In this document: positions 1 to 64,000 of the stretch, piece by piece | Position numbering within the stretch: the stretch's first letter is position 1 | How the letters are laid out: each line of letters begins with the position of its first letter | Assembly: GCA_964612925.1 (NCBI GenBank) | Contig: CAZTFU010000003.1 | Span: forward strand, 23,425-87,424 | Reading direction: 5' to 3' | DNA length: 64,000 nt | Origin: an uncultured Clostridium sp. | Lineage (GTDB): Bacteria; Bacillota; Clostridia; Christensenellales; CAG-138 | Notes under the pieces: model-generated | Databases searched by the model: none | Told to the model about the DNA's origin: nothing | What the model saw: the letters and a program-made list of their open reading frames with translations, nothing else | Made by a program: the position numbers and the translations under genes

Positions 1-976
1 TAAGGCCGTGCGCGGATACGTATTCGCCAAGCGTATTTGTAAGCTTTTCGCTCTTAAAGGCCACGCTCAGCTTATCCTCAAATGCCTTGTCATACTGCGT
101 CATGGAAACATATGTAAGCGGGAAACAACCATACCTGCGCTCAAACCCATCAAAATCCTCAAAAAGATACGCCCGCGTCAGCTCCCTTGCCCTGTCTGGG
201 CGGAAATTGAAGAATATTACGCTGTCGTTCGCTTCCACCTTTGCAACGGAAGCGCCGTTTTCGGTGATAACAATGGGCTCTATAAATTCATCCGTTACGC
301 CCGCATCATAAGAAGCCTGTACCGCCGAGGCGGGATCTTCTGCAATTACGCCCTCACCGTAGGTAAGCGCGGCATACGCCTTTTCAAGGCGGTCAAAGCG
401 GTTATCCCTGTCCATGGCATAGTAGCGACCAGAAACGGTAGCTATTCTACCGCACTCAAGCTCCTCAAGCTTTGCTTGAAGCTGTTCGATGTATTCCTTT
501 CCGCTTTCGGGAGGCACATCACGCCCATCCATAAAGCAATGCACGAACACCTTATCAAGTCCCTTTTGCTTTGCAAGCTTTATAAGCGCATAAAGGTGAG
601 TCAAATGGCTGTGTACGCCGCCATTTGAGCAAAGCCCGAACAGGTGAAGCTTGGTTCCCTTTGTAAGGCATGCATCTATTGCATGATTGAATGCCTCATT
701 TTCAAAAAAGTCACCGTCCTCAATGGACTTTGTTATCCTTGTAAGTTCCTGATAAACTATCCTGCCCGCGCCAAGGTTCAAATGCCCAACCTCGCTGTTG
801 CCCATTTGCCCGCTCGGCAGTCCCACATCAAGAGAGCTTGCGGCTATTTCGGTGTGCGGATATGCCCGCCACAGCTTTGATATGTTCTTCACCCCGTCCG
901 CCTTTACGGCGTTATAGCTTGTCTCCTCTCTCAGGCCGAAGCCGTCAAGTATTATAAGGGCAGTCATCTTCTTCAT
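1..976 (-). CDS. gpmI: 2,3-bisphosphoglycerate-independent phosphoglycerate mutase, N-terminal ~325 aa (gene runs off the window start)
   Basis: Own translation of the minus strand from ATG at 976: MKKMTALIILDGFGLREETSYNAV...GLPSGQMGNSEVGHLNLGAGR...SNGGVHSH. It is absent from the ORF track because it is open at the window edge. It lies directly downstream of pgk-tpiA, as in the conserved glycolytic operon. Confidence 0.85.
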   Translation of the reverse strand, partial: MKKMTALIILDGFGLREETSYNAVKADGVKNISKLWRAYPHTEIAASSLDVGLPSGQMGNSEVGHLNLGAGRIVYQELTRITKSIEDGDFFENEAFNHAIDACLTKGTKLHLFGLCSNGGVHSHLTHLYALIKLAKQKGLDKVFVHCFMDGRDVPPESGKEYIEQLQAKLEELECGRIATVSGRYYAMDRDNRFDRLEKAYAALTYGEGVIAEDPASAVQASYDAGVTDEFIEPIVITENGASVAKVEANDSVIFFNFRPDRARELTRAYLFEDFDGFERRYGCFPLTYVSMTQYDKAFEDKLSVAFKSEKLTNTLGEYVSAHGL

Positions 977-994
977 ATTCGTCAGTTCCTTTGC

Positions 995-1747
995 TTATTT
1001 ATCGTAATGTACAACCGCGGCAAAATCGGCCGCTTTAAGGCTTGCCCCGCCTATAAGGCCGCCGTCAATCTCCTCAGCCGCCATGAGTTCATGTGCGTTT
1101 GAACCCTTCATACTGCCGCCATACAGTATGCGCACGCTGTCCGCCGCGGCAGAGCCGAAAAGCTCCCTCACCTTATTTCGGATTACGCCTATGGTTTCGT
1201 TTGCCTGTGCGCTTGTTGCGTTTTGACCCGTACCTATTGCCCATATCGGCTCATACGCAAGCACCACGTTTGCCGCCTCCTCAGCCGTGAAGAGTGAAAG
1301 TGCCTTCTCTGTCTGAGTACACACAACATCCGCCGTAAGAGCGCGTTCGCGCTCATCAAGCGTTTCACCCACGCATATTATGGGCGTAATGCCGCCCGAC
1401 AGCGCGGCACGGGCACGTCTCTTCACGGTTTCATCCGTTTCACCGAAGTACTGCCTTCTCTCGCTGTGGCCGACTATAACGTACTCAACGCCGAGCTCCT
1501 TAAGCATATCAACGCTTACTTCGCCCGTGTATGCTCCGCTTTTCTCCCAGTGCACGTTCTGTGCGCCAAGATGAATTTCGCTGCCCGACAGCGCATCCCT
1601 TGCCAAAAGCAGGCAGCACGCGGGAGGGCACACCACCACCGTACAGGCTTCATTTTGTATAAGGGGTTTAAGCTCCTCAATAAGGCGCATGGTCTCATTG
1701 GGTGTCATGTTCATTTTCCAGTTGCCGGCTATTATGGGCGTTCTCAT
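995..1747 (-). CDS. tpiA: Triose-phosphate isomerase
   Basis: 250 aa with IAGNWKMN, VGHSERR and AYEPIWAIGTG motifs. Follows pgk. Confidence 0.95.
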   Translation of the reverse strand: MRTPIIAGNWKMNMTPNETMRLIEELKPLIQNEACTVVVCPPACCLLLARDALSGSEIHLGAQNVHWEKSGAYTGEVSVDMLKELGVEYVIVGHSERRQYFGETDETVKRRARAALSGGITPIICVGETLDERERALTADVVCTQTEKALSLFTAEEAANVVLAYEPIWAIGTGQNATSAQANETIGVIRNKVRELFGSAAADSVRILYGGSMKGSNAHELMAAEEIDGGLIGGASLKAADFAAVVHYDK

Positions 1748-1761
1748 GGTAACGGCTCCTT

Positions 1762-2949
1762 TTACTCCATGTCATTGAGTGCGGCAACGCCCGGCAGCAC
1801 CTTTCCTTCAAGGAATTCAAGGCTTGCGCCGCCGCCCGTTGAAATGTGGGTCATCCTGTCGGCATAACCGAGTTTTTTCACCGCGCTTGCGCTGTCACCG
1901 CCGCCTATTATCGTGGTACCCTCGCATTCGGCACAGGCCGCGGCAACGGCCTCGGTGCCCTTAGCAAATGCACTGAATTCAAACACACCCATGGGTCCGT
2001 TCCAAATAACGGTCTTGGCGAAGCGTATCTCATTTGCAAACAGTTCCCTTGTGCGTTCGCCTATGTCAAGTCCCTGCCAACCCTCGGGAATGCAGTCGCT
2101 CGGCACGGTCTTGTGCTCCGCTTCCGCATCAAATGCACGGGCAACCACCGTGTCAACGGGCAGAAGCAGCTTTACGCCGCTTTGTTTCGCATTGGCCATA
2201 ATTTCCCGCGCAAGCTCTATACTGCCCTCATCAAGCAGAGAATCGCCTATTTCATATCCCATGGCCTTGAAGAAGGTATACGCCATGCCGCCGCCTATAA
2301 GCAGCGTATCGCATTTTGAGATAAGGTTTGTTATCACGCCTATTTTGTCGCCTACCTTTGCCCCGCCGAGTATTGCCACAAACGGGCGCACAGGGTTCTC
2401 AAGTGCCTGTCCCATCACGCTCAGTTCCTTGCCGATAAGGAAGCCCGCCACCGCGGGCAGGTATGCGGCAACTCCCGCCGTTGAAGCGTGAGCACGGTGC
2501 ACGGTGCCGAAAGCATCGCTTACATAAATTTCCGCCAAGGATGCAAGCTCCTTTGCAAATTCAGGATCGTTCTTCTCTTCTTCTTTATGGAAGCGCAGGT
2601 TTTCAAGCAGCAGAATCTCCCCGTCCTTCAGTGAAAGAGCCATTTTTCTTGTTTCCTCACCTATGCAGTCGGGTGCAAAGGCTATGTTTACCTGAGGTAA
2701 AAGCTCTCTAAGCCTATTTGAAACGCTTATCAGTGAAAATTCCTTTTTGACCTCTCCCTTGGGTCTGCCGAGATGGGAGCACAGTATTATGCGCGCGCCC
2801 TGTTCAAGCAAATAGTTTATGGTGGGCAGGCTTGCGGTTATGCGCTTATCGTCGCTTACGTTACCGCATTCGTCAAGCGGAACGTTGTAATCCACACGCA
2901 CAAGCACCCGCTTATGCCGAACATCAATATCCTTTACCGTCTTTTTCAT
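1762..2949 (-). CDS. pgk: Phosphoglycerate kinase
   Basis: 395 aa with [16 protein letters not shown] and GGGDSA motifs typical of PGK. Confidence 0.95.
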
Positions 2950-3020
2950 GGGTAAGCCTCCTCCTCAAAAGGGAATGTCATATTGTAATTTGTGGAGCGC
3001 AATGCCCCATATCCCCATAT

Positions 3021-3048
3021 ATTTTAGCATACTATTTCCGTAATGCAA
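3021..3048 (-). promoter_or_regulatory. Candidate sigma-A promoter of pgk operon (TTGCAT-16-TAAAAT)
   Basis: Hexamers read on the minus strand about 70 nt upstream of the pgk ATG. Confidence 0.4.
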
Positions 3049-3092
3049 ATAGAGAAAGGTAAGCGGTTCGGTGGGGTTCGGGGCAAAAGAAA

Positions 3093-3440
3093 GTGCGGCG
3101 GAGCCGCTGTGCAAGCATAGTTCAATTATGCCCTATAGTGGGAGAAAACCTTAGTATAAACTCATCTAAACTATCCTACCTTACCTCGTTTGCCCCGCGC
3201 ATAGCGGGAGAGGGTAGGTTGGGAGGGGTTCAGGGAGTTCGGAGCCGAACGCCTGCTGTGCAGGATGAAGTGAGGCGGAGAACACGCAGGAACAGGGAGA
3301 ATTGCGAATGGCAATGAGCAAGGCGACCATGTTCCAAGCGGAAAGGGAGGGAGACTTCCCTCCCTTCAGCCCGCCCTGCAAAAAGAGCAAAACAAGCTCA
3401 TTATACATAAGTTTATGCGCCACAAGGCGCAGGCAGAGAA
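3093..3440 (-). repeat. Dispersed intergenic repeat, family R1, inverted copy
   Basis: Its reverse complement aligns by eye with 13195-13480 and partly with 3598-3900. Shared strings include gcgccttgtggcgcat, gggagg..hairpin..ccctccc, gcgcggggcaaacgaggtaag and ctatagggcataat. Confidence 0.7.
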
Positions 3441-3548
3441 GTGAGGTCTGTACTGAATAGAGTTACCGTATGAATGTGCTATATGCTTGTGTTGTGCAAC
3501 GGCTAACGCCGCAGTTACTTATGTGCTAAGAGCTTCTGTTAGCTTTTC

Positions 3549-3597
3549 TTTGTTAGAGGATTAAGGGGAGGATATCCTCCCCTTCAACCCTCTAACA
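3549..3597. repeat. Long near-perfect palindrome (ttgttagagg..aaggggaggatatcctcccctt..ccctctaacaa)
   Basis: Inverted symmetry read directly. It sits between the two inverted R1 copies. Confidence 0.7.
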
Positions 3598-3900
3598 ACT
3601 CCCACATCCCCTCCTTATCCCGCTGTGCGCGGGGCAAACGAGGTAAGCTTGATTTAGCTAAACTGAGTTTGTGCGGCAGTTTCTTCCCGCTGTAGGGCAT
3701 AATTGAGCTGCGCCTGCACAGTAGCTCCGCTACAGGCGCTTTTGCGGGAAGGCAAACTGACTGAACGAGCCTCCGTCTTGGCTCTCCCTTTGGGAGAGCT
3801 GGCACGGCGCAAGCCGTGACTGAGAGGGCGGGAAGTTGCGTCCGCACAGTAGCTCCGCTACAGTTTCTTTTGCAGAAAGGCAAACTGCCTTGGCGTGATT
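3598..3900 (+). repeat. Dispersed intergenic repeat, family R1 (forward copy) followed by an R2 module
   Basis: Shares cgcggggcaaacgaggtaag...gagtttgtgcggcagttt...ctgtagggcataat with 13330-13440. An R2 double hairpin lies at ~3783-3835. Confidence 0.7.
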
Positions 3901-3985
3901 CTATTTTGTTATCATAACACAAGAGTTTTGATTTAATTCCGAATTTCCGGCGGCTCAGCGGCTCCCGCCGCAGGACATAACCCCG

Positions 3986-4876
3986 CTACGGCTTCATTGT
4001 CTCTCGCAGTACGGCTTCAATTATCCTGTCGGCAATGTTAATGCCCGTTGCGGCCTCAATCCCCGCAAAATGCGCGTTTGAATTCACCTCGCAGACAAGC
4101 GTTTCGCCGTCCTTGCCAAACAGCAAGTCAACGCCCGCAAACGTACAGCCGAGTATTTCCGCCGCGCTGACGGCAAGCGATTCCTGCTCGGCACTGAGCT
4201 TATATGCCTCCGCCGTGCCGCCCTGCGCGATATTTGCACGAAAATCGCCCGATGTGTTGCGCCTGAGCATTGCCGCGGCCACCCGTCCGCCCACAACGTA
4301 TGCGCGTATGTCGCGTGCAAAGCTTGATGCAATATACTCCTGCGCTATTGCCGCATTTCCTTGGGTTTTCATAAGGGCCGCTTTCGCTTCCTCCATATCG
4401 TGCGCAAGGTACACCCCCGTCCCGAAGGAGCCGAAGCACTGCTTTACCACAAGCGGAAAGCCGAGATATTCAGCCGCCTTTTCAAGGAATGCCGTATCCG
4501 TATACCCAACGCGCGGGAACGTGAGCGGGATAAGCACGGTTTTGGGCTGCGGCACCTTTCCCATAAGGGCAATGTGTGTAAGCGACTTATCATCGCACAA
4601 TTCTATTGCGCGTGAGGAGTTAAAAAGCTTCATTCCCGCCGCCTCAAGCGTTTTTGCAAGGCGAACATCCTTATCCCAGAATATCGCATATTCGGGCAGT
4701 TTTCCTTGCGCAACCGTGCGTCCGAGCGTAATATCCGCCATAAGGTCTATGTTCGTTTTAAGCTCTAACTCAAGCCCCGCTCTCATTGCGCTTTGGCTCA
4801 GTGCCGAATAAAGGGAGAGGAATTTCCCCTCCCTTACGAATCCGTTTATGATAAGGTACCCTTTTTTATACTTCAT
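3986..4876 (-). CDS. RimK-family ATP-grasp ligase (alpha-L-glutamate ligase-like)
   Basis: 296 aa with an ATP-grasp pattern: PLVVKQCFGSFGTGV, DIRAYVVGG, SGDFRANIAQGG, AGVDLLF. Confidence 0.7.
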   Translation of the reverse strand: MKYKKGYLIINGFVREGKFLSLYSALSQSAMRAGLELELKTNIDLMADITLGRTVAQGKLPEYAIFWDKDVRLAKTLEAAGMKLFNSSRAIELCDDKSLTHIALMGKVPQPKTVLIPLTFPRVGYTDTAFLEKAAEYLGFPLVVKQCFGSFGTGVYLAHDMEEAKAALMKTQGNAAIAQEYIASSFARDIRAYVVGGRVAAAMLRRNTSGDFRANIAQGGTAEAYKLSAEQESLAVSAAEILGCTFAGVDLLFGKDGETLVCEVNSNAHFAGIEAATGINIADRIIEAVLRETMKP

Positions 4877-4884
4877 TGTTCCCG

Positions 4885-6858
4885 CTATCTCCGGTTTATT
4901 TTTGATGGGTCGGGTTTAATCACGCCCTCCCTGAATGCCTTCAACAGCTTCATAAGGTCGTCTATACGCGCCTTTATCTCCTCACCCGTGTCTATATCCG
5001 CAACCATTACGCGGTGGGAAAGCTCGTCAACGTTAAACGTGTGGCTTGTTATGTCACGCCCGTTGTTCACGGCATCCTCTATCGAGGTGAACGGTTCGTG
5101 CGCCGCAAGCCGCATCCCAAGCGAATTGAAGAACATGGTGTACCCTGCAATGCCCGTTTGGCTTTGATACGCACGGCAGAAGCCGCCGTCTATAACAACA
5201 AGTCTGCCGTGCCCTTTAAGCGGACTTTCGCCCTCCTTGGCCTTCACGGGAACGTGGCCGTTCACTATGCGGCTCCACGGTTTGTCACAGCCGAACGCTT
5301 CAAGCACTCTTCTGCAGAACTCCTCCTCATCCGTATAGCTGTAATAGGGATTCTTGGGTTCCTTCCATGTGGCCTTATCTTCAATAAGTGCGCGTTCAAA
5401 TGTTGCGATATGGTCACGGCCGAAAACGGGTGAATTCCTGCCGCACCACAGGAACCATAAGTAGTCCCTGCCGCGCTCGCGCTCCTCACTGCCCTCGGGT
5501 GCAAGCAGACCCTGCCGCGCAAGGCGATCGGCGTAATCAAAATACTCCTTGCCCGAAAGCATAACCGCCTTGCCCACTTCAAACTCCATAAAGCTCGAGT
5601 CCCTATTGCAGGGAACACAGCCGTGGAACAGCAAATTTCCGTTCCGTTTAAGATAAAGTGAGCCCGCACTGCACAAAAACCGCGCATGGGCTTGAAGCTT
5701 TTCACTGTGCATGAACGCCGTGCAAAGCTGATCCATAAGTGCGGCCTCCTCCTCGCTCAGTCGGGTCGGGTCAAGAGGGTCTATTGTGGGAAAATCCGTA
5801 TCGCGAAGCGGATAATCCGTGCCGTCTATGTTAATAGTGCCACGCTGCCAATCCACACGGCTGAGCATATCCCTGTCCTCCATGCCGTATTCCTTGCGGC
5901 GGTGAACAAGCTGCCCCTCAAGCTTGTACATAATAACGCTTATGGCCTTGTGCATACGGGAATAAAGCTGTGTATCCCGCATCTTGAACGGCTCCTCAGG
6001 CAGCTTTCTCGGCGCAAAAACGTGCGCATCGCCATATCTTTCGGTGGAGAACATGGCAAGCGGCAAAAGGTTTATGCCGTATGAGTTTTCCAGCATATCA
6101 AGATTGTCATACTGCACGCAGTTCTTCACCGCCGTTGCAACGCACACGGGACTGCCCGCCGCCGCACCCATCCAAAGCACGTCATGGTTGCCCCACTGCA
6201 CGTCAACATGATGGTGCGTCATAAGGTGATCGAGTATAACGTCCGCATGGGGTCCTCTGTCGAATATGTCGCCCACGATATGCAGTTCATCCACCGTCAT
6301 GCGCTTTATAAGGGTCGCCATTTCCTCTATCATGGTATCCGCACTGCCCGTATCGACTATGGCACGGATAATGTTGTCATAATAGCGCTCCTTGTTGGGC
6401 GTGCCGCCGGTGTTGAGCATTTCTTCCATTATATAGGCGTATTCACGCGGCAGTGCCTTTCTCACCTTTGAGCGGGAATATTTTGTGGTGCATTGGCGGC
6501 ACACGGCTATCATGCGCTTCAGCGTTACCCTGTACCAGTCGTCCATGTCGGTCTCGGTGCGCTTGGTCTGCCTAAGCTTTTCCTTGGGATAATAGATAAG
6601 TGCCGCAAGGTTACGCCGTTCGCTCAGCGTCAAACTGTCCCCGAGTGCGCTCTGTATCTTATCCGCAACGGCGCCCGAGCCGTTATTGAGAATGTGTAAA
6701 AACGCCTCATGTTCGCCGTGAATATCGCTCATAAAGTGCTCCGTGCCCTTTGGCAGGTTCAGTATGGCCGTAAGGTTGATTATTTCCGCGCTTGCGGCCT
6801 GCACCGTAGGATATTCGCGCGCCATCTGCTGTAGAAGTCTTAATTCGCGTTCAGTCAT
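4885..6858 (-). CDS. fbp: Fructose-1,6-bisphosphatase, class 3 (Firmicute type)
   Basis: 657 aa with a metallophosphoesterase core (SDIHGE, GDIFDRGP, GNHD). Length and N-terminus (LRLLQQMAREYPT) are typical of the class-3 enzyme. Confidence 0.9.
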   Translation of the reverse strand: MTERELRLLQQMAREYPTVQAASAEIINLTAILNLPKGTEHFMSDIHGEHEAFLHILNNGSGAVADKIQSALGDSLTLSERRNLAALIYYPKEKLRQTKRTETDMDDWYRVTLKRMIAVCRQCTTKYSRSKVRKALPREYAYIMEEMLNTGGTPNKERYYDNIIRAIVDTGSADTMIEEMATLIKRMTVDELHIVGDIFDRGPHADVILDHLMTHHHVDVQWGNHDVLWMGAAAGSPVCVATAVKNCVQYDNLDMLENSYGINLLPLAMFSTERYGDAHVFAPRKLPEEPFKMRDTQLYSRMHKAISVIMYKLEGQLVHRRKEYGMEDRDMLSRVDWQRGTINIDGTDYPLRDTDFPTIDPLDPTRLSEEEAALMDQLCTAFMHSEKLQAHARFLCSAGSLYLKRNGNLLFHGCVPCNRDSSFMEFEVGKAVMLSGKEYFDYADRLARQGLLAPEGSEERERGRDYLWFLWCGRNSPVFGRDHIATFERALIEDKATWKEPKNPYYSYTDEEEFCRRVLEAFGCDKPWSRIVNGHVPVKAKEGESPLKGHGRLVVIDGGFCRAYQSQTGIAGYTMFFNSLGMRLAAHEPFTSIEDAVNNGRDITSHTFNVDELSHRVMVADIDTGEEIKARIDDLMKLLKAFREGVIKPDPSKINRR

Positions 6859-6933
6859 AGTACCCCTCCCATAATAAAAGAATCGTGCCGCCTGCGCTCA
6901 TTCCGCTCGGCATAATGCGGCACGGTATTCATA

Positions 6934-7479
6934 TTACATATTGTCCGTATTCTTTACGCCCACATACGGCAGATTGCGCAACCTGCCCTCATAATCAAGC
7001 CCGTAGCCCACAACGAACTCGTTCGGTATAACAAATCCCACATAATCGGGTGAAATGTCGCATTCGCGCCTTTCGGGCTTATCGAGCAGGCAAGCTATTT
7101 TGAGGCTTGCGGGCTTACGGGTCTTTAATATGTTCGTAAGGTGGTTCAGCGTAAGGCCGCTGTCCATTATATCCTCAACTATAAGCACATGGCGGTCGGT
7201 TATGGATGTGTCTATATCCTTGGATATTCTGACTATGCCCGATGTGCGCATGGCATTGCCATAGCTTGATATGGACATAAAGTCCATTTCAACATTGCAG
7301 GTAAGCTGACGTGAAAGGTCGGAAAAGAACTGAACCGCGCCCTTGAGTATGCACAGCAGCACAACGTTTTCGCCTGCATAATCGCGGGATATCTGTTCTC
7401 CCATTTCCTTTACCCGTTCGCGTATCTGTTCCTCGCTTATCAATACGCGGCTTACCTCTTTTTCCATTTCGTTTATCAT
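6934..7479 (-). CDS. hpt: Hypoxanthine phosphoribosyltransferase
   Basis: 181 aa with PRPP loop LIVEDIMDSGLTL. Sits in the conserved tilS-hpt pair. Confidence 0.9.
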   Translation of the reverse strand: MINEMEKEVSRVLISEEQIRERVKEMGEQISRDYAGENVVLLCILKGAVQFFSDLSRQLTCNVEMDFMSISSYGNAMRTSGIVRISKDIDTSITDRHVLIVEDIMDSGLTLNHLTNILKTRKPASLKIACLLDKPERRECDISPDYVGFVIPNEFVVGYGLDYEGRLRNLPYVGVKNTDNM

Positions 7480-7510
7480 GCTTAACCACCCTTTCCTCGG
7501 CCTTAGGCCA

Positions 7511-8848
7511 TTATTGTATAAATTCTATCTTAACAGCTCTCACGCTGTCTTGCGTCAGCTTTAATTCTTCCGCCGCGCCTATTCCGGGTACAAACAGTGC
7601 CCTGTGCCCGTGCGCTATTACGGCAAGAGCTCTCCTATCGCGCGGAAGCTTTGCATCTATATACGCTTCCTTCAGCTTTTTGCCGCCGGGAGCGTTTATT
7701 TTGCGGAACCTGTCGCCCGCACGTCTTTGCCGCACAACGGCACCTTGGGGCAGCTTATCCGCATCGATGCAGGCGGTGTATTTATCCTTTGGCCTGTCCG
7801 AAACGGCGCACGGCGATATTCGGTATGTTCCCGCGGCGGTCTCGGTCACGCCCATGTACTCAAGCGGCACTTCCCAATCCTCCACGCTTTCCTTATAATG
7901 ACCAAAGCATATAAGCTCATAGCTCGTCCACACATCGGCACCCGGTATTTCTATGCGTGCGCCCGTTCTTGCGTCAAGTAGGCGCATTATCGCCTCCGTA
8001 TGGCCGCGTTCGGCATCCGTCAGCGCACCGATTTCGCTCAGCGCAATGCGTATGCATCGGCTTAATACGGGTCTTGGAAGGAGCGAAAGCAGAGTTCTGT
8101 CAAAGCCGCCGTCTCTTCTTGCATTTTCAAGCTCACGCTTGGCTATTGCGCTGAGATATTCTTCATCTTCACTTAGCAACTCTCCCATTGCGCAAAGACT
8201 GTTTACAAGGCGCGGATTGAATTCGCCGCTCAGGTACGGTATCGCCTCAAGGCGCAGTTTATTGCGCGTGCCCTCGGGTATAAGGTTTGTCGCATCCGTA
8301 CAAAACGGCAGGTTTTCTTTTGCAAGATAAGCCTCAATTTCCGCCTTTGTAACGCACAAAAGCGGCCTTATTATATCCTCCCGCTTGGGTGCCATACCGC
8401 ACAGACCCCTAAGGCCGCTCCCGCGAAGCAGGTGCAGCAGTATGCTTTCCGCCTGATCATCCATGTGGTGCGCAACAGCAATTTTATCCGCACCGAAGAA
8501 CTCCTTTGCTTGCTTCAAAAACTCATACCTGAGCATGCGCCCCGCCTGTTCAAGCGTTTCGCCCCGCTGCCGCGCAAGGGATGGAATGTCGGCATAGCCG
8601 CCGTACACTCTTATCCCGTAAAAGTCGCAAAGGTCGTGCACGAACTCGGCATCCTCCTTGGCCGCATCGCCGCGTATGCCGTGGTTAAGGTGTGCGGCAC
8701 ACAGCGTAAAGCCAAGGTGCGAGGAAAGGGATTTGAGTATGTGCAGCAGTGCAACGCTGTCCCCTCCTCCGCTAAGGGCAACAAGCACCTTGTCCTCAGG
8801 TGCAATAAGGTTGTGACGAATCACAAAGCTTTCAACTTTATCCCGCAT
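7511..8848 (-). CDS. tilS: tRNA(Ile)-lysidine synthase
   Basis: 445 aa with the PP-loop SGGGDS near the N-terminus. Lies upstream of hpt. Confidence 0.9.
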   Translation of the reverse strand: MRDKVESFVIRHNLIAPEDKVLVALSGGGDSVALLHILKSLSSHLGFTLCAAHLNHGIRGDAAKEDAEFVHDLCDFYGIRVYGGYADIPSLARQRGETLEQAGRMLRYEFLKQAKEFFGADKIAVAHHMDDQAESILLHLLRGSGLRGLCGMAPKREDIIRPLLCVTKAEIEAYLAKENLPFCTDATNLIPEGTRNKLRLEAIPYLSGEFNPRLVNSLCAMGELLSEDEEYLSAIAKRELENARRDGGFDRTLLSLLPRPVLSRCIRIALSEIGALTDAERGHTEAIMRLLDARTGARIEIPGADVWTSYELICFGHYKESVEDWEVPLEYMGVTETAAGTYRISPCAVSDRPKDKYTACIDADKLPQGAVVRQRRAGDRFRKINAPGGKKLKEAYIDAKLPRDRRALAVIAHGHRALFVPGIGAAEELKLTQDSVRAVKIEFIQ

Positions 8849-8967
8849 GACCGCTCCTCCTTAACGACAAATTATAGTATCATAAGTATACCTTTTATTA
8901 TGGCATTTGACAAGGGCGGGTGTATGAATCTATAATAATGTAAAATACCTTTTAAGGGAGAATCGGT

Positions 8968-10056
8968 ATGAAGCTTGGTGTGGTGGGTCTGCCAAACGTT
9001 GGCAAAAGCACCCTTTTTAATGCGATAACAAAGGCCGGCGCGCAGGCGGCCAACTATCCTTTTTGCACTATTGAGCCTAACGTCGGCGCGGTAGCCGTGC
9101 CCGATGAGCGGCTTGACGTGCTTGCCGAGATGTACAACCCCGAAAAGTATACGCCCACAAGCATTGAATTTGTGGACATAGCGGGTCTTGTTCGCGGGGC
9201 GTACCGCGGCGAGGGTCTTGGCAACAAGTTCCTTTCCCATATCAGGGAGGTGGACGCAATAGTTCACGTTGTGCGCTGCTTTGAGGATGAGAATATTGTG
9301 CATGTTGACGGCTCCGTTGACCCCGCAAGGGATGTTGAAACCATAGGTATAGAGCTTATTTTTGCCGATATGGAAACGGTTGATAAGCGCATTGAGCGCA
9401 CCCGCAAGGCCGCCAAGGGCGATAAGCAGCTTATGGGCGAGGTGGAGCTACTTGAGCGGGCAAAGGCTCACCTTGAATCGGGCAAGCCCATTCGCACAAT
9501 GCAAGTCGATGAAAAGGAACGCGAAACGCTCAACGGCATGTTCCTTTTGACCACAAAGCCCGTTATCTACGCGGCAAACATTTCGGAAAATGACATACTC
9601 GAGAGCGCTAACCCGCTTGTTGACGCGCTCAAGGCCGCCGTTGCGGGCGAAAATGCGGAGGTCATAACCATATGCGCTCAGGTTGAGGAGGAAATTGCGG
9701 AGCTTCCCCCGGACGAAAAGCAAGCCTTTATAGAGGAACTCGGCATAGGCGAAAGCGGCCTTGACAAGCTGGTCAAGGCATGCTATAGGCTCCTTGGACT
9801 TATAAGCTACCTCACCGCGGGTCCGAAGGAGGTCCGCGCATGGACCATAGAGCGGGGCACAAAGGCACCGCAGGCGGCGGGCAAGATACACACGGACTTT
9901 GAACGCGGCTTTATCCGTGCGGAGGTTGTGCCGTTTGAAACGCTGAAGGAGCTTGGCAGTATGAATGCCTGCAAGGAAAAGGGACTTATCCGCAGCGAAG
10001 GCAAGGATTACGTCATGCAGGATGGGGACGTTGTGGTGTTCCGCTTCAACGTATAA
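8968..10056 (+). CDS. ychF: Redox-regulated ribosome-binding ATPase YchF
   Basis: 362 aa; [14 protein letters not shown]-loop, FCTIEPN, C-terminal [15 protein letters not shown]. Confidence 0.95.
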
Positions 10057-10077
10057 GCTTATTCTGTGAAAAACAAG

Positions 10078-10109
10078 GCGCAGAGGGCAAAAACCTTCTG
10101 CGCTGTTTT
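10078..10109 (+). terminator. Rho-independent terminator of ychF
   Basis: Hairpin gcgcagagg..ccttctgcgc followed by tgtttt. Confidence 0.6.
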
Positions 10110-10143
10110 CATGGTATTATGTGGGGTGTGGAGAGGATTCACC

Positions 10144-12237
10144 CTACTCCCCCGTTCTCGGCAGCAATTCGCGCGGCTCGTGGCCGATATAGCGGAGCAA
10201 AAACACTATTGTGCTGAGCATAAACAGCCCTGCCGCTAAAGCAAATGCGGCTGCGCTTACGGTTGCGTCCGCGCCCACTGTAAGCTCCATATCCACCTCA
10301 CTGCCGCCGATAATATATGCACTGAATGCAAGGAATTCTTCGGGCGTAGCGTTGCTTTCCGTCATTATTTTTTCACCTACGGTCTCGGTAAGCATGTGGC
10401 CGACCGCGCTTCCCGCAAGTGCGCCCACAAGCACTATCAGAACCGCACTTAGCAGTACCGCCGCAAAGCATTTGAGCTTACTGCACCCAAGAAGCCGCAT
10501 CGTGCCGACACAATGCTTCTGCGAATTTGCGTAGAAGAACGCTATCATTATTGTGGCTATCACAAGCAGTGCGCCCGAGAGCACCAACAGAAGCTCCGCC
10601 GTGCCGCTGAGCGCTTCAAGGCTCGGCTGTATGCGGGAATACCCCTGATCATAGAAGGTCAGCTTGATGTCGTAATCGTCGCGGTCGAATATGCCCGTTT
10701 CTTCGGCACTTTCAAGGAAATCATTCACCTTGCCGTTTTCGATCCATATCGTAAGCAGTGTGCCGTTCACAGGGCGCGTTTCCTCCTGAGGGGCGTTTTC
10801 AAGCGACCTTTCGGGAATGTATATCGTGTTCCACGCAACATTCAACGATTCCTGCGATATTTCCGAATTGCCCACTATGGGCTTTGTATCGAATATGCCG
10901 ACTACTTCATACTCCCCGCCGTCAAAGAAGTTGTCGCTTTCGGTATATCTGTACAGCGGTGAAAGCGTTGCATCCTCACCGTGATTATTTGAAAAAAGCT
11001 CGTATTCATAAAACTCAAAATTTATTTTTGTGCCGACTTCCCATCCCTGTTTTTGTGCAAGCTCCGCACTGATAATGCAAACATTCGTTCCGTTTGCAAA
11101 TTCCTCGTCCGTTATGCACCTGCCTTCGCGCATAAAAATGTTGCCCATGTGGAATGCGGGCACGCCCATCATATCATCGAGCGCAACAACGCCGAAGGAG
11201 CGTGCATTTATGTAATATGCGCGGCTTATCTGCTCGTATTTTGCTTTAAGTTCGGGGTCGGACTGCACATCGTCATATTTCATCAGCCAGAACGGGTTTT
11301 CCTCTGTCACATCGCCGTAAGTACTTGCCGATTCACCGTAATAATTGGGATTTGAGTTGTAGGTATAGTATATATCATTGAACAAACAATCGCTGTGAAA
11401 TTTGGGGTGCCCCTGTTTGTACTTTCCGTTTGATGCAATGTACCCGTCGGTGCTGTCAACCGCTCCGACAGTGTTAAAAATCACTCCTATATACTCCACA
11501 CCCGGTTCAAGTCCAAAATAGCCCATTTCTTCATTGTAATTCAGCGCTTCGATCTCATTGGCATATGCCTCGCGTGTCATGCGATACACTTCTTCGCCCG
11601 ATGAGCCACGCAATTCTACGCTAAGATCGACTATCCTTTCCTCATATGAAAAACAATCCGTTGCCGATTCCAAAACCTCAATCAGAATATCCGTTCTAAG
11701 TTTACTGTATGTGCCCAATAAAAAGAATGCATTGTATGAATCCTGCACTATAAATTTTCCGTTATCATCGGTATAGAGTATGGTATCGTTAAAGTCCGCA
11801 TCCTTGCCGCGATTATCCTCGGCATTTATTCTAAAGCGAATAACATCATCTGTAAAAGAGGGATAATTATACGATCTGCTCAGCCTTACATTATCTTCGC
11901 TGTACGCACCGTAGCGGGCACGAAGGTCGTACTTTATAACGCTTGGCGCGGTTGTAAGCGGATAGAAATCATACCCATTCACGGTAAGCGAATGGTAGCC
12001 GCCGTAATTTTCGGACGTGATATCATCCGTTAAATTGCCGCGATTGTCAACGTTTGCATAAAGCTCAACCACGGCAATGGTTGTGTATGTATCCGCCGCA
12101 CGTTCCAAATTGTTTACACTGTTTGTGTAAAGGTTCAAGCTTGTACAAAAAAACGCCGTAAGCAGTGCAAGAATCAATATATACAGCACTATTCGCCCGC
12201 TTTTGCGAAACATCTGCCTTAAATGCATTGATAACAT
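10144..12237 (-). CDS. Orphan FtsX/MacB-type permease with ~520-aa ectodomain (paralogue 1 of 4)
   Basis: 697 aa. One N-terminal TM (RIVLYILILALLTAFFCTSLNLY), a large hydrophilic domain and three C-terminal TMs. FtsX-type motif VGTMRLLGCSK after TM2. Tail EPRELLPRTGE. No NBD is fused or adjacent. Confidence 0.75.
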   Translation of the reverse strand: MLSMHLRQMFRKSGRIVLYILILALLTAFFCTSLNLYTNSVNNLERAADTYTTIAVVELYANVDNRGNLTDDITSENYGGYHSLTVNGYDFYPLTTAPSVIKYDLRARYGAYSEDNVRLSRSYNYPSFTDDVIRFRINAEDNRGKDADFNDTILYTDDNGKFIVQDSYNAFFLLGTYSKLRTDILIEVLESATDCFSYEERIVDLSVELRGSSGEEVYRMTREAYANEIEALNYNEEMGYFGLEPGVEYIGVIFNTVGAVDSTDGYIASNGKYKQGHPKFHSDCLFNDIYYTYNSNPNYYGESASTYGDVTEENPFWLMKYDDVQSDPELKAKYEQISRAYYINARSFGVVALDDMMGVPAFHMGNIFMREGRCITDEEFANGTNVCIISAELAQKQGWEVGTKINFEFYEYELFSNNHGEDATLSPLYRYTESDNFFDGGEYEVVGIFDTKPIVGNSEISQESLNVAWNTIYIPERSLENAPQEETRPVNGTLLTIWIENGKVNDFLESAEETGIFDRDDYDIKLTFYDQGYSRIQPSLEALSGTAELLLVLSGALLVIATIMIAFFYANSQKHCVGTMRLLGCSKLKCFAAVLLSAVLIVLVGALAGSAVGHMLTETVGEKIMTESNATPEEFLAFSAYIIGGSEVDMELTVGADATVSAAAFALAAGLFMLSTIVFLLRYIGHEPRELLPRTGE

Positions 12238-12261
12238 ATATGGTTTCCCTCCTTAAAATAG

Positions 12262-12291
12262 TAGTTTCTGCCTGCGGCAAGCCGAGGCGCC
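12262..12291 (-). promoter_or_regulatory. Conserved 5'-UTR hairpin (cgcctcggcttgccgcaggca) just upstream of the RBS
   Basis: The same ~30-nt string recurs at 13117-13146, ahead of the neighbouring lipoprotein gene. Confidence 0.4.
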
Positions 12292-12310
12292 ATTCTTTGC
12301 AGATTCAGCA

Positions 12311-13093
12311 TCAGTGGTCACAAACTATTTTCCGATAGGTTTCAATGCCGTCCTCCACGTAAAAAAGCACCCACCCGTCATTCACATCGGGCTTATTCTC
12401 TGCTGTAACAAGCACTTCGGCAAAGCATTGTTGATCAAAATCATTACCCTTGGCATTCGACTTTTTACACGGTACAAGTTCAAACATATAGCTTATGCTA
12501 TGATTCTCCGAGCACTGTTGGGGCGATACATATGTTACTATACCGTCCTCATTCGAAAACAGCGTCCAGTAACCGTCACGCGTGTCGAAATCAGCCGCAT
12601 ACGCTTCCGTCATGCTGATATATTCTATTTTGTCTAACTCTTGTGCACCCGGGTTAATTGGACACGGAACATCTGTGCTTATTTTCTTTAAATGTTCGCA
12701 GTCTGTTTTACTGTATGTTACCGTGTCCCCTTCGACCGATTCCACGACCCAACTTGGGTCAGGTGATTCGGTGGGGGAGTTTACCTTCCACGTTTCCTTC
12801 ATATCAAGCTGAAGATTATCAACCCTGCACCTTACACGTTCCCTTTTTACATCGTATTTTTCGCCATCCTCAGGCTCGGGTGTGGGTGTTGGAACTATCG
12901 TTGCGGTGGGCTTTGCGGTGGGTTTTACTGTCGGAGTGGGTTTGGAGGTGGTTGAAGCATCGGTAGGGGTTGCGGTTTCCGTCAGCACGGCCTGCTCATT
13001 TTCGTTCGGCAGCTCATCAACCGTTGCCCTTGGTGCGCAAGATGAAAGAAGCATTATGCCTATGCTTAAAAGAATGCAAATGGTTCGCTTCAT
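12311..13093 (-). CDS. Lipoprotein, WKV/TYSK-CxH module family (3 modules)
   Basis: 260 aa with lipobox LLSSC and a Pro/Thr linker. Modules end in EGDTVTYSKTDCEH, EDGIVTYVSPQQCSENH and EDGIETYRKIVCDH. Confidence 0.8.
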   Translation of the reverse strand: MKRTICILLSIGIMLLSSCAPRATVDELPNENEQAVLTETATPTDASTTSKPTPTVKPTAKPTATIVPTPTPEPEDGEKYDVKRERVRCRVDNLQLDMKETWKVNSPTESPDPSWVVESVEGDTVTYSKTDCEHLKKISTDVPCPINPGAQELDKIEYISMTEAYAADFDTRDGYWTLFSNEDGIVTYVSPQQCSENHSISYMFELVPCKKSNAKGNDFDQQCFAEVLVTAENKPDVNDGWVLFYVEDGIETYRKIVCDH

Positions 13094-13116
13094 ATATGGT
13101 TCCCTCCAATATAATT

Positions 13117-13146
13117 AGTTTTTGCCTGCGGCAAGCCGAGGCGTTG
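13117..13146 (-). promoter_or_regulatory. Conserved 5'-UTR hairpin, second copy
   Basis: tagtttttgcctgcggcaagccgaggcg matches 12262-12291. Confidence 0.4.
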
Positions 13147-13194
13147 GGTTTGCACCTTGCGGGTGCGGTCACAAAGGGTTAATACACAGCTTCT

Positions 13195-13480
13195 GCACCG
13201 TGCCTTCCCTGCTTGCGCCTTGTGGCGCATGAGCTTATGCACAACGAGTTACTTTATCCTCTTTGCAGGGCGGCTGAAGGGAGGGGAGTTTCCCTCCCTT
13301 GGAGCCCCCTGCACCCCTCCCATCCTACCCTCGCACGCTTGCGCGGGCAACACGAGGTAAGATAGAGGCGCTTTAATCGAGTTTGCACGGCAGTTTATTT
13401 CATCTGTAGGGCACAATCTCGATTTGTCTGCTCAGTGGCGCGGCCACAGTTAGTTTTGTAAATAGTCCTACCATAGCCTT
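13195..13480 (+). repeat. Dispersed intergenic repeat, family R1
   Basis: Aligns by eye with the 3093-3440 copy (reverse complement) and with 3598-3740. Confidence 0.7.
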
Positions 13481-13694
13481 AACACTTGCGGAGTAGCTCC
13501 AAGGCGAAGCTGCTTCACGATGCGTAGCATCATGCCTGCCGTAAAGCACACTTAGTTTCCCACTGAGGGAAATTACACAGCCTTGTGGCTGAGGCGTCTG
13601 AACGCTCGATATCGAGCTGATTTAATAATACCATCCATAATATACCATGTCAAGCTGTATTTGTGCCCGCCGCACGCGCTCCATAGCAAATAAA

Positions 13695-13725
13695 GAAAAG
13701 CCCCGCGGTACAACGCCGCAGGGCA
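13695..13725 (-). terminator. Rho-independent terminator of the amino-acid ABC operon
   Basis: Minus-strand hairpin ccctgcgg..ccgcgggg followed by cttttctttattt. Confidence 0.55.
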
Positions 13726-13740
13726 GGGAGATACGTTTTT

Positions 13741-14463
13741 TCAAAGCACCTTCGCAAGGAAGTCCTTGGTTCTCGGGTTCTGAGGAGAGTGAAAAATTTC
13801 TTCAGGTGTGCCGCGCTCCATAATGTTTCCTCCGTCCATAAAAAGTACACGATCTGATATTTCGCGCGCAAAGCCCATCTCATGCGACACTATAACGGTG
13901 GTCATGCCGCCCTTTACAAGGTCGCGTATAACGCTCAGCACCTCGCCCACCATTTCGGGGTCAAGCGCGCTTGTGGGCTCATCAAAGAGCATGACATCGG
14001 GTTCCATTGCAAGCGAACGCACTATCGCAAGGCGTTGCTTTTGCCCGCCCGAAAGTTTGTTCGGGTGCTCGTTGCGTTTTTCATATAATCCGACCTTGTT
14101 GAGCAGTTCCTCCGCCTGTGCGGTGGCCTCCTCCTTCGTTTTAAGCTTTTGAAGCACGGGAGCCATTGTTATGTTCTCAATACAGCTCATGTGCGGGAAC
14201 ACGTTGAAGCTTTGGAACACCATTCCCATGCGGCGGCGGTATTTGTTTATGTCAACACCCTTTTGGTTGAGTATCTGCCCCTCGAACTCAACCGTGCCGC
14301 TGTCGGGCATCTCAAGCAGGTTAAGGCAACGCAAAAATGTGCTTTTGCCGCTGCCGCTCGGCCCTATTATGGACACGGCCTCACCCTTTTTGATGTGCTC
14401 CGTTACGCCGTCAAGCACGAGCAATTTGCCGAAGCTTTTATGCAAATCCGTTACCTTAATCAT
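13741..14463 (-). CDS. Polar amino-acid ABC transporter, ATP-binding protein (GlnQ/HisP-like)
   Basis: 240 aa; [27 protein letters not shown]. Confidence 0.9.
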
Positions 14464-15136
14464 GGTTCATTCTCCTTTCAAGTGCGCTGACGGCACGGCC
14501 AAGCACAAACGTAAGCACAAAGTATATTATGCCGACCACAAGCAGGCACTGAAGCGGCAAAAACTCCTTACCGTTTACCTTAAGATAGCTTGTCATAAGG
14601 TCGCCCACGAAGAACGTGGATGCAAGCGATGTTTCCTTTATAATGGTTATAAACTCATTGCCGAGCGCGGGCAATATGTTTTTTACCGCCTGCGGCAATA
14701 TTACCTTCACCATTGCCTGAGCCTTTGTCAGGCCAAGACTGCGCGCCGCCTCCGTCTGCCCCTTGTCCACCGCCTGTATGCCCGAACGTATAACCTCGGA
14801 AACATAGGCGGAGCTGTTTATCGTAAGTGCTATCGCAACGCAGGCGAAAGTGCTTACCTCAAGCGCGGGCACTATCATGGGCACCACGAAATAGCCCACA
14901 TATATCTGTAAAAGGCTCGGTGTGCCGCGAATCACCTCAACATAGGCGGTTACGAGAAAGCGTATTATGCGGCTTTTCCCCATTTTGCCGAATGCAAGCA
15001 CCGTGCCCAATATCGCCCCGAAGAAAACCGCCAATGCGGAAAGCTCCAGTGTGACGGATACGCCCTCTATAAGGAATACGTTCCAGTAGCGTTCAACTAT
15101 CTTCAAAAATTTCTCAAAAAAATCAGCAAAAGTCAA
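14456..15136 (-). CDS. Polar amino-acid ABC transporter permease (HisM/GlnP-like)
   Basis: 226 aa membrane protein with EAARSLG motif. Overlaps the ATPase start. Confidence 0.85.
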
Positions 15137-15222
15137 TGCCCTGTCTCCTCATGCAAAAGATTATAAGCCGCAAATGTGCGGCGGAAGCGAGCCTCCGCCG
15201 CGATAAATCCATGTGTTCCGCC

Positions 15223-16098
15223 TTATTCGTTCGTGCCTGCGGCATCCTCGCCCTCGGGAGCGGGTGACTCATCGGGGTAGGAAATCTCTGCCGCGGATTC
15301 TATACCCGCAAGAGCCTTGGCTTCTTCATACCAGCCGGAGTAGAGGTCGTTCGCCATGCAGTCCGCAAGTATGGCATTCACCTTGTCAAGCAGTTCTTCA
15401 TTGCCCTGCTGAATGAGTATTACGTTGTTTTCGTACTTGGGGTCAACGTCAAACTGAAAGCCCGAAAGCGCAATGTCCTGATTGTTGGCCATTATCGCCT
15501 CCGCATTGCCCGCGGCAACGGCTACGCCGTCAACCTTGCCCGTCTGAAGAGCTACAACCGCCACGTTTATGTCCTTGAAAAGCTCAACCGTGGTGTCCTC
15601 GGGAAGGGCTTCATTGCAAAGCTGTTCCTGAAGGCTTGACGCCTGTGCGCCTATCTTAAGGCCCGCAAAATCTTCCGCCGCGCTGTATTGCCCCGCCTTA
15701 TCGGCAGTGACTATTATCACCTGTTCGGTTTCGTTATCACCCGCAATGTAGTAATCGGAAATGAGGTAGTTTTCGGCACGATACGGCGTCCAACTGAAGC
15801 CCGATATGCCAAGGTCAACGGTGCCGCTCTGCACGGCAAGCTGACTTGCGTCAAAGCTCATGGGCACTATTTCAAGCTCCATGCCAAGCTTTTCCGCAAT
15901 GTGCTTAGAAAGGGTTACGTCAAAGCCGATAAACTGTTCCTGACCCTCTTTTGAGGTATCAACAAACTCCATCGGGGCAAAGTCGGGCGAAAGTGCAACC
16001 TTGAGCACATTCGCATCATCCTCGGTCGCATCATTCGCGCAGGCAACTAAGCCGAGTGCCATTACCAGCACCAACGCAACCACCATAAGCTTCTTCAT
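15223..16098 (-). CDS. Amino-acid ABC transporter substrate-binding lipoprotein
   Basis: 291 aa with lipobox LGLVAC and an SBP_bac_3-like pattern (FAPMEF, GFDV). First gene of the operon. Confidence 0.8.
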   Translation of the reverse strand: MKKLMVVALVLVMALGLVACANDATEDDANVLKVALSPDFAPMEFVDTSKEGQEQFIGFDVTLSKHIAEKLGMELEIVPMSFDASQLAVQSGTVDLGISGFSWTPYRAENYLISDYYIAGDNETEQVIIVTADKAGQYSAAEDFAGLKIGAQASSLQEQLCNEALPEDTTVELFKDINVAVVALQTGKVDGVAVAAGNAEAIMANNQDIALSGFQFDVDPKYENNVILIQQGNEELLDKVNAILADCMANDLYSGWYEEAKALAGIESAAEISYPDESPAPEGEDAAGTNE

Positions 16099-16142
16099 AG
16101 TATATATCCTCCTAAAAATTTGAAGTCATTTGGTATGCGGGT

Positions 16143-16171
16143 AATATACTGCATAAAAATACGCTTGTCAA
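16143..16171 (-). promoter_or_regulatory. Candidate sigma-A promoter (TTGACA-17-TATATT) of the amino-acid ABC operon
   Basis: Hexamers read on the minus strand about 45 nt upstream of the ATG at 16098. Confidence 0.45.
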
Positions 16172-16299
16172 CCCATAAAATGAATATTTTTACAAGAAAT
16201 ATGCTCTTTTTGTGCATAATCGGTGTATATTCGTTATAATGATGCATTCCTTTTGCATATATGCGGAAGGGGGGGAGCGGGGGCTCGTTTGTACAGTAC

Positions 16300-16400
16300 A
16301 AAAAGCTTGCCTCCCCCTTTGGGAGAGGTGTCAGCGAAGCTGACGGAGAGGGCTGAGGTTATGCGTTGCGACTTTATGCCCTCTCAGTCTGCTCCGCAGA
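16300..16400 (+). repeat. Intergenic repeat module R2 (double hairpin + conserved flank)
   Basis: ctcccc-tttg-ggagag, gtcagc-gaa-gctgac, ggagagggc ... tgcgactttatgccctctcagtc. Related copies lie at 3783-3835 and 19722-19830. Confidence 0.65.
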
Positions 16401-16549
16401 CAGCTCAGCACAAACTCTGCGGCTCCTCTCACAAATGTTTACATAAGCTTCATACCCTTGCCCTCAACCATTACCGCGCAAGTGATAAACTTGGGTTGAA
16501 GGTGGGGTGACATTGTTGTATAATAGGTTTTGTGTGAGGTTTTGATACT

Positions 16550-18124
16550 ATGGCAGACAGACAGCGGGGCTCCGCCCCTCAAAAGGCCGCAAGCAGGCGG
16601 GAAAACAGTTTTACACACCCAAAGGCCGTTTCAAGGGCCTTGCTTATTGCGCTTGCCGCCGCAAGCATCATAGTGGCGGTGCTGTATATATTCGTAGGCA
16701 AACAGGATACGGATGTTGAACAGCTTATTGATGACGGTACCATTCTTCAGGGCGTAAGCATAAACGGCATTGACGTATCGGGCATGGACTATAAGGCCGC
16801 ACGAGAAGCGGTACTGCCAAGCGTTGAAGAACAGCTTTACAAAATAAACATAACCGTTGCCCATTCAAGCACTGCGTGGCTGCTCACCGCCGCCGATATG
16901 CAACCCGTGAGCACGCTCGATTCCGCGATTACGGAGGCATTGCTTCTCGGGCGCAGCGGCAGTATAGTCGAAAACGCAAAGCAAAAGGATGATATAGCCG
17001 AAAACGGGTATGACATTTCCGTATACTTTATTCCCGATGAAGATGCCCTTATGGCTCGCCTGTATGAGATAGGCGCGGTGCTTGACGTGGCAAGCGTTGA
17101 ACCGTATGCGGAGGCCGTTACCTCCTCTACGGAGCCTGAATTTATATTCCACGAGGGCATTGACGGCTATGTTCTTGATGAGGAGGCACTCTATGCGGAC
17201 ATAGTTGCCCTGCTTGAGGCGGGTCAGCTCAGTGCAACGCTTTCGCCTTCGCTTGAATACAGCGCTCCTTCCGCTACGGTTGAGGATATAAAGGCCAATA
17301 CCCGGCTTGTTTCCACATTTCAAACTTCCTTTGGCGGCAGTCGTGCCGCGCGCAACGAAAACCGCGTAGGCAACATACAAAAGGCGTGTACACTGCTTAA
17401 CGGCCACCGTGTTGAGGATAAAACGGAGTTCAGCTTTAACGGCTACATAGGCCCCCGCACGGAGGAAGGCGGCTGGCCGCTTGCCCCGGGCATAGTAAAC
17501 GGCAACAGGTATGAAGATGAGCCGGGCGGCGGCATTTGCCAAGTCTCCACGACCCTTTACAATGCACTGCTTTGCGCAAACGCAAGTATGCAGCGCGGCT
17601 CAACGCTTGAAGATATTCTTGAGCAAAATATAGAGGGTATCTCCATTACCGAGCGCAAGCACCATTCGTGGCCGTCAAGCTATGTCGATACGGGACTTGA
17701 TTCAACCGTTACGGGCACGGTGGAAAACGGCAAAAGCCTTGATTTTGTGAACAATACGGGTTATCCTATATATATATTCGCCTACTGTGACCAAGCGGCG
17801 TATACCGTTACCGTGTATATATACGGCAAACCGCTTGAAGAGGGCGTAACGTATCAGGTGCGCGGCGTTGTTGAAGAGGTGATTGAGCCGGGCGAAACGA
17901 TAATCACCTATGATATGACAAAGCCTGCCGACTACAGCGAAGTGACCATAACCGCCCGCAAGGGCTACAAGGCCGCCGCGTACAGGGACAAGTACCTAAA
18001 CGGCATATTGGTCGAGGATGCAACGGAACTTCTCTATACGGAGACGTACAGGGCCGTTACGGGCGAAAAAATCGTGGGTACGGGCGGAGCTCAGCCGCCT
18101 GTAACAACGACTCAGGAAGGGTAG
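16550..18124 (+). CDS. VanW-family protein (membrane-anchored)
   Basis: 524 aa with an N-terminal TM. VanW core: GGGICQVSTTLYNA ... ERKHHSWPSSYV. Confidence 0.8.
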   Translation: MADRQRGSAPQKAASRRENSFTHPKAVSRALLIALAAASIIVAVLYIFVGKQDTDVEQLIDDGTILQGVSINGIDVSGMDYKAAREAVLPSVEEQLYKINITVAHSSTAWLLTAADMQPVSTLDSAITEALLLGRSGSIVENAKQKDDIAENGYDISVYFIPDEDALMARLYEIGAVLDVASVEPYAEAVTSSTEPEFIFHEGIDGYVLDEEALYADIVALLEAGQLSATLSPSLEYSAPSATVEDIKANTRLVSTFQTSFGGSRAARNENRVGNIQKACTLLNGHRVEDKTEFSFNGYIGPRTEEGGWPLAPGIVNGNRYEDEPGGGICQVSTTLYNALLCANASMQRGSTLEDILEQNIEGISITERKHHSWPSSYVDTGLDSTVTGTVENGKSLDFVNNTGYPIYIFAYCDQAAYTVTVYIYGKPLEEGVTYQVRGVVEEVIEPGETIITYDMTKPADYSEVTITARKGYKAAAYRDKYLNGILVEDATELLYTETYRAVTGEKIVGTGGAQPPVTTTQEG

Positions 18125-18189
18125 CTTTACCGAGGCGAAAGCCTTGGAGCGATATAAACATAAGCATTAACATTCAGGAGGAAAACACT

Positions 18190-19386
18190 ATGAAGTTTTC
18201 GAGCAAAATCGAAAAATGCAACCTTTCTCCCATCCGCAAGTTCTACCCCTATCAGGTGGAATGTGCAAAGCGTGGGATAAAGATCTACCATCTCAATATC
18301 GGCCAGCCCGATATAGCCACCCCGCCGGCATATTTTGATGCCGTAAAGGATTTCAAGCTTCCGGTGCTCGAATATGCTCCATCCCCCGGAATACCCGATA
18401 TGGTGAAGGCTGTTCAGGGCTATTATGACAACCTTGGCATACACTATGCCACCAATGACATCTTTGTCACCACCGGCGGCAGTGAGGCACTGACCATCGC
18501 ACTCAACTGCATACTTGATGACGGTGACGAGATAATCATTCCCGAACCCTTCTATCCCAACTACAACACGTTTGTCCGCACGACCGGCGCAACAATCCGT
18601 CCCCTTACCACCCATGCGGAGGAGGGCTACAAGTTCGCCATCCGCGAGCGCATAGAGGCTCTTATAAACGAGCATACCCGCGCGATACTGTTCACCAACC
18701 CCGGCAACCCCACGGGTACCGTGCTTACCCCCGAGGAGCTTAGGGTAATGGCGGATGTGGCCAAGGAGCATGACCTGTTCCTTATCGGTGACGAGGTGTA
18801 CCGTGAGTTCGTATACGGCGGCGAGCCGCTTGCAACCATAGGTCAGTTTGAAGATATCAATGATAATGCAATTATCATAGACTCCGTTTCAAAGCGTTTC
18901 AGCGCGTGCGGTGCCCGTATAGGCTGCATGATAACCCGTAACAAGCAGCTGCAGCAGAACGCAATGAAGTTCTGTCAGGCTCGTTTGAGCGTTGCTACAC
19001 TTGACCAAGTTGCATCCGCCGCGCTTTACACCGTTGGCAGCGAATACTTTGACGAGGTGCGTGACGAATACCGCCGCCGCCGCGATACCATCTATCGCAA
19101 GCTGCTCGAGATACCCGGCGTTGTCTGCAAGGAGCCCAAGGGTGCATTCTACGTAATGGCAAAGCTGCCCGTTGACGATACCGACAAGTTCCAGACTTGG
19201 CTGCTCACCGAGTTCAGCGACAATAACGAAACCGTTATGTATGCGCCCGGCAACGGCTTCTACGCCACTCCCGGTCACGGCGTGAACGAGGTTCGCTTGG
19301 CCTACGTGCTCAAGTGCGAAGATATCGAGCGCGCAATGGACCTGCTTGCAAAGGCAATCAAGCAGTACAACGAGCTGAATAAATAA
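18190..19386 (+). CDS. Class I/II PLP-dependent aminotransferase (aspartate/aromatic type)
   Basis: 398 aa; PNYNT, NPGNPTG, SVSKRFSACGARIG (PLP lysine). Confidence 0.85.
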   Translation: MKFSSKIEKCNLSPIRKFYPYQVECAKRGIKIYHLNIGQPDIATPPAYFDAVKDFKLPVLEYAPSPGIPDMVKAVQGYYDNLGIHYATNDIFVTTGGSEALTIALNCILDDGDEIIIPEPFYPNYNTFVRTTGATIRPLTTHAEEGYKFAIRERIEALINEHTRAILFTNPGNPTGTVLTPEELRVMADVAKEHDLFLIGDEVYREFVYGGEPLATIGQFEDINDNAIIIDSVSKRFSACGARIGCMITRNKQLQQNAMKFCQARLSVATLDQVASAALYTVGSEYFDEVRDEYRRRRDTIYRKLLEIPGVVCKEPKGAFYVMAKLPVDDTDKFQTWLLTEFSDNNETVMYAPGNGFYATPGHGVNEVRLAYVLKCEDIERAMDLLAKAIKQYNELNK

Positions 19387-19400
19387 GCTTAAGCATATAA

Positions 19401-19433
19401 ATAGGGGATGGAGCAACCATCCCCCTATTTTTG
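19401..19433 (+). terminator. Rho-independent terminator of the aminotransferase gene
   Basis: ataggggatgg-agcaa-ccatccccctat followed by ttttt. Confidence 0.7.
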
Positions 19434-19589
19434 TGCATTTTTGACTGTCGGCTTTCGAAATGAGTCGGTGGGGCACAGTGTGCGCCTTGTAAAGCTCAGC
19501 ATAAACGGTGAACCGGTGAGCTTGAGCGAGGGAGCATAACAGATGCGCTCCCGAGCGGCACGAACGGGGGACGATGGGGGCGCAAGAAT

Positions 19590-19680
19590 CTATCGCCACC
19601 CGTATCGCCACCCAAAAAACGCCTAAATATCTACGTTTTGGACGATTGGACGATGGGGGCGATGGTTTTATGGGAGAGCG
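19590..19680 (+). repeat. Solo copy of the inverted-repeat arm that flanks the RepA-like gene
   Basis: atcgccaccc x2 ... gcctaaatatctacgttttggacgattggacgatgg..ggtttta parallels 24268-24357. Confidence 0.6.
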
Positions 19681-19721
19681 TCAAGTGAGCTGCCGTCTTG
19701 GCTCGTTTGTGCGGGAGAAAA

Positions 19722-19830
19722 AAGCCTCCCCTGTGTAAGGGGAGGTGGCAAAATCTCTGATTTTGACGGAGGGGTTGTCGAGACTGTACAGTGCGACTTT
19801 ATGCCCTCTCAGTCACGGCTTACGCCGCCA
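19722..19830 (+). repeat. Intergenic repeat module R2
   Basis: cctcccc-tgtgtaa-ggggagg, caaaatc-tct-gattttg, acggagggg ... tgcgactttatgccctctcagtc. Confidence 0.65.
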
Positions 19831-19836
19831 AGTATA

Positions 19837-20040
19837 GTGAAATCGTTCGCTTACACTCACGGTGAAATAATCCGCTTTGCGGATTGTGAAATTTGATGCT
19901 GTGCATCAAGTGAAATGAAATCCATCCACCGCCGCGGCGATTTCATACGCCGTAGGCGTATTTCACATGGCTAAGCCATATTTCACCCACCCGCAAGGGT
20001 GGATTTCGTTGAAAATAAGCAAATGCTTATTTTCAAGGGG
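19837..20040. repeat. Array of 4 x GTGAAAT then 4 x ATTTCAY, interleaved with unrelated short perfect hairpins
   Basis: 7-mers at 19837, 19862, 19886 and 19910 (forward) and at 19940, 19960, 19980 and 20003 (reverse). Hairpins include aatccgc/gcggatt, ttgatgc/gcatcaa, acgcc/ggcgt, atggc/gccat, ccaccc/gggtgg, gaaaataagc/gcttattttc. Confidence 0.7.
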
Positions 20041-20102
20041 GAGCCAAGGGCAGTGAAAAGCGGGAATCCCTCCCTCCTCTTCATCCTTATCTCTTATCTT
20101 CT

Positions 20103-21365
20103 TTATGCCGTGGGGTCGTTCACAACGCCCATGAACAGTGCGCCGTATGAGCTCTTTATGATGAATATGAACGGGCGGTCGAGTATGATGTCCGCATTGT
20201 CCTGAGGCAGAGCCGCACCTGCGTAGTCTATCTTGGTGAATGCGGCGGCCTCAACGCCCCGCTCGTCTATGGCGATGTGCGTTTGCTGAGCTATGGATGA
20301 TATGTACATTTCATCGTTATCGCATAGCTGTGAAAAATCCGCACTGTCAGTGAATGCGCTCTCCACGCCCAGCGAACGGAGCGCAGGCACAAGGTCAAAT
20401 TCCGAATCGAAACTAAACTTGGGTATTTTGAACGTTACCGTGCCGTAGCTTGATTCCTTGCCGCCTGAGAGTATCTCCTCAAGCGTGGCGGAAGATGAGA
20501 GGATATCGGCTGTGCTCACGCCCTCATCGGGGAGCACGAACAGCATAGAACCGTAGTTTTTGAGAGATACTCCCGCCGCGGTATAGTTATCGCCGTACAT
20601 AAAGCTCTGTTGTTTTACCGCATTCATGAAGTCGCACTTCACTTCGCTGCCGTCCGCCTTTGTGAAGGTATCAGCGGCGGTGGAGGCTTTGTCAAAGCGG
20701 TCAATCCACTCATCCTTTAAGTAGAGCGTACTTATGATGCTCATAATTTGTTCCGCATTTACATCAAATGTGGGCGCAATGGTGCCGTGGGTCTTATCCT
20801 TTATCCAATCGGCCATTGCGTCCGCCGTGCTTTGGCTTGCAAAGTCCGCGCTGTATACCTCTGCATAGAATTGCTCCGCACTCATGTTCAGATACTCTTC
20901 ATTAAAGCCCTCCGTCCCGCTCAGCCAAAGCGAATTTGCAAGCATAAGTGCCGCATTGCCGTCCGTATCATGGCTTGCAAGAACGCGGTAGACGTTGCCG
21001 CATTGCTCAGCGAGGGTCTTGGTATCGTCAAAGCCCAAAAGGGAGAGCAGCTCATCCGCCGTGTCACCATCAGCTCCGCACGCCGCCATACTTAGCGCAT
21101 AATAAAGGCTCAGCGGGGAATAGCACTTGTTTTCGCTTTCGCTTGTCAAAAGAAGTCCCGCAGTCACGGCGGAAAATGCGTTTATTGCGGCAGTCGTGCC
21201 GCCGTCAATGGGGTTTTCCTCCCTTAGGTCATACCATTTGTCAAAAGAGAGCTGCTTTACCTCGCTCACCGAGTTCAGCTCGGTGGGCTTTGTGTTTGTC
21301 GTACCCGTACAGCCGCACATAAGTAGCATACACAGGCAAAGCGCGGCAGATAAGATTCTTTTCAT
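20103..21365 (-). CDS. Serpin-family protease inhibitor, lipoprotein-anchored
   Basis: 420 aa from MKRIL (the first ATG of the ORF lies too close to the RBS). Lipobox LLMCGC. Hinge/RCL DERGVEAAAFTKIDYAGAALP and C-terminus RPFIFIIK...ALFMGVVNDP parallel alpha-1-antitrypsin. Confidence 0.85.
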   Translation of the reverse strand: MKRILSAALCLCMLLMCGCTGTTNTKPTELNSVSEVKQLSFDKWYDLREENPIDGGTTAAINAFSAVTAGLLLTSESENKCYSPLSLYYALSMAACGADGDTADELLSLLGFDDTKTLAEQCGNVYRVLASHDTDGNAALMLANSLWLSGTEGFNEEYLNMSAEQFYAEVYSADFASQSTADAMADWIKDKTHGTIAPTFDVNAEQIMSIISTLYLKDEWIDRFDKASTAADTFTKADGSEVKCDFMNAVKQQSFMYGDNYTAAGVSLKNYGSMLFVLPDEGVSTADILSSSATLEEILSGGKESSYGTVTFKIPKFSFDSEFDLVPALRSLGVESAFTDSADFSQLCDNDEMYISSIAQQTHIAIDERGVEAAAFTKIDYAGAALPQDNADIILDRPFIFIIKSSYGALFMGVVNDPTA

Positions 21366-21485
21366 ATATAGCATATCCTTTCGCTTTTATATTAAAACGG
21401 TTAGTGCGGGGCAAAGGTTGCATATTTTTTGCCTTGACATAAGAGCACGCATAATATAGGCTAATTTTAGCATATATTTGGAGGT

Positions 21486-22703
21486 ATGAATATGGCTACC
21501 CATTTGATAAACCCCGCATTGCAAAGTGAACAGCGCCTTGCGGTGGGCATGATGTCGGGCACATCGGTTGACGGCATTGATGCCGCGCTTATCGAAATAA
21601 GCGGTGACGATTCCCGACCCACAGTAAAGCTTATCGCATTTGAGAATAAGCCTTTTCCCGCCGCCGTGCGCGAGAAGATATTCGAGCTTTTCCGTAAAGA
21701 GACCGCCACGGTGGACAAGGTGGGCTACATGAACTTTCTTTTGGGGGAAATATACGCTAAGAGCGCACTGTCCATTATCAAAAAGGGAGGTGTTCGCCCG
21801 GAGGATGTAAGCGTGATAGGCTCACACGGTCAGACCATATGGCATTCGCCCACGCCCCAAAATGATGACGGCTTTCCCGTGCGCTGCACGGTGCAGATAG
21901 GCGAAGGGAGCGTTATCGCTTCCCGCACGGGCGTTGTCACCGTGTCCGATTTCAGGGTTGCCGACATGGCCGAGGGCGGACAGGGAGCGCCTCTTGTGCC
22001 GTGGAGCGAGTATCTTCTCTACAGGCGAAGCGATGCAACAATACTGCTTCAAAACATAGGCGGCATAGGCAACATGACCGTTTTACCCGAGGGTGCCCCA
22101 AGCGATAATGTATTTGCGTTCGACACGGGTGCGGGCAATATGATAATAGACGCGGTTGTAAGCGCCTTAACGCATGGAGAGGAAACATATGACAGGGGCG
22201 GAGAGCGTGCGGAGCGCGGCAATGTGTGCAGTGAGCTGCTCTCACTCCTTCAGCAGGATGAATACTACACTTGTCCCCTGCCCAAAACCACGGGCAGGGA
22301 GCGTTTCGGCACACAATATACTCAAAAGATACTCGAGTGGCGCAGAGCGCATTCATTAAGCGACAATGACCTTGTGGCCACGGTTACGGAGCTTACCGCG
22401 TGGAGCATTTGTGCCGCATATGAGCATTATGTTCTGCCGAAATACAGGGCAAGCGAGCTTATTGTCGGCGGCGGCGGCAGTTACAATAAGACCCTTATGA
22501 AAATGCTGTCTTCCCGCTTTGCGCCCCTTGGCGTTGCCGTGCGCACGCAGGAGGACATGGGCTTGAGCAGCGATGCAAAGGAGGCCGTTGCCTTCGCCCT
22601 GCTTGCAGATGCTTGTGTACGCGGCAAAGCAAACACGCTGCCGAGCGTGACGGGCGCGCGCAAGCAATCCATAATGGGCAAGATATCGCTGCCGTGGAAG
22701 TAG
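21486..22703 (+). CDS. anmK: Anhydro-N-acetylmuramic acid kinase
   Basis: 405 aa with GMMSGTSVDGIDAAL at the N-terminus. ASKHA fold pattern. Confidence 0.85.
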   Translation: MNMATHLINPALQSEQRLAVGMMSGTSVDGIDAALIEISGDDSRPTVKLIAFENKPFPAAVREKIFELFRKETATVDKVGYMNFLLGEIYAKSALSIIKKGGVRPEDVSVIGSHGQTIWHSPTPQNDDGFPVRCTVQIGEGSVIASRTGVVTVSDFRVADMAEGGQGAPLVPWSEYLLYRRSDATILLQNIGGIGNMTVLPEGAPSDNVFAFDTGAGNMIIDAVVSALTHGEETYDRGGERAERGNVCSELLSLLQQDEYYTCPLPKTTGRERFGTQYTQKILEWRRAHSLSDNDLVATVTELTAWSICAAYEHYVLPKYRASELIVGGGGSYNKTLMKMLSSRFAPLGVAVRTQEDMGLSSDAKEAVAFALLADACVRGKANTLPSVTGARKQSIMGKISLPWK

Positions 22704-22716
22704 GGAGAGACTCTCC

Positions 22717-22844
22717 GTAAAACCATCGTCCAATCGTCCAATCGTCCAAAATGTAGATATTTAGGCATTTTTTCAGGGTCGATAGCAGGGACGATAGATT
22801 TTATCGACCCTGTTGCGTCCCTTGCCGTCACTCGTTCGTGCACA
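22717..22844. repeat. Left 128-bp inverted repeat (IR-L)
   Basis: gtaaaaccatcgtccaatcgtccaatcgtccaaaatgtagatatttaggcattttttcagggtcgat...gcgtcccttgccgtcactcgttcgtgcaca equals the reverse complement of 24228-24357 with about 10 mismatches. Confidence 0.85.
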
Positions 22845-24021
22845 AAGAGCAGAGTGATTCACTTATCTCCTCCTGCTCTCCATTTATACCCTGTTTTACA
22901 AGCCGCACGCCTCGTATGCCGTTCCTCTTTACTCCGCACTCGGCCTTGAGCGCAAGCTCGCAGCCGTGGCGGGACATGAATGCGTTTATCTCGTTCACAA
23001 GCACTCGCGCCGTGGCGGGTGGTGTGCCGCCGTTCTCCCGTATGCCGTTCATTATGCTTGCATATGAAATGAACACGCTTCTCTCATCATTTGCATTTGC
23101 CGCAAGGCAAAGCGTTATGCCAAGGGGGCTTGTCACCTCATAGGCCGTCTCCTTGTCCTTTATGCGGTCAACGCGCCACAGCCCGTTATCAAACACGAGC
23201 GGCACGTCATCAAAGGCAATATCTCGCCCTACGCCGCTCAATACGGCGTCATTGCCGCCGCGCTTTCGGTCAAGAAGAAGCGTGGTATCCGCCGCGCCCA
23301 TGAGACCTGTAGAGCCCGATACCTTCTCATACGGGTCATCCGTCTGCCTTAGCTTATTTGTGTGGTGAACAAGCACCACCGCAACCGAGTAGCGGCTTGC
23401 AAAGCCCTTGAGAAGCCGCATAAAGCGGTAATCTGCGGCATAGGCGTTCACTCCGCCGCCCGATATGCCGCGTATCACCTGCAGCGTATCTATCACGATA
23501 ACGCTCGGGTTGAGGTGCGCATTATTCTCCTTCACATTCTTGTCAAAGGCGGAAGATAGCCTGTCAAGAAAGCCCTCGTCTATCGTGGGGGACTCGAATA
23601 TGAATGTCAAGTCCGCCGCATCGGCATTCACCGCCCCGCCGCTCAGGCGCATAAGGCGCTTTTTCATGCGGTACGCGCTATCCTCAAGCGCAAAGTACCA
23701 CACGCGGCCTCGCTCTGTCGCCCTGTCGAGAAAGCTCTTTCCCAGTGCGATAGATAGGCACATATCAAGCACAAGCCAGCTTTTGCCTATCTTGCTTGCC
23801 CCGACAAGCAGCGTTACGCCCGGCACGATAAGCCCCTCAACTATCTGCCGTGGCGCTTTGAACGCAAAGCTTGAGAGAGTAAGGGCATTTATACTGCTCT
23901 CAGCGCTTTTGGCAAGCTTTTTGTCAGGCTCGATACCCTCATCGTTTATATCTATGCTGAGGGTACAGCTCTCCTTTTTGTCTTTGCCGTCAGTGGGCAA
24001 AGGAAAAATGTTTTCGTTCAC
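22828..24021 (-). CDS. RecA-fold AAA_25 / RepA-like ATPase (plasmid- or phage-type replicative helicase family)
   Basis: Walker A GASKIGKS, Walker B VIVIDTL, VLVHHTNK. The start is reassigned to GTG at 24021, 7 nt after AAGGAGG. The 459-aa track ORF extends upstream through a terminator and is probably too long. Confidence 0.7.
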   Translation of the reverse strand: MNENIFPLPTDGKDKKESCTLSIDINDEGIEPDKKLAKSAESSINALTLSSFAFKAPRQIVEGLIVPGVTLLVGASKIGKSWLVLDMCLSIALGKSFLDRATERGRVWYFALEDSAYRMKKRLMRLSGGAVNADAADLTFIFESPTIDEGFLDRLSSAFDKNVKENNAHLNPSVIVIDTLQVIRGISGGGVNAYAADYRFMRLLKGFASRYSVAVVLVHHTNKLRQTDDPYEKVSGSTGLMGAADTTLLLDRKRGGNDAVLSGVGRDIAFDDVPLVFDNGLWRVDRIKDKETAYEVTSPLGITLCLAANANDERSVFISYASIMNGIRENGGTPPATARVLVNEINAFMSRHGCELALKAECGVKRNGIRGVRLVKQGINGEQEEISESLCSLCTNE

Positions 24022-24061
24022 AAATGAACCTCCTTGTATAAAAATAGACGGAAAGAGATAT

Positions 24062-24096
24062 AGAAAAAGCCCCTCATCCGCAGTGGATGAAGGGCT
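24062..24096 (-). terminator. Strong terminator-like hairpin inside the 5' leader of the RepA-like gene
   Basis: Minus strand agcccttcatcc-actgc-ggatgaggggct followed by tttttc. It lies between an extended -10 (TGTTATAAT, 24127-24135) and the RBS. Confidence 0.5.
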
Positions 24097-24164
24097 AAAG
24101 GCCATACCTATTATTCCGTCATAAAGATTATAACATGAGCAAAGAGGCATTGCGAGGGCAAAAA

Positions 24165-24240
24165 AATCGCATTTTTTGCGCACAAAATGTGCACGAAATG
24201 GGTGCAAAACGGGTGCAAATTGTGCACGAAATGTGCACGA
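24165..24240 (-). promoter_or_regulatory. Iteron cluster: TTCGTGCACA x3 and TTTGCACCC x2
   Basis: Read on the minus strand: cgTTCGTGCACAtTTCGTGCACAaTTTGCACCCgtTTTGCACCCaTTTCGTGCACA. Confidence 0.55.
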
Positions 24241-24357
24241 ACGAGTGACGGCAAGGGACGCATCAGGGTCGATAAACTTATCGACCCTGACATCGACCCT
24301 GAAAAAATGCCCAAATATCTACATTTTGGACGATTGGACGATTGGACGATGGTTTTA
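24228..24357. repeat. Right 128-bp inverted repeat (IR-R)
   Basis: See IR-L. Contains ATCGACCCTG x3 (one inverted) and TGGACGAT x3. Its outer end overlaps the ppiB stop codon. Confidence 0.85.
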
Positions 24358-24858
24358 CATCTTCTCGGGTTCCTCAATCTCGCCCTCGTCCACAACGCTT
24401 ACGGTCTTTATGCGCTGCTCAATGAGCGGCTTATCCCTGAAATCGGTGGGCGCGGCGGCTATTGCGTCCACCGTATCCATGCCGAGAGTAACGCGCCCGA
24501 AGGCGGCATACTGCCCGTCAAGGTGCGGCGCGTTTTGGTGCATTATAAAGAACTGACTGCCCGCGCTGTTCGGGTCCATTGCGCGTGCCATTGATATTAC
24601 GCCGCGCGTGTGCTTGAGGGGGTTGTCAAAGCCGTTTGCGCGGAATTCGCCGCGTATGCTGTAGTCAGGTCCGCCCATGCCCGTGCCCTCGGGGCAGCCG
24701 CCCTGTATCATAAAGCCGGGAATTACACGGTGGAATATAAGTCCGTCATAAAACCCCTTTGAAGCAAGGCTTAAAAAGTTTTTGACCGTGTTGGGTGCGG
24801 CAGACCTGTCCATTTCAAGCGTTATCTTGCCGCCGTTTTCCATTTCGATAATGACCAT
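24355..24858 (-). CDS. ppiB: Peptidyl-prolyl cis-trans isomerase, cyclophilin type
   Basis: 167 aa; FHRVIPGFMIQGG, SMARAMDPNSAGSQFFI. Confidence 0.9.
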   Translation of the reverse strand: MVIIEMENGGKITLEMDRSAAPNTVKNFLSLASKGFYDGLIFHRVIPGFMIQGGCPEGTGMGGPDYSIRGEFRANGFDNPLKHTRGVISMARAMDPNSAGSQFFIMHQNAPHLDGQYAAFGRVTLGMDTVDAIAAAPTDFRDKPLIEQRIKTVSVVDEGEIEEPEKM

Positions 24859-24915
24859 TTGGTTTTGTCTCCTTTTGTTTATTATTTATTCCCCCCGCGT
24901 GCAAAGCGGGGTAAT

Positions 24916-26127
24916 TCACGCATACAAAAAGTTCATCGACAGTGCACCGTATATGTTGAACGCCACGCCGAACACCGCCGCCGCGTATTCCCACGGCTTT
25001 AGGTGCTTCTCTCCCCCGCCGCTTCGGCACATATAGCCAAGCGCAAGCGGCAGTAGGTCACACGTGTACCTTGCCCCGAACTGCCACCCGCCAAACGTTT
25101 TATGCATACAAAGGCAAAATAGCATTATCACCATCGCCACGAGTATGCACACGCGCACGGCATTCACATCTCGCCGCCTTATGTTGCGCACTATTGCGGC
25201 GAAAAACGGCAGAAACAGCGGATTCGCCACAAAGAACATAAACCCGTCAAAGTACGAATACTCAAGCGACAGTTCACTATTCAGCGTAACCGGGCGCAGT
25301 ATGCGCACAATGTTTTCCCACACATAGCGCAAATTGAACTGGCCAAACTCGCTTTCGGTAAACTCGGGCAAATAATTGTGCCCGAACTCAAGGGGATTGC
25401 CAAAGCGAATATAGTTGTACCAAAGCAGAGCCGCCGCAACGGCCGCCGCGCCTATCCATGTGCGCCACTGCTTAAAAAATGCCGCTTTTCCGAGAGATTT
25501 TACGCGCATATATTGCCACGCCGCAAGCGGAAGAAAGGCCACCGCCGCAAAGGGTCTGCACCCGACAGCAAGGGCTGTAAGCGTATATGATATGCCCGCT
25601 TTGCCCGCGTATGCCGCATTGGCCGCCATAAGCAGTAACAGCATCATCAAGCTCTGCGCCATGAACCACACGCCGCCCATGGTGCTCATCCACATCATGT
25701 TGCTTCCGAATGTGATAAACAGGGCAAGAATAGCACTGTCCTTGGCATTATACCCCGCACGAGCGCACAACTTAAACGCTTCACACGCGCACAGCAGCGT
25801 TATTACCATTATAATAAGATTATTGGGCGTGTTCTCCCCGAAAATGAGCACAAATGGCAGCATTATAACGCTTGGGAACGGCGGGAAGGAGCAATAATAT
25901 TTGCCCTCATACACGGCAAGCTCAAGATAGCTTATATCCTCGCCTATATCGCACCGCCCCTCAAGCCACGCCTTTGCCTGCAAAGTGTAGCTGTCCCACG
26001 GGCAATGGGCAAGCAGTGTGCCGCCAAGCAGGTCATGAAGGAGCACATAGCAAAGCAGCATAAAGCCGATAAGCGCGGCAAGGGATGTGCGGTATTGCTT
26101 TCTTGTATCGCCCTTTATGCCTTCCAT
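24916..26127 (-). CDS. Polytopic membrane protein, putative GT-C type glycosyltransferase (ArnT/PMT-like)
   Basis: 403 aa with about 10 predicted TM helices. The loop EGKYYCSFPPFPS resembles ArnT/PMT_2 family motifs. The assignment is tentative. Confidence 0.4.
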   Translation of the reverse strand: MEGIKGDTRKQYRTSLAALIGFMLLCYVLLHDLLGGTLLAHCPWDSYTLQAKAWLEGRCDIGEDISYLELAVYEGKYYCSFPPFPSVIMLPFVLIFGENTPNNLIIMVITLLCACEAFKLCARAGYNAKDSAILALFITFGSNMMWMSTMGGVWFMAQSLMMLLLLMAANAAYAGKAGISYTLTALAVGCRPFAAVAFLPLAAWQYMRVKSLGKAAFFKQWRTWIGAAAVAAALLWYNYIRFGNPLEFGHNYLPEFTESEFGQFNLRYVWENIVRILRPVTLNSELSLEYSYFDGFMFFVANPLFLPFFAAIVRNIRRRDVNAVRVCILVAMVIMLFCLCMHKTFGGWQFGARYTCDLLPLALGYMCRSGGGEKHLKPWEYAAAVFGVAFNIYGALSMNFLYA

Positions 26128-27191
26128 ACGAATGTATTGGGCTTCTCCTGCCCACGCAACACCCTAAGTGCGCCCGCAGAGAGTGCCTCAAGCTCAAATT
26201 CGCCCGCCATTACCTCAACGGGAGCAATCCAGTCAACCCTGTGCGCTATGCCTTGAGTGAGAAGGCGTGAGTGTGCCGCCCCGCCCGTGAGTATTATCCT
26301 GTCCACCTTGCCCGAAACCGCCGCCGCAAGGGAAGCTATCCCCTTTGCAAGCGAATACGCCATTGCGTCAAGCACAAGGGAAGCGTGAGTATCACCCGAA
26401 GCTATCATTTTTTCAACCTCACGCACATCGCTTGTGCCAAGGTGAGCCTTAAGTCCCGCATTGCCGCGCACAAGCTTTGCAAGCTGAGCCTCGGTATATT
26501 TTCCGCTGCAGCAAAGCGCAACAAGCGGAGCCGCCTGCAGTGCACCGCAGCGTTCGGGACCGAAGCCCGCATCATCATCGCTGTACATATCAATACTGCG
26601 CCCCTTGTCAAACAGCCACACGCTCACCCCGCCGCCTAAGTGCTGTACAATGAACGTGCACTCTTCAAACGGCTTATTGAGCACGGTTTCGGCGCATTTT
26701 CGCGCCATTGCGCGTGTGTTCAGCGCGTGGCCGCGGCTCTCTCTCGGCAGCTCGGGCAGTCCGCTTATGTGGGCAACATCACTCATCTCATCAACGCTTA
26801 CGCAGTCGTATATCATTGCGGGTATGTTGAGCGGAGTGGCTATCGCATGAGCCACGGCACAGCCCACGTTTGAAATATGCTCACCCACCAAATGGTCACT
26901 GTTTACAAAGGCAAGCATATCCTCATTCACCATGTATGCGCCCGTTTTGCACGGCGGGAACATCCCCCCTCGGGAAACGATACATTTCAGCGTATCAAGC
27001 TCTATGCCGCGCTCTGCAAGCTCACAAAGTACGCACTCCTTTCTGAAATCAAGCTGGTCTATCGCCCGCTGAAAACGGGCAGTATCTGACTGCTTATGCT
27101 CTATGCTCGTGCGAAAAAGCTCACATTCGCCGTCAAACACGGCCATTTTTGTTGATGTTGAGCCCGGGTTTATCACCAAAATGCGTTCCAT
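26115..27191 (-). CDS. buk: Butyrate kinase
   Basis: 358 aa; ILVINPGSTSTKMAVF, HLGGGVS. Length and ends are typical of Buk. Confidence 0.85.
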   Translation of the reverse strand: MERILVINPGSTSTKMAVFDGECELFRTSIEHKQSDTARFQRAIDQLDFRKECVLCELAERGIELDTLKCIVSRGGMFPPCKTGAYMVNEDMLAFVNSDHLVGEHISNVGCAVAHAIATPLNIPAMIYDCVSVDEMSDVAHISGLPELPRESRGHALNTRAMARKCAETVLNKPFEECTFIVQHLGGGVSVWLFDKGRSIDMYSDDDAGFGPERCGALQAAPLVALCCSGKYTEAQLAKLVRGNAGLKAHLGTSDVREVEKMIASGDTHASLVLDAMAYSLAKGIASLAAAVSGKVDRIILTGGAAHSRLLTQGIAHRVDWIAPVEVMAGEFELEALSAGALRVLRGQEKPNTFVWKA

Positions 27192-27419
27192 AAATGCATT
27201 CCTCCGATGCTGATTGCTATAAGTTAGATTTTACCACAAAGGCATAATATTCTCCATATAAAAAAGGAGAATATATCCTTACAGCGTCAAAGCGTATTCG
27301 CCCACGGAGCAAGGGCAATAAAATTTGCTTTTGCGATAAATAAATGGTGCTTTTTTGCTTTGTATGAGTTATAATGAGTGCGTATGAATAAAAATGGATT
27401 TGAAGAAGGAGAAAATGCA

Positions 27420-29516
27420 ATGCAAAGGATCTTTTCCATGGAACTGGCGGGTCGCACCATTACCGCCGAAACCGGCAAATATGCCGAGCAGGCCGGCGGC
27501 AGTGTGCTCATGCGCTGTGGTGATACGGCGGTGCTTGTGTGCGCAACCGTAGCCAAGGCTCCGCGTGACGGTGTGGACTTTCTGCCGCTGAGCGTGGAAT
27601 TTGAAGAGAAGATGTACTCCGTGGGTAAAATACCCGGCGGATATATCAAGAGAGAGGGTCGCCCCTCCGAAAAGGCGATACTTGCAAGCCGCCTGATAGA
27701 CAGGCCGCTTCGTCCCCTGTTCCCCAAGGGATTTTACAATGACATTCAGGTGATTGCCACCGTGCTCAGCGTTGAGCAGGACATACAGCCCGAAATACTC
27801 GCAATGATTGGTTCAAGCGCGGCACTTGCTATAAGCGATGCGCCCTTTATGGGTCCCACGGGTGCGGTAAGCGTTGGCTACATAGACGGCGAATACATAA
27901 TCAACCCCACTTGCGCTCAGCGTGAGAAGAGCAAACTGCACCTTACCGTTGCGGGCACCAAGGATGCCGTTATGATGGTTGAAGCGGGTGCGGATGAGCT
28001 TAGTGAGGACGAAATGCTTCAGGCCATACTGTTCGCCCACGGCTACATAAAGGAAATCGTTGCCTTTATCGAGAATATGCAGGCGGAAGTCGGCAAGCCC
28101 AAAATAGAAGTAAACATCTATCAGCCCGATGAGGAATTCACCGCACTTGTGCGTGAATACGCATTTGACAAGGTAGAATGGAGCCTTGACACATTCGAAC
28201 GCAAGGAGCGTGAGGAGCGCAGTGCTCAGGTCAAGCAGGAAGTTACCGAGCATTTCCTTGAGATAAACCCCGACTGTGCAAAGGATGTTGACGCAATACT
28301 CTACAACATCACCAAGGAAATAGTGCGTGACAAGATAATCAACCGCGGTATCCGTCCCGATGGTCGCAGCATGGAACAGATTCGTCCCATCTGGTGTGAA
28401 ACGAGCCTTCTGCCCCGCGCACACGGCAGTGCCGTATTCACCCGCGGCCAAACTCAGGTCATGACCGTTGTCACCCTCGGCTCCCTTGAAGAAGCGCAGA
28501 TGCTTGACGGCATAAGCGATGAAACGGGCAAGCGTTATATGCACCAGTACAATATGCCGCCCTACAGCGTTGGCGAAACTCGCCCCGTGCGTAGCCCCGG
28601 CAGGCGTGAGATAGGTCACGGCGCACTTGCCGAGCGTGCTCTTCTGCCCATGATTCCTTCCGAGGAGGAATTCCCCTATGCGCTCAGGTTAGTGAGTGAG
28701 GTTATAAGCTCCAACGGCTCCACCTCACAGGCCTCAATCTGCGCAAGCACCCTTTCCCTTATGGATGCGGGCGTGCCCATCAAGAAGCCCGTAGCGGGCG
28801 TTGCAATGGGCCTTATAAAGGATCCCTCAAACGGTAACATCGCCGTTATGACGGATATTCAGGGTCTTGAGGACTTCCTTGGCGACATGGACTTCAAGGT
28901 TGCGGGCACCAAGGATGGTATCACCGCAATACAGATGGATATAAAGATAAAGGGTATAGATGAAGAGATACTTACCCGCGCACTGGCACAGGCTCGCCGC
29001 GGAAGGCTGTTCATACTGGACAAGATGCTTGAAACCCTTGCCGCACCGCGTGAGGAGCTTTCACCCTATGCGCCGCGCGTGTTGCAGTTCAGCATACATC
29101 CCGACAAGATACGCGAAGTCATAGGCTCAGGCGGCAAGACCATCAATAAGATAATTGCCGACACGGGCGTTAAAATCGACATAACCGATGACGGCCGCGT
29201 GTTCATCCTCTCCCCCGACCAGCAGGCATCCGCCGCCGCAAAGCGGATGATAGACACCATAGTTAAGGATATCGAAGTGGGTGAAGTGTTCCTTGGCAAG
29301 GTGGTAAACATTCTGCCCATCGGCGCACAGGTGGAACTTAAGCCCGGCAAGAAGGGTCTTGTCCACATAAGCAAGCTTGCCAACAGGCGCGTTGAAAGGG
29401 TTGAGGATGTTGTAAGCGTAGGCGACGAGATACTCGTCCGCGTAATAGACATCAAGCCCGACGGAAAGATAGACCTTACCCGCAAGGGTCTGTTGCCCGA
29501 GGATAAGCAGAACTAA
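27420..29516 (+). CDS. pnp: Polyribonucleotide nucleotidyltransferase (PNPase)
   Basis: Two RNase PH domains plus KH ([10 protein letters not shown]) and S1 ([15 protein letters not shown]). The start is moved to MQRIF, 8 nt after GAAGGAG. Confidence 0.95.
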
Positions 29517-29589
29517 CTGAAATAAAGAGTTTCGAAGAAGTGGCAAGTTGTGCCTTAACAACCCCGCTTTTTCCAACAGCACACAAAAA

Positions 29590-29612
29590 GGCGGTCAAAC
29601 GACCGCCTTATT
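29590..29612 (+). terminator. Terminator of pnp
   Basis: ggcggtc-aaac-gaccgcc followed by ttatt. Confidence 0.55.
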
Positions 29613-29636
29613 ACATCTCGCTAAAAAAGCGGGGAT

Positions 29637-29760
29637 GTTAAGGGGCGGCAGCCCCTTAATTTAATTCCGGCTTTGACGACATGTGCGTCAAAACGGATGA
29701 AAACCTGTAGGTTTTCGTTCTTTGCGCCTTTTGCCGCCCGCGAACGAATGTGAGAGGCAA
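29637..29760. repeat. Cluster of unrelated short perfect hairpins
   Basis: ttaaggggc/gcccctta, tttgacg/cgtcaaa, gaaaacc/ggttttc, ccttttgcc/ggcaaaag. Confidence 0.5.
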
Positions 29761-29767
29761 AAGAGCG

Positions 29768-29804
29768 GAAAAACTCGAATAAGTGGCAAGCCGCCACTTA
29801 TTCG
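29768..29804 (-). terminator. Terminator closing the paralogue array
   Basis: 12-bp stem cgaataagtggc/gccacttattcg followed on the minus strand by agtttttcc. Confidence 0.65.
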
Positions 29805-29817
29805 ACACTTTGTGCCG

Positions 29818-30633
29818 TCAATGCGTGGATGCGCATTGAATATATGTGTATACCGCCCAGTCGCCGTCCATACCCTGAAACTCATAGTCCGCTCTATTGT
29901 TTGAAAGAAAGCCGTATCTGTTGTTTTCCAAAACAATATAGTCGAGCGGGTCGCCCTCAAGCGAATTATGCACCTTGAATGTATACTTCGCATCCGTCTT
30001 TTGAGGATTCTTTGTGCAGGGTATATCCTCAACAAGCTGTATTTTCTTGTGGGCATCCGGGCATTTTGCCTCACTTTCATAGGTGACCAAGCCGTCCTCC
30101 TCCGACACAAGGGTACATGTGTTCAAATAATCCAACGTCTGTGCGGTTTCAACGGTTGTGGTATAATAATTTACGGTATCCTCACGGTCGGGGTTTACAG
30201 AGCAGGGGACATGCACCTCTTTTCTTCTTACATGATCGCAGTCGGTCTTGCTGTATGTTACCGTGTCCCCCTCGACCGATTCAACTATCCAAGCGGGGTC
30301 GGGGGATTCGGTGGGCGAGTTCACCTTCCACGTTTCCTTCATGTCAAGTGCGGTCGCATCTATGGTGCACCTTACGCGCTCCCTTTTTATGTCATACCTT
30401 TCGCCGTCTTGCGGTTCGGGTGTAGGCGTGGGAACTATCGTTGCGGTGGGCGCAACCGTCGGCGTAGGCTTTGCGGTGGGCGTAGGCTCCGCAGTTGGCT
30501 CCGCCGTGACCTCCGACACGGGCTCCGACGCGCTCGGCTCAACCTCGGGCGATACCGCGTGGGGCGCACACGATACGAGCATAAGCACCATCATTAAGCA
30601 TATAGATAAAGCAAGTGTTTTTGTGGCTTTCAT
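29818..30633 (-). CDS. Lipoprotein, WKV/TYSK-CxH module family (3 modules)
   Basis: 271 aa with lipobox LMLVSC and a Pro/Thr linker. Modules: EGDTVTYSKTDCDH, EDGLVTYESEAKCPDAH, DGDWAVYTYIQCASTH. Confidence 0.8.
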   Translation of the reverse strand: MKATKTLALSICLMMVLMLVSCAPHAVSPEVEPSASEPVSEVTAEPTAEPTPTAKPTPTVAPTATIVPTPTPEPQDGERYDIKRERVRCTIDATALDMKETWKVNSPTESPDPAWIVESVEGDTVTYSKTDCDHVRRKEVHVPCSVNPDREDTVNYYTTTVETAQTLDYLNTCTLVSEEDGLVTYESEAKCPDAHKKIQLVEDIPCTKNPQKTDAKYTFKVHNSLEGDPLDYIVLENNRYGFLSNNRADYEFQGMDGDWAVYTYIQCASTH

Positions 30634-30687
30634 TGTTTCCCTCCTGTGGTTTTATGTTGTAAAAGCGGCTTTCGGCGCTCATGCGGC

Positions 30688-32811
30688 CTACTCACCCGTC
30701 CTCGGCAGCAGCTCACGCGGCTCGCGGCCGATATAGCGCAGTACAAAGGCAATTGCGCTGAGCATAAACAATCCTGCCGCTAAAGCAAATGCGGCCGTGC
30801 TCACGGTTTTTTCGGCTCCTACGGTGATTTCCATATGAACCTCGTTGCCGCCGATTATATATGCGCTGAATGCAAGGAATTCTTCGGGTGTGGCGTTGCT
30901 TTCCGTCATTATTTCCTCGCCGACATCCTCCGTCAGCATATGACCCGTTATGCTACCCGCAGCGGCTCCCACGAGCACTATCAGTAAGGCACTGAGCAGT
31001 ACCGCCGCAAAGCATTGCGCCTTACTGCACCCAAGAAGGCGCATCGTGCCGACACACTGCTTCTGCGAATTTGCGTAGAAGAAGGCTATCATTATGGTAG
31101 CTATCACAAGCAGTGCGCTTGAAAGTATCAGAAGAAGCTCCGCCGTGCCGCTGAGCGTTTCAAGGCTCGGCTGTATGCGGGAATATCCCTGATCGTAGAA
31201 GGTAATCTTAACATCGTAATCGTCGCGGTCGAAAATGCCCGTTTCTTCCGCACTTTCAAGGAAGTCATTCACCTTGCCGTTCTCGATCCAAAGCGTAAGC
31301 AGTGACCCGCTCACCTGCCGCGTTTCCTCCGCGGGTGCGTTTTCAAGCGATTTCTCGGGAACGTATATCGTGTTCCACGGCACGCTTGCGGCGGCGTATG
31401 AAATTTCCGTATTGCCCACCAACGGTTTCACATCGAATATGCCGACAATTTCATACTCCCCGCCGTCAAAGAATTGGTCTCTTTCCGTATATCTGTACAG
31501 CGGCGCAAGCGTTGTGTCGTTGCCATTCGTTTTGGTAAAATAATCATATTCGTAAAAGTCAAAGCTTATCTTGTCGCCCAAACTCCAGCCCTGCTTTTGT
31601 GCAAGCTCCGCACTTACAATGCAAACATCGGCTCCCGATGCAAACTCCTCATCCGTAATGTTTCGTCCCTCGCGCATATAAATGTTGCCCATGTGGAACG
31701 CGGGCACACCCATCATGTCATCAAGCGCAACAACGCCGAAGGAACGCGCGTTTATATGGTATGCGTAGCTTATCTGCTCATATTTTGCTTTAAGCTCGGG
31801 GTCGGATTGCACATAATCAAACCTTACCAGCCAAAACGGGTTATCTTCGCTCCATCTTTGGTATCGCGTCTCTTCACCCAGTGCCGTAGCCCTATTGGAG
31901 TAAACAAAATAGAGCTCATTAAACAGATAATCGTGATAAAAAGAAAGAGGTGCCCCCTTATATTTTCCGTCGGATGCGATATAAGAGTTGAAGTTATTTT
32001 CATATATTCTGTATAACCTATGTGCGGCGTTCTTAAGTACCCCTATATACTCAACGCCGGGTTCAAGTCCCGCATAACCCTCTTCAAAATTAAAATTTAT
32101 CGATTCAATCTCATCCGCATACTTTTCATACATATGTTTAAGGCGTTCTTCATTGTTCCACCCATAACCATATAGTTCTATGTTAATGCATTGTATTCTG
32201 TCTTCATATGTAAAGCAGTCCGTTGCCGATTCCAAAACGTCAAGCAGAATATCTGTTCGTTTTTCGTTCGTTTGGTAATCAAAATACCCGATTTCGGATA
32301 TTATTTGATCCATGTCCAGTATTCTAAAATTTCCGTTATCGTCGGTATAAAGTGTAATTTTATTAAATTCCGCATCCCTGCCGCTGTTATCCTCTTCATT
32401 TATGCGAAAACGAATAACATCATCTTCAAATGCGGGATAATCTTCATCTCTGTCAAGTCTTATATTTTCTTCGCTGTATGCACCGTAGGTTGCCCGAAGA
32501 TCGTATTTTATAACGTTTGCCGCCGTGGTCAGGGGATAAAAATCATAACCGTTTACCGTAAGTGTATGATAGCCGATGTAATTTTCGGAAAGGATATCGT
32601 CCGTCAGATTGCCGTATTCGTCAGTCTCCGCATACAGCTCCACAACGCCTATTGTTGTATATGTTTCCTCTGCACGTTGCAAATTGTTTATGCTGTTTAC
32701 ATAAAGGTTCAGGCTGGTACAAAAAAACGCCGTCAGCAGCGCAAGAATCAATATATACAGCACTATTCGCCCGCTTTTGCGAAACATCTGCCTGAAATGC
32801 ATGGATAGCAT
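30688..32811 (-). CDS. Orphan FtsX/MacB-type permease (paralogue 2 of 4)
   Basis: 707 aa with the same architecture as 10144-12237. The first 40 aa are nearly identical to that paralogue. VGTMRLLGCSK; tail EPRELLPRTGE. Confidence 0.75.
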   Translation of the reverse strand: MLSMHFRQMFRKSGRIVLYILILALLTAFFCTSLNLYVNSINNLQRAEETYTTIGVVELYAETDEYGNLTDDILSENYIGYHTLTVNGYDFYPLTTAANVIKYDLRATYGAYSEENIRLDRDEDYPAFEDDVIRFRINEEDNSGRDAEFNKITLYTDDNGNFRILDMDQIISEIGYFDYQTNEKRTDILLDVLESATDCFTYEDRIQCINIELYGYGWNNEERLKHMYEKYADEIESINFNFEEGYAGLEPGVEYIGVLKNAAHRLYRIYENNFNSYIASDGKYKGAPLSFYHDYLFNELYFVYSNRATALGEETRYQRWSEDNPFWLVRFDYVQSDPELKAKYEQISYAYHINARSFGVVALDDMMGVPAFHMGNIYMREGRNITDEEFASGADVCIVSAELAQKQGWSLGDKISFDFYEYDYFTKTNGNDTTLAPLYRYTERDQFFDGGEYEIVGIFDVKPLVGNTEISYAAASVPWNTIYVPEKSLENAPAEETRQVSGSLLTLWIENGKVNDFLESAEETGIFDRDDYDVKITFYDQGYSRIQPSLETLSGTAELLLILSSALLVIATIMIAFFYANSQKQCVGTMRLLGCSKAQCFAAVLLSALLIVLVGAAAGSITGHMLTEDVGEEIMTESNATPEEFLAFSAYIIGGNEVHMEITVGAEKTVSTAAFALAAGLFMLSAIAFVLRYIGREPRELLPRTGE

Positions 32812-32851
32812 TGTATTTCCCTCCTTTATTATATTGGTTAAGTAAATAAGT

Positions 32852-32890
32852 AAAAGGTAAAGCGGGGAAGAGTAGTTTCCTCCCCCGCTT
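32852..32890 (-). terminator. Terminator of the small Cys-rich gene 32902-33219
   Basis: Minus strand agcgggggag-gaaactact-cttccccgct followed by ttacctttt. Confidence 0.65.
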
Positions 32891-32901
32891 ATTACTGTCC
32901 G

Positions 32902-33219
32902 TTAATTACCGCCGTTATGGCAGTCCCATACTTCTTTAGTGCCTATTACAGAAGAATATCCATAACCGCAATCAGGGCACTGCCATGTCCTTACGACATT
33001 GTATACATACACCCAATCCTCCGAATCGCCAAGTGGAGTGCCATTCTTTCCATGTATGCATGTTGTTTTATAGGAATACACAAATACATCCGAATCGCCA
33101 ACAAGCCTCATGGTCCCGCCGCAGTCGCACTTTTCCGCGCGTGCCGCGGCAATTGCCACAAATGCAAGTAGCACCATAACAGCAGCTAAAACGATTGCAA
33201 TTCTCTTTTTCATGTTCAA
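32902..33219 (-). CDS. Exported small Cys-rich protein (family S, member 1)
   Basis: 105 aa. Signal peptide ends AAARA|E. Mature part: C-x-C...C...W-Q-C-x2-C...C-H. Confidence 0.75.
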   Translation of the reverse strand: MNMKKRIAIVLAAVMVLLAFVAIAAARAEKCDCGGTMRLVGDSDVFVYSYKTTCIHGKNGTPLGDSEDWVYVYNVVRTWQCPDCGYGYSSVIGTKEVWDCHNGGN

Positions 33220-33407
33220 ATTCCTCCTTAAATAGTATAGTTGTCAGTTCTTCCGCGATAAATCGCAGATGTTCCTCCCCACTACGGCGAGCATATCTGC
33301 TCGGTCTATTTTGAGGTTATCCGACTTGCGTCGGTGCGACGTTAAGACCATACCGTATGTTGGTATTTCCTTGGGTAAAGATTACCATACTCAAAGCATG
33401 TTGTCAA
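33220..33407 (-). promoter_or_regulatory. Sigma-A promoter (TTGACA-17-TAATCT, 33379-33407) plus ~150-nt structured leader L1
   Basis: Hexamers with a 17-nt spacer. The leader holds GNRA hairpin ccgac-gcaa-gtcgg, gagca-gata-tgctc and ctgcga-ttta-tcgcgg before the RBS AAGGAGG. Confidence 0.55.
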
Positions 33408-33436
33408 TGGGTTTTTCACACGCCACAGGGGAGTTT

Positions 33437-35515
33437 CTACTCCCCTGCCCGTGGCAACAATTCGCGCGGTTCTTTACGGAGATACCCCACTACGCGGAAT
33501 ATCACGCCGCCCAAGAACAGCACAAGTGCCACTCCGCCTGCGATAAGCGTTACGTTCAGCGTGGCCTCAAGTGCAAACTCCATCTCTACATTTGATGTGT
33601 CGGTAAGGTATGCGCTGAATCCGCGGTATTCCTCGGGCGTGGTGTCGGCATTCGAAACTATGTTCTCTGCCACCTGCTGTGTAAGAGTATGACCTGCATA
33701 TGCACCGATTCCCGTGCCGAGCAATGCTATTATTATTGCTCCGAGCATTACGGCGATAAAGCTCCTTATTTTGCTATTACCGAGCAATCTCATTGTGCCG
33801 ATGCTCTGCTTATTCGCCTGTGCATAGAAGAATGAAAGCAGCAGTGCCGCAATTACAAGCAGTGCGCCCGACAGCAGCAACAACAGCTCCGCAGTGCCGC
33901 TGAGTGCTTCAAGGCTTGGCTGTATGCGCGAATAGCCCTGATCGTAGAATGTAAATTTGGCTTCATAATCGCCTTCTTTGCGGCCTGTGATGCCGTTTTC
34001 CTCCATATACTCGAGGAAGGGCTCTATCTTGCCGTTTTCAAGCCACAGCGTCATAAGTGCGCCCGTGACCTGCCTATCTTCCTCCGCAGGGGCGTTGGGC
34101 ACGGATGCGGCAGGGATGTATATCGTGTTCCACGGCACGCTGAGTGTGGAAAGCGCAACTTCCGAATTGCCTGTTACGGGTCTCACCTTATAAATGCCGA
34201 CTATTTCATATTCGCCGCTGTCAAAGAAGTTGTCAAGCTCCTCGTGGGTGTAATAGGGCGTGAGCGTGTTGGATTCAAGCGTTCCGTTTATGAAATAATC
34301 AAACTCGTAAAAGTCGAAATTTACCTTATCGCCAATCTCCCAACCCTGTGCGGCGGCAAGCTGTGAGTTTATCATGCATACCTTTGCACCGTTTTCATAC
34401 TCCTCCTCGGTTATCATTCGGCCGTCATGTACATACATATGGCCCATGTGGAACGCGGGCACGCCGCTCATATCGTTTGTCGCCATTACAGCGAACGAAT
34501 GTGCGTTTATCTTGTATGCGTTGAATACCTGCTCATATTTTGCAAACAGCTCGGGATCAGCCTCAATGTCGGAATATCTGTGTATCGGGAAAAGCACGTC
34601 CGTTGCCTTTTCTCCGATTTTGGACCACCATTTAATTCTCTCTGCGGTTTCGCCTTCGCCCTGCGAATACCTGAATGTCCAATTGGTGCTGAATACTTCC
34701 TCGTCACCTTGCACGTCATGTATGTTATATCTGCCGTTCGACGCCTTCTGTGTATCGTCACCGTTAAGCGAAACATATCCATATATTACATATTCCGTAT
34801 TCGGCTCAATCACTATGGTATCATATACGCCGCCGCCGTTCAGCGTATCGAGTACCGTATCCACATCCTCGGAATAATTTATGCCGTCGTATACACTTAC
34901 CGTCAAAGACACGTTATTCGAATCATAATCGTATATGTCCGCAGCCGATTCTATAACATGCAAATTGTAGGATCTGTCGCTGAAATGCCCATCAGACCCA
35001 CGCGCTTGATAATACAGAAAAATACGGTAGTTTCCATCGGGAACATATTTGGTATCAACCCAATCCTTATGCTCTTCCTTCTGCGTTTGTTCCTCGGGTA
35101 CGATTTTGAAGCGTATAAAATCTTCCTTGAACAGACGTTCGGTTTTGTTTTTCATTGCGTAATTACCTTCGCTGTATGCGCCGTAACGCGCGCGAAGATC
35201 ATATTTTATAACGCTCGGAGCGTTTACTATGGGCGTAATATCATACCCCTTCACGGTAACGCTGTAGTAGCCCGCATAATCATCCGCCGTAGTAATATCC
35301 TCCACAAGGTTGCCGAAGGAGTCAACGTCCGCATACAGCTCCATTACGGCAATAGTTGTGTAGGTATCCGCCGCAAGGCGAATGTTATGCTGACTGTTGT
35401 TGTACAGGTTCAGGCTCATGCAGAAAAATGCCGTAAGCAGTATCAGCACAAGCACATACAGCAACGTCCGCATGGGTTTACGTATCATTTGCTTCAAAAA
35501 CATAACTACGTGCAT
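33437..35515 (-). CDS. Orphan FtsX/MacB-type permease (paralogue 3 of 4)
   Basis: 692 aa; IGTMRLLGNSK; tail EPRELLPRAGE. The 3' 628 bp are identical to paralogue 4. Confidence 0.75.
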   Translation of the reverse strand: MHVVMFLKQMIRKPMRTLLYVLVLILLTAFFCMSLNLYNNSQHNIRLAADTYTTIAVMELYADVDSFGNLVEDITTADDYAGYYSVTVKGYDITPIVNAPSVIKYDLRARYGAYSEGNYAMKNKTERLFKEDFIRFKIVPEEQTQKEEHKDWVDTKYVPDGNYRIFLYYQARGSDGHFSDRSYNLHVIESAADIYDYDSNNVSLTVSVYDGINYSEDVDTVLDTLNGGGVYDTIVIEPNTEYVIYGYVSLNGDDTQKASNGRYNIHDVQGDEEVFSTNWTFRYSQGEGETAERIKWWSKIGEKATDVLFPIHRYSDIEADPELFAKYEQVFNAYKINAHSFAVMATNDMSGVPAFHMGHMYVHDGRMITEEEYENGAKVCMINSQLAAAQGWEIGDKVNFDFYEFDYFINGTLESNTLTPYYTHEELDNFFDSGEYEIVGIYKVRPVTGNSEVALSTLSVPWNTIYIPAASVPNAPAEEDRQVTGALMTLWLENGKIEPFLEYMEENGITGRKEGDYEAKFTFYDQGYSRIQPSLEALSGTAELLLLLSGALLVIAALLLSFFYAQANKQSIGTMRLLGNSKIRSFIAVMLGAIIIALLGTGIGAYAGHTLTQQVAENIVSNADTTPEEYRGFSAYLTDTSNVEMEFALEATLNVTLIAGGVALVLFLGGVIFRVVGYLRKEPRELLPRAGE

Positions 35516-35544
35516 ATTCTATCCTCCTTGTGTGGCGCACTTTT

Positions 35545-35664
35545 TTACATCAACAGGAAAGCACATTTTCCCGTTATTCTCGTTTTATTTACAGGAAAGC
35601 CCGATATACAGGCAAAAAGGCCACAGTAAACACAGATTGAAAATTTTGTCACGTTTGTGTTCAT
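35545..35664 (-). CDS. Possible 39-aa Cys-rich hydrophobic peptide (below the ORF-track cutoff)
   Basis: Own translation: MNTNVTKFSICVYCGLFACISGFPVNKTRITGKCAFLLM. RBS AAAGGAGGG lies 6 nt upstream. The stop lies 27 nt before the permease ATG. Confidence 0.3.
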   Translation of the reverse strand: MNTNVTKFSICVYCGLFACISGFPVNKTRITGKCAFLLM

Positions 35665-35702
35665 AGCGACCCTCCTTTATTTCAATATATTGTATGTTCG
35701 CC

Positions 35703-36113
35703 TTAACCTTCCGGCGTCGGTGTTGCCTCAGCTACATCGTCTGCGGCTTCGAGGTCGGCAGTGCCCTCGGGTATGGGGGTTTCGTGGTTGCATGTTATCT
35801 TGCTGTATGTCACTGTGTCCCCGTCAACAGACTCTATTGTCCAACTCGGGTCAGGCGATTCCGTGGGCATATATACCTTCCATATTTTCTTCATATCTTG
35901 TTTTGTACTATCTACCTGACATTGCACAAAGAATGCATCAATATCAAATTTATCACCGGGTTGTCTTGTTTTCTGAGTATTCGGCGTTATTGCGGGTCTT
36001 GGTCTTTCAGTCAACTCAGGCTCCTCTTCTATTGTCTGCGGCTTTGTGCAAGCTGAAAAGGCAAACGCAACTAACAGTACTATAAATAAGAAAAATCTAA
36101 GCTTAGATTTCAT
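35703..36113 (-). CDS. Small lipoprotein, single WKV/TYSK-CxH module
   Basis: 136 aa; lipobox AFSAC; KIWKVYMPTESPDPSWTIESVDGDTVTYSKITCNHE; acidic tail ending TPTPEG. Confidence 0.8.
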   Translation of the reverse strand: MKSKLRFFLFIVLLVAFAFSACTKPQTIEEEPELTERPRPAITPNTQKTRQPGDKFDIDAFFVQCQVDSTKQDMKKIWKVYMPTESPDPSWTIESVDGDTVTYSKITCNHETPIPEGTADLEAADDVAEATPTPEG

Positions 36114-36144
36114 GTGATTCCCTCCTATCTTCGCAATAAGTTCC

Positions 36145-36576
36145 TTACCCTTCGGGCGTCGGTGTTACTTCTGCGGGTTCCTCTGCACCATCTGTCTCGG
36201 CAACGCCCTCAGTCTCCTCGGGATGAAACGCATACGGGTCAGGGGTTTCGTGGTAACATGTTATCTTGCTGTAGATAACAAGGCCATCCTCCTCGGATTC
36301 CACCGTCCAATTTGGGTCGGGTGATTCCGTGGGCATATAAATCTTCCATGTAATCTTAGTATCACGTGCTGTAGTATCCACTTGACACTGCACCCATTCA
36401 CAGTTATAGTCAAATGCTTCGTTTGGCGTCATTGTTTTTTTGGGGCTTGGGGTTATTTTCGGCCGTGAAGTGGGTGTTACGGTTGGTTCTGCCTCCTCAA
36501 CGGGTTTCGCGCAGGCTGAAAAGACAAACGCAAGTACCAGTACTATAAATAATAAGAATCTAATTTTAGATTTCAT
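36145..36576 (-). CDS. Small lipoprotein, single module
   Basis: 143 aa; lipobox VFSAC; ITWKIYMPTESPDPNWTVESEEDGLVIYSKITCYHE; tail ...EVTPTPEG. Confidence 0.8.
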   Translation of the reverse strand: MKSKIRFLLFIVLVLAFVFSACAKPVEEAEPTVTPTSRPKITPSPKKTMTPNEAFDYNCEWVQCQVDTTARDTKITWKIYMPTESPDPNWTVESEEDGLVIYSKITCYHETPDPYAFHPEETEGVAETDGAEEPAEVTPTPEG

Positions 36577-36607
36577 ATGTTTCCCTCCTATCTTCGCAAG
36601 AAGCTCC

Positions 36608-37021
36608 TTACCCTTCGGGCGTTGGTGTTACCTCAGTTACATCGTCTGCGACTTCAATGTCGGCAGTGCCCTCGGGTATGGGGGTTTCGTGGTTGCATGT
36701 TATCTTGCTGTATGTCACTGTGTCCCCGTCAACAGACTCTATTGTCCAACTCGGGTCAGGCGATTCCGTGGGCATATATACCTTCCATGTCTGTTTTGTA
36801 TCGTTACGTGTGTTATCTATCTGACATTTTACAAATTCGTTAACATAACCATACGCATCGCCGGGGTTGTAACTGGGTGTTTTCTTGGGGCTCGGGGTTA
36901 TTTTTGGCCTTGAGGTGGGCGTCACGGTCGGTTCTGCCTCCTCAACGGGTTTCGCGCAGGCGGAAAAGGCGAGCACGAGCAATAACACTATAAATAAGAA
37001 AAACCTAAACTTAGATTTCAT
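36608..37021 (-). CDS. Small lipoprotein, single module (mosaic of its two neighbours)
   Basis: 137 aa. The N-terminal 48 aa resemble 36145-36576. The C-terminal module and tail are nucleotide-identical to 35703-36113 over 130 bp. Confidence 0.8.
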   Translation of the reverse strand: MKSKFRFFLFIVLLLVLAFSACAKPVEEAEPTVTPTSRPKITPSPKKTPSYNPGDAYGYVNEFVKCQIDNTRNDTKQTWKVYMPTESPDPSWTIESVDGDTVTYSKITCNHETPIPEGTADIEVADDVTEVTPTPEG

Positions 37022-37040
37022 ATGTTTCCCTCCTGTTATG

Positions 37041-37075
37041 TTTATTTAATCGAAGGGGGCGTAAGTCTCGCCCCC
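37041..37075 (-). terminator. Terminator of the small Cys-rich gene 37089-37394
   Basis: Minus strand gggggcg-agactta-cgccccc followed by ttcgattaaataaa. Confidence 0.55.
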
Positions 37076-37088
37076 ACTCGATGCACAA

Positions 37089-37394
37089 TTATTTGTGCTT
37101 ACATGTTATTTTGGACTTCAATACGGTATCAGTATATGCAACGCTACAGTTAGGATTGGAACACTCCCACAATTCGTCAACATACCATGTCTGCTTGATA
37201 TCGTTATTCACTTTGGTTATACTGCAATAAACAAGAGTGTTTTTATACCCATACGGGTCAGATACCTCTACACGTTGCATTACGCCATTTTCGCACGCAG
37301 TGCACCCTTCTGCCCTTGCCAAGGCAAGCGCGCCAAATGTTGCAAGCACAATAATTACGCACATCATCAGTGCAAATTTTTGTACACTTCTCAT
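37089..37394 (-). CDS. Exported small Cys-rich protein (family S, member 2)
   Basis: 101 aa. Signal peptide MRSVQKFALMMCVIIVLATFGALALARA|E. C-x2-C...C...W-E-C-x3-C...C-K-H. Confidence 0.75.
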   Translation of the reverse strand: MRSVQKFALMMCVIIVLATFGALALARAEGCTACENGVMQRVEVSDPYGYKNTLVYCSITKVNNDIKQTWYVDELWECSNPNCSVAYTDTVLKSKITCKHK

Positions 37395-37575
37395 AATTTC
37401 TACCTCCGTTTTCTTAAGTTATGTCGTTCGCGGTTGCCCGCTTTACTGCTCGACCCGCCCACATAGACAAAGTGAGCTACTTTGGAAAATGAACCGACCC
37501 CGTCGGTTCGGGGGTATCTTCATTCATGACCATGAATGTTAAGTTAATAGTACCATATATGCCGCTACATGGCAA
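37395..37575 (-). promoter_or_regulatory. Promoter (TTGCCA-17-TACTAT, 37547-37575) plus leader L3
   Basis: Leader contains the 8+8 palindrome cattcatg-gt-catgaatg at the predicted transcript start. It also holds hairpin gaaccgac-ggg-gtcggttc followed by attttcc. Confidence 0.55.
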
Positions 37576-37614
37576 GTCTTTTCTCAATCCCGTTTAATGT
37601 TAATTTTCTTAACA

Positions 37615-38082
37615 TTAAACCTCGGGTGTCGGTGTTACCTCAGTGATCTCCTCTGCGCCCTCAATCTCGGCAGTGCCCTCAGTCTCCTCGGGATGAAACG
37701 CATACGGATCGGGGGTTTCGTGGTCGCATTTTATGCTGCTGTATGTCACTATGTCCCCGTCAACGGACTCTATCGTCCAATTTGGGTCAGGCGTGCCGAT
37801 TGGTTTATATATTTTCCATGTTGTTTTTTCATCGCGTGCAGTTGTATCTATCTCACACTGCAGATACTCATATTCAAAGCCATATCGAACGCCGGGTGTA
37901 GGTTTTGGCGTTACCTTGGGCCCGGGCGTAATTTTAGGTCTTGATGCCGCCGTTACGGCAGGAGTTACGCTTGACTTTGGTGTTGATGAAGGTTCATCCA
38001 CATCAGCAGGCTTTGCACAGGCGGAAAGGACAAGAATAAGCAACAATACTATAGCTACGAAACACCTTGTTTTTTTCTTCAT
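37615..38082 (-). CDS. Small lipoprotein, single module
   Basis: 155 aa; lipobox VLSAC; TTWKIYKPIGTPDPNWTIESVDGDIVTYSSIKCDHE; tail shared with 36145-36576. Confidence 0.8.
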   Translation of the reverse strand: MKKKTRCFVAIVLLLILVLSACAKPADVDEPSSTPKSSVTPAVTAASRPKITPGPKVTPKPTPGVRYGFEYEYLQCEIDTTARDEKTTWKIYKPIGTPDPNWTIESVDGDIVTYSSIKCDHETPDPYAFHPEETEGTAEIEGAEEITEVTPTPEV

Positions 38083-38108
38083 GTTTTTCCCTCCCGTAAT
38101 GTTTGTTT

Positions 38109-38135
38109 AGCGGAGCAGAGATGCTCTGCTCCGCT
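38109..38135. terminator. 12-bp perfect hairpin downstream of 38146-38451 (no clear U-tract)
   Basis: agcggagcagag-atg-ctctgctccgct. Confidence 0.35.
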
Positions 38136-38145
38136 TTCGACATTG

Positions 38146-38451
38146 TCAATGGTTGCAGATTATTTTACTATGCTGTACTCTGCTTTCGGTATACCTGTTA
38201 TTACACTTTGGATTTGAACACTCCCATATTTCATTTACATACCACGTTACCTTAGTGTCATTCTTTAATCCAGTTTTATTGCAATACACCATAGTATAGG
38301 AGTATTCATCTAAATCTTCCGTGCTACTAAGTTGGAAATACCCATTTTCACATACGGTGCATCCGTCAACCCTTGCCAAGGCAAGTGCGCCAAATGTTGC
38401 AAGCACAATAATTACGCACATCATCAGTGCAAATTTTTGTACACTTCTCAT
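38146..38451 (-). CDS. Exported small Cys-rich protein (family S, member 3)
   Basis: 101 aa. Signal peptide identical to member 2. The mature part has diverged but keeps the Cys/His pattern. Confidence 0.75.
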   Translation of the reverse strand: MRSVQKFALMMCVIIVLATFGALALARVDGCTVCENGYFQLSSTEDLDEYSYTMVYCNKTGLKNDTKVTWYVNEIWECSNPKCNNRYTESRVQHSKIICNH

Positions 38452-38633
38452 AATTTCTACCTCCGTTTTCTTAAGTTATGTCGTTCGCGGTTGCCCGCTT
38501 TACTGCTCGACCCGCCCACATAGACAAAGTGAGCTACTTAGGGAAAATGAACCGACCCCGTCGGTTCGGGGGTATCTTCATTCATGGCCATGAATGTTAA
38601 GTAAATAGTACCATATATGCCACTGCATAACAA
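38452..38633 (-). promoter_or_regulatory. Second copy of promoter plus leader L3 (TTGTTA-17-TACTAT)
   Basis: About 97% identical to 37395-37575. Confidence 0.5.
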
Positions 38634-38660
38634 GTTAACAAAATGTTAATTCTTTTGCCG

Positions 38661-39581
38661 CTATCCCTCGGGCGCAGGTGTCGGCTCGGCGGCGGCATCG
38701 TCTGTTATTTCTGTGTCGATATCGGCCTCGGGTACGGGCGTTTCGTGGTCGCATATCAGCATACCGTATGTTACAACAGCCCCGTCATCATCTATCACTA
38801 TCCAGCTCGGGTCGGGCGACTCGGTTGGCATGTACACTTCCCACGTCATTAACATGTCCCACCGCGTGCCGTCTATAGCGCACCGTTGGGATTCGTATAT
38901 ATAGTCGGTTGAAGCACCGGGTTCGGGCGATTGGTCGGCATATGCCTTGTGATTTTTGGGACAAACTGCTCGAGTATAATATATCCACTCGCCGTCTGCA
39001 CTCTCCCCTCTATATTTCCATGAACTATCGGGTACAAAGCCGCTCGATGTGTGTATTTGCATTTCGAATTCGTTATCCCACAATTCTAACCACGGATTTA
39101 ATTGGCATCTTGTCTGAAAACCCATTTTTTGAACACACCAATGTTTCATAGGACATACGCGCCCCTCATAAAAGGTCAATATGCCGTTTTCGCTCGATAT
39201 AAGCTCGCCCCATTCCTCGTACTTATATTCGGCGTTATACAGTTCCTCCCGCACGATTCGCGTTCTGTAATAATCTGTATCCTCGGGATCGATTTCGCAT
39301 GGGGTATCTTCGTCAATTATTTTCACGTGATCGCATATTATTTTGCTGTATGTCACCACTCGCCCGTCAACAGATTCCACCGTCCAGTACTTGTCTGGCG
39401 TTTCAACGGGAGATTTCACCTTCCACGTTTCCTTGGTATCCGTTTGGGTTTCATCCACGGCACAAACAATTGTTTCGGTTGTAATGTCATACCGCGTGTC
39501 GGTTTCCTTCTTAAACATCGTGCAGGATGAAAGAGTTAAAAGCAACAAAGCAAATATCAATACATTTATTGTCCGTTTCAT
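38661..39581 (-). CDS. Lipoprotein, WKV/TYSK-CxH module family (4 modules)
   Basis: 306 aa with lipobox LTLSSC. Modules end in DGRVVTYSKIICDH, ENGILTFYEGRVCPMKH, DGEWIYYTRAVCPKNH and DGAVVTYGMLICDHE. Tail ends PTPAPEG. Confidence 0.8.
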   Translation of the reverse strand: MKRTINVLIFALLLLTLSSCTMFKKETDTRYDITTETIVCAVDETQTDTKETWKVKSPVETPDKYWTVESVDGRVVTYSKIICDHVKIIDEDTPCEIDPEDTDYYRTRIVREELYNAEYKYEEWGELISSENGILTFYEGRVCPMKHWCVQKMGFQTRCQLNPWLELWDNEFEMQIHTSSGFVPDSSWKYRGESADGEWIYYTRAVCPKNHKAYADQSPEPGASTDYIYESQRCAIDGTRWDMLMTWEVYMPTESPDPSWIVIDDDGAVVTYGMLICDHETPVPEADIDTEITDDAAAEPTPAPEG

Positions 39582-39600
39582 AATTCCCTCCTAAATATAT

Positions 39601-39639
39601 TCTAAAATAGAGATATGCGGGGTGCAGAGCACCCCCGCA
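39601..39639 (-). terminator. Terminator of permease paralogue 4
   Basis: Minus strand tgcgggggtgc..gcaccccgca followed by tatctctatttt. Confidence 0.5.
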
Positions 39640-39656
39640 ACATACTTATACCGCTC

Positions 39657-41747
39657 TTACTCCCCTGCTCGTGGCAGCAGCTCACGCGGTTCTTTACGGA
39701 GATAGCCTACAATGCGGAATATCACTCCGCCCAAGAACAGCACAAGTGCCACTCCGCCTGCGATAAGCGTTACGTTCAGCGTGGCCTCAAGTGCAAACTC
39801 CATCTCTACATTTGATGTGTCGGTAAGGTATGCGCTGAATCCGCGGTATTCCTCGGGCGTGGTGTCGGCATTCGAAACTATGTTCTCTGCCACCTGCTGT
39901 GTAAGAGTATGACCTGCATATGCACCGATTCCCGTGCCGAGCAATGCTATTATTATTGCTCCGAGCATTACGGCGATAAAGCTCCTTATTTTGCTATTAC
40001 CGAGCAATCTCATTGTGCCGATGCTCTGCTTATTCGCCTGTGCATAGAAGAATGAAAGCAGCAGTGCCGCAATTACAAGCAGTGCGCCCGACAGCAGCAA
40101 CAACAGCTCCGCAGTGCCGCTGAGTGCTTCAAGGCTTGGCTGTATGCGCGAATAGCCCTGATCGTAGAATGTAAATTTGGCTTCATAATCGCCTTCTTTG
40201 CGGCCTGTGATGCCGTTTTCCTCCATATACTCGAGGAAGGGCTCTATCTTGCCGTTTTCAAGCCACAGCGTCATAAGTGCGCCCGTGACCTGCCTATCTT
40301 CCTCCGCAGGGGCGTTGGGCACGGATGCGGCAGGGATGTATATCGTGTTCCACGACACGCTGAGCGTGGATATAGCTACCTCGGAATTGCCCGTAACGGG
40401 TCTTGTCTGGTACACGCCCACAATTTCATATTCGCCGCTGTCAAAGAAGTTGTCGGGCTCGGTAAATGTATAATAGGGCCTTAATGTGTTGCCGTATATC
40501 GTGGCGTTGACAAAATAGTCATATTCATAGAAGCTGAAATCTATCTTGTCGCCGACCTTCCAGCGCTGTGCGTTCGCCAAATCCGCGCTTATCATGCAGA
40601 CCTTTGCGCCGCTTTCATACTCTTCCTCGGTTATCATTCGACCGTCTTGCACATACATATTTCCAAGGTGGAATGCAGGCACGCCGTTTACATCGTTTGT
40701 CGCCATCACCGCAAAAGAACGTGTGTTCACTTTGTATGCATAGAATATTTGTTCGTATTTTGCAAGCAGTTCCGGGTCAGCCTCAAGGTCGGAATATTTA
40801 TATACGGGAAAGAGCTGTTCCCCCTCCGTGTGATAGTTACGGTATGCATATTCGCTTTCTCCTGCCGCATATCGATATGACCATTCCACAAAAAAATCAT
40901 CATATTCGTAGGTGATCCAGTCGGGAACATATTTACCGTTTATATTCATTCTTCCCTCGTGATTCGCCTCCTGCGAGATATATCCCGACACAATATATTC
41001 CGTATTCGGTTCTATCACTATGGTGTTATATACTCCGCCGCCGTTAAGCCTATCCAGCGCATCGTTTATATCTTCGGAAAAACTCATCCACTCATACAGG
41101 CGTATTTCAAACACCATATTTCTGTTTTTATATGCATATGCATCCGTTGCGGATTCCACAACATCCAAAATATAATACCGAATCGGAACGGAACCACCGA
41201 TTAGCGGCAAACCGTTTTCCAATTTATACTTATCATTGTCTAAATAGATGCGATAGTTACCGTCATCAATGTACTCGCCAATATCGAACCACGGCTTATC
41301 CTCCTCCGCTTGTTTCTGATTCTCGGGCACTATTTTGAACCGTATTATATCCCGATGAAAAAGCGGCTCCGTTCTGGTTTTATTCAGGGCAATATTATCC
41401 TCGCTGTATGCGCCGTAGCGCGCGCGAAGATCGTATTTTATAACGCTTGGGGCGTTCACTATGGGCGTAAGGTCATAATCATTCACGGTAAGGCTATGAT
41501 AGCCCGCGTAATCCTCTGCCGTGGAAATATCCTCTATAAGGTTGCCGCGGGTGTCAACATCGGCATACAGCTCCATTACGGCAATGGTGGTGTAGGTATC
41601 CGCCGCAAGGCGAATGTTCTGCTGACTGTTGTTGTACAGGTTCAAGCTCATGCAGAAAAATGCCGTAAGCAGTATCAGCACAAGAACGTACAGCAACGTC
41701 CGCATGGGTTTACGAAACATCTGCCTTAAAAACATAACAACGTGCAT
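39657..41747 (-). CDS. Orphan FtsX/MacB-type permease (paralogue 4 of 4)
   Basis: The start is moved to MHVVMFLRQMF (AAGGAGGG 5 nt upstream), which matches the start of paralogue 3. About 696 aa. Confidence 0.75.
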   Translation of the reverse strand: MHVVMFLRQMFRKPMRTLLYVLVLILLTAFFCMSLNLYNNSQQNIRLAADTYTTIAVMELYADVDTRGNLIEDISTAEDYAGYHSLTVNDYDLTPIVNAPSVIKYDLRARYGAYSEDNIALNKTRTEPLFHRDIIRFKIVPENQKQAEEDKPWFDIGEYIDDGNYRIYLDNDKYKLENGLPLIGGSVPIRYYILDVVESATDAYAYKNRNMVFEIRLYEWMSFSEDINDALDRLNGGGVYNTIVIEPNTEYIVSGYISQEANHEGRMNINGKYVPDWITYEYDDFFVEWSYRYAAGESEYAYRNYHTEGEQLFPVYKYSDLEADPELLAKYEQIFYAYKVNTRSFAVMATNDVNGVPAFHLGNMYVQDGRMITEEEYESGAKVCMISADLANAQRWKVGDKIDFSFYEYDYFVNATIYGNTLRPYYTFTEPDNFFDSGEYEIVGVYQTRPVTGNSEVAISTLSVSWNTIYIPAASVPNAPAEEDRQVTGALMTLWLENGKIEPFLEYMEENGITGRKEGDYEAKFTFYDQGYSRIQPSLEALSGTAELLLLLSGALLVIAALLLSFFYAQANKQSIGTMRLLGNSKIRSFIAVMLGAIIIALLGTGIGAYAGHTLTQQVAENIVSNADTTPEEYRGFSAYLTDTSNVEMEFALEATLNVTLIAGGVALVLFLGGVIFRIVGYLRKEPRELLPRAGE

Positions 41748-41784
41748 ATTTTCCCTCCTTATGCGCTCATTTAATGTTAAATTT

Positions 41785-41813
41785 ATATTATCATATACGG
41801 TATATACCGTCAA
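41785..41813 (-). promoter_or_regulatory. Promoter TTGACG-17-TAATAT with an embedded 14-bp perfect palindrome ACGGTATATACCGT
   Basis: Hexamers and palindrome (41796-41809) read directly upstream of permease paralogue 4. Confidence 0.5.
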
Positions 41814-41846
41814 GAATTCTTAACGGCACATCCCGTTTTTTTGCTC

Positions 41847-42590
41847 TTACTCATCTGCCTTTTCGGCCAACGCAGCATAGGCCGCGGCATACGCCTCATG
41901 CTGTTCGTTGCAAGATATTTTCGAGTAATACTCCCAATCGCCTTCCGTATATTCATAGGTATAACCCTTGCCCGGCTTTGTCGAGAGCCAAGCGGGAACT
42001 TTCAAATATGATTTACAATCAAACAAGCCTGACTCGGGGCACAATTGACATGGAACAAGTTCGTCCATATCATCGCAACGAACAAATTGATGAATTATAT
42101 CGTTGCATTTAAGTGAAACCTCGTATGTTACAAATCCGTCTTCCGCTGATACTAATTTCCAGTTTGCCGGCTTTTCTTTTTTATTTGCGGTTTCTTCAAG
42201 CATGGTATAATAATACTGTAGGTCTGTTTCATCGGGATTATACGGACACTGAACCTCTTTGGTCGTACACTTCATGTGGTCGCAATACGTTTTGCTATAT
42301 GTTATAACATCCCCATCCACTTCTTCAACTACCCAAGCGGGGTCGGGCGATTCTGTAGGAGATTTTACTTTCCATATATCCTTTGTATCCTTCCTGTCCT
42401 CGTTCACTCTGCATGTAATGCGCTCCCTGTGGCGGTCAAAGCTTTCTCCCGCTTGGGGTTCGGGAGTGGGGGTGGGGAGTGCGGTAGGCAGCGGTGTTGG
42501 CTCCGTTTCATCAGCGGTCACATTCGGTGCGCAGGAAACAAGCTGTGTTATTATCAGTACGGTGATGAGTAAACCGAATAGCTTTTTCAT
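41847..42590 (-). CDS. Lipoprotein, WKV/TYSK-CxH module family (3 modules)
   Basis: The start is moved to MKKLFGLL (GGAGGG upstream). Lipobox QLVSC. Modules: DGDVITYSKTYCDH, EDGFVTYEVSLKCNDIIH, EGDWEYYSKISCNEQH. Confidence 0.8.
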   Translation of the reverse strand: MKKLFGLLITVLIITQLVSCAPNVTADETEPTPLPTALPTPTPEPQAGESFDRHRERITCRVNEDRKDTKDIWKVKSPTESPDPAWVVEEVDGDVITYSKTYCDHMKCTTKEVQCPYNPDETDLQYYYTMLEETANKKEKPANWKLVSAEDGFVTYEVSLKCNDIIHQFVRCDDMDELVPCQLCPESGLFDCKSYLKVPAWLSTKPGKGYTYEYTEGDWEYYSKISCNEQHEAYAAAYAALAEKADE

Positions 42591-42605
42591 AATATCCCTC
42601 CGTAT

Positions 42606-42637
42606 TATTAAAAAGGAATGGGGAGCAAAGCTCCCCA
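42606..42637 (-). terminator. Terminator of the small Cys-rich gene 42653-42979
   Basis: tggggagc-ttt-gctcccca followed by ttccttttt on the minus strand. Confidence 0.65.
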
Positions 42638-42652
42638 AATAAACGCGCCGTT

Positions 42653-42979
42653 TTAGCCCGCGTTATGCGGTCCGTGGTCACATATGTATACTTCTTCATA
42701 ACGATATGTCTCGTATTCATAACCACAATCTTTATTGTCGCACTTCCATGTGGTCGTATAGCGATACGTTACAATAGAGTCGGTTGCGCCAACCGTATTA
42801 TTGCAGGGTGTCGGCACGCTCTTGTATTTTGTCTTTACCGTATTCCCCTTTCTTACCGTTCCTTCGTTGCATTCTTCGCACGGTTCACCTCTTGCCGCAA
42901 CAAGCGCAGTAAATGCTGTAAGCACCATAAGCGCACACATCAGCAAGGCAAATGTTTTGACAGTCTTTGTTGATTTCAT
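42653..42979 (-). CDS. Exported small Cys-rich protein (family S, member 4)
   Basis: 108 aa. Signal peptide MKSTKTVKTFALLMCALMVLTAFTALVAAR. C-x2-C...C...W-K-C-x3-C...C-D-H. Confidence 0.75.
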   Translation of the reverse strand: MKSTKTVKTFALLMCALMVLTAFTALVAARGEPCEECNEGTVRKGNTVKTKYKSVPTPCNNTVGATDSIVTYRYTTTWKCDNKDCGYEYETYRYEEVYICDHGPHNAG

Positions 42980-43166
42980 TTTTCTTCCTCCTTTAATAAG
43001 TTTGTCCTTCTGCGGTCAAATCCGCAGATACAGCCCCATCGCCGCAGGCGTTTCTGCCCACCCGATTCAAGGGGGAATAGCCGACTTTCATCGGTACAAC
43101 AACACATTCGCGCCAAATTATGGCAGGAACTGATTTTATATTATCATACGCAGTATGCGCTGTCAA
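42980..43166 (-). promoter_or_regulatory. Promoter (TTGACA-17-TAATAT, 43138-43166) plus ~150-nt leader L2
   Basis: Leader hairpins ccgat-gaaa-gtcgg (GNRA loop) and ctgcgg-atttga-ccgcag, then RBS AAAGGAGG. Confidence 0.55.
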
Positions 43167-43201
43167 CGGTTTTTTGGCTGTGAAGCGGTCTGTTTTCGCC
43201 C

Positions 43202-43936
43202 TTACTCCTCTGCCTTTTCGGACGATGTACCGTATTTTTCGGCGTAAGTTGCGTGCATATCATCGCATTCTATGTAAGAGTAAACATCCCACTCTCCTTC
43301 CGTATATTCATAGGTATAACCTTCGCTTGGTTTTTCTCTGTCCTCAAGCGAAGCAAGCACCTTTAAATACCACTTAGTATCGTACACATATATCGTCTCA
43401 CCATTATAAATAAATTCAGGACATAGTTGGCATGGAATTTCATCTGTTTCCTTCATATGTTTATACCTGTGAAGGTTAAGCGTGCATTCAACCGAACTTT
43501 TGTACGTTACAATTCCGTTTTCGTTCGATACCACTTCGTAGTTTGACCCAAATCCGCTCCGGTTTGCCGTTTCTTCAAGCATGGTATAATACAGTTGTTC
43601 ATGTGTATCTTCGGAGTTAATGGGACAAGGGACTGTTTTTTTACCTATTTTTATATGGTCGCAATACGTTTTGCTGTATGTTACAACGTCACCGTCCACT
43701 TCTTCCACTACCCAACTTGGGTCGGGCGATTCGGTGGGGGATTTTACCTTCCATGTGTCCTTTGTATCCTTTTCATTCTCATCTACTCTGCATGTAACGC
43801 GCTCCCTGTGGCGGTCAAAGCTTTCGCCCGCTTGAAGCTCCGGAGTAGGTTCTGCGGCCTGTTCAACCTCGGATGCACATGCAAACATAACCAATGCCAC
43901 GGCCACGCACAGCAATATGCACAGTAACTTTTTCAT
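43202..43936 (-). CDS. Lipoprotein, WKV/TYSK-CxH module family (3 modules)
   Basis: Start at MKKLLCILL. Cys of VMFAC is the likely lipidation site. Modules: DGDVVTYSKTYCDH, ENGIVTYKSSVECTLNLH, EGEWDVYSYIECDDMH. Confidence 0.75.
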   Translation of the reverse strand: MKKLLCILLCVAVALVMFACASEVEQAAEPTPELQAGESFDRHRERVTCRVDENEKDTKDTWKVKSPTESPDPSWVVEEVDGDVVTYSKTYCDHIKIGKKTVPCPINSEDTHEQLYYTMLEETANRSGFGSNYEVVSNENGIVTYKSSVECTLNLHRYKHMKETDEIPCQLCPEFIYNGETIYVYDTKWYLKVLASLEDREKPSEGYTYEYTEGEWDVYSYIECDDMHATYAEKYGTSSEKAEE

Positions 43937-43966
43937 AATATGTTCCCTCCTGTAACTCATAAGCCC

Positions 43967-44725
43967 TTACTCCTCTGCCTTTTCTGTCCGTGCGGCGTAG
44001 TATGCGTGCATATCATCACATTCTATGTATGAGTATACATCCCAATCTCCTTCCGTGTATTCATATGTGTAGCCCTCACCCGGTTTTTCTCTATCCTCAA
44101 GTGAAGAATGCATCATTATATAATGCTTAGTATCGTAAATATATGTCGTCTCGCCGTTATAAATAAATTCGGGGCATAATTGGCACGGAACTTTATCGCT
44201 TTTGTTTACATGCTTAATTCTATGTCCAATATCACTGCATTTAACCGCTCCTCTGAACGTTACAATTCCGTTTTCGTTCGTTATCATTTCGCAATCCGAC
44301 CAAAACCCTTCCTGATTTGCCGTTTCTTCAAGCATGACATAATACACCTGTTTATCTGTCTCTTCGGAGTTAATCGGGCACGGAACTGTTTTTTTAATTA
44401 TTTTTACATGATCGCAATATGTTTTGCTGTATGTTACAACGTCACCGTCCACTTCTTCAACCACCCAACTCGGGTCGGGCGATTCGGTAGGGGACTTTAC
44501 CTTCCATGTATCTTTTGTGTCCTTTTCATCCTCGTTCACTCTGCATGTAATGCGCTCCCTGTGGCGGTCAAAGCTTTCGCCCGCTTGGGGTTCGGGAGTG
44601 GGAGTGGGTTCAGCGACCTGTTCAACATCAGAGTTTAAGTCATTCGTTATATCTTCATCCGCCGCACATGCAAACATAACCGATGCCACGGCCATGCACA
44701 GCAATATGCACAGTAACTTTTTCAT
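43967..44725 (-). CDS. Lipoprotein, WKV/TYSK-CxH module family (3 modules)
   Basis: Start at MKKLLCILL (AGGAGGG upstream). Close paralogue of 43202-43936. Confidence 0.75.
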   Translation of the reverse strand: MKKLLCILLCMAVASVMFACAADEDITNDLNSDVEQVAEPTPTPEPQAGESFDRHRERITCRVNEDEKDTKDTWKVKSPTESPDPSWVVEEVDGDVVTYSKTYCDHVKIIKKTVPCPINSEETDKQVYYVMLEETANQEGFWSDCEMITNENGIVTFRGAVKCSDIGHRIKHVNKSDKVPCQLCPEFIYNGETTYIYDTKHYIMMHSSLEDREKPGEGYTYEYTEGDWDVYSYIECDDMHAYYAARTEKAEE

Positions 44726-44747
44726 AATATGATCCCTCCTATGGCTA

Positions 44748-44778
44748 ATAAACACAAAAGGGAGCATAGCTCCCCTTT
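44748..44778 (-). terminator. Terminator of the small Cys-rich gene 44793-45122
   Basis: aaggggagc-tat-gctccctttt followed by gtgtttatt on the minus strand. Confidence 0.6.
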
Positions 44779-44792
44779 GCCTACTTTAGTTG

Positions 44793-45122
44793 CTATTTAT
44801 CGTAGCCACTGTCTCTGTCATGGCCGCATGAACGAACCGTCTCTGTAGAGGTTCTGGTATAAGCAACCTCACCACAGCTTCTGCACGCCCAGTACTTAGT
44901 AACACGGTAATCTGTCAACACATCCGAATAAATCGGATTAACACTGCATATTACTACCCTGCTGCTAACAAATTCTCTGGTCGTGTCAGAAGAAAGAACC
45001 ACTTGGCCGCCACATGACTCACATCGCTCTGCCCTTGCCGCAACAAGCGCAGTAAATGCTGTAAGCACCATAAGCGCACACATCAGCAAGGCAAATGTTT
45101 TGACAGTCTTTGTTGATTTCAT
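44793..45122 (-). CDS. Exported small Cys-rich protein (family S, member 5)
   Basis: 109 aa. Signal peptide identical to member 4. Mature part: C-x2-C...C...W-A-C-x2-C...C-G-H. Confidence 0.75.
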   Translation of the reverse strand: MKSTKTVKTFALLMCALMVLTAFTALVAARAERCESCGGQVVLSSDTTREFVSSRVVICSVNPIYSDVLTDYRVTKYWACRSCGEVAYTRTSTETVRSCGHDRDSGYDK

Positions 45123-45309
45123 TTTTCTTCCTCCTTTAATAAGTTTGTCCTTCTGCGGTCAAATCCGCAGATACAGCCCCATCGCCGCAGGCGTTTCTGC
45201 CCACCCGATTCAAGGGGGAATAGCCGACTTTCATCGGTACAACAACACATTCGCGCCAAATTATGGCAGGAACTGATTTTATATTATCATACGCAGTATG
45301 CGCTGTCAA
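45123..45309 (-). promoter_or_regulatory. Second, identical copy of promoter plus leader L2
   Basis: 100% identical to 42980-43166, as part of the 279-bp identity block 45034-45312. Confidence 0.55.
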
Positions 45310-45334
45310 CGGGTTTTTGGCCGTAAAGCAGTAT

Positions 45335-45361
45335 AAAAATGCCCCGCTGCAATGGCGGGGC
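45335..45361 (-). terminator. Terminator of copA
   Basis: gccccgc-cattgca-gcggggc followed by atttttat on the minus strand. Confidence 0.65.
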
Positions 45362-45378
45362 AAGCCTGTGTTTATTCT

Positions 45379-47904
45379 TTACTCCACTTCGTAGCCGGCA
45401 TCGACAACGGCCTTTTTGGCGGCACTTTCATCAACGCCCGCAAATGTTGCCTGCTTTTTTTCAAGGTCAACGGTTATATCGGTTGCGCCTATGCCGCTTA
45501 GTGCCTTTTCAACCGCCGCTTGGCAATGCTTACACATCATTCCGTTTACTTTAATCGTTGTCATTTTCTTTTCCTCCCGTTTAATTATGTTTATTTTATT
45601 CGCCGCATCGGGTGCTTTTTCCTGCTGTTTTCCCTTGCGGTGCGGTTTAAGATATTTAGAAACTTTGTTCGGGTCGAAATGTCTCAGTCTAAGCGCATTG
45701 CTTACAACGGAAACACTGCTCAGGCTCATTGCCGCGGCCGCTATCATGGGGCTTAGCAACGGCCCGCCGAACGCATACAGCACGCCTGCCGCAACGGGTA
45801 TGCCGAGTGTATTGTATCCGAACGCCCAGAACAAATTTTCTTTTATATTTGTTATTGCGGCACGGCTGAGCCTCAGTGCCGCGGCAACACCGCCAAGTTC
45901 ATTGCCCATAAGCACTATGTCGGCGGATTCTATTGCAACATCCGCACCCGCACCTATGGCAATGCCCGTATCCGCACGAACAAGCGCGGGTGCATCGTTT
46001 ATGCCGTCGCCCACCATCGCAACGGTATACCCCTGCCGCTGAAGCTTTTCAACCTCTCCCGCCTTATCACCCGGCAGAACCTCGCTTCGCACCTCGTCTA
46101 TGCCCACGCTTTTGGCAACCGCCGCCGCGGTAAGCGAATCATCACCCGTGAGCATAACAAGCTTTACATTCATTTTTTTAAGCAGCTCCACCGCTTCCTT
46201 GGCATCGTCCTTTATCCTGTCGGCAATGGCGAACAGTGCACACGCTTCGCCGTCAACCGCCATAAATACGGGGGTTTTCCCCTCCGCACTCAGGTGCTGT
46301 GCGCTTTGTCCGAGTGAAGTCTCAATCCCTTGCTTGGCCATAAATCTTGCACTGCCTATTGTTATGCGCTTGCCCTGCACGGTGCATATCACGCCATGAC
46401 CCGCATTTGCGGCAAAATCCTGCGCCTGATACGGCTCAATACCGCGTACATCAGCCGCACTCAATATTGCTTTTGCAAGCGGGTGCTCGCTTTGCTTTTC
46501 GGCGGAGGCCGCAAGCCGCAACGCCTCATCTTCACCAAAGCCATCTACCGTAACTATATCCGTAACTATGGGCATACCCGTTGTTACGGTACCCGTTTTA
46601 TCAAGCAGAACGGCATTAACCTTGCCTGCGGTTTCAAGTGCTTCACCGTTTTTTACAAGTATGCCGAGCTCCGCTCCGCGCCCCGCAGCAACCATTATGG
46701 CCGTGGGCGTTGCAAGGCCGAGTGCGCACGGGCAGGCAATTACAAGCACCGATATGAATATTTTTATCGCCAGTGCAAAGTCTCCGCTGAAAATAAGCCA
46801 CAGTATGAATGCAAGCAGTGCCACTCCGCCCACGGCGGGCACAAAGTATGCCGCCACCGCATCCGCCATGCGCGCAATCGGTGCTTTTGAACCCTGCGCC
46901 TCTTCAACAAGATGTACTATGCGACCGAGTGCCGTATCCGCCCCGACGCCCGTTGCGCGGAATGTAACCGCGCCCTGACCGTTTATCGTGCCCGCGTACA
47001 GCTTATCTCCCGCTTCCTTATCGATGGGCATGCTTTCGCCCGTGAGCATAGCCTCGTTCACGCTTGTGTGGCCGCTTAGTATTATGCCGTCAACGCTTAC
47101 CCGTTCGCCCGGGCGAAGCGATACGGTATCGCCCGTCAAAACATCCTTTGCGGCAATTTCCGTCTCAACACCGTTGCGTATTACACGCGCCGTGTCGGGT
47201 GCAAGATTCATAAGCTTTTTTATCGCGTCACCCGTTTTACCCCTGGAACGCGACTCAAGATATTTTCCGAACTGAATGAGAACGATTATCGTTCCCGCAC
47301 ATTCAAAATATAATGAATGCGCCGCATGAGCATCCCCGCATATGATCCTTATTACGCCGTACAGGCTGTATATTACCGCCGCAAGCGTGCTTACCGCTAT
47401 AAGCGAATCCATGTTCGGACTTTTCAGCCATATGGCCTTAAAGCCCGATTTATAAAACCGTCTGCCGGCTATCATTATGGGTATTACCAGAATAAGCTGT
47501 GAAAGCGCATAGCCAAGCGGCGAATACTCGGGGTCCATGAAGCGCGGCAGTATATGTTCAAGCCCGCCTATCATGGGGAGCATGGCAATGCAGAACAGCG
47601 GTATGCCGAATGCGGCCGCAAAAATAAGCCTTCGCTTCATGTCCCGCTGTTCGTTGGCCTTCTTTTCGGCCATCTGCACCTTTATGTTTTCGGTAAGGTC
47701 AAACGGCGCATACCCTGCGCCCTCAATGGCGCGCTTGAGCGCACCTTCATCGGTTTTGGTTTCGTCATATACAATGCTTGCTCGTTCCGCGGCCAAGTTT
47801 ACGCTTGCACTTTCAACGCCGTCCGTTGCGTTCAGCGTGCGTTCCACCCTTGCGGAGCATGCGGCGCAGCTCATTCCGCCAACGCCAATCTCAAGCCGTT
47901 TCAT
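45379..47904 (-). CDS. copA: Copper-translocating P1B-type ATPase with N-terminal and C-terminal HMA domains
   Basis: GMSCAACSARVE, CPC, DKTGT, GDGINDAP. The C-terminal ~65 aa form a CopZ-like domain (GMMCKHCQAAVEKAL). The start is moved to MKRLEIG (AAGGAG upstream). Confidence 0.9.
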   Translation of the reverse strand: MKRLEIGVGGMSCAACSARVERTLNATDGVESASVNLAAERASIVYDETKTDEGALKRAIEGAGYAPFDLTENIKVQMAEKKANEQRDMKRRLIFAAAFGIPLFCIAMLPMIGGLEHILPRFMDPEYSPLGYALSQLILVIPIMIAGRRFYKSGFKAIWLKSPNMDSLIAVSTLAAVIYSLYGVIRIICGDAHAAHSLYFECAGTIIVLIQFGKYLESRSRGKTGDAIKKLMNLAPDTARVIRNGVETEIAAKDVLTGDTVSLRPGERVSVDGIILSGHTSVNEAMLTGESMPIDKEAGDKLYAGTINGQGAVTFRATGVGADTALGRIVHLVEEAQGSKAPIARMADAVAAYFVPAVGGVALLAFILWLIFSGDFALAIKIFISVLVIACPCALGLATPTAIMVAAGRGAELGILVKNGEALETAGKVNAVLLDKTGTVTTGMPIVTDIVTVDGFGEDEALRLAASAEKQSEHPLAKAILSAADVRGIEPYQAQDFAANAGHGVICTVQGKRITIGSARFMAKQGIETSLGQSAQHLSAEGKTPVFMAVDGEACALFAIADRIKDDAKEAVELLKKMNVKLVMLTGDDSLTAAAVAKSVGIDEVRSEVLPGDKAGEVEKLQRQGYTVAMVGDGINDAPALVRADTGIAIGAGADVAIESADIVLMGNELGGVAAALRLSRAAITNIKENLFWAFGYNTLGIPVAAGVLYAFGGPLLSPMIAAAAMSLSSVSVVSNALRLRHFDPNKVSKYLKPHRKGKQQEKAPDAANKINIIKREEKKMTTIKVNGMMCKHCQAAVEKALSGIGATDITVDLEKKQATFAGVDESAAKKAVVDAGYEVE

Positions 47905-47968
47905 TACATTCTCCTTAATACATAATTTTTGCACGCAAGGCCGCGTTTTGCGCCCTGCGCACAAGCAC

Positions 47969-47997
47969 ATTATAACAAATACCGTGTTCCGGTTCAA
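47969..47997 (-). promoter_or_regulatory. Candidate copA promoter TTGAAC-17-TATAAT
   Basis: Hexamers read on the minus strand about 65 nt upstream of the ATG at 47904. Confidence 0.5.
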
Positions 47998-48106
47998 GGC
48001 ATGAAGCCGATTTGGTTAGCATATTCTAACCGCATTTTGCATTCACTGATTGCACCTGCATCGCATAGTATTACAGCAGCCAATAAATGCGGAGGTAATG
48101 AAAACG

Positions 48107-49108
48107 ATGTCATTTGCAAAAAAGGCTGTGTGTGTTGCGGCAATAGCCGCGCTTATATGTATGCTTATAACGGGCTGTGGCACTAAAGACGAGCTTAGGC
48201 ACGTTACACTCAACGAGGTCACGCGAAGCGTATTCTATGCGCCGCTGTACTGTGCCGTATCGCTTGGTTACTTTGAAGATGAGGGCATGGATGTTGAAAT
48301 AGTCACAAGCGGCGGCAGTGATAAGAGCATGACAGCCCTAATCTCGGGCGATGCGGATGTTGCGCTGATGGGGCCCGAAACGGGCATATATGTCGTCAAT
48401 CAGGGGCTTAGTGAGCATCCCGTAATAGTTGCGCAGATAACCAAGCGCGACGGTTCCTTTCTTGTCGGCAGGGAATACGAGAGCGATTTTGAGTGGGAAA
48501 CCCTGCGCGGCAGTTCCATAATAGGCGGGCGCGTGGGCGGTATGCCGTACATGACGCTTTGCTATGTTTTGAAAAGCCACGGCCTTACGCCCAATGTTGA
48601 CGTAGAGGTGATAGACAACATACAGTTTTCGCTTATGGGCGGCGCATTTGACAGCGGAACGGGCGATTACGTTACATTGTTTGAACCCACCGCAAGCGAA
48701 TTTGCGGCATCAAACCGCGGATATATAGTCGCAAACGTGGGTCAGGAAAGCGGAGAAGTGCCGTACACAACGATTATGATGAATAAACGCACCACCGAAA
48801 ACGAACCCGATTTTGCGCTCGGCTTCGTGCGTGCGATATATCGCGCTCAGCAGTGGGTAAAGGCGGCAAGCGATGAAGAAGTAGCCGAAATGATGCTGCC
48901 CTTCTTCCCCGATTCCTCTATAGAAACGCTGTCCGCCGTTGCAAAAAGCTACCGTGCAACGGACAGTTGGATGTATTCTCCCGCAATGAGTGAGGATGCG
49001 TTTGTTCGCCTTCAGGATATAATAGAGTCCGCGGGTGAATTGAGCGCAAGGGTGGAATTCAACGAGCTTGTTGACAACTCATTTGCATATAAGGTGATGA
49101 ACGAATAA
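48107..49108 (+). CDS. Orphan ABC substrate-binding lipoprotein, NMT1/THI5 (NitT/TauT)-like
   Basis: Lipobox LITGCG. SBP-like alternating pattern. The start is uncertain (48098 or 48107). No permease or ATPase is adjacent. Confidence 0.6.
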   Translation: MSFAKKAVCVAAIAALICMLITGCGTKDELRHVTLNEVTRSVFYAPLYCAVSLGYFEDEGMDVEIVTSGGSDKSMTALISGDADVALMGPETGIYVVNQGLSEHPVIVAQITKRDGSFLVGREYESDFEWETLRGSSIIGGRVGGMPYMTLCYVLKSHGLTPNVDVEVIDNIQFSLMGGAFDSGTGDYVTLFEPTASEFAASNRGYIVANVGQESGEVPYTTIMMNKRTTENEPDFALGFVRAIYRAQQWVKAASDEEVAEMMLPFFPDSSIETLSAVAKSYRATDSWMYSPAMSEDAFVRLQDIIESAGELSARVEFNELVDNSFAYKVMNE

Positions 49109-49189
49109 TCAAAGGGCCGTATCCGTATACAAAAGGCCGTGTCCCGAGTGAGGGATACGGCCTTTGACTTTGTTTATTGGGTTTCAATA

Positions 49190-51064
49190 TCAGCTGAGCT
49201 CAAACATGCCCATGTAAAGCTGATAGTACTTGCCCTGCTGTTCAAGCAGTTCCGCATGGTCGCCGCGCTCGATTATTTCACCGTGTTCAAGCACCATTAT
49301 GGCGTTTGAATTGCGAACCGTAGAAAGTCTGTGCGCTATTACAAACACGGTACGATCCTTCATCAAGCTGTCCATGCCGCGCTCTATAAGCGCCTCCGTG
49401 CGGGTATCTATGCTGGATGTCGCCTCATCAAGTATAAGCACGGGTGGGTCGGCCACGGCAGCACGAGCTATTGCCAAAAGCTGCCTTTGACCCTGTGAAA
49501 GGTTCGATCCGTCCGCCGTAAGCACGGTATCGTAACCGTCCGGCAGGTGGGAAATGAAGTAATGCGCGTTCGCAAGCTTTGCCGCATTGACTATATCCTC
49601 ATCGGTTGCATCAAGCCTGCCGTAGCGGATGTTCTCGCGCACGGTGCCCGTGAACAGGTGCGTATCCTGAAGCACCATACCAAGCGACTGCCTGAGTGAA
49701 GCCTTGCTTATTTCCCTTATGGGTATACCGTCATAGGTTATTTCACCCTGCTGAATGTCATAGAAGCGGTTTATGAGGTTGGTTATCGTGGTCTTGCCCG
49801 CGCCCGTTGAGCCGACGAATGCAATCTTCTGCCCCGGCTTAGCGTAGAGGGACACGTTCTTGAGCACATCCACCTTGCCGTCATAGCTGAATGTAACATC
49901 CTTAAAGCGAACATCGCCGCGCACGCGGATAAGCTCGCCGTCGGGCTTTTTCCATGCCCACATTTCGGTACGCTCTTTGCATTCTTCAAGCTGACCTTCC
50001 TCATTCATGCGGGCGTTGACCATGACTATTCGGCCTTCATCCTCCTCGGCGCTCTCGTCAAGCAGTGCAAATATCCTTTCGGCACCCGCAAGCGCGCTCA
50101 GCACGTTGTTCGCCTGCTGGCTTATTTCGGATATGGGCATTGAAAAGCTCCTTGTGTACTGCAAAAATGCACCGAGTGTACCTATGTCTATTATACCTGC
50201 CACGCCGAACAATCCGCCGCTTGCGGCAATGATCGCATAAGTAACGTGGGACAGATTGTTCATAAGCGGTCCCATTATGCTTGCAAGCGTGCTTGCTGCG
50301 GCGGTATTCTTGCGAAGCTGTTCATTAAGTTCGTCAAAGCGAGAATTTACCGCATCCTCATGACAGAATACCTTGACCACCTTCTGCCCTTCTATCATTT
50401 CTTCAATATAACCGTTCACCTTGCCGACGCTATCCTGCCTTGCCTTAAAGAATCGGCCTGAGCGCGATGCAATGGCCTTTGTAACAAGGCTCATCACGAC
50501 AAGCATGACTATGGCTATAAGCGTAAGCAGCGGGTTGAGCACAACCATCATTATAAATACGCCCACTATCCTTACGGCACTGCTGATAAAGCTTGTAAGG
50601 CTTTGGCTTATCATTTCGCGCATTACATCGGTATCGTTGGTGAATGTGCTCATTATTTCGCCGTGCGTGCGCTTGTCAAAATAGCTTATGGGCAGTTTTT
50701 GCATTTTGCTGAACATTTCAAGGCGAAGCTGTAAAAGTATACCCGTTGAAACGTCCACCATAAGCCTGTTCATCACAAATGTGCCCGCTATACCGAGCGT
50801 ATAAACTGCCGCCATTACGGTAAGCTGGCCTATAAGTCCCGTAAAGTCGGGGTTTTCGCTACCTATCCACGGCACTATGTAATCGTTTATAATGGGCTTG
50901 AGCATATATGTTCCCGCTATGTTGGCAAGCACGCTTGCCAACAGCCCCAACAGCACAAACACAACTCTTACCCTGTACGGCTTAAAATAGCCCAATATGC
51001 GTCTGAATGTGCCCTTTGCATCCTTCGGCTTTGCAAAGCCGCGTCTTTCTTTTGGTCCCGGCAT
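49190..51064 (-). CDS. ABC exporter half-transporter (TMD-NBD), subunit B
   Basis: 6-TM domain plus NBD (GSTGAGKTT, LSQGQRQ, ILDEATS). The start is moved to MPGPKERRG so that it abuts the upstream stop (TAATATG). Confidence 0.85.
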   Translation of the reverse strand: MPGPKERRGFAKPKDAKGTFRRILGYFKPYRVRVVFVLLGLLASVLANIAGTYMLKPIINDYIVPWIGSENPDFTGLIGQLTVMAAVYTLGIAGTFVMNRLMVDVSTGILLQLRLEMFSKMQKLPISYFDKRTHGEIMSTFTNDTDVMREMISQSLTSFISSAVRIVGVFIMMVVLNPLLTLIAIVMLVVMSLVTKAIASRSGRFFKARQDSVGKVNGYIEEMIEGQKVVKVFCHEDAVNSRFDELNEQLRKNTAAASTLASIMGPLMNNLSHVTYAIIAASGGLFGVAGIIDIGTLGAFLQYTRSFSMPISEISQQANNVLSALAGAERIFALLDESAEEDEGRIVMVNARMNEEGQLEECKERTEMWAWKKPDGELIRVRGDVRFKDVTFSYDGKVDVLKNVSLYAKPGQKIAFVGSTGAGKTTITNLINRFYDIQQGEITYDGIPIREISKASLRQSLGMVLQDTHLFTGTVRENIRYGRLDATDEDIVNAAKLANAHYFISHLPDGYDTVLTADGSNLSQGQRQLLAIARAAVADPPVLILDEATSSIDTRTEALIERGMDSLMKDRTVFVIAHRLSTVRNSNAIMVLEHGEIIERGDHAELLEQQGKYYQLYMGMFELS

Positions 51065-51065
51065 A

Positions 51066-52790
51066 TTACTCCACCCCCTTCTGCTGAGAATCGTATACCT
51101 CGCGGTATATCTCACTGCGCCGCATCAATTCCTCATGCGTACCTATATCGGATATCTTGCCCTCGTCCATAACGACTATCCTGTCCGCATCCATAACGCT
51201 TGTTATGCGCTGGGCGATTATTATGGTCGTGGTATCGCTCAGTTCCTCGCTGAGTGCCTTTCTTATCGAAGCATCGGTTGCGGTATCGACCGCGCTTGTC
51301 GAATCGTCCAGTATTATTATTTTAGGCTTTGAGATAAGTGCACGCGCTATGCACAGTCTCTGCTTCTGTCCGCCCGATACGTTCACGCCGCCTTGGCCAA
51401 GCTCCGTATCATATCCGTCGGGGAAGCTCTTTATAAACCCGTCTGCCGCCGCGGCACGGCACGCTTCCTCAATTTCCTCATCGGTTGCCTCGGCATTGCC
51501 CCATTTAAGGTTTTCCTTTATCGTGCCCGAGAACAGCACGTTCTTTTGCAGTACCATCGAAACGCTGTCCCTAAGGGCCTTTATCTTATAATCCCTAACG
51601 TCATGCCCGGCTACCTTCACCGCACCGTCCGTCACCTCATACAGCCTTGGGATAAGCTGCACAAGCGTGCTTTTTGCACTGCCCGTGCCGCCGATTATGC
51701 CTATCGTTTCGCCGGACTCTATTTTAAGATTTATATGCTCAAGGTTCAGATTTTCGTGGTTGCCCGTGTAGCTGAAGGATGCATCCACGAATTCGACGGA
51801 ACCGTCCTCAACGGCGATATCCTCGGCCTCGTCATCGTTTATGGCCGGCTTTTCATCAAGCACGGCGCATATTCTTGAAAGGCTCGCCTTGCTCATTACC
51901 ATGGATACCATCATCATGGCGACCATCATGACTGCGCTGAGCACCTGACTTACATAGCTTATAAAGCTTATCAAATCGCCCGACTGCAAGTTGCCCGCAA
52001 CTATGTGCTTGCCGCCTATGTAGCACACGGCTATCATGCAAATGTACACCATGTACTGCGCCATGGGCATTGTTACCACAAGCAGCTTTTCGGCCTTTAT
52101 TTGGTATTCCTGCACTTCCTTTGCGGAAAACTCAAAGCGTTCGTTTTCGTAGTCTCCGCGCACAAATGCCTTAACAACGCGCACGGCGGTAAGGTTTTCC
52201 TGCACGCTTGCATTCATTGCGTCAAACTTTGCAAGCATCGCCTTAAAGCGCGGGAACGTTTTTGTCATAAGCACGCCTATTATCACCGCAAGCACGGGCA
52301 ATGCAAACAGGAACACGACCGCAAGGTCCGCGCTTATCTTCACCGCCATAAACGTGGCGGATACAAGCATAAGCGGCGAGCGGATAAATGTGCGCACGGC
52401 CATCATGTATGTGTTCTGAACGGTATTTACGTCCGTAGTCAGGCGGGTTATAAGGCTTGCGGTGGAAAACCTGTCCACATTCGAGAAGGAAAAGCTTTGT
52501 ACCTTTTCGAAAAGGCCGCCGCGAAGGTTCTTGGCAAAGCCCGCACTTGACACGCTTGCAAATCGCGCCGCCAATGCGCCGCACGAAAGCGATATAAGTG
52601 CCATAAGTATCATAAGCAAGCCGCGCTTTATAATGAACGCGGTATCGCCGCTTGCTATACCTATATCCACAATATCCGCCATAAGATAAGGTATGCTTAC
52701 TTCCACAAGCACCTCACCTATTATGGTAAACACGGCTAAAATGGATTGCAACCTATACCCCTTGGTATAGGGCCAAATGTTTTTTATCAT
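51066..52790 (-). CDS. ABC exporter half-transporter (TMD-NBD), subunit A
   Basis: 574 aa; GGTGSAKST, VSGGQKQR, ILDDSTS. Confidence 0.85.
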   Translation of the reverse strand: MIKNIWPYTKGYRLQSILAVFTIIGEVLVEVSIPYLMADIVDIGIASGDTAFIIKRGLLMILMALISLSCGALAARFASVSSAGFAKNLRGGLFEKVQSFSFSNVDRFSTASLITRLTTDVNTVQNTYMMAVRTFIRSPLMLVSATFMAVKISADLAVVFLFALPVLAVIIGVLMTKTFPRFKAMLAKFDAMNASVQENLTAVRVVKAFVRGDYENERFEFSAKEVQEYQIKAEKLLVVTMPMAQYMVYICMIAVCYIGGKHIVAGNLQSGDLISFISYVSQVLSAVMMVAMMMVSMVMSKASLSRICAVLDEKPAINDDEAEDIAVEDGSVEFVDASFSYTGNHENLNLEHINLKIESGETIGIIGGTGSAKSTLVQLIPRLYEVTDGAVKVAGHDVRDYKIKALRDSVSMVLQKNVLFSGTIKENLKWGNAEATDEEIEEACRAAAADGFIKSFPDGYDTELGQGGVNVSGGQKQRLCIARALISKPKIIILDDSTSAVDTATDASIRKALSEELSDTTTIIIAQRITSVMDADRIVVMDEGKISDIGTHEELMRRSEIYREVYDSQQKGVE

Positions 52791-53275
52791 ATCTTCTCAT
52801 CATCCTCCATTTTGTGCAGTTCGCTCATAAGCTCAGGAAGCGGCCTTTTTATGCCGTCCTTATAAAGATTCTCAATCATTTTCTCATAAAGCCTTATAAG
52901 CGTGTCCTGTTCTTCCTCACTTATGCCCGAAAGCATTTGCGTATCAAGTTGATTGAACAGCTCTCCGACCCTTATGTGATTGGCCAAGCCCTTTGGCGTA
53001 AGCTCGATGCGCGAGCAGCGCAGGTCATTTGCATCCGTGGTTTTAACTATAAGCCCCGCATTTTCCATGCGCTTTACACTGCACGTTATGCTCGGTGCAC
53101 TCACGCCCAGTGCTTCCGCAATTTCGGATTGCGTGCACTTTGGGTGCTTTTGCAAATAGTTCAATATGGGTCCCTGACCTCGGTGCGCATCCGTACCTCG
53201 AAGCATGGTCTGTATACGCATACGCCTTACCACTTCAAGTCGGTGCATGGCTTCAACGATTATGCGTTCCTTCAT
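52787..53275 (-). CDS. MarR-family transcriptional regulator
   Basis: Winged-helix pattern (CTQSEIAEALGVSAPSITCSVKRMENAGLI). Start at MKERII after AAGGAGG. Overlaps the exporter start by 4 nt. Confidence 0.8.
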   Translation of the reverse strand: MKERIIVEAMHRLEVVRRMRIQTMLRGTDAHRGQGPILNYLQKHPKCTQSEIAEALGVSAPSITCSVKRMENAGLIVKTTDANDLRCSRIELTPKGLANHIRVGELFNQLDTQMLSGISEEEQDTLIRLYEKMIENLYKDGIKRPLPELMSELHKMEDDEKI

Positions 53276-53329
53276 TTTATACCTCCTTCTTACAAAATAA
53301 TAAGGATTTCTCCATAATCCCACAAAAAA

Positions 53330-53352
53330 GGTTAATTACATAATAATTAACC
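53330..53352. promoter_or_regulatory. 9-bp inverted repeat GGTTAATTA-n5-TAATTAACC, candidate MarR operator
   Basis: Perfect palindrome 55-77 nt upstream of the marR start. Confidence 0.4.
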
Positions 53353-53558
53353 GACTAAACGATATTTTATACACGCTTTATCAAATTGTCAACGTAAAAA
53401 ATGCTTTTTTCCATTTTTGCCTTAATTTCGCAAAAATATCGCTAAAAGCTGACTTTTTACGCTAAAAGCAGTCCCTTTTGCCGCGAAGATATTGATGCTA
53501 TCCTTTATACACGGAAAGCAAAATTTCCCGCCAAACGGACAAATAAAGGAGGATACAT

Positions 53559-54359
53559 ATGACAAAATATAGGGTATTGATGGCGGATCCGAATGCACAG
53601 CTTTTAAGCAGTACCAAGGAATACTTCCTTGCGCAGGAAAACATTTCCGTGTTCGACACGGTATCGGACGGCGCGGCCGCGCTTGAGGCGCTGAACAACA
53701 ATCGCTACGACGTGCTTATAACGGAGCTTATAATGCCCCATGCGGACGGGTTTGAGCTGCTTGAGCGCATAGCCGCGGGTATAATAAGCGATGCGCCTGC
53801 GGTTTTGGTGCTAAGTGCCATGCGCAGTGAAAGCATGGTGCGCCGCTGTTGTGCGCTCGGTGCCAAATATTATATGGTAAAGCCCGCCGAGAGCGACGCC
53901 GTGTACAAGCGCACACTTGACATTGCCGACGAGCCCAATCTTGCTTATTCGCAGCTCATTTCCCCGTCTCAGCAGCCGAAAACGCTTGATGAGAAGATTA
54001 CCGCCGTGTTTCTTGTTGTCGGCATACCCGCGCACATAAAGGGGTATCACTACCTTCGCGAGGCAATACGCATGGTGTACTTCCGTCCGGAGCTTATAAA
54101 CCGAATAACCAAGGAGCTTTATCCCGGCATCGCACGGCACTTTTCAACATCCGCTTCAAAGGTGGAACGTGCCATTCGCCACTCCATAGAGGTGGCATGG
54201 ACGCGCGGCAGAATAGAGAACATAAACCAGCTGTTCGGCTACAACATATATTCAAAGAACGACAAGCCTACAAACGGCGAATTTATCGCCCTTGTTGCGG
54301 ATAAGCTTATAATGGAAAGCAACCGTGAGGGTGGCGGCGATATACGTCCCGCAATGTGA
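53559..54359 (+). CDS. spo0A: Sporulation master regulator Spo0A
   Basis: Receiver domain ([14 protein letters not shown]) plus the Spo0A-specific C-terminal domain ([29 protein letters not shown]). Confidence 0.95.
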
Positions 54360-54412
54360 CATGATGCATGTATATTCATTCATCGGATGCATATTCAACA
54401 CTTCTGCACCCT

Positions 54413-54477
54413 TTATGCACATTGCAAACAGGCTAAATCAACCGCATTGTGGATAAGTCTGTGGAAATTGTGGATAA
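54413..54477. promoter_or_regulatory. Cluster of four DnaA-box-like 9-mers
   Basis: TTATGCACA (54413-54421, 1 mismatch), TGTGGATAA (54448-54456, perfect reverse complement of TTATCCACA), TGTGGAAAT (54460-54468), TGTGGATAA (54469-54477, perfect). Confidence 0.6.
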
Positions 54478-54558
54478 CTTTGAATGTATATACAGCCTTT
54501 TATACATATTTTTGCAGGATATACCCTTTTTCGTTCCCAAGGATCTCCATGAAAAGCG

Positions 54559-54590
54559 CAAAAGCACCGCGATTATGCGGTGCTTTGTGC
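54559..54590 (+). terminator. Terminator hairpin, which is also the left 32-nt direct repeat of the island
   Basis: caaaagcaccgc-gattat-gcggtgctttgtgc. It matches 57060-57091 at 28 of 32 positions (three of the four differences lie in the loop). Confidence 0.6.
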
Positions 54591-54608
54591 TTAAAGGACA
54601 AGCTAATC

Positions 54609-54887
54609 TCAAGAGTCGACCCATTCAATGTTCTTTTCAATTTCCCAAAATGACTTTCCATTAAAGATTTTAGCTTTTTCAAATGCCTCAACAGGGTATT
54701 CGTCACTATCAGATGTCAAGTGCCACTCGAAATCCGCCGAAGGATTCTCAATTATATAGAGTTCAAGCGTCGGTTTCCCATCCGCATAGTACCCCTGTAG
54801 AAAATACTTATCACCGTCATAAAGGAAGAAACGCTCACTGCCATAATAAAGCCCATCGATGAATTCTTTTACATCACCATTAATCAT
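54609..54887 (-). CDS. Small acidic protein, candidate immunity or antitoxin partner
   Basis: 92 aa, rich in Asp/Glu. Its start overlaps the upstream stop by 4 nt (ATGA). Confidence 0.5.
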   Translation of the reverse strand: MINGDVKEFIDGLYYGSERFFLYDGDKYFLQGYYADGKPTLELYIIENPSADFEWHLTSDSDEYPVEAFEKAKIFNGKSFWEIEKNIEWVDS

Positions 54888-55267
54888 TTTAACTTTACTC
54901 CTTTCAAAAACTTTTTTAACCGTTTTACCTCATCCGTTGTTGGAAAACGAGCATAACGATCTCTGAAATTATCTCGCTCATATTCATGGATATGTAATAC
55001 ATTATCCTGCCTATTGCCACCATTTAGTCTGGGCTCCGGATGGTAAGCAATCTCTTTCACCAAATAGTGATTCTCGTCATATATGCGCATCTCATGGAAA
55101 GTTCCATCAGGTTTTAGCCTTATATATGCGCTGCTGGAATGGGATTCCTCAGGCAATCCGTGCTTGCCGCCAACTCCAACCAAAACTTTTACACCCTCAA
55201 TAATACCAATCGTCTTATAGGTATATGGAACAGGATTTCCTGCAGCAAAAGTGCCCCTGCCGCCCAT
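54884..55267 (-). CDS. Small basic protein of unknown function, candidate toxin
   Basis: 127 aa, rich in Lys/Arg/His (GGKHGLPEESHSSS, HIHEYERDNFRDRY). Translationally coupled to the 92-aa ORF. Confidence 0.5.
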   Translation of the reverse strand: MGGRGTFAAGNPVPYTYKTIGIIEGVKVLVGVGGKHGLPEESHSSSAYIRLKPDGTFHEMRIYDENHYLVKEIAYHPEPRLNGGNRQDNVLHIHEYERDNFRDRYARFPTTDEVKRLKKFLKGVKLK

Positions 55268-55268
55268 A

Positions 55269-55892
55269 TTAGCGCACCGCCTTTCGGGATGATCTATAAT
55301 CTACCTCGACAACGCTGCCATCCATTTCCGAAAAAGCGCTACCGAAGCAAATAACAGTTTGAGGCTTCAACCTCTTCATCATCGCATTATAGCCGCGCAT
55401 AAAATGCAACTTTGATTTCTTACAGCCAAGAGTGCTAACCGCAACAATGGCATTCTGTTCCACGCCATCAAAGCAAAATTCAAAGCTTCTCGGTGTGCTC
55501 CAGCTTATTGTAGGAATAACTTTCAGGCCATTGTTTTGCCAATATGCGCCTACCCAGCGATTTTTAGCAACACTTTCAAGCTGTCGCCATAAATCCATAT
55601 CGGCATATGTAGAATAATCTGGCGTAAGTAAGAATGCATACTGTCCGTATTTTTTCAATGTACGCTCCGGATGAGTATAAATACCTTCAAATCGATAATC
55701 ATCTACAAAAAAGTGAACGCCACGGGCACAATTAAGTTCATTGTCTTTGCTGCGAGTATCAGAGCATGCAATTAAGGAGATTGACGATGTATCAATCCAT
55801 TGCTTGCGAACAAGTGGAATATTCCATCGTCCCTGCGTCTCATAAAGATTACGCAAAAAGAGCGGATTATTTCGCATGTCTTTTCCAATCAT
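55269..55892 (-). CDS. DUF4417-like protein
   Basis: 207 aa. GVHFFVDDYRFE and LTPDYS motifs, recalled as typical of DUF4417 (not verified by search). Confidence 0.55.
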   Translation of the reverse strand: MIGKDMRNNPLFLRNLYETQGRWNIPLVRKQWIDTSSISLIACSDTRSKDNELNCARGVHFFVDDYRFEGIYTHPERTLKKYGQYAFLLTPDYSTYADMDLWRQLESVAKNRWVGAYWQNNGLKVIPTISWSTPRSFEFCFDGVEQNAIVAVSTLGCKKSKLHFMRGYNAMMKRLKPQTVICFGSAFSEMDGSVVEVDYRSSRKAVR

Positions 55893-56084
55893 ATGTTATT
55901 TACCTCCATTTCCGTTCTAAACAATGTTTTTATTTTACCAATAGACTTCTTTTACGGAATATGCTAAAATGACAGTAATGTATTTGGATATGTTTAGCAT
56001 GTTCGATGCAAAGACACATTTGCTTGCTGAGCCACCAGCTTACAGATGTGCCTTTATTTTTACCCTCAATAGAACCACCTCCTA

Positions 56085-56636
56085 TCATGACACACCACGA
56101 AATTGATTCAAGAGTTCAAATTCGTACTTGGTATACTCTGAAGAGCCATGTTGCAGCCATTTTATATAATAATCGTACGCATAGCGAGCGGCTTCTAAAC
56201 TCACGCCGAATGTTTTGGCTATATCCCTTGAATTATCTAATCTCAGTTTTTGTACAAGCACCGGCGGAACAAGTGCATATTTTGCAAAAAATTTTACCTC
56301 TTTTTCTGCCAATTCGCTATCTTCACTATGGTCTAAAACGATATGACCTATTTCATGCATAATTGTATTATTGATACGTCCGCAACCTTTTTTATCATTA
56401 TAAAATATGTACCATTCCCCGTCATCTCTCTGCAACGAAAACCCGTCATCGCTCTCTTTTAAGAGGAGACATTGATGCTTTTTCGGCTTAGCTGAATAAG
56501 GAATAACCTTAACACCCATTTTTGTCGCCAATTCGAACCCATTAACCGGCACGCAAGAAACGTTGTATTGTACAAATGTATCAACAACAGCCTGCTTGAT
56601 TTCTTCATACCTTGTATACGATAAACAAGCTCCCAA
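56085..56636 (-). CDS. ImmA/IrrE-family zinc metallopeptidase
   Basis: 183 aa with HEIGH motif (MHEIGHIVLDH). Immediately downstream of an XRE regulator. Confidence 0.8.
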   Translation of the reverse strand: MGACLSYTRYEEIKQAVVDTFVQYNVSCVPVNGFELATKMGVKVIPYSAKPKKHQCLLLKESDDGFSLQRDDGEWYIFYNDKKGCGRINNTIMHEIGHIVLDHSEDSELAEKEVKFFAKYALVPPVLVQKLRLDNSRDIAKTFGVSLEAARYAYDYYIKWLQHGSSEYTKYEFELLNQFRGVS

Positions 56637-56638
56637 TA

Positions 56639-56950
56639 TTACTCCTCCCCAAACAATGCGTTAATCAATTCTTTCTTTTCTTGCTCGGTCATTGAAGCTG
56701 CATTTCTGGCAATCATTCGCCGAACTCTTGAATGATTAAACTCTTCATTTTCAATTCCAAGCAGAAAATCTGATGTTGTATGAAGTGCAGTCGCGATATT
56801 CGCCAATGCGCTCGGCTTCGGCTCTCGGTCACCGGAAACATATCTGGATATTACAGCTTCCGTTACTCCTATTCGTATCGCCAATTCTTTCTGGGTCATT
56901 CCCCTTTTTTGCAAAGTTTCGGCTATGCGTAAGCCTAATTCCTTTCCCAT
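56639..56950 (-). CDS. XRE-family helix-turn-helix regulator
   Basis: HTH MTQKELAIRIGVTEAVISRYVSG. Start at MGKELG after AAAGGAG. Confidence 0.85.
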   Translation of the reverse strand: MGKELGLRIAETLQKRGMTQKELAIRIGVTEAVISRYVSGDREPKPSALANIATALHTTSDFLLGIENEEFNHSRVRRMIARNAASMTEQEKKELINALFGEE

Positions 56951-57059
56951 AAAAGTACTCCTTTCCATGCCATCTAATCGATGCTATACATAGTATATCC
57001 ATGACTTGCCAATTTGTCAATATGTGTTGCCGGTATTTTTGTCCTTTTTTCATCGGCCA

Positions 57060-57091
57060 CAAAAGCACCGCCCATATGCGGTGCTTTGCGC
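57060..57091 (-). terminator. Terminator of the ABC-F gene, which is also the right direct repeat of the island
   Basis: caaaagcaccgc-ccatat-gcggtgctttgcgc. Confidence 0.6.
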
Positions 57092-57115
57092 TACATCATA
57101 TATTGTGTTTAGGTT

Positions 57116-59041
57116 TTACTCCTCTTCGGCTTCAAGTTCCTCAAGGGCGGCCGTTGCCTGTTCCCATTTTTCGTAAAGTGTGTCAAGCTGTGCGCGTTTT
57201 TCATCTATTGTGCGGCTCAGTTCGGTCGCCTTTACGTAATCCGCGGCTACGGCGGGGCTTGCAAGCTTGGCCTCAAGCTCGCTTATTTCGTTCTCGGCCG
57301 CGTTCACCCTTTCCTCGGCACGTTTCAGCTCGCCCTGTGCGCGGTTTATGGCACCTTGGCGGTTTCGCTTGGCGCGGTAGCTTTCGCCCGCGGCACTGCG
57401 CTGTGATGCCGTGCTTTCCGTCGCCGCGGCATCGCGCTGCTGCTTTGCACTAAGATAATCCTCATACCCGCCTATGAAGCTTTCCACTCCGTTTTCATTC
57501 ATATAAAGCACCCTGTCCGCAAGGCGTTCAACAAGGTAACGGTCGTGCGTTACTATAAGCATGGTGCCTTCATATTCCTCAAGCGCACGTTCAAGTGCCT
57601 CTCGCGAATCGATATCAAGGTGGTTTGTGGGCTCGTCAAGCAACAGTAGGTTAGACCCGCTCAGCATCAGCTTCAAAAGCTTTACACGTGCCACCTCGCC
57701 GCCGCTAAGCTTTTCAAGGGGCTTAAAAACATCATCCCCCTTAAAAAGAAATGCCGCAAGTGCCGAGCGTATCTCCGTATCGCTCATGCGGGGATAGCAG
57801 TTGCGTATTTCCTCTATCGCCGTGGCCTGAGTATTCAAACCGGCCGCGTTCTGCTCGTAATAGCCCGCATGAACATTCGCCCCAAGGCGGCAGGAGCCCG
57901 CATCCGCTCTGAGTTTGCCCATTATTATTTTGAGCAATGTGGTTTTGCCGCAACCGTTCGGCCCGAGCAGAAATACCCTTTCGCCCTTTTTTATAAGCAT
58001 ATCCGCATTGCGGAAAACGGACTTGTCAAAGCTTTTTGCAAGTCCCTTGGCTATCACCACATCGTTGCCGCTTACGGCATCGGCATGAAAGTGAAAATGT
58101 ATGCTGTCCGTATCGCGTTCGGGCGCAACAAGCGTCTGCCGCAGTCTGTCGGCCTGTTTTTGCTTGCTTGCGGCCGTGATGAAGTTATGCTCCTGACCCC
58201 AACGCCGCTGCTGCGCAACAATGCCTTCTATGCGGCGTATCTCCTTTTGCGTGTTCACATAACGGCGGCGCAACATTTCCTGTTCATCCGCCATAAGCTC
58301 GCGGTGGCGCGTGTAGTTACCCTCGCTTACATAAAAGCGCGTATTCTTTATTTCCATTGTGCGGCGCGTTACCGCATCAAGAAAATACCTGTCGTGCGAT
58401 ATCACTATAAATGCGCCCTGATAGCCCTTCAGAAAGTCCTCAAGCCACGCTATGGAATCCATATCAAGGTGATTGGTGGGCTCGTCAAGCAGTAACAGTT
58501 GCGCTCCGCTCAAAAGCACCTTTGCAAGCTGTGCCTTGTTCCTTTGCCCGCCGCTCATGTCTCCAAGCCGCTTTGTAAGCTCCTCTTCCGTAAAGCCAAG
58601 CCCCATAAGCGCACTGCGGGTGCGGCTTTTATATGTAAGCCCGCCGTCAAATTCATACTTTTCGCGCAGACTGTGCTGGCGCTTTATAAGCGCATCCAAC
58701 CTGTCACCTTGAGCATTGACAAGCTGTGCATCTATACTTTTAAGCTCCTCCTCCATATCCGTAAAGTGACGGAAAGCCTCAAGCGTAGCATCGTAAACGG
58801 TACAATCGGTATTGGCTATGGTTTGGGTCATGCTGATTATCTTTGCGTTTTTTGCGCGGAAAAGCTCCCCCGAATCGTAGCCTTCTTCACCTAACAGTAT
58901 GCGAAAAAGAGTGGTTTTGCCGCAACCGTTCACGCCAACAAGACCTACCCTGTCTTTTTCGCCTATTTCAAAGGATACTCCGTCAAAAAGCAACCTTTCA
59001 ACAAATTCCTTTTTTAGATCGTGTGCAGAAATAATTGGCAT
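57116..59041 (-). CDS. ABC-F family ATPase (translation factor type)
   Basis: 641 aa. Two NBDs (GVNGCGKTT, GPNGCGKTT; LSGGQ, LSGGE), no TMD, C-terminal coiled coil. Confidence 0.9.
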   Translation of the reverse strand: MPIISAHDLKKEFVERLLFDGVSFEIGEKDRVGLVGVNGCGKTTLFRILLGEEGYDSGELFRAKNAKIISMTQTIANTDCTVYDATLEAFRHFTDMEEELKSIDAQLVNAQGDRLDALIKRQHSLREKYEFDGGLTYKSRTRSALMGLGFTEEELTKRLGDMSGGQRNKAQLAKVLLSGAQLLLLDEPTNHLDMDSIAWLEDFLKGYQGAFIVISHDRYFLDAVTRRTMEIKNTRFYVSEGNYTRHRELMADEQEMLRRRYVNTQKEIRRIEGIVAQQRRWGQEHNFITAASKQKQADRLRQTLVAPERDTDSIHFHFHADAVSGNDVVIAKGLAKSFDKSVFRNADMLIKKGERVFLLGPNGCGKTTLLKIIMGKLRADAGSCRLGANVHAGYYEQNAAGLNTQATAIEEIRNCYPRMSDTEIRSALAAFLFKGDDVFKPLEKLSGGEVARVKLLKLMLSGSNLLLLDEPTNHLDIDSREALERALEEYEGTMLIVTHDRYLVERLADRVLYMNENGVESFIGGYEDYLSAKQQRDAAATESTASQRSAAGESYRAKRNRQGAINRAQGELKRAEERVNAAENEISELEAKLASPAVAADYVKATELSRTIDEKRAQLDTLYEKWEQATAALEELEAEEE

Positions 59042-59063
59042 AATGCCTTATCCCTTTCAAAAA

Positions 59064-59579
59064 TTATCCTTTCGGATTCAGCGTCCATATGGTTCTGTTC
59101 TTCTTTTGGGCATATTCCACGGTGTTCCACGTGCCGCCGCGTATGCCGTCAAACACGGCGATAACGAGTGCACTGTTGTCCACCATGTATATGTTGCGTT
59201 CCATGTAGGCGGCATGTGAAAAAGACTGCGAAATCACGCTTGTTTTGTCACAGCGAAGCAGTATTTCATCCTGCCTTGCCCTTAGGGAGGAACTCAAATG
59301 CCCATTAAATGAAACATACGGCATGGCTATTTCAAGCGTTACGTCATCCTCGCTCTTTTTGAACATGAGCACGGCCTCCGCCGCGTACATGTCAATGCCC
59401 GTGGCCCCGCCCGCGATAAAATGCGTAAAGCCGAGCGAATAGGCAAGCTCTATCTTGCCGTACAGCCTGCGCTTCAGCGATATACACCTTGCATCGTTTT
59501 CGTTGTATCCCCACGGTAGCTTTTGCGGTCTGTAGCCTGTGAAGCAGGCCGTTGTCATCCTTTTATCGGTATTATTCAT
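59064..59579 (-). CDS. SLOG-fold protein, DUF1273/YpsA-like
   Basis: CFTGYRPQKL ... HFIAGGATGIDMYAAEAVL. The ATG is coupled to the upstream stop (TGAtATG). Confidence 0.6.
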   Translation of the reverse strand: MNNTDKRMTTACFTGYRPQKLPWGYNENDARCISLKRRLYGKIELAYSLGFTHFIAGGATGIDMYAAEAVLMFKKSEDDVTLEIAMPYVSFNGHLSSSLRARQDEILLRCDKTSVISQSFSHAAYMERNIYMVDNSALVIAVFDGIRGGTWNTVEYAQKKNRTIWTLNPKG

Positions 59580-59580
59580 A

Positions 59581-60597
59581 TCAATAGCGATTGTGCACCT
59601 TTTCCGCAAAGCCCATGAAGTCCTTCAGCTCTATCGCTTTGCCGTTATCAAGTATCATTTTGCCCGTGAAACGACCAAACACCTGATGCTGATCCGTTTC
59701 AAGCACCAGCGCATTGGTGCGGGCCGCGCGGTCTATCGCGGGCACAAAGTCCATTTCAAAGCGGCCGTCATCGCTCGTGAATGTCCACGGCTTTACATAG
59801 CTGTCATCGGGTATGTTGAACCGCACTTCGGACAGTTTATGCACAACACCATCATATATTATCACGTTTTCGCTTGCGGCCGATGTATCCCCAAAGCCAT
59901 AGCCTATGTTAAAGCCCACCTTCACGCCGTCAATTACGCCGTTTGCATTGCCCCAATACCACACGTTATCATATGTCCAGACGCCGCGCCCCCAATCAAG
60001 CGTCGCAAAGCTATCCTCGGGCCCAAATACATATGTTTTGCCGTTAAGGTGCATTGAACCGCTTGCACGCATGCAGTTTATTTTTTGATTGTAGTAAAAT
60101 GTGCGCGGCTTTTCAAACGGAGTAGCTATTACCATGCTTTCTTTTGGCAAATCGGTCAGGACTATGTCGGCATTCAACGCTTCATCCCCAAGGAATTTGT
60201 TGAATGCACAGCTCAGCCGCCTTTGCCCGTCCCGTGCCGAAAACTTCATTTTCACGCGCTTGTCGGCATAATACGTTGTGCCGCAAAGTGAGGTTTCGGG
60301 CAGGGCGTATTTGCCCATGGGCATAAGCGTCATTACGGATGTTGTCTTTTCCCACGGTTTTTCAAAATCCAGCACGCTTGCCGATATAAGCCCCATGTAG
60401 CCGTTATCCGCTATCGTAAGCGCAAGCGCATAGCTGTCATTTGAAACGATATAGTAATCCCACTCCTTTATTCGAAGCGGGCTTGCCTTTATGTCACTGC
60501 GTCTATATTCGCTTATAAGCGATCGCGCCCAGCCCTGTTCTGCAATATTGCCTTCCTTATTAAGAAGGGGTGCGCGTGTAACTATCTCGTGCTGCAT
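59581..60597 (-). CDS. DUF2804-like protein
   Basis: Start at MQHEIV after TGGAGG. The WDYYIV motif and a length of ~338 aa are recalled as typical. Tentative. Confidence 0.5.
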   Translation of the reverse strand: MQHEIVTRAPLLNKEGNIAEQGWARSLISEYRRSDIKASPLRIKEWDYYIVSNDSYALALTIADNGYMGLISASVLDFEKPWEKTTSVMTLMPMGKYALPETSLCGTTYYADKRVKMKFSARDGQRRLSCAFNKFLGDEALNADIVLTDLPKESMVIATPFEKPRTFYYNQKINCMRASGSMHLNGKTYVFGPEDSFATLDWGRGVWTYDNVWYWGNANGVIDGVKVGFNIGYGFGDTSAASENVIIYDGVVHKLSEVRFNIPDDSYVKPWTFTSDDGRFEMDFVPAIDRAARTNALVLETDQHQVFGRFTGKMILDNGKAIELKDFMGFAEKVHNRY

Positions 60598-60758
60598 GGG
60601 TATACCTCCAAAGCATATTATTATAAGTATAATTCTTTTTGCCCCGAATCGCAACGATAGCATTTAAGTTGTTTACTCAAAAGCCGCCCGTAACCGTCAC
60701 GGCGAAATTTAAGCCTATGCCACCGCCCCATTTGAATTGTTAACAAAGCGTGTACCGC

Positions 60759-60793
60759 TCGACAAATCGTGCAATTGCGGCTATAATTGACAT
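60759..60793 (+). promoter_or_regulatory. Promoter TCGACA-17-TATAAT ending 6 nt before the ATG (candidate leaderless mRNA)
   Basis: -35 at 60759-60764 and -10 at 60782-60787, with the ATG at 60794. No Shine-Dalgarno sequence is present. Confidence 0.45.
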
Positions 60794-62095
60794 ATGGAAA
60801 AGAAGTGGCAAAAAAGGCGCGAAAGGAACGCCAAAATAAAGCTGTTTTTTAAGCGGATAAAGCTGCCGCTGCTCACCGTGTGCGGCACGTTTATTGCCGC
60901 ATTTATAATAATACCCGTTTCGCTCGGTGCATATAAGCCGTATTCCGAAAACGTGGAAATAGCCGCTCCTGTGCGACAAACGCCAGCATTGAGCCAAATT
61001 CAACCTACACAAACGCCTGATACTGCTTCACTCTCCGAAGCGGAACCGACCCCGTCCGTATCCGATGCGAACGCTTTTACAACCGAGCCTGTGCAGACGG
61101 AGGATACTCAAACGCAGTATTCCCCCCTTATGTACGATACACGGGACGAGGCGGTAAAGCCGCTTCAGCAGCGCCTTATGGATCTATACTATATGGGCAG
61201 TGACGAGCCGACCGATTATTACGGCCCCGTAACGCAGAGCGCGGTAATGGCGTTTCAGCGTGCGCACCACCTGAAGGAAAGCGGAGATGCGGACGAGCAA
61301 ACCTTGGCACTGCTTTTCAGCGATTCCGCAAAGAGCTATGTGCTCAGTAGCGGTTGTTCGGGTGAGGATGTGTTGACACTTCAAACGGAGCTTAAAGAGC
61401 TTGGCTATTACGAGGATAAGCTGAACGGCTATTTCGGCACGGCCACCATGCGCGCTCTTGCCGCATTTCAGAAAAAAAACAAGCTTGACATAACGGGTGA
61501 GGCCGATTACGGCACGCTGGAGCTGCTGTATTCGCCAAAAGCAAAGCCGCTTATAGACCCAACGCCAACGCCTACCCCAACTCCAACGCCAAAGCCGACA
61601 AAGACGCCAAAGCCAACATCAACGGCATCGCCCAAGAAAACGACCACGCCCACCAATACGGAGTCCGCGGCTCCAACTCAGACGGTATCCGACCCGCAGG
61701 TGAATTACGGCGGCGGAGTTTCGGACTTTATAGCAATAGCAAAGCAGCAAATAGGTATAAGATATGTACTTGGCGGCAAGGGACCCGATAAATTCGACTG
61801 TTCGGGCTTTGTATACTATTGCCTTAAATCAATGGGTAAAATGACGCGGTACTACAATTCGGCGGGTATGGGTCAGATAGATTCGTGGCCGACGGTATAC
61901 GGCAAGGATAATTTGCAGGCGGGTGACCTGATATTCTACAAGTCCGAAGGATCGGACACGCGCATAACTCACGTTGCAATATACTTGGGTAACAATAAGC
62001 TTATTCACGCATCCGCAAGTGCGGGCTGTGTATGTATTACATCATGGGGAAGCTGGGGCGACCGCAACTTCCTTTACGGTAAACGTGTATTTTAA
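60794..62095 (+). CDS. Cell-wall hydrolase: N-terminal TM, two PG_binding_1-like repeats, Pro/Thr linker, NlpC/P60 domain
   Basis: 433 aa; GPVTQSAVMAFQ and GTATMRALAAFQ repeats; catalytic DCSGFVYYC ... THVAIYLG. Confidence 0.85.
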   Translation: MEKKWQKRRERNAKIKLFFKRIKLPLLTVCGTFIAAFIIIPVSLGAYKPYSENVEIAAPVRQTPALSQIQPTQTPDTASLSEAEPTPSVSDANAFTTEPVQTEDTQTQYSPLMYDTRDEAVKPLQQRLMDLYYMGSDEPTDYYGPVTQSAVMAFQRAHHLKESGDADEQTLALLFSDSAKSYVLSSGCSGEDVLTLQTELKELGYYEDKLNGYFGTATMRALAAFQKKNKLDITGEADYGTLELLYSPKAKPLIDPTPTPTPTPTPKPTKTPKPTSTASPKKTTTPTNTESAAPTQTVSDPQVNYGGGVSDFIAIAKQQIGIRYVLGGKGPDKFDCSGFVYYCLKSMGKMTRYYNSAGMGQIDSWPTVYGKDNLQAGDLIFYKSEGSDTRITHVAIYLGNNKLIHASASAGCVCITSWGSWGDRNFLYGKRVF

Positions 62096-62139
62096 TAAGA
62101 GGCATAATAAACATGACTAAAGAAGGGTGGTATAACACA

Positions 62140-62559
62140 ATGAAAAAGTTTCTTAACGAATTCAAGGCATTTGCCGTAAAGGGCAACGCGATGGATCTTG
62201 CCGTGGGCATGATGATAGGCGCGGCGTTCACAAGCATAGTCAATTCGCTTGTGAACAACCTTATCTCCCCGCTTATAGGTCTGCTTGTGAAGGTCGATTT
62301 TTCCGATCTTGTTTTCACGATTCAGGGCGTTGACGTGCAGTACGGCGCATTCATAATGGCGGTTATAAACTTTGTTATTGTTGCGCTTGTGCTTTTCATT
62401 TTGGTAAAGGCGATGAACGCGCTAAAGAGCATCGGCAAAAGAAACGAGGAACCGTCCGCACCCACCGCGCCCACAACAAAGGTGTGCCAGTTCTGCAAGA
62501 GTGAAATAGCGATAGATGCTACCCGCTGTCCGCACTGCACAAGCGAACTTGGCGAATAA
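62140..62559 (+). CDS. mscL: Large-conductance mechanosensitive channel with a C-terminal zinc-ribbon extension
   Basis: MKKFLNEFKAFAVKGNAMDLAVGMMIGAAF ... plus tail CQFCKSEIAIDATRCPHC. Confidence 0.85.
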   Translation: MKKFLNEFKAFAVKGNAMDLAVGMMIGAAFTSIVNSLVNNLISPLIGLLVKVDFSDLVFTIQGVDVQYGAFIMAVINFVIVALVLFILVKAMNALKSIGKRNEEPSAPTAPTTKVCQFCKSEIAIDATRCPHCTSELGE

Positions 62560-62612
62560 GTCTTTTCGTGCCGCATGAGGCCATGTATATAAATATGTAA
62601 GGAGGAATGCAC

Positions 62613-63203
62613 ATGACAGAGCTTTTTGATATACTCGGTCGGTTTTTTGAAGGAACCACGCTTATAGTTTACATCTGCATATTTGCGGGCAAAATACTCG
62701 AAGTTTCGCTTTGCACATTAAGAATAGTGCTTATAAACCGCGGTGAACGCCTTATAGGCGCACTGCTTGCGCTTGTTGAAATAACGCTTTGGCTGATAAT
62801 CGCGGGCAACGTTTTAAGCAATTACCAAAGCGACCCGTGGAAGATGGTCGCATACGCGCTTGCCTATTCATTGGGCAATTACGCGGGAAGCTGGCTTGAA
62901 GAGCGGCTTGCGTTCGGCCTTTGCTCCATACAGTGCGTTGTTATGGATGCCGAAACCGCGGACAGAATAGGCGATGCATTGCGCTCCCACGGATTCGGTT
63001 TAAGTGAAATGAAGGTTCAAGGTCGCGACGATACGGATCGTTATATGCTCATATCGACCCTTCGCCGCAAGCTTGCACCCGAGGCCATGGAAATAATAAA
63101 CTCGGCCGCGCCCAACGCCGTGATAACCGTAAGCGATGTTAAAAGTCAGCGCGGCGGCTACATGCGCCAATCATCGGGCCGCCGTTCAAGAAACGGCAAA
63201 TAA
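62613..63203 (+). CDS. UPF0316 (DUF5698/DUF2179) membrane protein
   Basis: Three N-terminal TMs plus a C-terminal soluble domain. Family assigned from memory of YebE-like proteins. Confidence 0.55.
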   Translation: MTELFDILGRFFEGTTLIVYICIFAGKILEVSLCTLRIVLINRGERLIGALLALVEITLWLIIAGNVLSNYQSDPWKMVAYALAYSLGNYAGSWLEERLAFGLCSIQCVVMDAETADRIGDALRSHGFGLSEMKVQGRDDTDRYMLISTLRRKLAPEAMEIINSAAPNAVITVSDVKSQRGGYMRQSSGRRSRNGK

Positions 63204-63328
63204 GCAACGCCGTACTTTCACCCTCCTCCGCATTCCTTTATGCGGGGGAGTATTTTATATTGTGCTTCCACTAATGCTTTTATGTGGTGTATAATAAGCT
63301 ATATTCTCATACAGTCGGAGGAAACGTT

Positions 63329-64000
63329 ATGTCGGAATATATGTGTGACGCAAGGCAGAATTCGCCGCTTCGCATATGTGCATCTTCGCCCACGGTATCG
63401 GTAGGCGATGCTGATGCAAACGCCGAGGCCGCAATAGTCGCAATACGCCGTGCACAGGCAATAAATGCGGATTTTCTCGTCCTGCCCGAGCTGTTCCTTT
63501 CAGGCGCAACGATAGGGTCTCTTGCGTACCATAAAAGTATAATTACATCCTGTAAAGAGGCACTGAAAAGGGTTGCCGAATCCACCCGACGCACCGATAT
63601 TACGGTAAGCATCGGCCTTCCGTATGAGATAGACAATACGGTAAAAAGCTGCATTGCGCTCCTGCGCCGCGGCCGAGTGGCGGCCATTATACCCGCGGCG
63701 ATTCATGCGTCAAACCCGTTCGGATTTGTGCCGAGCGTTGAACGCAGCCGCTGTGCGCACAATGCATTAACTCCCGTTTCCATGGTGGATGTGGGCTTTG
63801 CCGAGGATATTTTTTCGGTGAATGATGCACATAGCGGATATGTGATGCTGCTTAGCGGTTCACTCAACGCTACGGCAAAAAGCTATGATATGGTAAGAAA
63901 TGCACTATCTTCATACAGTGCAAGAACAGGGTGTGCCGCCGCAATGGCGCTGAGTGGGCGCGGAGAAAGCAGCAGTTCCTTCGTTTTTGACGGGTACTGT
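63329..64000 (+). CDS. nadE: Glutamine-dependent NAD+ synthetase, N-terminal CN-hydrolase domain (3' end beyond the window)
   Basis: Own translation, open for 224 codons to the window end: MSEYMCDARQNSPLRICASSPTVSVGDADANAEAAIVAIRRAQAINADFLVLPELFLSGATIGSL. RBS GGAGGAAA. Absent from the ORF track because it has no stop in the window. Confidence 0.6.
   Translation, partial: MSEYMCDARQNSPLRICASSPTVSVGDADANAEAAIVAIRRAQAINADFLVLPELFLSGATIGSLAYHKSIITSCKEALKRVAESTRRTDITVSIGLPYEIDNTVKSCIALLRRGRVAAIIPAAIHASNPFGFVPSVERSRCAHNALTPVSMVDVGFAEDIFSVNDAHSGYVMLLSGSLNATAKSYDMVRNALSSYSARTGCAAAMALSGRGESSSSFVFDGYC

Follow-up and report, generated by a model that had tools for sequence, protein, structure and literature searches.

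In the DNA analysed here (64,000 nucleotides from an uncultured Clostridium sp., referred to as the window), a gene for a RepA-type helicase is enclosed by two inverted copies of an iteron-rich repeat unit. We prefer the reading, to which we give about an even chance, that these arms are origin-like sites at which the enclosed helicase is loaded, and that the whole is an integrase-less descendant of a satellite Rep-ori module which persists as a cassette bounded by inverted repeats (IRs). The evidence comes from the anatomy of the unit, the pairing of its copies, their association with a single helicase clade and the duplication of whole cassettes.

Results

Anatomy of the arms and their place in the locus

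The two arms, IR-L and IR-R, are 94% complementary and enclose a single gene on the minus strand (Table 1). Repeat finding resolved them into a segment of 85 nt (22717-22801/24274-24358, 93%) and one of 45 nt (22800-22844/24232-24276, 98%), and blastn of arm against arm aligned 128 nt at 94.5%. The 128-bp inverted repeats described in the initial annotation of this DNA are thereby borne out. Homology between the arms ends at the inner borders drawn there, and for IR-R also at the ppiB stop codon (24355-24357), which lies inside the outer end of that arm. The anmK stop ends at 22703, 13 nt ahead of the arm as first delimited, and homology to the repeat family is seen already from 22711. IR-L takes in the 3' end of the enclosed gene, with its last five codons and its stop. 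The coordinates thus agree with the earlier description of arms that adjoin one neighbouring stop, overlap the other and hold the end of the enclosed gene.

Three tandem copies of ATCGTCCAA are present in IR-L (22725-22749) and are mirrored by three copies of TTGGACGAT in IR-R (24326-24350). The sites of a second set of 9-mers, AGGGTCGAT / AGGGACGAT / ATCGACCCT, are at 22775, 22787, 22803, 24265, 24280 and 24292. The AT-rich core AAAATGTAGATATTTAGGCATTTTTT occupies 22748-22773 in IR-L, with its mirror image at 24302-24327 in IR-R. Both 9-mer sets and the core are present in each arm as initially reported. In IR-L the layout is three forward ATCGTCCAA, the core ending in T6, reverse AGGGTCGAT (22775) and AGGGACGAT (22787) and forward ATCGACCCT (22803), and the inner extension runs to CGTTCGTGCACA. 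Each unit also contains a near-perfect palindrome, CAGGGTCGATAA-2 nt-TTATCGACCCTG, the spacing of which is 6 or 7 nt among units. A hairpin of the whole unit, with a long stem between outer and inner iterons, was considered and rejected; the fold is convincing only for the inner palindrome (z about -3.8 in IR-R and -1.7 in IR-L). An Rfam search of the arms returned no known RNA family, the sole matches being to Gut-1, about 160 nt from a solo copy of the unit.

Table 1. Coordinates of the cassette features and of the solo unit in the window.
Feature	Position	Strand	Basis or remark
Solo unit copy, subfamily common with the arcA cassette (contig C7)	19572..19677	-	90.8 bits
IR-L, origin-like repeat unit	22711..22844	+	family model R1, 103 bits; repeat finding
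RepA-type helicase gene, 397 aa	22828..24021	-	ORF, Pfam AAA_25, structure prediction
Terminator-like hairpin in the 5' leader, 12 bp then TTTTCT	24068..24096	-	ahead of the start codon
Probable promoter, extended -10 box TGTTATAAT	24127..24139	-	read from sequence
Six phased 11-bp repeats, TGTGCACGAAA / GGGTGCAAAA type	24176..24242	-	repeat family D1, between IR-R and promoter
IR-R, inverted copy of the IR-L unit	24232..24364	-	92.5 bits; repeat finding

As annotated before, the arms enclose no gene for a transposase, integrase or primase, and a target-site duplication was not found here. The cassette had also been described as inserted exactly between anmK and ppiB, and this is contradicted by synteny in sister species. 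In four of them a VanW/aminotransferase block comes after ppiB, and anmK does not lie within about 10 kb of ppiB. The locus is rearranged and not simply interrupted. An exact look-up of ppiB in search of an empty site gave no match. A metagenome scan with anmK returned other species only, at most 76% identical, with no units near anmK.

The enclosed gene encodes a RepA-type helicase

The 459-aa open reading frame of the program-made list is too long; the start is most likely the GTG at 24021, which has AAGGAGG 8 nt upstream and gives a protein of 397 aa. In the protein a disordered N-terminus precedes an ATPase core (residues ~55-285), which is followed by a C-terminal domain (~290-376). The core matches Pfam AAA_25 (PF13481) at E=2.1e-28 (cut-off 27 bits), and the motifs GASKIGKS, VIVIDTLQ and HHTNK are invariant among 29 homologues. 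The RecA-fold ATPase initially recognised from GASKIGKS, VIVIDTL and VLVHHTNK is therefore confirmed, with all three strings present and AAA_25 matched at E=2e-28. A profile search against PDB sequences recovered RSF1010 RepA at E=1.7e-9. Foldseek searches of the PDB with the core gave RadA (8rxc), RepA (1nlf/1g8y), DnaB (4esv) and T7 gp4 at E=1e-9 to 4e-11, and the PHROG matches were to primase/helicase families. By these similarities the enclosed protein has a RecA/SF4 helicase core of the RepA/DnaB type and is predicted to be hexameric.

The C-terminal domain, for which a check by profile comparison had been proposed, has the topology H-H-E-H-H-E-E in the AlphaFold model (pLDDT ~90). Nearly all of its Foldseek matches are winged-helix domains, including ORC/Cdc6, all of them weak (best E-value 0.04). 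The proposed DNA-binding domain would fit the predicted topology; the winged-helix assignment, drawn from that topology, and a role in DNA binding are both putative. PADLOC defence-system models gave no noteworthy match for the locus.

The 11-bp repeats upstream of the gene form a module that recurs ahead of a phage-like capsid operon on contig C39 (86% over 93 nt). The extended -10 box is conserved in five homologous cassettes (L072, L073, L012, L121, L122), and a consensus promoter scan missed it because the -35 is weak. The leader hairpin is retained in L072 and L073 through compensatory changes.

The arms belong to a family of paired, dispersed units

Units of the family have a common anatomy of three forward CGTC-9-mers, an AT-rich core (~26 bp) ending in T6, and two reverse and one forward 9-mer. 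An alignment of 16 units from four genomes shows no variation in the CGTC cores or the T-run, and the flanking trinucleotides of the reverse and forward iterons co-vary, the covariation lying above that of all 500 shuffles. The search for further copies that had been suggested with the initial annotation found nine units in this genome and dozens in sister species, with 3 to 19 units in each of six species of the genus; gene and repeats are thus not a fixed, syntenic arrangement lacking other copies, which had been named as the contrary case. No unit was found at the set thresholds in more than 100 other genomes sampled, and the family is probably confined to one genus. The repeat core was absent from viral contigs, and in a genome collection it gave chance matches only, plus one promoter-like match in a Stercoripulliclostridium MAG.

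The units are nearly always paired, inverted and outward-facing, 0.8-1.75 kb apart, and the outward-facing order was seen in all of more than 12 pairs across five genomes and at three further loci. Arginine deiminase, a VanX-type dipeptidase, a surface protein, toxin-like peptides or non-coding DNA can lie between them. Two cassettes of one sister species (G009) share 85% identity over 1019 nt, a match that spans precisely the stretch between and including the IRs; their flanks are unrelated. From this comparison whole cassettes duplicate, and the cassette is evidently the unit of spread. The arginine deiminase gene, arcA, is vertically inherited, and its flanking units were acquired in place. 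The solo copy in the window lies between aminotransferase and serpin genes, at a local synteny breakpoint, and no degenerate partner was detected in the window with filters off. Units are also found at local inversion and relocation breakpoints, and one cassette region (G001) coincides with an assembly break in G012. Several iteron subtypes occur in one genome against a single helicase. The units are mixed in a mosaic with Gut-1 motifs and REP-like hairpins, and dozens of other short dispersed repeat families are present in these genomes.

The mobile, non-autonomous cassette considered in the initial annotation is supported in its first part, by units that bracket other genes and by IR-to-IR cassettes at unrelated loci. 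The element is not to be called non-autonomous, because it is the sole type of cassette that carries the family's one conserved protein.

One helicase clade is bracketed by the repeats wherever both flanks are assembled

Both flanks of the gene are assembled in six lineages of the helicase clade (that of the window, G009/L074, G003/L010, L121, L122 and G004/L012), the homologues of which have 46-60% identity to the protein of the window. In six of the six, inverted arrays of tandem CGTC 9-mers lie on either side of the gene. The bracketed homologues occupy unrelated chromosomal sites, next to UvrD, ftsZ/ftsA or ahpC. The two nearest homologues are L072 (86%), with no IR visible within its short contig, and L073 (84%), which has an IR-like segment at its end. 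These 84-86% identical proteins have a near-identical putative recognition helix, yet at least one of their iterons differs. Homologues at 44% identity or less showed no such IRs. Distant members lie in islands with the order integrase, HTH, Xis-like, Zn-ribbon-DnaG, AAA_25. In the one island inspected (L125) the gene is directly followed by seven tandem 9-mers, a T6 spacer and nine tandem 9-mers, an array which has the appearance of a classical single origin.

The clade helicase was found only in genomes that bear the repeats (G000, G003, G009 and G004), and G008 has neither helicase nor repeats. In G001, G011 and G012, with 3-19 units each, the helicase was not detected. This may be an assembly artefact, because close homologues sit on contigs of 1.36-2.2 kb that break at repeats; it could equally mean that the units do not need the helicase. 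On present comparisons the helicase gene appears as the one cargo always found with such repeats, in an association exclusive to its clade, and it would therefore be part of an undescribed, stripped-down replicon-like cassette and not an ordinary gene. The integrated mini-replicon or satellite suggested at first fits the iteron-origin anatomy, the RepA-type helicase with its winged-helix-like tail, the occurrence of the protein family in integrase islands and the L125 array.

Discussion

A proposed reduced Rep-ori module and its alternatives

In the mechanism that we propose, the C-terminal domains would bind the iterons, and the helicase ring would assemble on them and open the AT-rich core, as the self-loading Reps of staphylococcal islands do at origins made of iterons and AT-rich DNA. 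The unit of about 1.65 kb would then read origin, rep, origin, and any replication would start from the arms. It would have been reduced from the Rep-ori module of small integrative islands, with loss of the integrase, the regulators and the zinc-ribbon primase partner in the course of descent. A second, inverted origin would have been gained, with persistence and spread as an IR-bounded cassette. Units around other genes or around non-coding DNA form cassettes without a helicase. The model leaves the arrival of copies at new sites unexplained, because the helicase contains no nuclease or recombinase domain and no primase partner was found. Several comparisons count against it. The bracketing of arcA in place fits independently inserting repeats better than an imported cassette, several iteron subtypes coexist with a single helicase in one genome, G001, G011 and G012 have units but no detected helicase, and proteins 84-86% identical have nearly the same putative recognition helix although at least one of their iterons differs.

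Among the alternatives, the units could form mobile insertion cassettes (MICs) or composite MITEs, the arms being multi-site transposon ends moved in trans by a transposase encoded elsewhere or lost and the helicase a frequent passenger. We hold this to be unlikely. The diverse cargo, the outward-facing order of every pair, the exact IR-to-IR duplication, the units in genomes without a detected helicase and the many other short dispersed repeats all suit it. Self-megablast of the 98.8%-complete genome, however, revealed no multicopy IS above 1 kb, and no pair in any genome examined encloses a transposase (DDE families surveyed non-exhaustively). A target-site duplication was visible at none of 10 pairs, a comparison in which the outer ends are ill-defined and an empty site is lacking. 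Moreover, a passenger would not keep co-diverging repeats down to 46% identity while sister clades lack them, and L125, a homologue without IRs, has tandem 9-mers at the origin position. Mosaic repeats of the BIME/NIME kind, unlinked to the helicase and spread by recombination or a RAYT-like enzyme with pairs around genes as a by-product, are quite improbable. Such repeats would account for the combination with Gut-1 motifs and REP-like hairpins, for the dozens of other short families and for arcA being bracketed in place. Chance does not explain the strict orientation of the pairs and their 0.8-1.75-kb spacing, however, and the exclusive, co-diverging tie to one helicase clade and the origin-like array after the related L125 gene are left without explanation.

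The gene might instead be an on/off switch, flipped by a site-specific recombinase or by RecA at the 128-bp arms, for which the inverted arms, the near-perfect palindrome of each unit, two stand-alone small serine recombinases encoded in the genome and the units at inversion and relocation breakpoints can be cited. Flipping would not switch the helicase gene, because its own promoter lies inside the cassette. The partner recombinase that was to be looked for did not emerge: one Xer-like tyrosine and two small serine recombinases are encoded, none of them adjacent or co-distributed. The former, the sole tyrosine recombinase, is of the Xer type common to all relatives, while the small serine recombinases occur in G000 and G009 and are absent from the repeat-rich G001, G011 and G003. 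With the palindrome spacing also varying (6 vs 7 nt), we consider inversion very improbable. Ordinary convergent termination of anmK, the helicase gene and ppiB has practically no chance of being the right account of the arms. They do lie at the 3' ends of all three genes and each has a T6 run, but no G+C-rich stem precedes this run and a terminator scan was blank in the arms. The unit is also found upstream of genes and at nine places in the genome, and its conserved features are 9-mer arrays and not a hairpin. Copy number and unit anatomy refute the terminators.

A bolder extension of the loading-site model, which we regard as distinctly unlikely, would make the cassette a selfish element, a helicase-initiator with two inverted copies of its own origin that over-replicates the enclosed DNA upon induction. 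Its cargo would include its own gene, arcA, the VanX-type dipeptidase gene and toxin cassettes. New copies and the local rearrangements seen here could then arise without a transposase, when forks break or strands switch at the inverted origins. The promoter module is common to the phage-like capsid operon on C39, and induction of the helicase could therefore coincide with that of the operon; capsids from the phage-like cluster might show an enrichment of amplified segments of up to 2 kb.

The Gut-1 motif and wider implications

The Gut-1 RNA motif (Rfam RF01706) comes from gut metagenomes and was described as an orphan non-coding RNA, neither its host nor its function being known (Weinberg et al. 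2010, PMC2864571). It occurs nine times in this genome and is found in four genomes of the genus, and six cassettes of sister species carry it 12-16 nt inside the unit's inner end. Gut-1 is a separate module and not part of the 22711-22844 and 24232-24364 arms. The orphan motif now has a genomic home, this genus, where it is often seen fused with units at their inner end, and it may therefore be a DNA-level or element-associated module and not a free-standing non-coding RNA.

If the arms are helicase loading sites, no self-contained replication module smaller than this cassette, one gene with two origins, would yet have been seen within a bacterial chromosome, and the cassette would be dispersed without a recognisable recombinase. 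It would bear on the decay or domestication of phage-satellite replication modules, on origin firing as a driver of gene amplification and rearrangement in gut Clostridia, and on how "orphan" repeat pairs come to lie around ordinary metabolic genes.

Comparison with known systems

In satellite phage P4, the alpha protein is a helicase-initiator with a C-terminal iteron-binding domain which acts with two separated iteron clusters in cis, ori and crr. Compared with the helicase described here, alpha has an additional primase domain and belongs to a different helicase superfamily, and ori and crr lie 4.5 kb apart in an 11.6-kb satellite that has an integrase. A likeness to the units is also seen in the BIMEs of E. 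coli, the neisserial NIMEs and the Correia elements, which are modular intergenic repeats of varied order associated with rearrangements. We know of no strict outward-facing pairing around single genes in these families and of no link to a dedicated helicase.

The iterons bound by SaPI Reps, 6-12 in number, follow rep directly and point in opposite directions on the two sides of an AT-rich centre; the Reps bind them via a C-terminal winged helix and have been likened to SF3 and MCM (SF6) helicases (PMC9371898). The cassette resembles the self-loading Rep-ori of SaPIs and PICIs in that the helicase has a putative C-terminal DNA-binding domain and no separate loader, and that short iterons lie in opposed directions on both sides of an AT-rich centre, directly downstream of rep. 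The ATPase core differs, being of the RecA/SF4 (RepA/DnaB-like) type, and no SaPI Rep was found among the best 50 sequence and fold matches of the helicase, the top matches all being SF4/RecA-type. The enclosed helicase is thus not a member of the SaPI Rep family, though by analogy it may work like one. The iterons are 9-mers here and 5-6-mers in SaPIs. Further, the putative origin has two copies, which enclose rep as inverted arms, extra pairs bracket unrelated genes, and the helicase gene alone lies between the arms, with no integrase, primase, packaging or regulatory gene. Nor is the cassette seen to reside, as SaPI modules do, in an excisable island with an integrase and helper-phage control.

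Among solved structures, RSF1010 RepA (PDB 1G8Y, 1NLF) is closest to the core (profile E=1.7e-9; Foldseek E=4e-11, TM 0.69 on target). It differs in being without a C-terminal DNA-binding domain and in needing a separate initiator, RepC, and the primase RepB'. MICs, such as MIC231 of Bacillus cereus and the Tn3-type cassettes of Xanthomonas (PMC4337579), are likewise short IR-bounded cassettes with varied passengers and no transposase. They are moved by the transposase of a known IS or Tn, which their ends match, and target duplications are made. In the cassettes described here, by contrast, neither a parent IS nor a duplication was found, and the ends are origin-like and tied to a helicase.

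The helicase gene and its two inverted arms

The initial annotation had placed a helicase gene between iteron-rich inverted repeats of 128 bp. A repeat search recovered the inverted repeat as two segments, which are joined by blastn as 128 nt at 94.5% identity, and in pairwise alignments the identity ends at the inner borders assigned before. The sub-repeats lie as described: a tandem triplicate of ATCGTCCAA, an AT-rich core of 26 nt with a T6 end, and two reverse copies and one forward copy of the AGGG(T/A)CGAT/ATCGACCCT 9-mers. The helicase gene is the only gene between the arms. AAGGAGG precedes its start codon, an identical 397-aa product is present in the protein collection, and the gene is single-copy in its genome, G000 (61 contigs, 98.8% complete). 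The last five codons and the stop are indeed inside the left arm (IR-L) and the ppiB stop is inside the right arm (IR-R); anmK ends 7-13 nt from IR-L. A terminator scan excluded convergent terminators as a reading of the arms, and no Rfam family matched within them.

A leader is conserved in every helicase cassette, as seen here, on contigs L072 and L073 and at the more distant clade members L012 and L122: a TATGACGGA box is followed by a terminator-like hairpin, CCGTC...TTTTGG and the start codon. The hairpin shows compensatory changes, and the leader may serve as an attenuator or give rise to a small RNA. Ahead of the helicase promoter lie phased 11-bp repeats and a GCGCAAAAAATGCG palindrome, together 86% identical to a segment of contig C39 that precedes a scaffold-like ORF and a Phage_capsid_3 gene. 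The phage-like cluster there (~8.4 kb) comprises capsid, a 476-aa ORF, an NlpC-like protein and a DnaC/IstB-like ATPase. The identity of these upstream modules suggests that the helicase gene and the cluster have regulation in common.

Coordinates of the features (positions without a contig name are those of the window)
Feature	Location	Strand	Remarks
IR-L	22711-22844	plus	
IR-R	24232-24364	minus	
Matching arm segments	22717-22801/24274-24358		93%
Matching arm segments	22800-22844/24232-24276		98%
Helicase gene	24021 (GTG start) to 22828 (stop)	minus	397 aa
Conserved leader	24068-24096	minus	
Upstream module	24149-24241; G000:C39:100-215		
Inverted pair	G000:C7		brackets arginine deiminase gene
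Inverted pair	G000:C20		brackets D-Ala-D-Ala dipeptidase (Peptidase_M15) gene and 207-aa ORF without Pfam match
Solo copies	19572-19677; G000:C19; end of G000:C36		
VanW-aminotransferase block	16538-21386 (region compared with L037-L040)		
Gut-1	19835-19921	plus	
Gut-1	19935-20011	minus	
Gut-1	G000:C7:84026-84202; C7:83735-83812; C20:29186-29365; C28:58-237		
338-bp segment	G000:C7:83987-84324; G000:C3:43137-43474 (window 19713-20050)		
Serine recombinase	G000:C1:8620-9237	plus	
Serine recombinase	G000:C43:59-676	minus	
Clade helicase, 60% to own protein	G009/L074, by UvrD and C39 peptidase		six-site architecture as in own arms
Clade helicase, 59%	G003/L010		six-site architecture as in own arms
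Clade helicase, 52%	L121, by ftsZ/ftsA		arms 99% complementary; third unit 1 kb away
Clade helicase, 46%	L122, by ahpC		ACGTCGCTT x4; C-terminal tail of protein encoded in right arm
Clade helicase, 46%	G004/L012		CACGTCGCC x4; arms 98% complementary
Array after AAA_25 gene	L125:9165-9420		
Peptide loci	L075 (G011:C82:8600-9336); L088 (G011:C26:2900-4600)		
Short repeat families	L086:2028-2153, 319-386, 1650-1710		

The protein resembles RepA-type helicases

The protein matched Pfam AAA_25 (E=2e-28), and a profile from 29 homologues matched RSF1010 RepA (1.7e-9), RadA and DnaB in the PDB. In the AlphaFold model (pLDDT 80) the N-terminus is disordered and the core is RecA-type, with RadA, RepA, DnaB and T7 gp4 as best Foldseek matches. 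Viral matches are replicative helicases and primase-helicases, and PHROGs concur. No domain of nuclease, recombinase or primase type was found in the protein, and defence-system models gave no match. Residues ~290-376 are modelled as an H-H-E-H-H-E-E fold (pLDDT ~90). Foldseek matches of the C-terminal domain modelled alone were nearly all winged-helix domains (ORC1/2, Cdc6/Orc1, PadR, CodY, MarR); all fell below significance (best E=0.04), so it is by its topology that the domain is predicted to be a winged helix.

The arms belong to a repeat family of one sub-clade

The search for further arm copies proposed in the initial annotation brought the number in the genome to nine. A covariance model (A2/R1), built on 16 units from four genomes, detected 8 units in G000 and, among relatives, 10 in G001, 11 in G003, 14 in G009, 19 in G011 and 3 in G012. 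By this model the family is limited to one sub-clade of the genus; bar one weak match, neither ten other genus members nor a sample of over 100 further genomes of the family yielded a unit at its thresholds. Inverted pairs number six in G009, three in G000, two in G003 and one each in G001 and G011. All are plus-then-minus with the outer ends outward, spaced by 0.8-1.75 kb. Where assemblies are fragmented, units terminate contigs, their inner side towards the break, as expected if assemblers fail to pass an inverted pair.

All subfamilies have a common plan: three forward 9-mers, (A/T)(T/G)CGTCNNN, then an AT-rich core with a T5-6 end, two reverse 9-mers at 12-nt spacing, an AT spacer of 6-7 nt and one forward 9-mer. 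CGTC/GACG and the T-run are invariant, and the trinucleotide 3' of CGTC varies by subfamily (CAA/CCT, ACT, CCT, CGC/CGG, GAA, CCC). At the inner sites, the reverse and forward trinucleotides covary: paired cells make up 82.5%, compared with 72.5% after shuffling. None of 500 shuffles attained the observed covariation score, and slid controls gave 31-52%. As a single strand, only the inner palindrome of the unit folds convincingly.

Inverted arrays accompany the helicase clade

The nearest homologues (84-86% identical) are on Logan contigs of 1364 and 1458 bp, sizes close to the distance that separates the own arms. One of them, L073, terminates in an IR-like segment; none was found in the last ~50 nt of L072. 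Arrays of tandem CGTC 9-mers, inverted relative to each other, flank the gene in all more distant clade members inspected, and no two of these occupy the same chromosomal site. Homologues at 34-44% identity are without such flanks. All genomes of the genus in which the clade helicase was detected also bear repeats; G008 has neither helicase nor units.

Among these 34-44% homologues, those of island contigs L123 and L124 follow a tyrosine integrase, HTH_3, HTH_17 and Zn-ribbon-DnaG, in this order, and precede small ORFs. On L125 the AAA_25 gene retains its Zn-ribbon(-DnaG) partner as part of a small island, with no integrase called within 8 kb. Directly after the gene come seven tandem GGTAACGTW 9-mers, a T6-containing spacer and nine tandem ACCAACGAT 9-mers, an arrangement that, judged by sequence, corresponds to a classical iteron origin placed downstream of rep.

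Probable mobility and rearrangement

The helicase cassette occupies an unrelated site in each species. Two G009 cassettes are 85% identical over 1019 nt, exactly unit to unit, with unrelated flanks. Cargo is varied: a coiled-coil LPXTG-type protein in G001, non-coding interiors in G009 and, in G011, toxin-like peptides, small and hydrophobic, that have a promoter and terminator of their own. These observations are evidence for probable spread as a cassette. In two G011 cassettes, L075 and L088, the coding capacity is for a short peptide of hydrophobic character, MTWSEFLAFLMFVIELFKIFLRVLRFVVKL(I/V)(K/R)KEK, facing a strong promoter and terminator on the opposite strand, a type I toxin-antitoxin layout.

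Resident genes, too, apparently can acquire flanking units. The arcA (arginine deiminase) gene between units is a vertical orthologue (85% identical to G009/G011, serC-serA linkage kept); it has moved to the other side of serCA and carries units in G000 only. At the helicase locus, insertion exactly between anmK and ppiB proved too simple a description. Four sister species (L037-L040) have the order serpin(-), aminotransferase(-), VanW(-), ppiB(-), with both anmK and the helicase missing near ppiB; relative to these, the VanW-aminotransferase block of the window is inverted and moved with respect to the serpin gene, and two of the breakpoints coincide with the solo unit and IR-R. Target duplications were again not found, and the outer ends of units are fuzzy and mosaic. 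No multicopy IS was found in the genome, and none of the recombinases has a distribution that follows the units. A paralogous pair of small serine recombinases (205 aa each) is encoded by stand-alone genes among housekeeping genes, with no adjacent mobile element and no unit detected nearby.

Gut-1 and other dispersed repeats

Gut-1 (Rfam RF01706) is an orphan motif described from human-gut metagenomes only. G000 has 9 copies, mostly in inverted pairs, G009 15, G011 11 and G008 2; in six cassettes (G011, G009) Gut-1 begins 12-16 nt inside the inner end of the unit. Since it consists of four GTGAAAT boxes ~21 nt apart with hairpins between, it may be an element-associated or DNA-level module. 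Two copies of a 338-bp segment (REP-like hairpin and inverted Gut-1 pair) are 97% identical; both abut the outer end of a minus-oriented unit and are better conserved than the units themselves. Further short dispersed families (~125, 65 and 60 nt; dozens of copies each), as on L086, are matched in G000, G003, G009, G011 and G012, the 125-nt family having nine copies in G000.

The arms as putative loading sites

Anatomy and co-evolution suggest that each arm may be a loading site, its layout matching that of staphylococcal-island self-loading Reps. The tails of one hexamer, or of two opposed rings, would dock on the six 9-mers, and the AT-rich core would be the site of DNA opening. The main weakness of this reading is that the helicase was not detected in the unit-rich G001, G011 and G012. 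With an interior of ~1.4 kb and assemblies that break at the arms, the gene is easily lost from binned MAGs (that of G003 is on a 2168-bp contig); such loss is an excuse, not evidence. A second weakness is the occurrence of several iteron subtypes alongside a single helicase within one genome.

Transposase-driven MIC/MITE cassettes would account for units in genomes without detected helicase as well as for the diversity of cargo, but would leave unexplained both the obligate, co-diverging tie to one helicase clade and the array of origin type that follows a related gene; we consider them rather unlikely. BIME/NIME-like mosaic repeats with no helicase connection are improbable, since the strict pairing rule does not fit them, although units do mix modularly with Gut-1 and REP-like hairpins. 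That the arms form an invertible switch is very improbable: the helicase gene has its own promoter inside the cassette, and the distribution of invertases is patchy.

The components of the putative loading system are each known, namely RepA-type helicases, iteron origins and IR-bounded cassettes. Their combination appears undescribed: one helicase gene between two inverted copies of an origin-like site, chromosomally dispersed, plus helicase-less pairs around ordinary genes. A literature search for AAA_25 with terminal inverted repeats and for helicase-bearing elements without transposase returned nothing similar. Self-loading Rep helicases of staphylococcal islands have a DNA-binding tail, and the island origins have iterons in opposite directions on both sides of an AT-rich centre, beginning at the end of the rep gene (PMC9371898). 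The present cassette has the same layout of iterons and AT-rich centre, starting at the rep end, and a putative DNA-binding tail, whereas its ATPase is not homologous to SaPI Rep; it would thus work like that system rather than be a member of it. Compared with its island-borne relatives, the present element would have lost the integrase, the regulators and the zinc-ribbon partner and gained a second, inverted copy of the putative origin.

Follow-up and report, generated by a model that had tools for sequence, protein, structure and literature searches.

An exported Cys/His module in lipid-anchored and free form, a candidate outside partner of MacB/FtsX-type permeases in uncultured gut Clostridia

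Do lipid-anchored and freely secreted proteins encoded side by side in an uncultured Clostridium sp. share one extracellular module, and what might such a module serve? The question arises from a 64,000 nt stretch of DNA (the window, meaning the whole of the sequence analysed), for which the original prediction had named ten lipoproteins with 23 modules and five small secreted proteins. Inspection of the open reading frames and modules bore out these counts. Type VII ABC machines (FtsEX, LolCDE, MacB, YbbAP) are understood through their partners outside the membrane. To our knowledge, most of those in Gram-positive bacteria have no known partner. The locus offers a candidate partner family that is clearly delimited by its genomic setting and occurs tethered as well as free, together with a structural prediction, a four-residue site open to test, and a permease whose hypervariable ectodomain recombines. 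The tie of the module genes to MacB/FtsX-type permeases and the hypervariability of the soluble form were absent from the original prediction. All module and permease genes of the window described here lie on the (-) strand.

The module in the lipoproteins

The mark used to recognise lipoproteins was a signal peptide at the N-terminus that closes with a lipobox of the pattern [LVI][ASTVI][GAS]-C. All ten carry one, and pattern inspection places boxes of the L-x-[SA]-C type (FSAC, LSAC, LSSC, LVSC or MFAC) at residues 17-36. The modules are 45-65 residues long, are bordered by a first Cys and a terminal C-x(1-4)-H, and number one to four per protein (3+3+1+1+1+1+4+3+3+3 = 23). L12311 (12311..13093, 260 aa), which lies outside the main cluster, and L29818 (29818..30633, 271 aa) have three each. 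A single type A module is found in L35703 (35703..36113, 136 aa; module nt 35784-35921), which has an acidic tail ending TPTPEG, and in L36145 (36145..36576, 143 aa; nt 36250-36387), L36608 (36608..37021, 137 aa; nt 36689-36826) and L37615 (37615..38082, 155 aa; nt 37720-37857). L38661 (38661..39581, 306 aa) has four modules in the order A-B-B-A. L41847 (41847..42590, 247 aa), L43202 (43202..43936, 244 aa) and L43967 (43967..44725) again have three; L41847 is one of three lipoproteins whose third module opens C-Q-L-C.

Eleven copies belong to type A, in which exactly 43 residues separate the Cys, and all of them fit the long motif of the original prediction; the A1 consensus reads CxVDxTxxDTKxTWKVYSPTESPDPSWTVESVDGDxVTYSKIxCDH. 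The twelve type B copies are looser. A profile of type B recognises ten of the eleven A modules at p 3e-11 to 1.4e-8 and module 4 of L38661 at p 2e-3, and hhalign of the two profiles gives 96 % (E 3e-9); the early and late modules are clearly homologous. Across organisms whose permeases share ~50 % identity, module A keeps 59-65 %, so it is under purifying selection.

The description of the module as unrecognised has stood up: no consistent match was obtained in Pfam, NCBIfam or PADLOC and none in PDB sequences, and Foldseek returned no structural match in PDB or BFVD. Among billions of proteins, each of the two families makes up less than about 20 clusters, and the family is restricted to a few uncultured gut Clostridia. 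In confident models AlphaFold predicts the module as four beta strands, and in L43202 (pLDDT 89.1) this four-strand unit is repeated three times. The first Cys comes right after strand 1, an Asp (rarely His) opens strand 2, and the second Cys sits at or just past the end of strand 4, with the His one to four residues away.

Kinship of the small secreted proteins

The five ~100-aa reading frames with A-x-A signal peptides are S32902 (32902..33213, 103 aa), with an N-terminal C-x-C and C-I-H-G at Cys3, S37089 (37089..37394, 101 aa; mature part nt 37095-37304, six Cys), S38146 (38146..38451, 101 aa), S42653 (42653..42979, 108 aa) and S44793 (44793..45122, 109 aa). Together with relatives they form a family of 17 proteins (S family). 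Each would carry a single, divergent copy of the module. In all 17, an N-terminal C-x(1,2)-C and a second knuckle, C-x(2,4)-C, are invariant; both are absent from the lipoprotein modules. The second knuckle has the spacing C-x2-C or C-x4-C, correcting the x2/3 given originally.

Kinship is clearest for S37089, whose nearest lipoprotein is L36608. The roughly 24 identities reported for this pair are exactly 24, the alignment score of 106 compares with 24.6 ± 4.7 for 5000 shuffles (none reaches it), and BLASTP gives E 4e-15. Recent gene conversion as the source of the likeness is ruled out by a nucleotide identity of 53 % and by codons shared at only 11 of the 24 identical residues. That all five small proteins share the module holds directly for S37089 (A-HMM p 1.7e-9) and S38146 (4e-7), but not for the other three (p 0.004-0.3). 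These are tied to the module only transitively, because the S family is itself coherent: its mature parts agree beyond the Cys positions (z 5.5-11.4 against shuffles with fixed Cys). The intermediate group, comprising S37089, S38146 and P0008, scores 38 bits (z 10) against the remaining S family, and with it included the S and L profiles align in full-length register at P 2.9e-4. On these sequence comparisons it is S37089 that joins the S family to lipoprotein module A, and outside its group the direct link is weak. S38146 and S37089 also have identical signal peptides (first 27 residues), and their signal-peptide DNA and the 200 nt upstream are 96-100 % identical over most of the length; the mature parts have diverged.

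The idea of one fold in tethered and soluble form is supported in part. The homology of the intermediate group, the use of the same gene slot by both forms, and matching predicted elements around both conserved Cys in S37089 (pLDDT 83.8) and L43202 speak for it. The middle parts differ: a loop and an extra hairpin are predicted in the lipoproteins, and one long knuckle-tipped hairpin (64-78/86-97, with the second knuckle at its turn) in the small proteins. It could be argued that the two are separate folds, the S37089 group being a mosaic with lipoprotein-derived segments and the shared C…C-x-H convergent. The unlike middle parts, a profile-profile link that falls to P 0.014-0.05 once this group is left out, HMM scores that seldom beat fixed-Cys shuffles, and active gene conversion among the paralogues would all suit such an origin. 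We nevertheless find it very unlikely, given that the pattern common to all classes, C-x7-D(-x-K) … C-x-H, extends to small proteins of other lineages (P0010, P0016, P0017), where C-x7-D-x-K and P-Y-G-like residues before Cys3 recur. The 38-bit score to the rest of the S family, the merely 53 % identity of the shared-segment DNA and the single gene slot filled by both forms also weigh against it.

Permeases and gene neighbourhood

Four permease paralogues are encoded in the window: 10144..12237 (697 aa), 30688..32811 (707 aa), 33437..35515 (692 aa; hypervariable block at residues ~117-307, nt ~34595-35167) and 39657..41747 (696 aa from the ATG, also with a hypervariable ectodomain block and with no ATPase gene close by). 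The permease at 33437 matches Pfam MacB_PCD (28.0 bits, cutoff 27) and FtsX (27.6 bits, cutoff 25.5), both above the gathering scores, and the permeases of relatives fall into the same families in precomputed annotation. An FtsX domain combined with a MacB-like core ectodomain makes the ~700-aa proteins, judged by these assignments, type VII ABC permeases of the MacB/FtsX/LolC fold.

A module gene lies directly upstream of each: L12311 precedes the permease at 10144, S32902 that at 30688 (with a terminator-like hairpin between the two), L35703 that at 33437 and L41847 that at 39657. L29818 is downstream of the permease at 30688. The upstream slot can thus be filled by either the lipoprotein or the soluble form, and a module gene occupies it in every relative long enough to include both genes (loci L001-L005, L009-L012, L014-L023). 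Relatives show the order small protein, permease, TetR in two different neighbourhoods, and lipoprotein P0053 followed by a permease. In a syntenic relative (L017/L018) a frameshifted three-module lipoprotein precedes the permease and an intact single-module gene, P0033, follows it; at L013 lipoprotein P0032 is followed by an S-type gene. The most complete arrangement (L014-L016) is an operon of lipoprotein P0035, a 690-aa permease ~50 % identical to those of the window, a 419-aa FtsX protein of the four-TM type, and an ABC ATPase whose best models are LolD, Lcn972-group ABC, MacB and FtsE. Lipoprotein-only loci without an S gene exist, this operon among them. A tblastn search of the window and the related loci outside L014-L016 found no MacB/LolD/FtsE-type ATPase, and neither the window nor most relatives carry a second permease close to the locus. 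An active ABC machine at these loci is accordingly assumed.

The system resembles known type VII ABC systems (FtsEX-EnvC/PcsB, LolCDE-LolA, MacAB-TolC, YbbAP-TesA) in the FtsX domain and MacB-like core ectodomain, in the second FtsX permease and LolD/MacB/FtsE-type ATPase of the one operon, and in a small exported protein encoded beside the permease, as for known partners (PMC5985334, PMC12646458). It differs in a new candidate partner family unrelated to EnvC, PcsB, LolA, MacA or TesA, in an ectodomain of ~500 aa with a hypervariable ~190-aa block, in the absence of an adjacent ATPase from most loci, the window included, and in its host, a Gram-positive-type Clostridium relative. LolCDE shares with the operon two different FtsX-type permeases (N-terminal TM helix, C-terminal FtsX domain), a LolD-like ATPase and an associated lipoprotein, and LolD is the best NCBIfam match of the operon's ATPase (2.9e-55). 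However, this ATPase reaches 187.2 bits against the LolD cutoff of 307.75 and is no LolD equivalog, no NCBIfam model matched the permeases when LolC/LolE equivalogs were sought, an outer membrane with LolA is not expected in this lineage, and a soluble non-lipoprotein may take the lipoprotein's slot.

In the small proteins the promoter and signal peptide are conserved but the mature domains are hypervariable, as is the ~190-aa ectodomain block of the permease; in both cases the flanks are 97-100 % identical between strains. The small-protein allele P0017 occurs with two very different permease ectodomain alleles, as does lipoprotein P0053. The independent assortment of small proteins and ectodomain block makes a toxin–immunity model less likely. 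The window paralogues also show mosaic gene conversion.

A putative metal site and the role of the system

A metal site formed by Cys, Asp/His, Cys and His is plausible on circumstantial grounds. Every small protein has a C-x-H, after either Cys3 or Cys6; the Asp ~8 residues past the first Cys is near-invariant and is replaced by His in module 2 of L43202; C-x2-C starts three third modules; and mature lipoproteins often have an odd number of Cys (7 or 9). Each of these hints at metal. The cluster would be structural, most likely binding zinc, and in a reducing, anaerobic habitat it would hold the ends of strands 1 and 4 together. The soluble forms have four further Cys, which may make a second, zinc-ribbon-like site. 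A zinc ribbon has two Cys knuckles of the C-x2-C type at beta-hairpin turns, with four ligands, and the small proteins resemble it in their N-terminal C-x(1,2)-C and in the C-x(2,4)-C at the tip of a predicted beta hairpin. Unlike zinc ribbons and rubredoxin-like knuckle proteins, these proteins are exported, the lipoprotein modules lack both knuckles, and the universal set is Cys/Asp/Cys/His. No zinc-ribbon profile scored above threshold (Zn_ribbon_3 E 0.46; single-member matches were at E >= 0.001, with Zn_ribbon_Top1 in 1 of 17 members at E 0.0011), and a rubrerythrin-like domain, at 22.4 bits, fell below its cutoff of 32.

A module enclosed by two Cys also fits the classic pattern of a disulfide. 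With architecture and partnership unchanged, the conserved pairs could be structural disulfides, one per module and three in each small protein, with no metal and with His and Asp serving otherwise. Each module lies between two invariant Cys, an arrangement shared with many extracellular modules stapled by disulfides, the six Cys of the small proteins are an even number, and STII, a known cargo of MacB, is a small protein that is exported by Sec and has disulfide bonds (PMC5985334). The distance from the second Cys to the His varies (x1, x3 or x4), which is moreover loose for a fixed metal geometry and counts against a metal site. The disulfide account does not readily explain the odd Cys numbers, the Asp/His interchange, a His that moves between Cys3 and Cys6 but is never missing, or the C-x2-C added at the same site in some modules, and related loci carry genes of anaerobic metabolism (Rnf, PFOR, rubrerythrin, HydE/F/G-type). 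We regard it as possible but rather unlikely.

Type VII ABC systems operate with a dedicated extracytoplasmic partner (PMC5985334; PMC12646458), and we read the module proteins as such partners. We propose, as an evenly balanced judgement, that this new exported family, lipid-anchored or free and with a structural metal site, is the dedicated outside partner of a type VII ABC machine. We infer the partnership from gene adjacency, which alone is no proof. The module protein would act as a docking cofactor or handled cargo of a 'mechanotransmission' machine, whose end function may be release or hand-over of tethered proteins, envelope maintenance, or defence. MacB export of the enterotoxin STII offers a parallel, in that Sec delivers a small, Cys-rich protein which a MacB-type machine then handles on the far side of the membrane (PMC5985334), but STII is unrelated in sequence and requires MacA-TolC and an outer membrane, and the small protein here has its gene in cis and homologues that are tethered. 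If partnership and metal site are both true, the family would represent a new, small extracellular fold stapled by metal, from strict anaerobes, and a tractable route to the function of an 'orphan' MacB-like permease, with a general impact limited by its tiny size and confinement to a few uncultured gut Clostridia. A more elaborate and improbable version has the module proteins as metal-stapled ligands of a modular machine, in which several interchangeable large permeases would share a second permease and ATPase encoded elsewhere. Each large permease would have an ectodomain block that is hypervariable and recombines, and a module protein of its own, tethered or soluble. The hypervariable soluble forms and ectodomain blocks would then mediate recognition or antagonism between strains of gut Christensenellales-like bacteria, a new kind of polymorphic cell-surface system.

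There are two further accounts. In a lactococcin-972-type bacteriocin system the small Sec-exported proteins would be diffusible toxins, with self-immunity from the large permease (ATPase elsewhere) and from tethered lipoprotein homologues, e.g. as decoys. The order of a small, beta-rich, Sec-signal protein, a 650-700-aa membrane protein and, in one relative, an ATPase mirrors Lcn972 loci (bacteriocin, large membrane protein, ABC ATPase; PMC11796350, PMC4055356). That ATPase resembles TIGR03608 (181.4 bits, cutoff 254.85), its second-best match being the Lcn972-group ABC model (1.4e-53). Promoter-like sites and terminator-like hairpins of their own accompany the S genes (S44793 has one of each, upstream and downstream), and multi-copy expansion and mature regions that vary behind conserved promoters would also suit toxins. 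Yet no S or L protein matched Lcn972 in Pfam/NCBIfam, the permease scores 12.9 bits against TIGR01654 (cutoff 189.35), with no match above noise to either, and the small proteins are Cys-rich and all acidic (pI 4.2-5.7). Lipoprotein-only loci also speak against it. The two unlike ectodomain alleles found with each of P0017 and P0053 argue against cognate toxin-immunity specificity in the hypervariable block, and we consider a bacteriocin improbable. Less probable still, the proteins would be variable surface or secreted antigens, adhesins or phage-receptor decoys, linked to the permease by shared exposure and diversifying selection rather than in a complex. Paired hypervariability between near-identical flanks, independent recombination of S domains and ectodomain block, and mosaic conversion are what such proteins might show; the strong conservation of lipoprotein module A, a search of viral contigs that found no permease homologue, and a tight same-strand adjacency kept at ~50 % permease identity in unrelated neighbourhoods are not.

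As to individual genes, the exact sequence of L35703 is present, without a name, in a public collection, and S44793 adjoins a copper P-type ATPase gene.

Module proteins and their permeases

On the best-supported reading, the module proteins, some tethered and others free, would be extracytoplasmic partners of a MacB/Lol/FtsX-type (type VII) ABC machine and constitute a new family. This agrees with the rule that type VII machines act via a dedicated outside partner (PMC12646458; PMC5985334); we infer the partnership with the permease, the metal and the end function alike. The link to the permease was missed by the original prediction and is the chief gain over it.

Ten lipoproteins (L plus window coordinate), all with a lipobox, carry the module; five small secreted proteins (S plus coordinate) of about 100 residues have an A-x-A signal peptide and a mature part with six cysteines. 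All are acidic. A dense minus-strand cluster spanning 45122-29818 is transcribed in the order S44793, L43967, L43202, S42653, L41847 and permease 39657; then L38661, S38146, L37615, S37089, L36608, L36145, L35703 and permease 33437; then S32902, permease 30688 and L29818. L12311 followed by permease 10144 is a separate pair elsewhere in the window. The stretch 35703-38451, where the module was originally noticed, holds four single-module lipoproteins and two of the small proteins. The four permeases are paralogues of about 700 residues (46-77 % identity to the first, 33437) that match Pfam MacB_PCD and FtsX above gathering scores, with an N-terminal transmembrane helix, an ectodomain of about 500 residues and three C-terminal helices.

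The association recurs in relatives. A Christensenellaceae MAG, like related metagenome contigs, has an S gene, a gene for a 701-residue permease and a TetR gene in succession, and this unit is found in two unrelated neighbourhoods. In another lineage, the single-module lipoprotein P0053 fills the S slot with a decayed S-like ORF just upstream. This uncalled ORF (L009:9666-9930; …CPQC…C-x7-D…WECSNANC…YIECDH), whose signal peptide is truncated, has P0053 on one side and a zf_Tbcl gene on the other and is probably a decaying S gene. A complete operon is present in GCA_016293375.1: lipoprotein P0035, a 690-residue permease about 50 % identical to those of the window, a second FtsX permease of 419 residues and a 222-residue ATPase whose best models are LolD (2.9e-55), the Lcn972-group ABC (1.4e-53), MacB and FtsE, all under curated cutoffs. 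No second permease or matching ATPase was found in the window or at the other loci. Ahead of the complete operon, locus L015 (3557-7465) has a two-component pair (LytS/LytTR), an ECF sigma factor and a protein of 289 residues with a central hydrophobic stretch, which may be an anti-sigma factor, and locus L014 (7268-7579) has a LytTR fragment; these are candidate regulators.

In a relative syntenic with the window (copper ATPase … PNPase, acetate kinase), the position of the 15-kb cluster holds just a frameshifted lipoprotein of three modules, a permease and a lipoprotein of one module, indicating that the window array is a lineage-specific expansion. The coding sequence of that three-module lipoprotein, upstream of the permease (L017:4981-5809), changes reading frame, through a genuine frameshift or a mistake in assembly, and gene calling gave just its C-terminal 128 residues (P0037). 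Linkage to the copper ATPase, seen only in close relatives of the window, was judged coincidental, since in other lineages the unit follows GlmS or Rnf, or lies elsewhere. A scan of viral contigs found no permease homologues.

A module of tethered proteins and its probable soluble forms

The count of 23 modules in the lipoproteins (3+3+1+1+1+1+4+3+3+3), each running from its first cysteine to C-x(1-4)-H, was reproduced. Eleven (type A) have exactly 43 residues between the cysteines and fit the long motif originally proposed; the other 12 (type B) are looser. Under a type B profile, p is 3e-11 to 1.4e-8 for 10 of the 11 type A modules and 2e-3 for module 4 of L38661, and hhalign joins the types with a probability of 96 % (E 3e-9). 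The Cys/His module is real, beyond chance.

The extension to the small proteins stands in part. L36608 and S37089 share exactly 24 identities, and their alignment score of 106 was not reached in any of 5000 shuffles, which scored 24.6 +/- 4.7 (BLASTP E 4e-15). Their common stretch is 53 % identical in DNA and only 11 of the 24 identical residues use the same codon, so the similarity is kept at the protein level; recent gene conversion was rejected on this nucleotide identity. All five small proteins had been said to align to the module, and this holds on the type A profile for S37089 (p 1.7e-9) and S38146 (p 4e-7) but not for the other three (p 0.004-0.3). Beyond the cysteine framework, the S family is still coherent in its mature parts (z 5.5-11.4 relative to fixed-cysteine shuffles). 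Profile comparison links S and L proteins at P 0.014-0.05 without the S37089 group and at P 2.9e-4, in full-length register, with it. The motif C-x7-D(-x-K) recurs in the distant S proteins P0010, P0016 and P0017. The intermediate S37089 group, this motif and the common gene position together support common descent of all classes.

AlphaFold2 models of L43202 (pLDDT 89.1, 24 sequences) and S37089 (pLDDT 83.8, 17 sequences) are confident. The lipoprotein module is predicted to comprise strand 1, a cysteine, a seven-residue loop and strand 2, which begins at the conserved aspartate; a crossover that differs between modules (Pro-rich loop in the first, helix in the second, long loop in the third); and then strand 3, a Gly turn, strand 4, a cysteine, x(1-4) and a histidine. 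The S37089 model adds an N-terminal C-x2-C and a strand, has the lipoprotein-like element (strand, cysteine, loop of seven, strand beginning N-D-x-K), continues as one long hairpin with C-x4-C at its tip and ends in strand, cysteine, x, histidine. As modelled, the two would be the same at both conserved cysteines and unlike in the middle.

The module is no known domain and is unclassified, as originally claimed: Pfam, NCBIfam and PADLOC gave no consistent match for any of 41 family members, with no match at all in PADLOC. Searches of PDB sequences gave none below E 0.2 with the module-family profiles and none with the permease profile. Foldseek queries, which were whole models with the signal-peptide helix still attached, gave best matches at E 0.14 (LptE-like, PDB), 0.32 (PDB) and 0.33 (BFVD), all of which are noise. 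The system of module proteins and permeases is confined to a very narrow lineage, and both protein families are very rare. Among 5.8 billion proteins the S family forms 18 clusters and the L family, in the same index, 15; exhaustive HMMER over 1.84 billion representatives returned 24 matches to the L family, about 14 of them real. A word-indexed search with the short 54-column module A alignment gave no matches; this is a sensitivity artefact, because that collection does contain the lipoproteins of the window, which were recovered with the full-length alignment and exhaustive HMMER. An exact-sequence contig look-up of the window proteins gave no matches.

Metal site or disulfide

Cysteine pairs could also mark a disulfide layout, for which a module bracketed by such a pair is equally standard; the variable spacing of the histidine likewise speaks against a metal site. 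Several sequence patterns favour a metal site, which would consist of Cys, Asp/His, Cys and His. C-x-H follows Cys3 (as C-x-H-G) or Cys6 in 17/17 S proteins and two further S-type ORFs, and a few, such as P0005 and P0017, have a histidine near both. Its occurrence at either position suggests that the two cysteines are neighbours and need an adjacent histidine. The aspartate eight residues past the first cysteine is near-invariant and is replaced by histidine in module 2 of L43202. C-Q-L-C starts the third module in three lipoproteins. Mature lipoproteins often have seven or nine cysteines, which is unusual for disulfide-rich proteins, and the relatives have anaerobe gene sets. On these patterns the four conserved residues would together make a metal site with a structural role, and the original zinc proposal is plausible.

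Hypervariability and the toxin-immunity alternative

Permease 33437 has a hypervariable ectodomain block of about 190 residues (residues ~117-307, window 34595-35167). The block is also found in permeases 39657, 30688 and 10144 and in the relatives' loci L001/L002, L009/L012 and L019/L021, and is 15-40 % identical while the rest of the permease is 95-100 % identical. It appears in every permease pair examined, even where the remaining ~230 residues are 100 % identical. Comparison of two strains with 97-100 % identity in the flanking genes gives just 15-35 % for the S mature region and for permease residues ~117-307. Module A of the lipoproteins is conserved: between lineages its identity is 59-65 %.

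Such hypervariability, and the gene order, would fit a lactococcin-972-like toxin-immunity system. That reading is weakened by the acidity of the proteins, by lipoprotein-bearing loci with no S gene, by failed family tests and by the independent assortment of alleles. Strict co-variation of S allele and permease block was rejected, as P0017 occurs with two very different blocks; lipoprotein P0053 also occurs with two. The recombination breakpoints of the block are independent of the S or L gene upstream.

The window S paralogues are 96-100 % identical in DNA across most of the 200 nt upstream and the signal peptide (37394-37594 against 38451-38651; 42979-43179 against 45122-45322) and drop abruptly to 40-60 % in the mature part. 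L36608 and L35703 have the reverse pattern, with 3' parts 85-100 % identical and 5' parts divergent. These patterns point to mosaic gene conversion among paralogues. S signal peptides (window genes, P0006-P0018 and L013:786-1088) keep …MVL..F.A.A.A[RV]… where mature parts are <35 % identical. This is beyond the need of Sec targeting alone and may point to a role that depends on the sequence or to a constraint acting on the DNA.

Three S genes and one permease have an extended -10 promoter-like site upstream (45281-45309, 43138-43166, 37547-37575 and 41785-41813, minus strand); three of the sites read TTGACA-17-TAATAT and that of S37089 TTGCCA-17-TACTAT. Downstream of three S genes lie terminator-like hairpins that are G+C-rich and end in T tails (44754-44780, 42619-42637 and 32860-32890, minus strand). 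The total promoter-like count is not above shuffles, and the terminator-like count is above them, at 38 against 16.2 +/- 4.2. By these signals, each S gene may be a strongly expressed unit from which transcription reads through into the gene that follows.

Acidic low-complexity C-terminal tails occur in the lipoproteins with a single module and in the one with four (35703-35780, 36145-36249, 36608-36688, 37615-37719 and 38661-38744). They have a conserved terminal T-P-T-P-E-G, which is T-P-A-P-E-G in L38661 and T-P-T-P-E-V in L37615; similar tails occur in relatives (…TPAVTPEG, …APEN, …PAGE). A 459-residue ORF with a P-loop-like motif (GASKIGKS) at 22828-24207 (minus strand), among housekeeping genes, may be a mobile-element remnant.

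Follow-up and report, generated by a model that had tools for sequence, protein, structure and literature searches.

The UHB genes of Borrelia burgdorferi (ospE/ospF/elp, or Erp) share a leader peptide as well as a promoter, their mature parts are divergent, and recombination is held responsible. The OspE paralogues have promoter sequences (the UHB) similar to that of OspF, according to a passage in PMC7002432 that cites Marconi 1996 and Akins 1999. Two genes of an uncultured Clostridium sp., which we will call A1 and A2, show a comparable arrangement: a near-identical promoter and signal peptide, divergent mature parts, and phylogenetic incongruence between the two segments. The arrangement recurs in a second pair of genes, B1 and B2. 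(All of these genes lie in a stretch of 64,000 nucleotides, which we call the window.) However, the Borrelia genes encode surface lipoproteins on the cp32 prophage plasmids of a spirochaete, whereas A1 and A2 are chromosomal and in tandem, belong to gut Clostridia, and encode Cys-rich proteins with Sec-type rather than lipoprotein signal peptides. There was no family match that would indicate homology to Erp or UHB genes, and we know of no counterpart in those genes of the long structured leader that we describe below.

Lactococcin 972 (Lcn972) is Sec-dependent and beta-rich. A passage in PMC4055356 describes its gene cluster (lcn972, orf2, orf3), in which the gene for the small secreted protein is linked to putative ABC transporter genes, thought to provide immunity. 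Here, too, genes for small secreted proteins are linked to transporter-type genes, and the small mature part, of about 60-75 aa, and predicted Sec-type signal peptide of A1 and A2 are as in the Lactococcin 972 family. But Lcn972 lacks a Cys framework, and the permeases of our locus have MacB_PCD and FtsX domains and no adjacent ATPase, and are accompanied by lipoproteins with a homologous domain. PF09683, TIGR01653, and TIGR01654 had no match at A1, A2, or the neighbouring permeases.

Transporters of the MacB/FtsX type handle or activate partners outside the membrane, such as enterotoxin STII for MacAB, lipoproteins for LolCDE, and PcsB or EnvC for FtsEX. Similarly, the permeases of our locus have a predicted MacB periplasmic core and FtsX domain and are genetically coupled to lipoproteins and to Cys-rich proteins that are probably exported by Sec. 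Unlike in the known systems, the outer domain is about 500 amino acids, the permeases are "orphans" in the window, and the partners are of an undescribed family. Conotoxins and the Mycoplasma Vlp/Vsa proteins are also multigene families with a conserved 5' or signal region and a divergent mature region. There, the mature part is positively selected, or is varied by repeats or site-specific inversion, whereas A1 has an omega of 0.023 and our genes show no signals of repeats or inversion.

The A1 and A2 units are in tandem with a spacing of 1057 bp, and have these features:

37089..37394, minus strand: gene A1 (signal peptide 37394-37317, mature part 37316-37092), from its open reading frame, family profile matches, and an AF2 model
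38146..38451, minus strand: gene A2, the paralogue of A1 (signal peptide 38451-38374, mature part 38373-38149), from its open reading frame
37313..37575, minus strand: homogenised 5' cassette, A1 copy, with promoter, leader of ~150 nt, SD, and signal-peptide codons 1-27
38370..38633, minus strand: homogenised 5' cassette, A2 copy (leader HMM match 38636-38453)
37575-37570 and 37552-37547, minus strand: putative A1 promoter as read from the sequence, with -35 TTGCCA, a 17-nt spacer, and TG-extended -10 TACTAT
about 37540-37395, minus strand: A1 leader, ~150 nt, as read from the sequence with a predicted start
37050..37083, minus strand: G+C-rich stem-loop GGGGGCG..CGCCCCC just past the A1 stop, read directly and conserved at L008 (a locus from another assembly)
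36608..37021, minus strand: lipoprotein gene, 137 aa, directly downstream of A1, with lipobox FSAC (by reading) and a domain homologous to the C-terminal half of A1
37615..38082, minus strand: lipoprotein gene, 155 aa, directly downstream of A2, of the same family as the 137-aa lipoprotein
33437..35515, minus strand: MacB/FtsX-type permease gene, 692 aa, at the end of the gene string headed by A1, with Pfam MacB_PCD and FtsX above the gathering cut-offs

On the minus strand, 37313-37575 and 38370-38633 are 96.6% identical, with 8 substitutions and 1 indel making up 9 differences in 264 aligned columns. The -35 edge (37564-37572) accounts for four of these, and there is just one from 37482 to 37316. 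In a 30-nt identity profile, A1 and A2 are 93-100% identical across 37554-37316 and 30-70% identical on either side. The best-segment chi-square test gave 98% identity inside the segment versus 58% outside, a value that was matched in 0 of 1000 column permutations. The near-identical block that the initial annotation reported is therefore real, and far beyond chance; its pattern is as described, although the count of about 8 differences (~97%) was slightly off. The block also has the content that had been listed for it (-35/-10, leader, RBS, and signal peptide), namely a sigma-70 promoter with an extended -10, the leader, a strong SD (GGAGG), and the first 26-27 codons. Judging by its sequence, the cassette is a complete expression and export unit, with a predicted transcription start and cleavage site. 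The precursors of A1 and A2 are 101 amino acids each. Their mature parts are 53% identical, rather than the roughly 45% first given, and all six Cys and the His are indeed kept in both.

The signal peptides of A1 and A2 begin with basic residues, followed by a hydrophobic stretch of about 20 amino acids and by A-x-A before an invariant Arg (ALA|R), and are predicted to be of the Sec type (type I). We found no lipobox Cys at the predicted cleavage site: the signal peptide has a single Cys, at position 12 (LMMC), which is mid-helix and outside of a lipobox context. The mature part is about 75 amino acids and beta-strand-rich, and the family pattern is CxxC...C...D...Cx2-4C...CxH, with six Cys, one His, and an invariant Asp, which suggests stabilisation by a metal or by disulfides. 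(C2 is absent in the family member P0017, and gene C, listed below, has CxC.) The AF2 models (pLDDT 85-87) have an N-terminal helix, corresponding to the signal peptide (residues 3-27), and a four-stranded sheet. In these models, C31/C34 precede strand 1 and C78/C83 are in the turn that links strand 3 to strand 4, a predicted spacing like that of the two Cys knuckles of a zinc-ribbon or rubredoxin-like domain. Foldseek gave no significant zinc-ribbon match for either model. Against PDB and BFVD, its best E-value for the two models was 0.08, and the best-ranked matches had TM-scores of about 0.3, which does not allow a fold to be assigned to the family.

A family search gave just 16 matches among 1.84 billion (1.84e9) representative proteins. 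All of the members are about 100 amino acids with a signal peptide, except for one two-domain protein and one BlaR1/M56 fusion. A narrower family profile matched only 4 loci in a metagenome search. A1 and A2 had no match in Pfam or NCBIfam at E ≤ 0.01; for the Cys-rich proteins and the lipoproteins alike, Pfam, NCBIfam, PHROGs, and PADLOC gave nothing meaningful. The Cys-rich family did not match bacteriocin, toxin, immunity, or defence families, and its profile had no match among PDB sequences at E ≤ 1. A1 and A2 thus appear to belong to a rare, undescribed, and unannotated family of secreted proteins of gut Clostridia. The window holds further members:

42653..43170, minus strand: gene B1 (42653-42979, 108 aa) with its 5' cassette, which matches the B2 copy at 100% identity over 42901-43170
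44793..45313, minus strand: gene B2 (44793-45122, 109 aa) with its 5' cassette at about 45044-45313
32902..33410, minus strand: gene C (open reading frame 32902-33219, 103-105 aa), which brings the family members to five and is preceded by a promoter and leader homologous to those of the others

B1 and B2 share a block of 270 bp at 100% identity with flanks at 30-45%. The B2 orthologue differs by 7-17% over the stretch that is identical in B1 and B2, and has a B-type leader (at L001), while at L011, the leader of the B1 orthologue is different. From 300 bp upstream to 128 bp past the stop, the B2-type orthologue is identical in seven independent assemblies. The B2 orthologue (P0007) adjoins CopA in L001-L007; we considered this adjacency as a clue to function, but it is conserved only among close relatives, and we regard it as synteny. 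We also used tblastn to look upstream of the lipoprotein gene at 12311-13093 for a pseudogene of a sixth family member, and found none; near that gene there is only a weak promoter-like match (13654-13614).

Each family gene comes with a cassette of its own and is the first in a string of co-directional genes, followed by one or more lipoprotein genes with a homologous domain and, in most cases, a MacB/FtsX-type permease gene. From their arrangement, these strings are probably operons. Just past the stop of A1, ahead of the lipoprotein gene, the stem-loop at 37050-37083 could be a partial terminator or a 3' stabiliser; a terminator scan did not call it. The domain of the 137-aa lipoprotein has the pattern C..D.K.TWKV..PTESPDP.W...VTYSK..C.H, and residues 46-101 of A1 match its gene (36859-36686) with 44.8% identity (tblastn, E = 1e-9). 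The neighbouring lipoproteins carry an FSAC or LSAC lipobox, and their profile found 1 locus in 185,579 species genomes. We also considered whether each Cys-rich protein co-evolved with the lipoprotein next to it, but saw no clear signal: the closest lipoprotein to A1 is its own neighbour, and this does not hold for A2.

The permease encoded at 33437-35515 has paralogues at 39657-41813, 30688-32811, and 10144-12237. PF12704 and PF02687 are above the gathering cut-offs in 33437-35515 and 39657-41813, and in 10144-12237, PF12704 is above and PF02687 just below (24.4 versus 25.5 bits). The extracytoplasmic domain is unusually large, at about 500 amino acids. Between 33437-35515 and 39657-41813, the 3' ~630 bp are 100% identical, versus 44-62% for the extracytoplasmic domain. 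We found no ATPase gene in the 29.8-45.3 kb cluster or beside the window's permeases; just one ABC_tran gene (13741-14463) is close to a permease, and it is part of an amino-acid uptake operon. At L010, from a Clostridia MAG, a lipoprotein gene is found together with those for two permeases and an adjacent ABC ATPase; the ATPase and small-permease homologues there are at 10331-12340. In other assemblies, too, a Cys-rich gene, a lipoprotein gene, and a MacB-like permease gene follow one another in a conserved order. The locus is chromosomal, between the genes for PNPase and CopA, as in the relatives L020/L021. A related species is polymorphic for intact and deleted forms. In L015-17 and L023-25, a common deletion removes only the leader and start of the mini-protein gene, and the lipoprotein and permease are retained.

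The mature part of A1 is 93% identical, as protein, to that of its orthologue P0006 (L008/L009), with nearly saturated synonymous sites (dN 0.049, dS 2.16, omega 0.023). The initial annotation had proposed diversifying selection on the mature parts of this pair, and had itself named a dN/dS well below 1 as evidence against its proposal; this is what we find. The synonymous divergence between A1 and A2 is low in the signal peptide (pS 0.056) and saturated in the mature part (pS 0.876). Furthermore, relationships depend on the segment. For A1-A2, A1-L008, and A2-L008, respectively, identity is 97, 82, and 82% in the 5' leader; 99, 50, and 50% in the distal leader and signal peptide; and 56, 82.5, and 57% in the mature part. 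The signal peptide and distal leader of the L008 orthologue are unrelated to those of A1, and the cassette and the mature part give discordant relationships among the three genes. Recombination has acted on the cassette, and the suggestion that it was homogenised or recently copied is borne out by the contrast in pS and by the incongruent segments. The lipoprotein genes that flank the A1 and A2 units are old too (dS about 1). A1 and A2 diverged long ago as paralogues; each is conserved, and their mature parts are under purifying, not diversifying, selection.

Not all members of the family are as constrained as A1. B2 is an exception, as its dN is about ten times that of its neighbours, and the N-terminal segment of its mature part has a dS of 2.26, versus a genome background near 0.5. 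The initial annotation had also suggested that the mature parts were assembled by recombination. This suggestion is partly supported, in that the locus is a mosaic, as seen from this segment of B2 and from the identical 3' ends of the permeases. The parallels that it drew with bacteriocin-like peptides, secreted toxins, and Vlp/Vsa antigens are resemblances.

Within the window, matches to the leader HMM are confined to the five family genes (A1, A2, B1, B2, and C). The 5' leaders of A1 and L008 are 82% identical even though synonymous sites there differ at pS 0.71. The similarity of the 5' leaders is thus partly held by functional constraint, and a portion of the A1/A2 identity in this region may be due to constraint instead of conversion. 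A hairpin (GCGG..CCGC) is kept in nine of nine leaders, with one compensatory change, and folds of single leaders have z-scores of -1.8 to -4.3. The leader also has a CCCCC stretch that could pair with the SD. When all nine leaders are folded by consensus, a single hairpin is common to all of them; a consensus fold with five leaders has more pairs, but its alignment is unreliable. For these reasons, we do not offer a covariance model or claim a riboswitch. At the gathering threshold, the only Rfam match in the window was Gut-1, which is located outside the leaders, so the leader is not a known RNA family. At E ≤ 10, the Rfam matches across 32.8-45.5 kb were all weak and sub-threshold, and just one was in a leader (freshwater-2, 27.6 bits versus a cut-off of 49.9). 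The leader seems to be a conserved, family-specific, structured element of gut Clostridia that is in no known Rfam family.

We propose that non-reciprocal recombination (gene conversion) between the old tandem paralogues A1 and A2 homogenises the cassette while selection purifies the mature parts. Of the explanations that we considered, this is the best, and we think it is probably correct. The newest tract would run from about 37482 to 37316, would comprise the distal leader, RBS, and signal peptide, and would end at the cleavage site. The direction of conversion was probably from A2 to A1; the direction and the ends of the tract were judged from one orthologue per gene. Since we found no orthologue of A2, another possible account is that the signal peptide was replaced in the L008 lineage instead of being copied from A2 to A1. 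Under gene conversion, the 5' leader probably provides the homology that seeds the event. Because the mature paralogues are each under strong purifying selection, conversion tracts that enter the mature parts were presumably purged. A common cassette would keep the paralogues co-regulated and equally secretable. The pattern is not confined to this pair: the B1/B2 block and the 3' ends of the permeases are also identical amid diverged sequence.

The main reading of the initial annotation was that the whole gene was duplicated in tandem recently and that the mature parts then diverged fast under positive selection, with too little time for the 5' part to change. The units are in tandem, 47% of the mature residues differ with all Cys kept, and the high dN of B2 could be seen in the same light. 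But the contrast in pS between the mature part and the signal peptide is beyond the reach of selection on the protein, the mature part of A1 is under strong purifying selection relative to its orthologue, the flanking lipoprotein genes are old, and the cassette tree and the mature-part tree disagree. We give this duplication scenario very little credence. We also considered that there was no recombination and that every base of the block is functionally constrained, as regulatory RNA or DNA or as signal peptide. The leader is a conserved, family-specific element, and between A1 and L008 the 5' leader is far better conserved than synonymous sites, as this would require. However, the distal leader, RBS, and signal peptide are not intrinsically constrained, as they are only 50% identical in the orthologue of A1, while A1 and A2 are 99% identical there, including at synonymous sites. 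Similarly, B1 and B2 are identical over 270 bp where the B2 orthologue is 7-17% different, and L008, L001, and L011 already show divergence between species as against identity within the genome. Constraint without recombination is therefore improbable.

Programmed variation, in which an expression cassette is joined to alternative mature cassettes (as in Vlp/Vsa, pilE/pilS, or vls systems), would explain why several paralogues have the same 5' cassette, and could also explain the mosaic segments in the mature part of B2 and the intact and deleted forms in a related species. Yet every copy is complete, with promoter, leader, start, and stop, and there are no silent cassettes. TRF found no tandem array in the genes, and a scan for inverted repeats in and around them found only the palindromic leader hairpin, with no signal of inversion. 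We saw no recombinase among the genes of the 29.8-45.3 kb cluster, the B2-type orthologue is identical in seven independent assemblies, and the signal peptides of A1 and A2 are of the Sec type rather than those of lipoproteins. We consider programmed variation very unlikely. An assembly artefact (a collapsed repeat or a chimeric metagenome join) deserves thought because the contig appears to be of the metagenome type, because short-read assemblers struggle with repeats of 240-630 bp at 97-100% identity, and because identity is 100% both in the B blocks and at the permease 3' ends. But the A copies are distinct sequences, given the 9 positions at which they differ; both are in unique, colinear flanks; and independent assemblies from other samples (L008/L009 and L001-L007) join the same leader to the same mature types. 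An artefact seems the least credible of these explanations.

As for function, it is possible, though we hold this only tentatively, that the lipoprotein and MacB-type module handles the small proteins, which would be abundant partners or effectors on the extracytoplasmic side. If so, the most plausible version, in which we have low confidence, is that they are Sec-dependent, bacteriocin-like effectors with self-protection by the lipoprotein and an ABC system. More speculatively, and we would think it rather unlikely, the locus might encode an undescribed three-part extracytoplasmic system: a six-Cys mini-protein that is highly expressed and exported by Sec, a cognate, membrane-anchored lipoprotein with a homologous "decoy/receiver" domain (sharing the site C..D..CxH), and a permease of the MacB mechanotransmission type whose outer domain is 500 aa. 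This could be a new class of Sec-dependent bacteriocin and immunity, or a relay for a ligand or metal, and its paralogues would be co-regulated through a new structured leader RNA kept identical by conversion. If this system were real, then the deletion allele of L015-17 and L023-25 would be a case of "toxin lost, immunity kept."

The A1/A2 pair separates concerted evolution from diversifying selection. Under our proposal, the segments that face shared machinery (RNA polymerase or a regulator, the ribosome, and Sec) would be kept identical by conversion, and the extracellular part would be kept distinct by selection. The permease paralogues follow the same logic, with an identical membrane domain and a diverged outer domain. 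The pattern suggests a general rule by which gene clusters remain co-regulated as they expand. And since the rare protein family and the structured leader are both linked to MacB-type permeases, they may be leads to the role of these orphan permeases.

The window holds five paralogous genes for small secreted six-cysteine proteins, which we call A1, A2, B1, B2 and C.

Genes of the family in the window, with the promoter of A1:
32902-33219, minus strand: C
37089-37394, minus strand: A1, a 101-aa ORF
37575-37547, minus strand: promoter of A1, with -35 TTGCCA, a 17-nt spacer and the TG-extended -10 TACTAT
38146-38451, minus strand: A2, a 101-aa ORF
42653-42979, minus strand: B1
44793-45122, minus strand: B2

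In A1 and A2, the promoter is followed by a ~150-nt leader, the ribosome-binding site GGAGG, and the signal peptide MRSVQKFALMMCVIIVLATFGALALA. The initial annotation described this block as nearly identical between the two genes, with a diverged mature part that keeps every Cys and the His. We confirmed this pattern, including the six Cys and one His retained in both proteins, but the numbers were slightly off. In the alignment of 37313-37575 to 38370-38633, the 264 columns contain 9 differences (8 substitutions, one indel) instead of about 8, and the mature parts are 53% identical instead of about 45%. Across the entire tandem units of ~1.06 kb, a 30-nt profile has 93–100% identity from 37554 to 37316 and 30–70% on either side. 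The best segment is 98% identical, as compared to 58% outside it (chi-square = 141), and none of 1,000 column permutations came near this value (maximum 20).

Between A1 and A2, the proportion of synonymous differences (pS, Nei-Gojobori) is just 0.056 in the signal peptide, or one synonymous change in 26 codons, versus 0.876 (saturated) in the mature part, where pN is 0.296. Protein-level selection cannot account for so abrupt a change at synonymous sites. Among 5.8 billion proteins, A1 has a single close relative, P0006, which two Logan assemblies carry (loci L008 and L009). Its mature part resembles that of A1 (dN = 0.049, dS = 2.16, omega = 0.023), and its signal peptide, MKKIMVLLSFIMIAATLAGAASA, bears no relation to the one in A1 and A2.

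Identity by segment (A1-A2; A1-L008; A2-L008):
5' leader: 97%; 82%; 82%
Distal leader, RBS and signal peptide: 99%; 50%; 50%
Mature part: 56%; 82.5%; 57%

Since these identities are discordant, the cassette (promoter, leader, RBS and signal-peptide codons) and the mature part differ in history, and such discordance is the signature of gene conversion. Intrinsic constraint does not explain the distal leader and signal peptide, because they are only 50% identical in the L008 orthologue; so the identity of A1 and A2 there reflects recent common descent. Together, the synonymous divergence and the unlike signal peptide of P0006 support the original suggestion that the cassette was homogenised or recently copied. 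The accompanying idea of diversifying selection on the mature part is rejected for pair A, as dN/dS is well below 1, an outcome that the initial annotation had itself named as refuting it. Instead, the mature parts of A1 and A2 are old paralogues, each under strong conservation.

In pair B, identity is 100% across a 270-bp block that spans promoter, leader and signal peptide (42901-43170 at B1, 45044-45313 at B2, minus strand) and falls to 30–45% beyond. The orthologue of B2 (P0007, from L001-L007) has a B-type leader (83–93% identity), while the leader of the B1 orthologue (P0009, from L011) is clearly different, which suggests that conversion ran from B2 to B1. This mosaic theme is repeated in two paralogous genes for MacB-like permeases (33437-35515 and 39657-41813): the 3' ~630 bp, which encode the C-terminal FtsX membrane domain, are 100% identical (33476-34105 and about 39696-40325, minus strand), but the large outer domains are only 44–62% identical. 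The short lipoprotein genes are likewise mosaic. The mature part of B2 has a dN of 0.30 from its L001 orthologue; in the N-terminal and strand 1–2 segment (44956-45015, codons about 30–58), dN is 0.57 and dS is 2.26. Because the genome background between the window and L001 has dS of about 0.5 (omega about 0.04), this segment predates the split of the genomes, which indicates an exchange of alleles or paralogues rather than positive selection in situ.

The expression and export cassette is homogenised by gene conversion between paralogues, which is probably seeded by the conserved leader and ends at the predicted signal-peptide cleavage site; purifying selection holds the mature parts apart. 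We consider this evolutionary mechanism to be well supported.

All five genes have a homologous promoter (TTGACA; TATGnTAATAT) and leader. Within the window, matches to the leader HMM lie only 5' of these genes; elsewhere, they lie 5' of relatives' genes. Rfam has no match for the leader. Single-sequence folds predict four hairpins (z-scores of -1.8 to -4.3), and several of these predicted folds pair the Shine-Dalgarno sequence (SD) with a stretch of CCCCC or CCUC. In a comparison of nine leaders that took in the shorter ones from a more distant species (L018, L022), the only element kept in all nine was a GCGG..CCGC hairpin, about 25 nt 5' of the SD, with one compensatory change. We regard the leader as a family-specific, constrained, structured element; the evidence does not suffice to name it a riboswitch.

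A weak match to the promoter part alone of the leader HMM (13614-13654, minus strand, E = 5e-4) lies 5' of a lipoprotein gene (12311-13093). A Cys-rich gene (P0008) occupies the equivalent place in the syntenic locus L014, and tblastn found no Cys-rich pseudogene near 13614-13654. Elsewhere in the window, a Gut-1 RNA (RF01706, 92.6 bits; 19935-20011, minus strand) is flanked by a serpin gene (20103-21374) and a 240-aa ORF without a Pfam match (18889-19611).

This gene family is undescribed and very rare: when 1.84 billion representative proteins were searched exhaustively with its profile, there were 16 matches. Fourteen of these, each of about 100 aa, have the pattern CxxC...C...D...Cx2-4C...CxH and a signal peptide that ends in A-x-A ahead of an invariant Arg. 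Another has two domains. The last (P0019, 425 aa) is a homologue of BlaR1/M56-type membrane metalloproteases with the Cys-rich domain at its extracellular C-terminus; this fusion hints that the domain may be a binding or sensor module. AF2 models are confident (pLDDT 85–87) and have a four-stranded sheet with two long strands. They have no significant structural neighbours in PDB or BFVD, and a sequence search of PDB gave zero matches.

Every gene in the cluster at 45.3–29.8 kb is on the minus strand, and a lipoprotein gene lies within about 70 bp 3' of each Cys-rich gene. These lipoproteins have a domain homologous to the C-terminal half of A1 (44.8% identity, E = 1e-9), in which C, D, W and CxH are retained. 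The lipoprotein family is as rare, with 15 clusters among 5.8 billion proteins and a single locus in 185,579 species genomes. The short lipoproteins and a 306-aa lipoprotein (35703-37021, 37615-39581) have an acidic tail and a conserved C-terminus (...TPTPEG or ...PTPAPEG), which may be a recognition tag. Most gene strings also include a permease of about 700 aa (MacB_PCD and FtsX). The order Cys-rich gene, lipoprotein, permease is also found in L018/L019 and L022, and L010 (a Clostridia MAG) has consecutive genes for a lipoprotein, a 677-aa permease, a 418-aa permease, and an ABC ATPase. In the window, the stretch from PNPase to CopA (29800-45300, about 15.7 kb) has genes for 3 permeases, about 11 lipoproteins and 5 Cys-rich proteins, whereas the syntenic stretch in a relative (L020/L021) has just one permease gene between two lipoprotein genes, which makes the cluster a recent tandem expansion. 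Several assemblies of one related species share a deletion that takes out the leader and first ~12 codons of a Cys-rich gene and leaves the lipoprotein and permease intact.

Alleles of this Cys-rich gene:
Deletion: L015:6650-6935, L016, L017, L023-L025
Intact: L018:6500-6935, L022:2830-3271

Among known systems, the Borrelia "upstream homology box" gene family comes closest to this phenomenon; its paralogues have a leader peptide in common. Cassette homogenisation is of a known kind, and is found here in an undescribed, very rare family. In Borrelia, the ospE/ospF-related paralogues have common promoter regions (PMC7002432).

When tested for membership, the proteins fitted neither the lactococcin 972 family nor the Vlp/Vsa type. 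The reading that we tentatively prefer makes them partners or effectors, abundant and Sec-exported, on which the lipoprotein and MacB-type module would act. The Cys-rich proteins would then resemble Sec-dependent bacteriocins such as Lcn972 (PMC4055356), with the lipoprotein and ABC components providing self-protection. The main alternative is that a ligand or metal is relayed between the homologous secreted and anchored domains.
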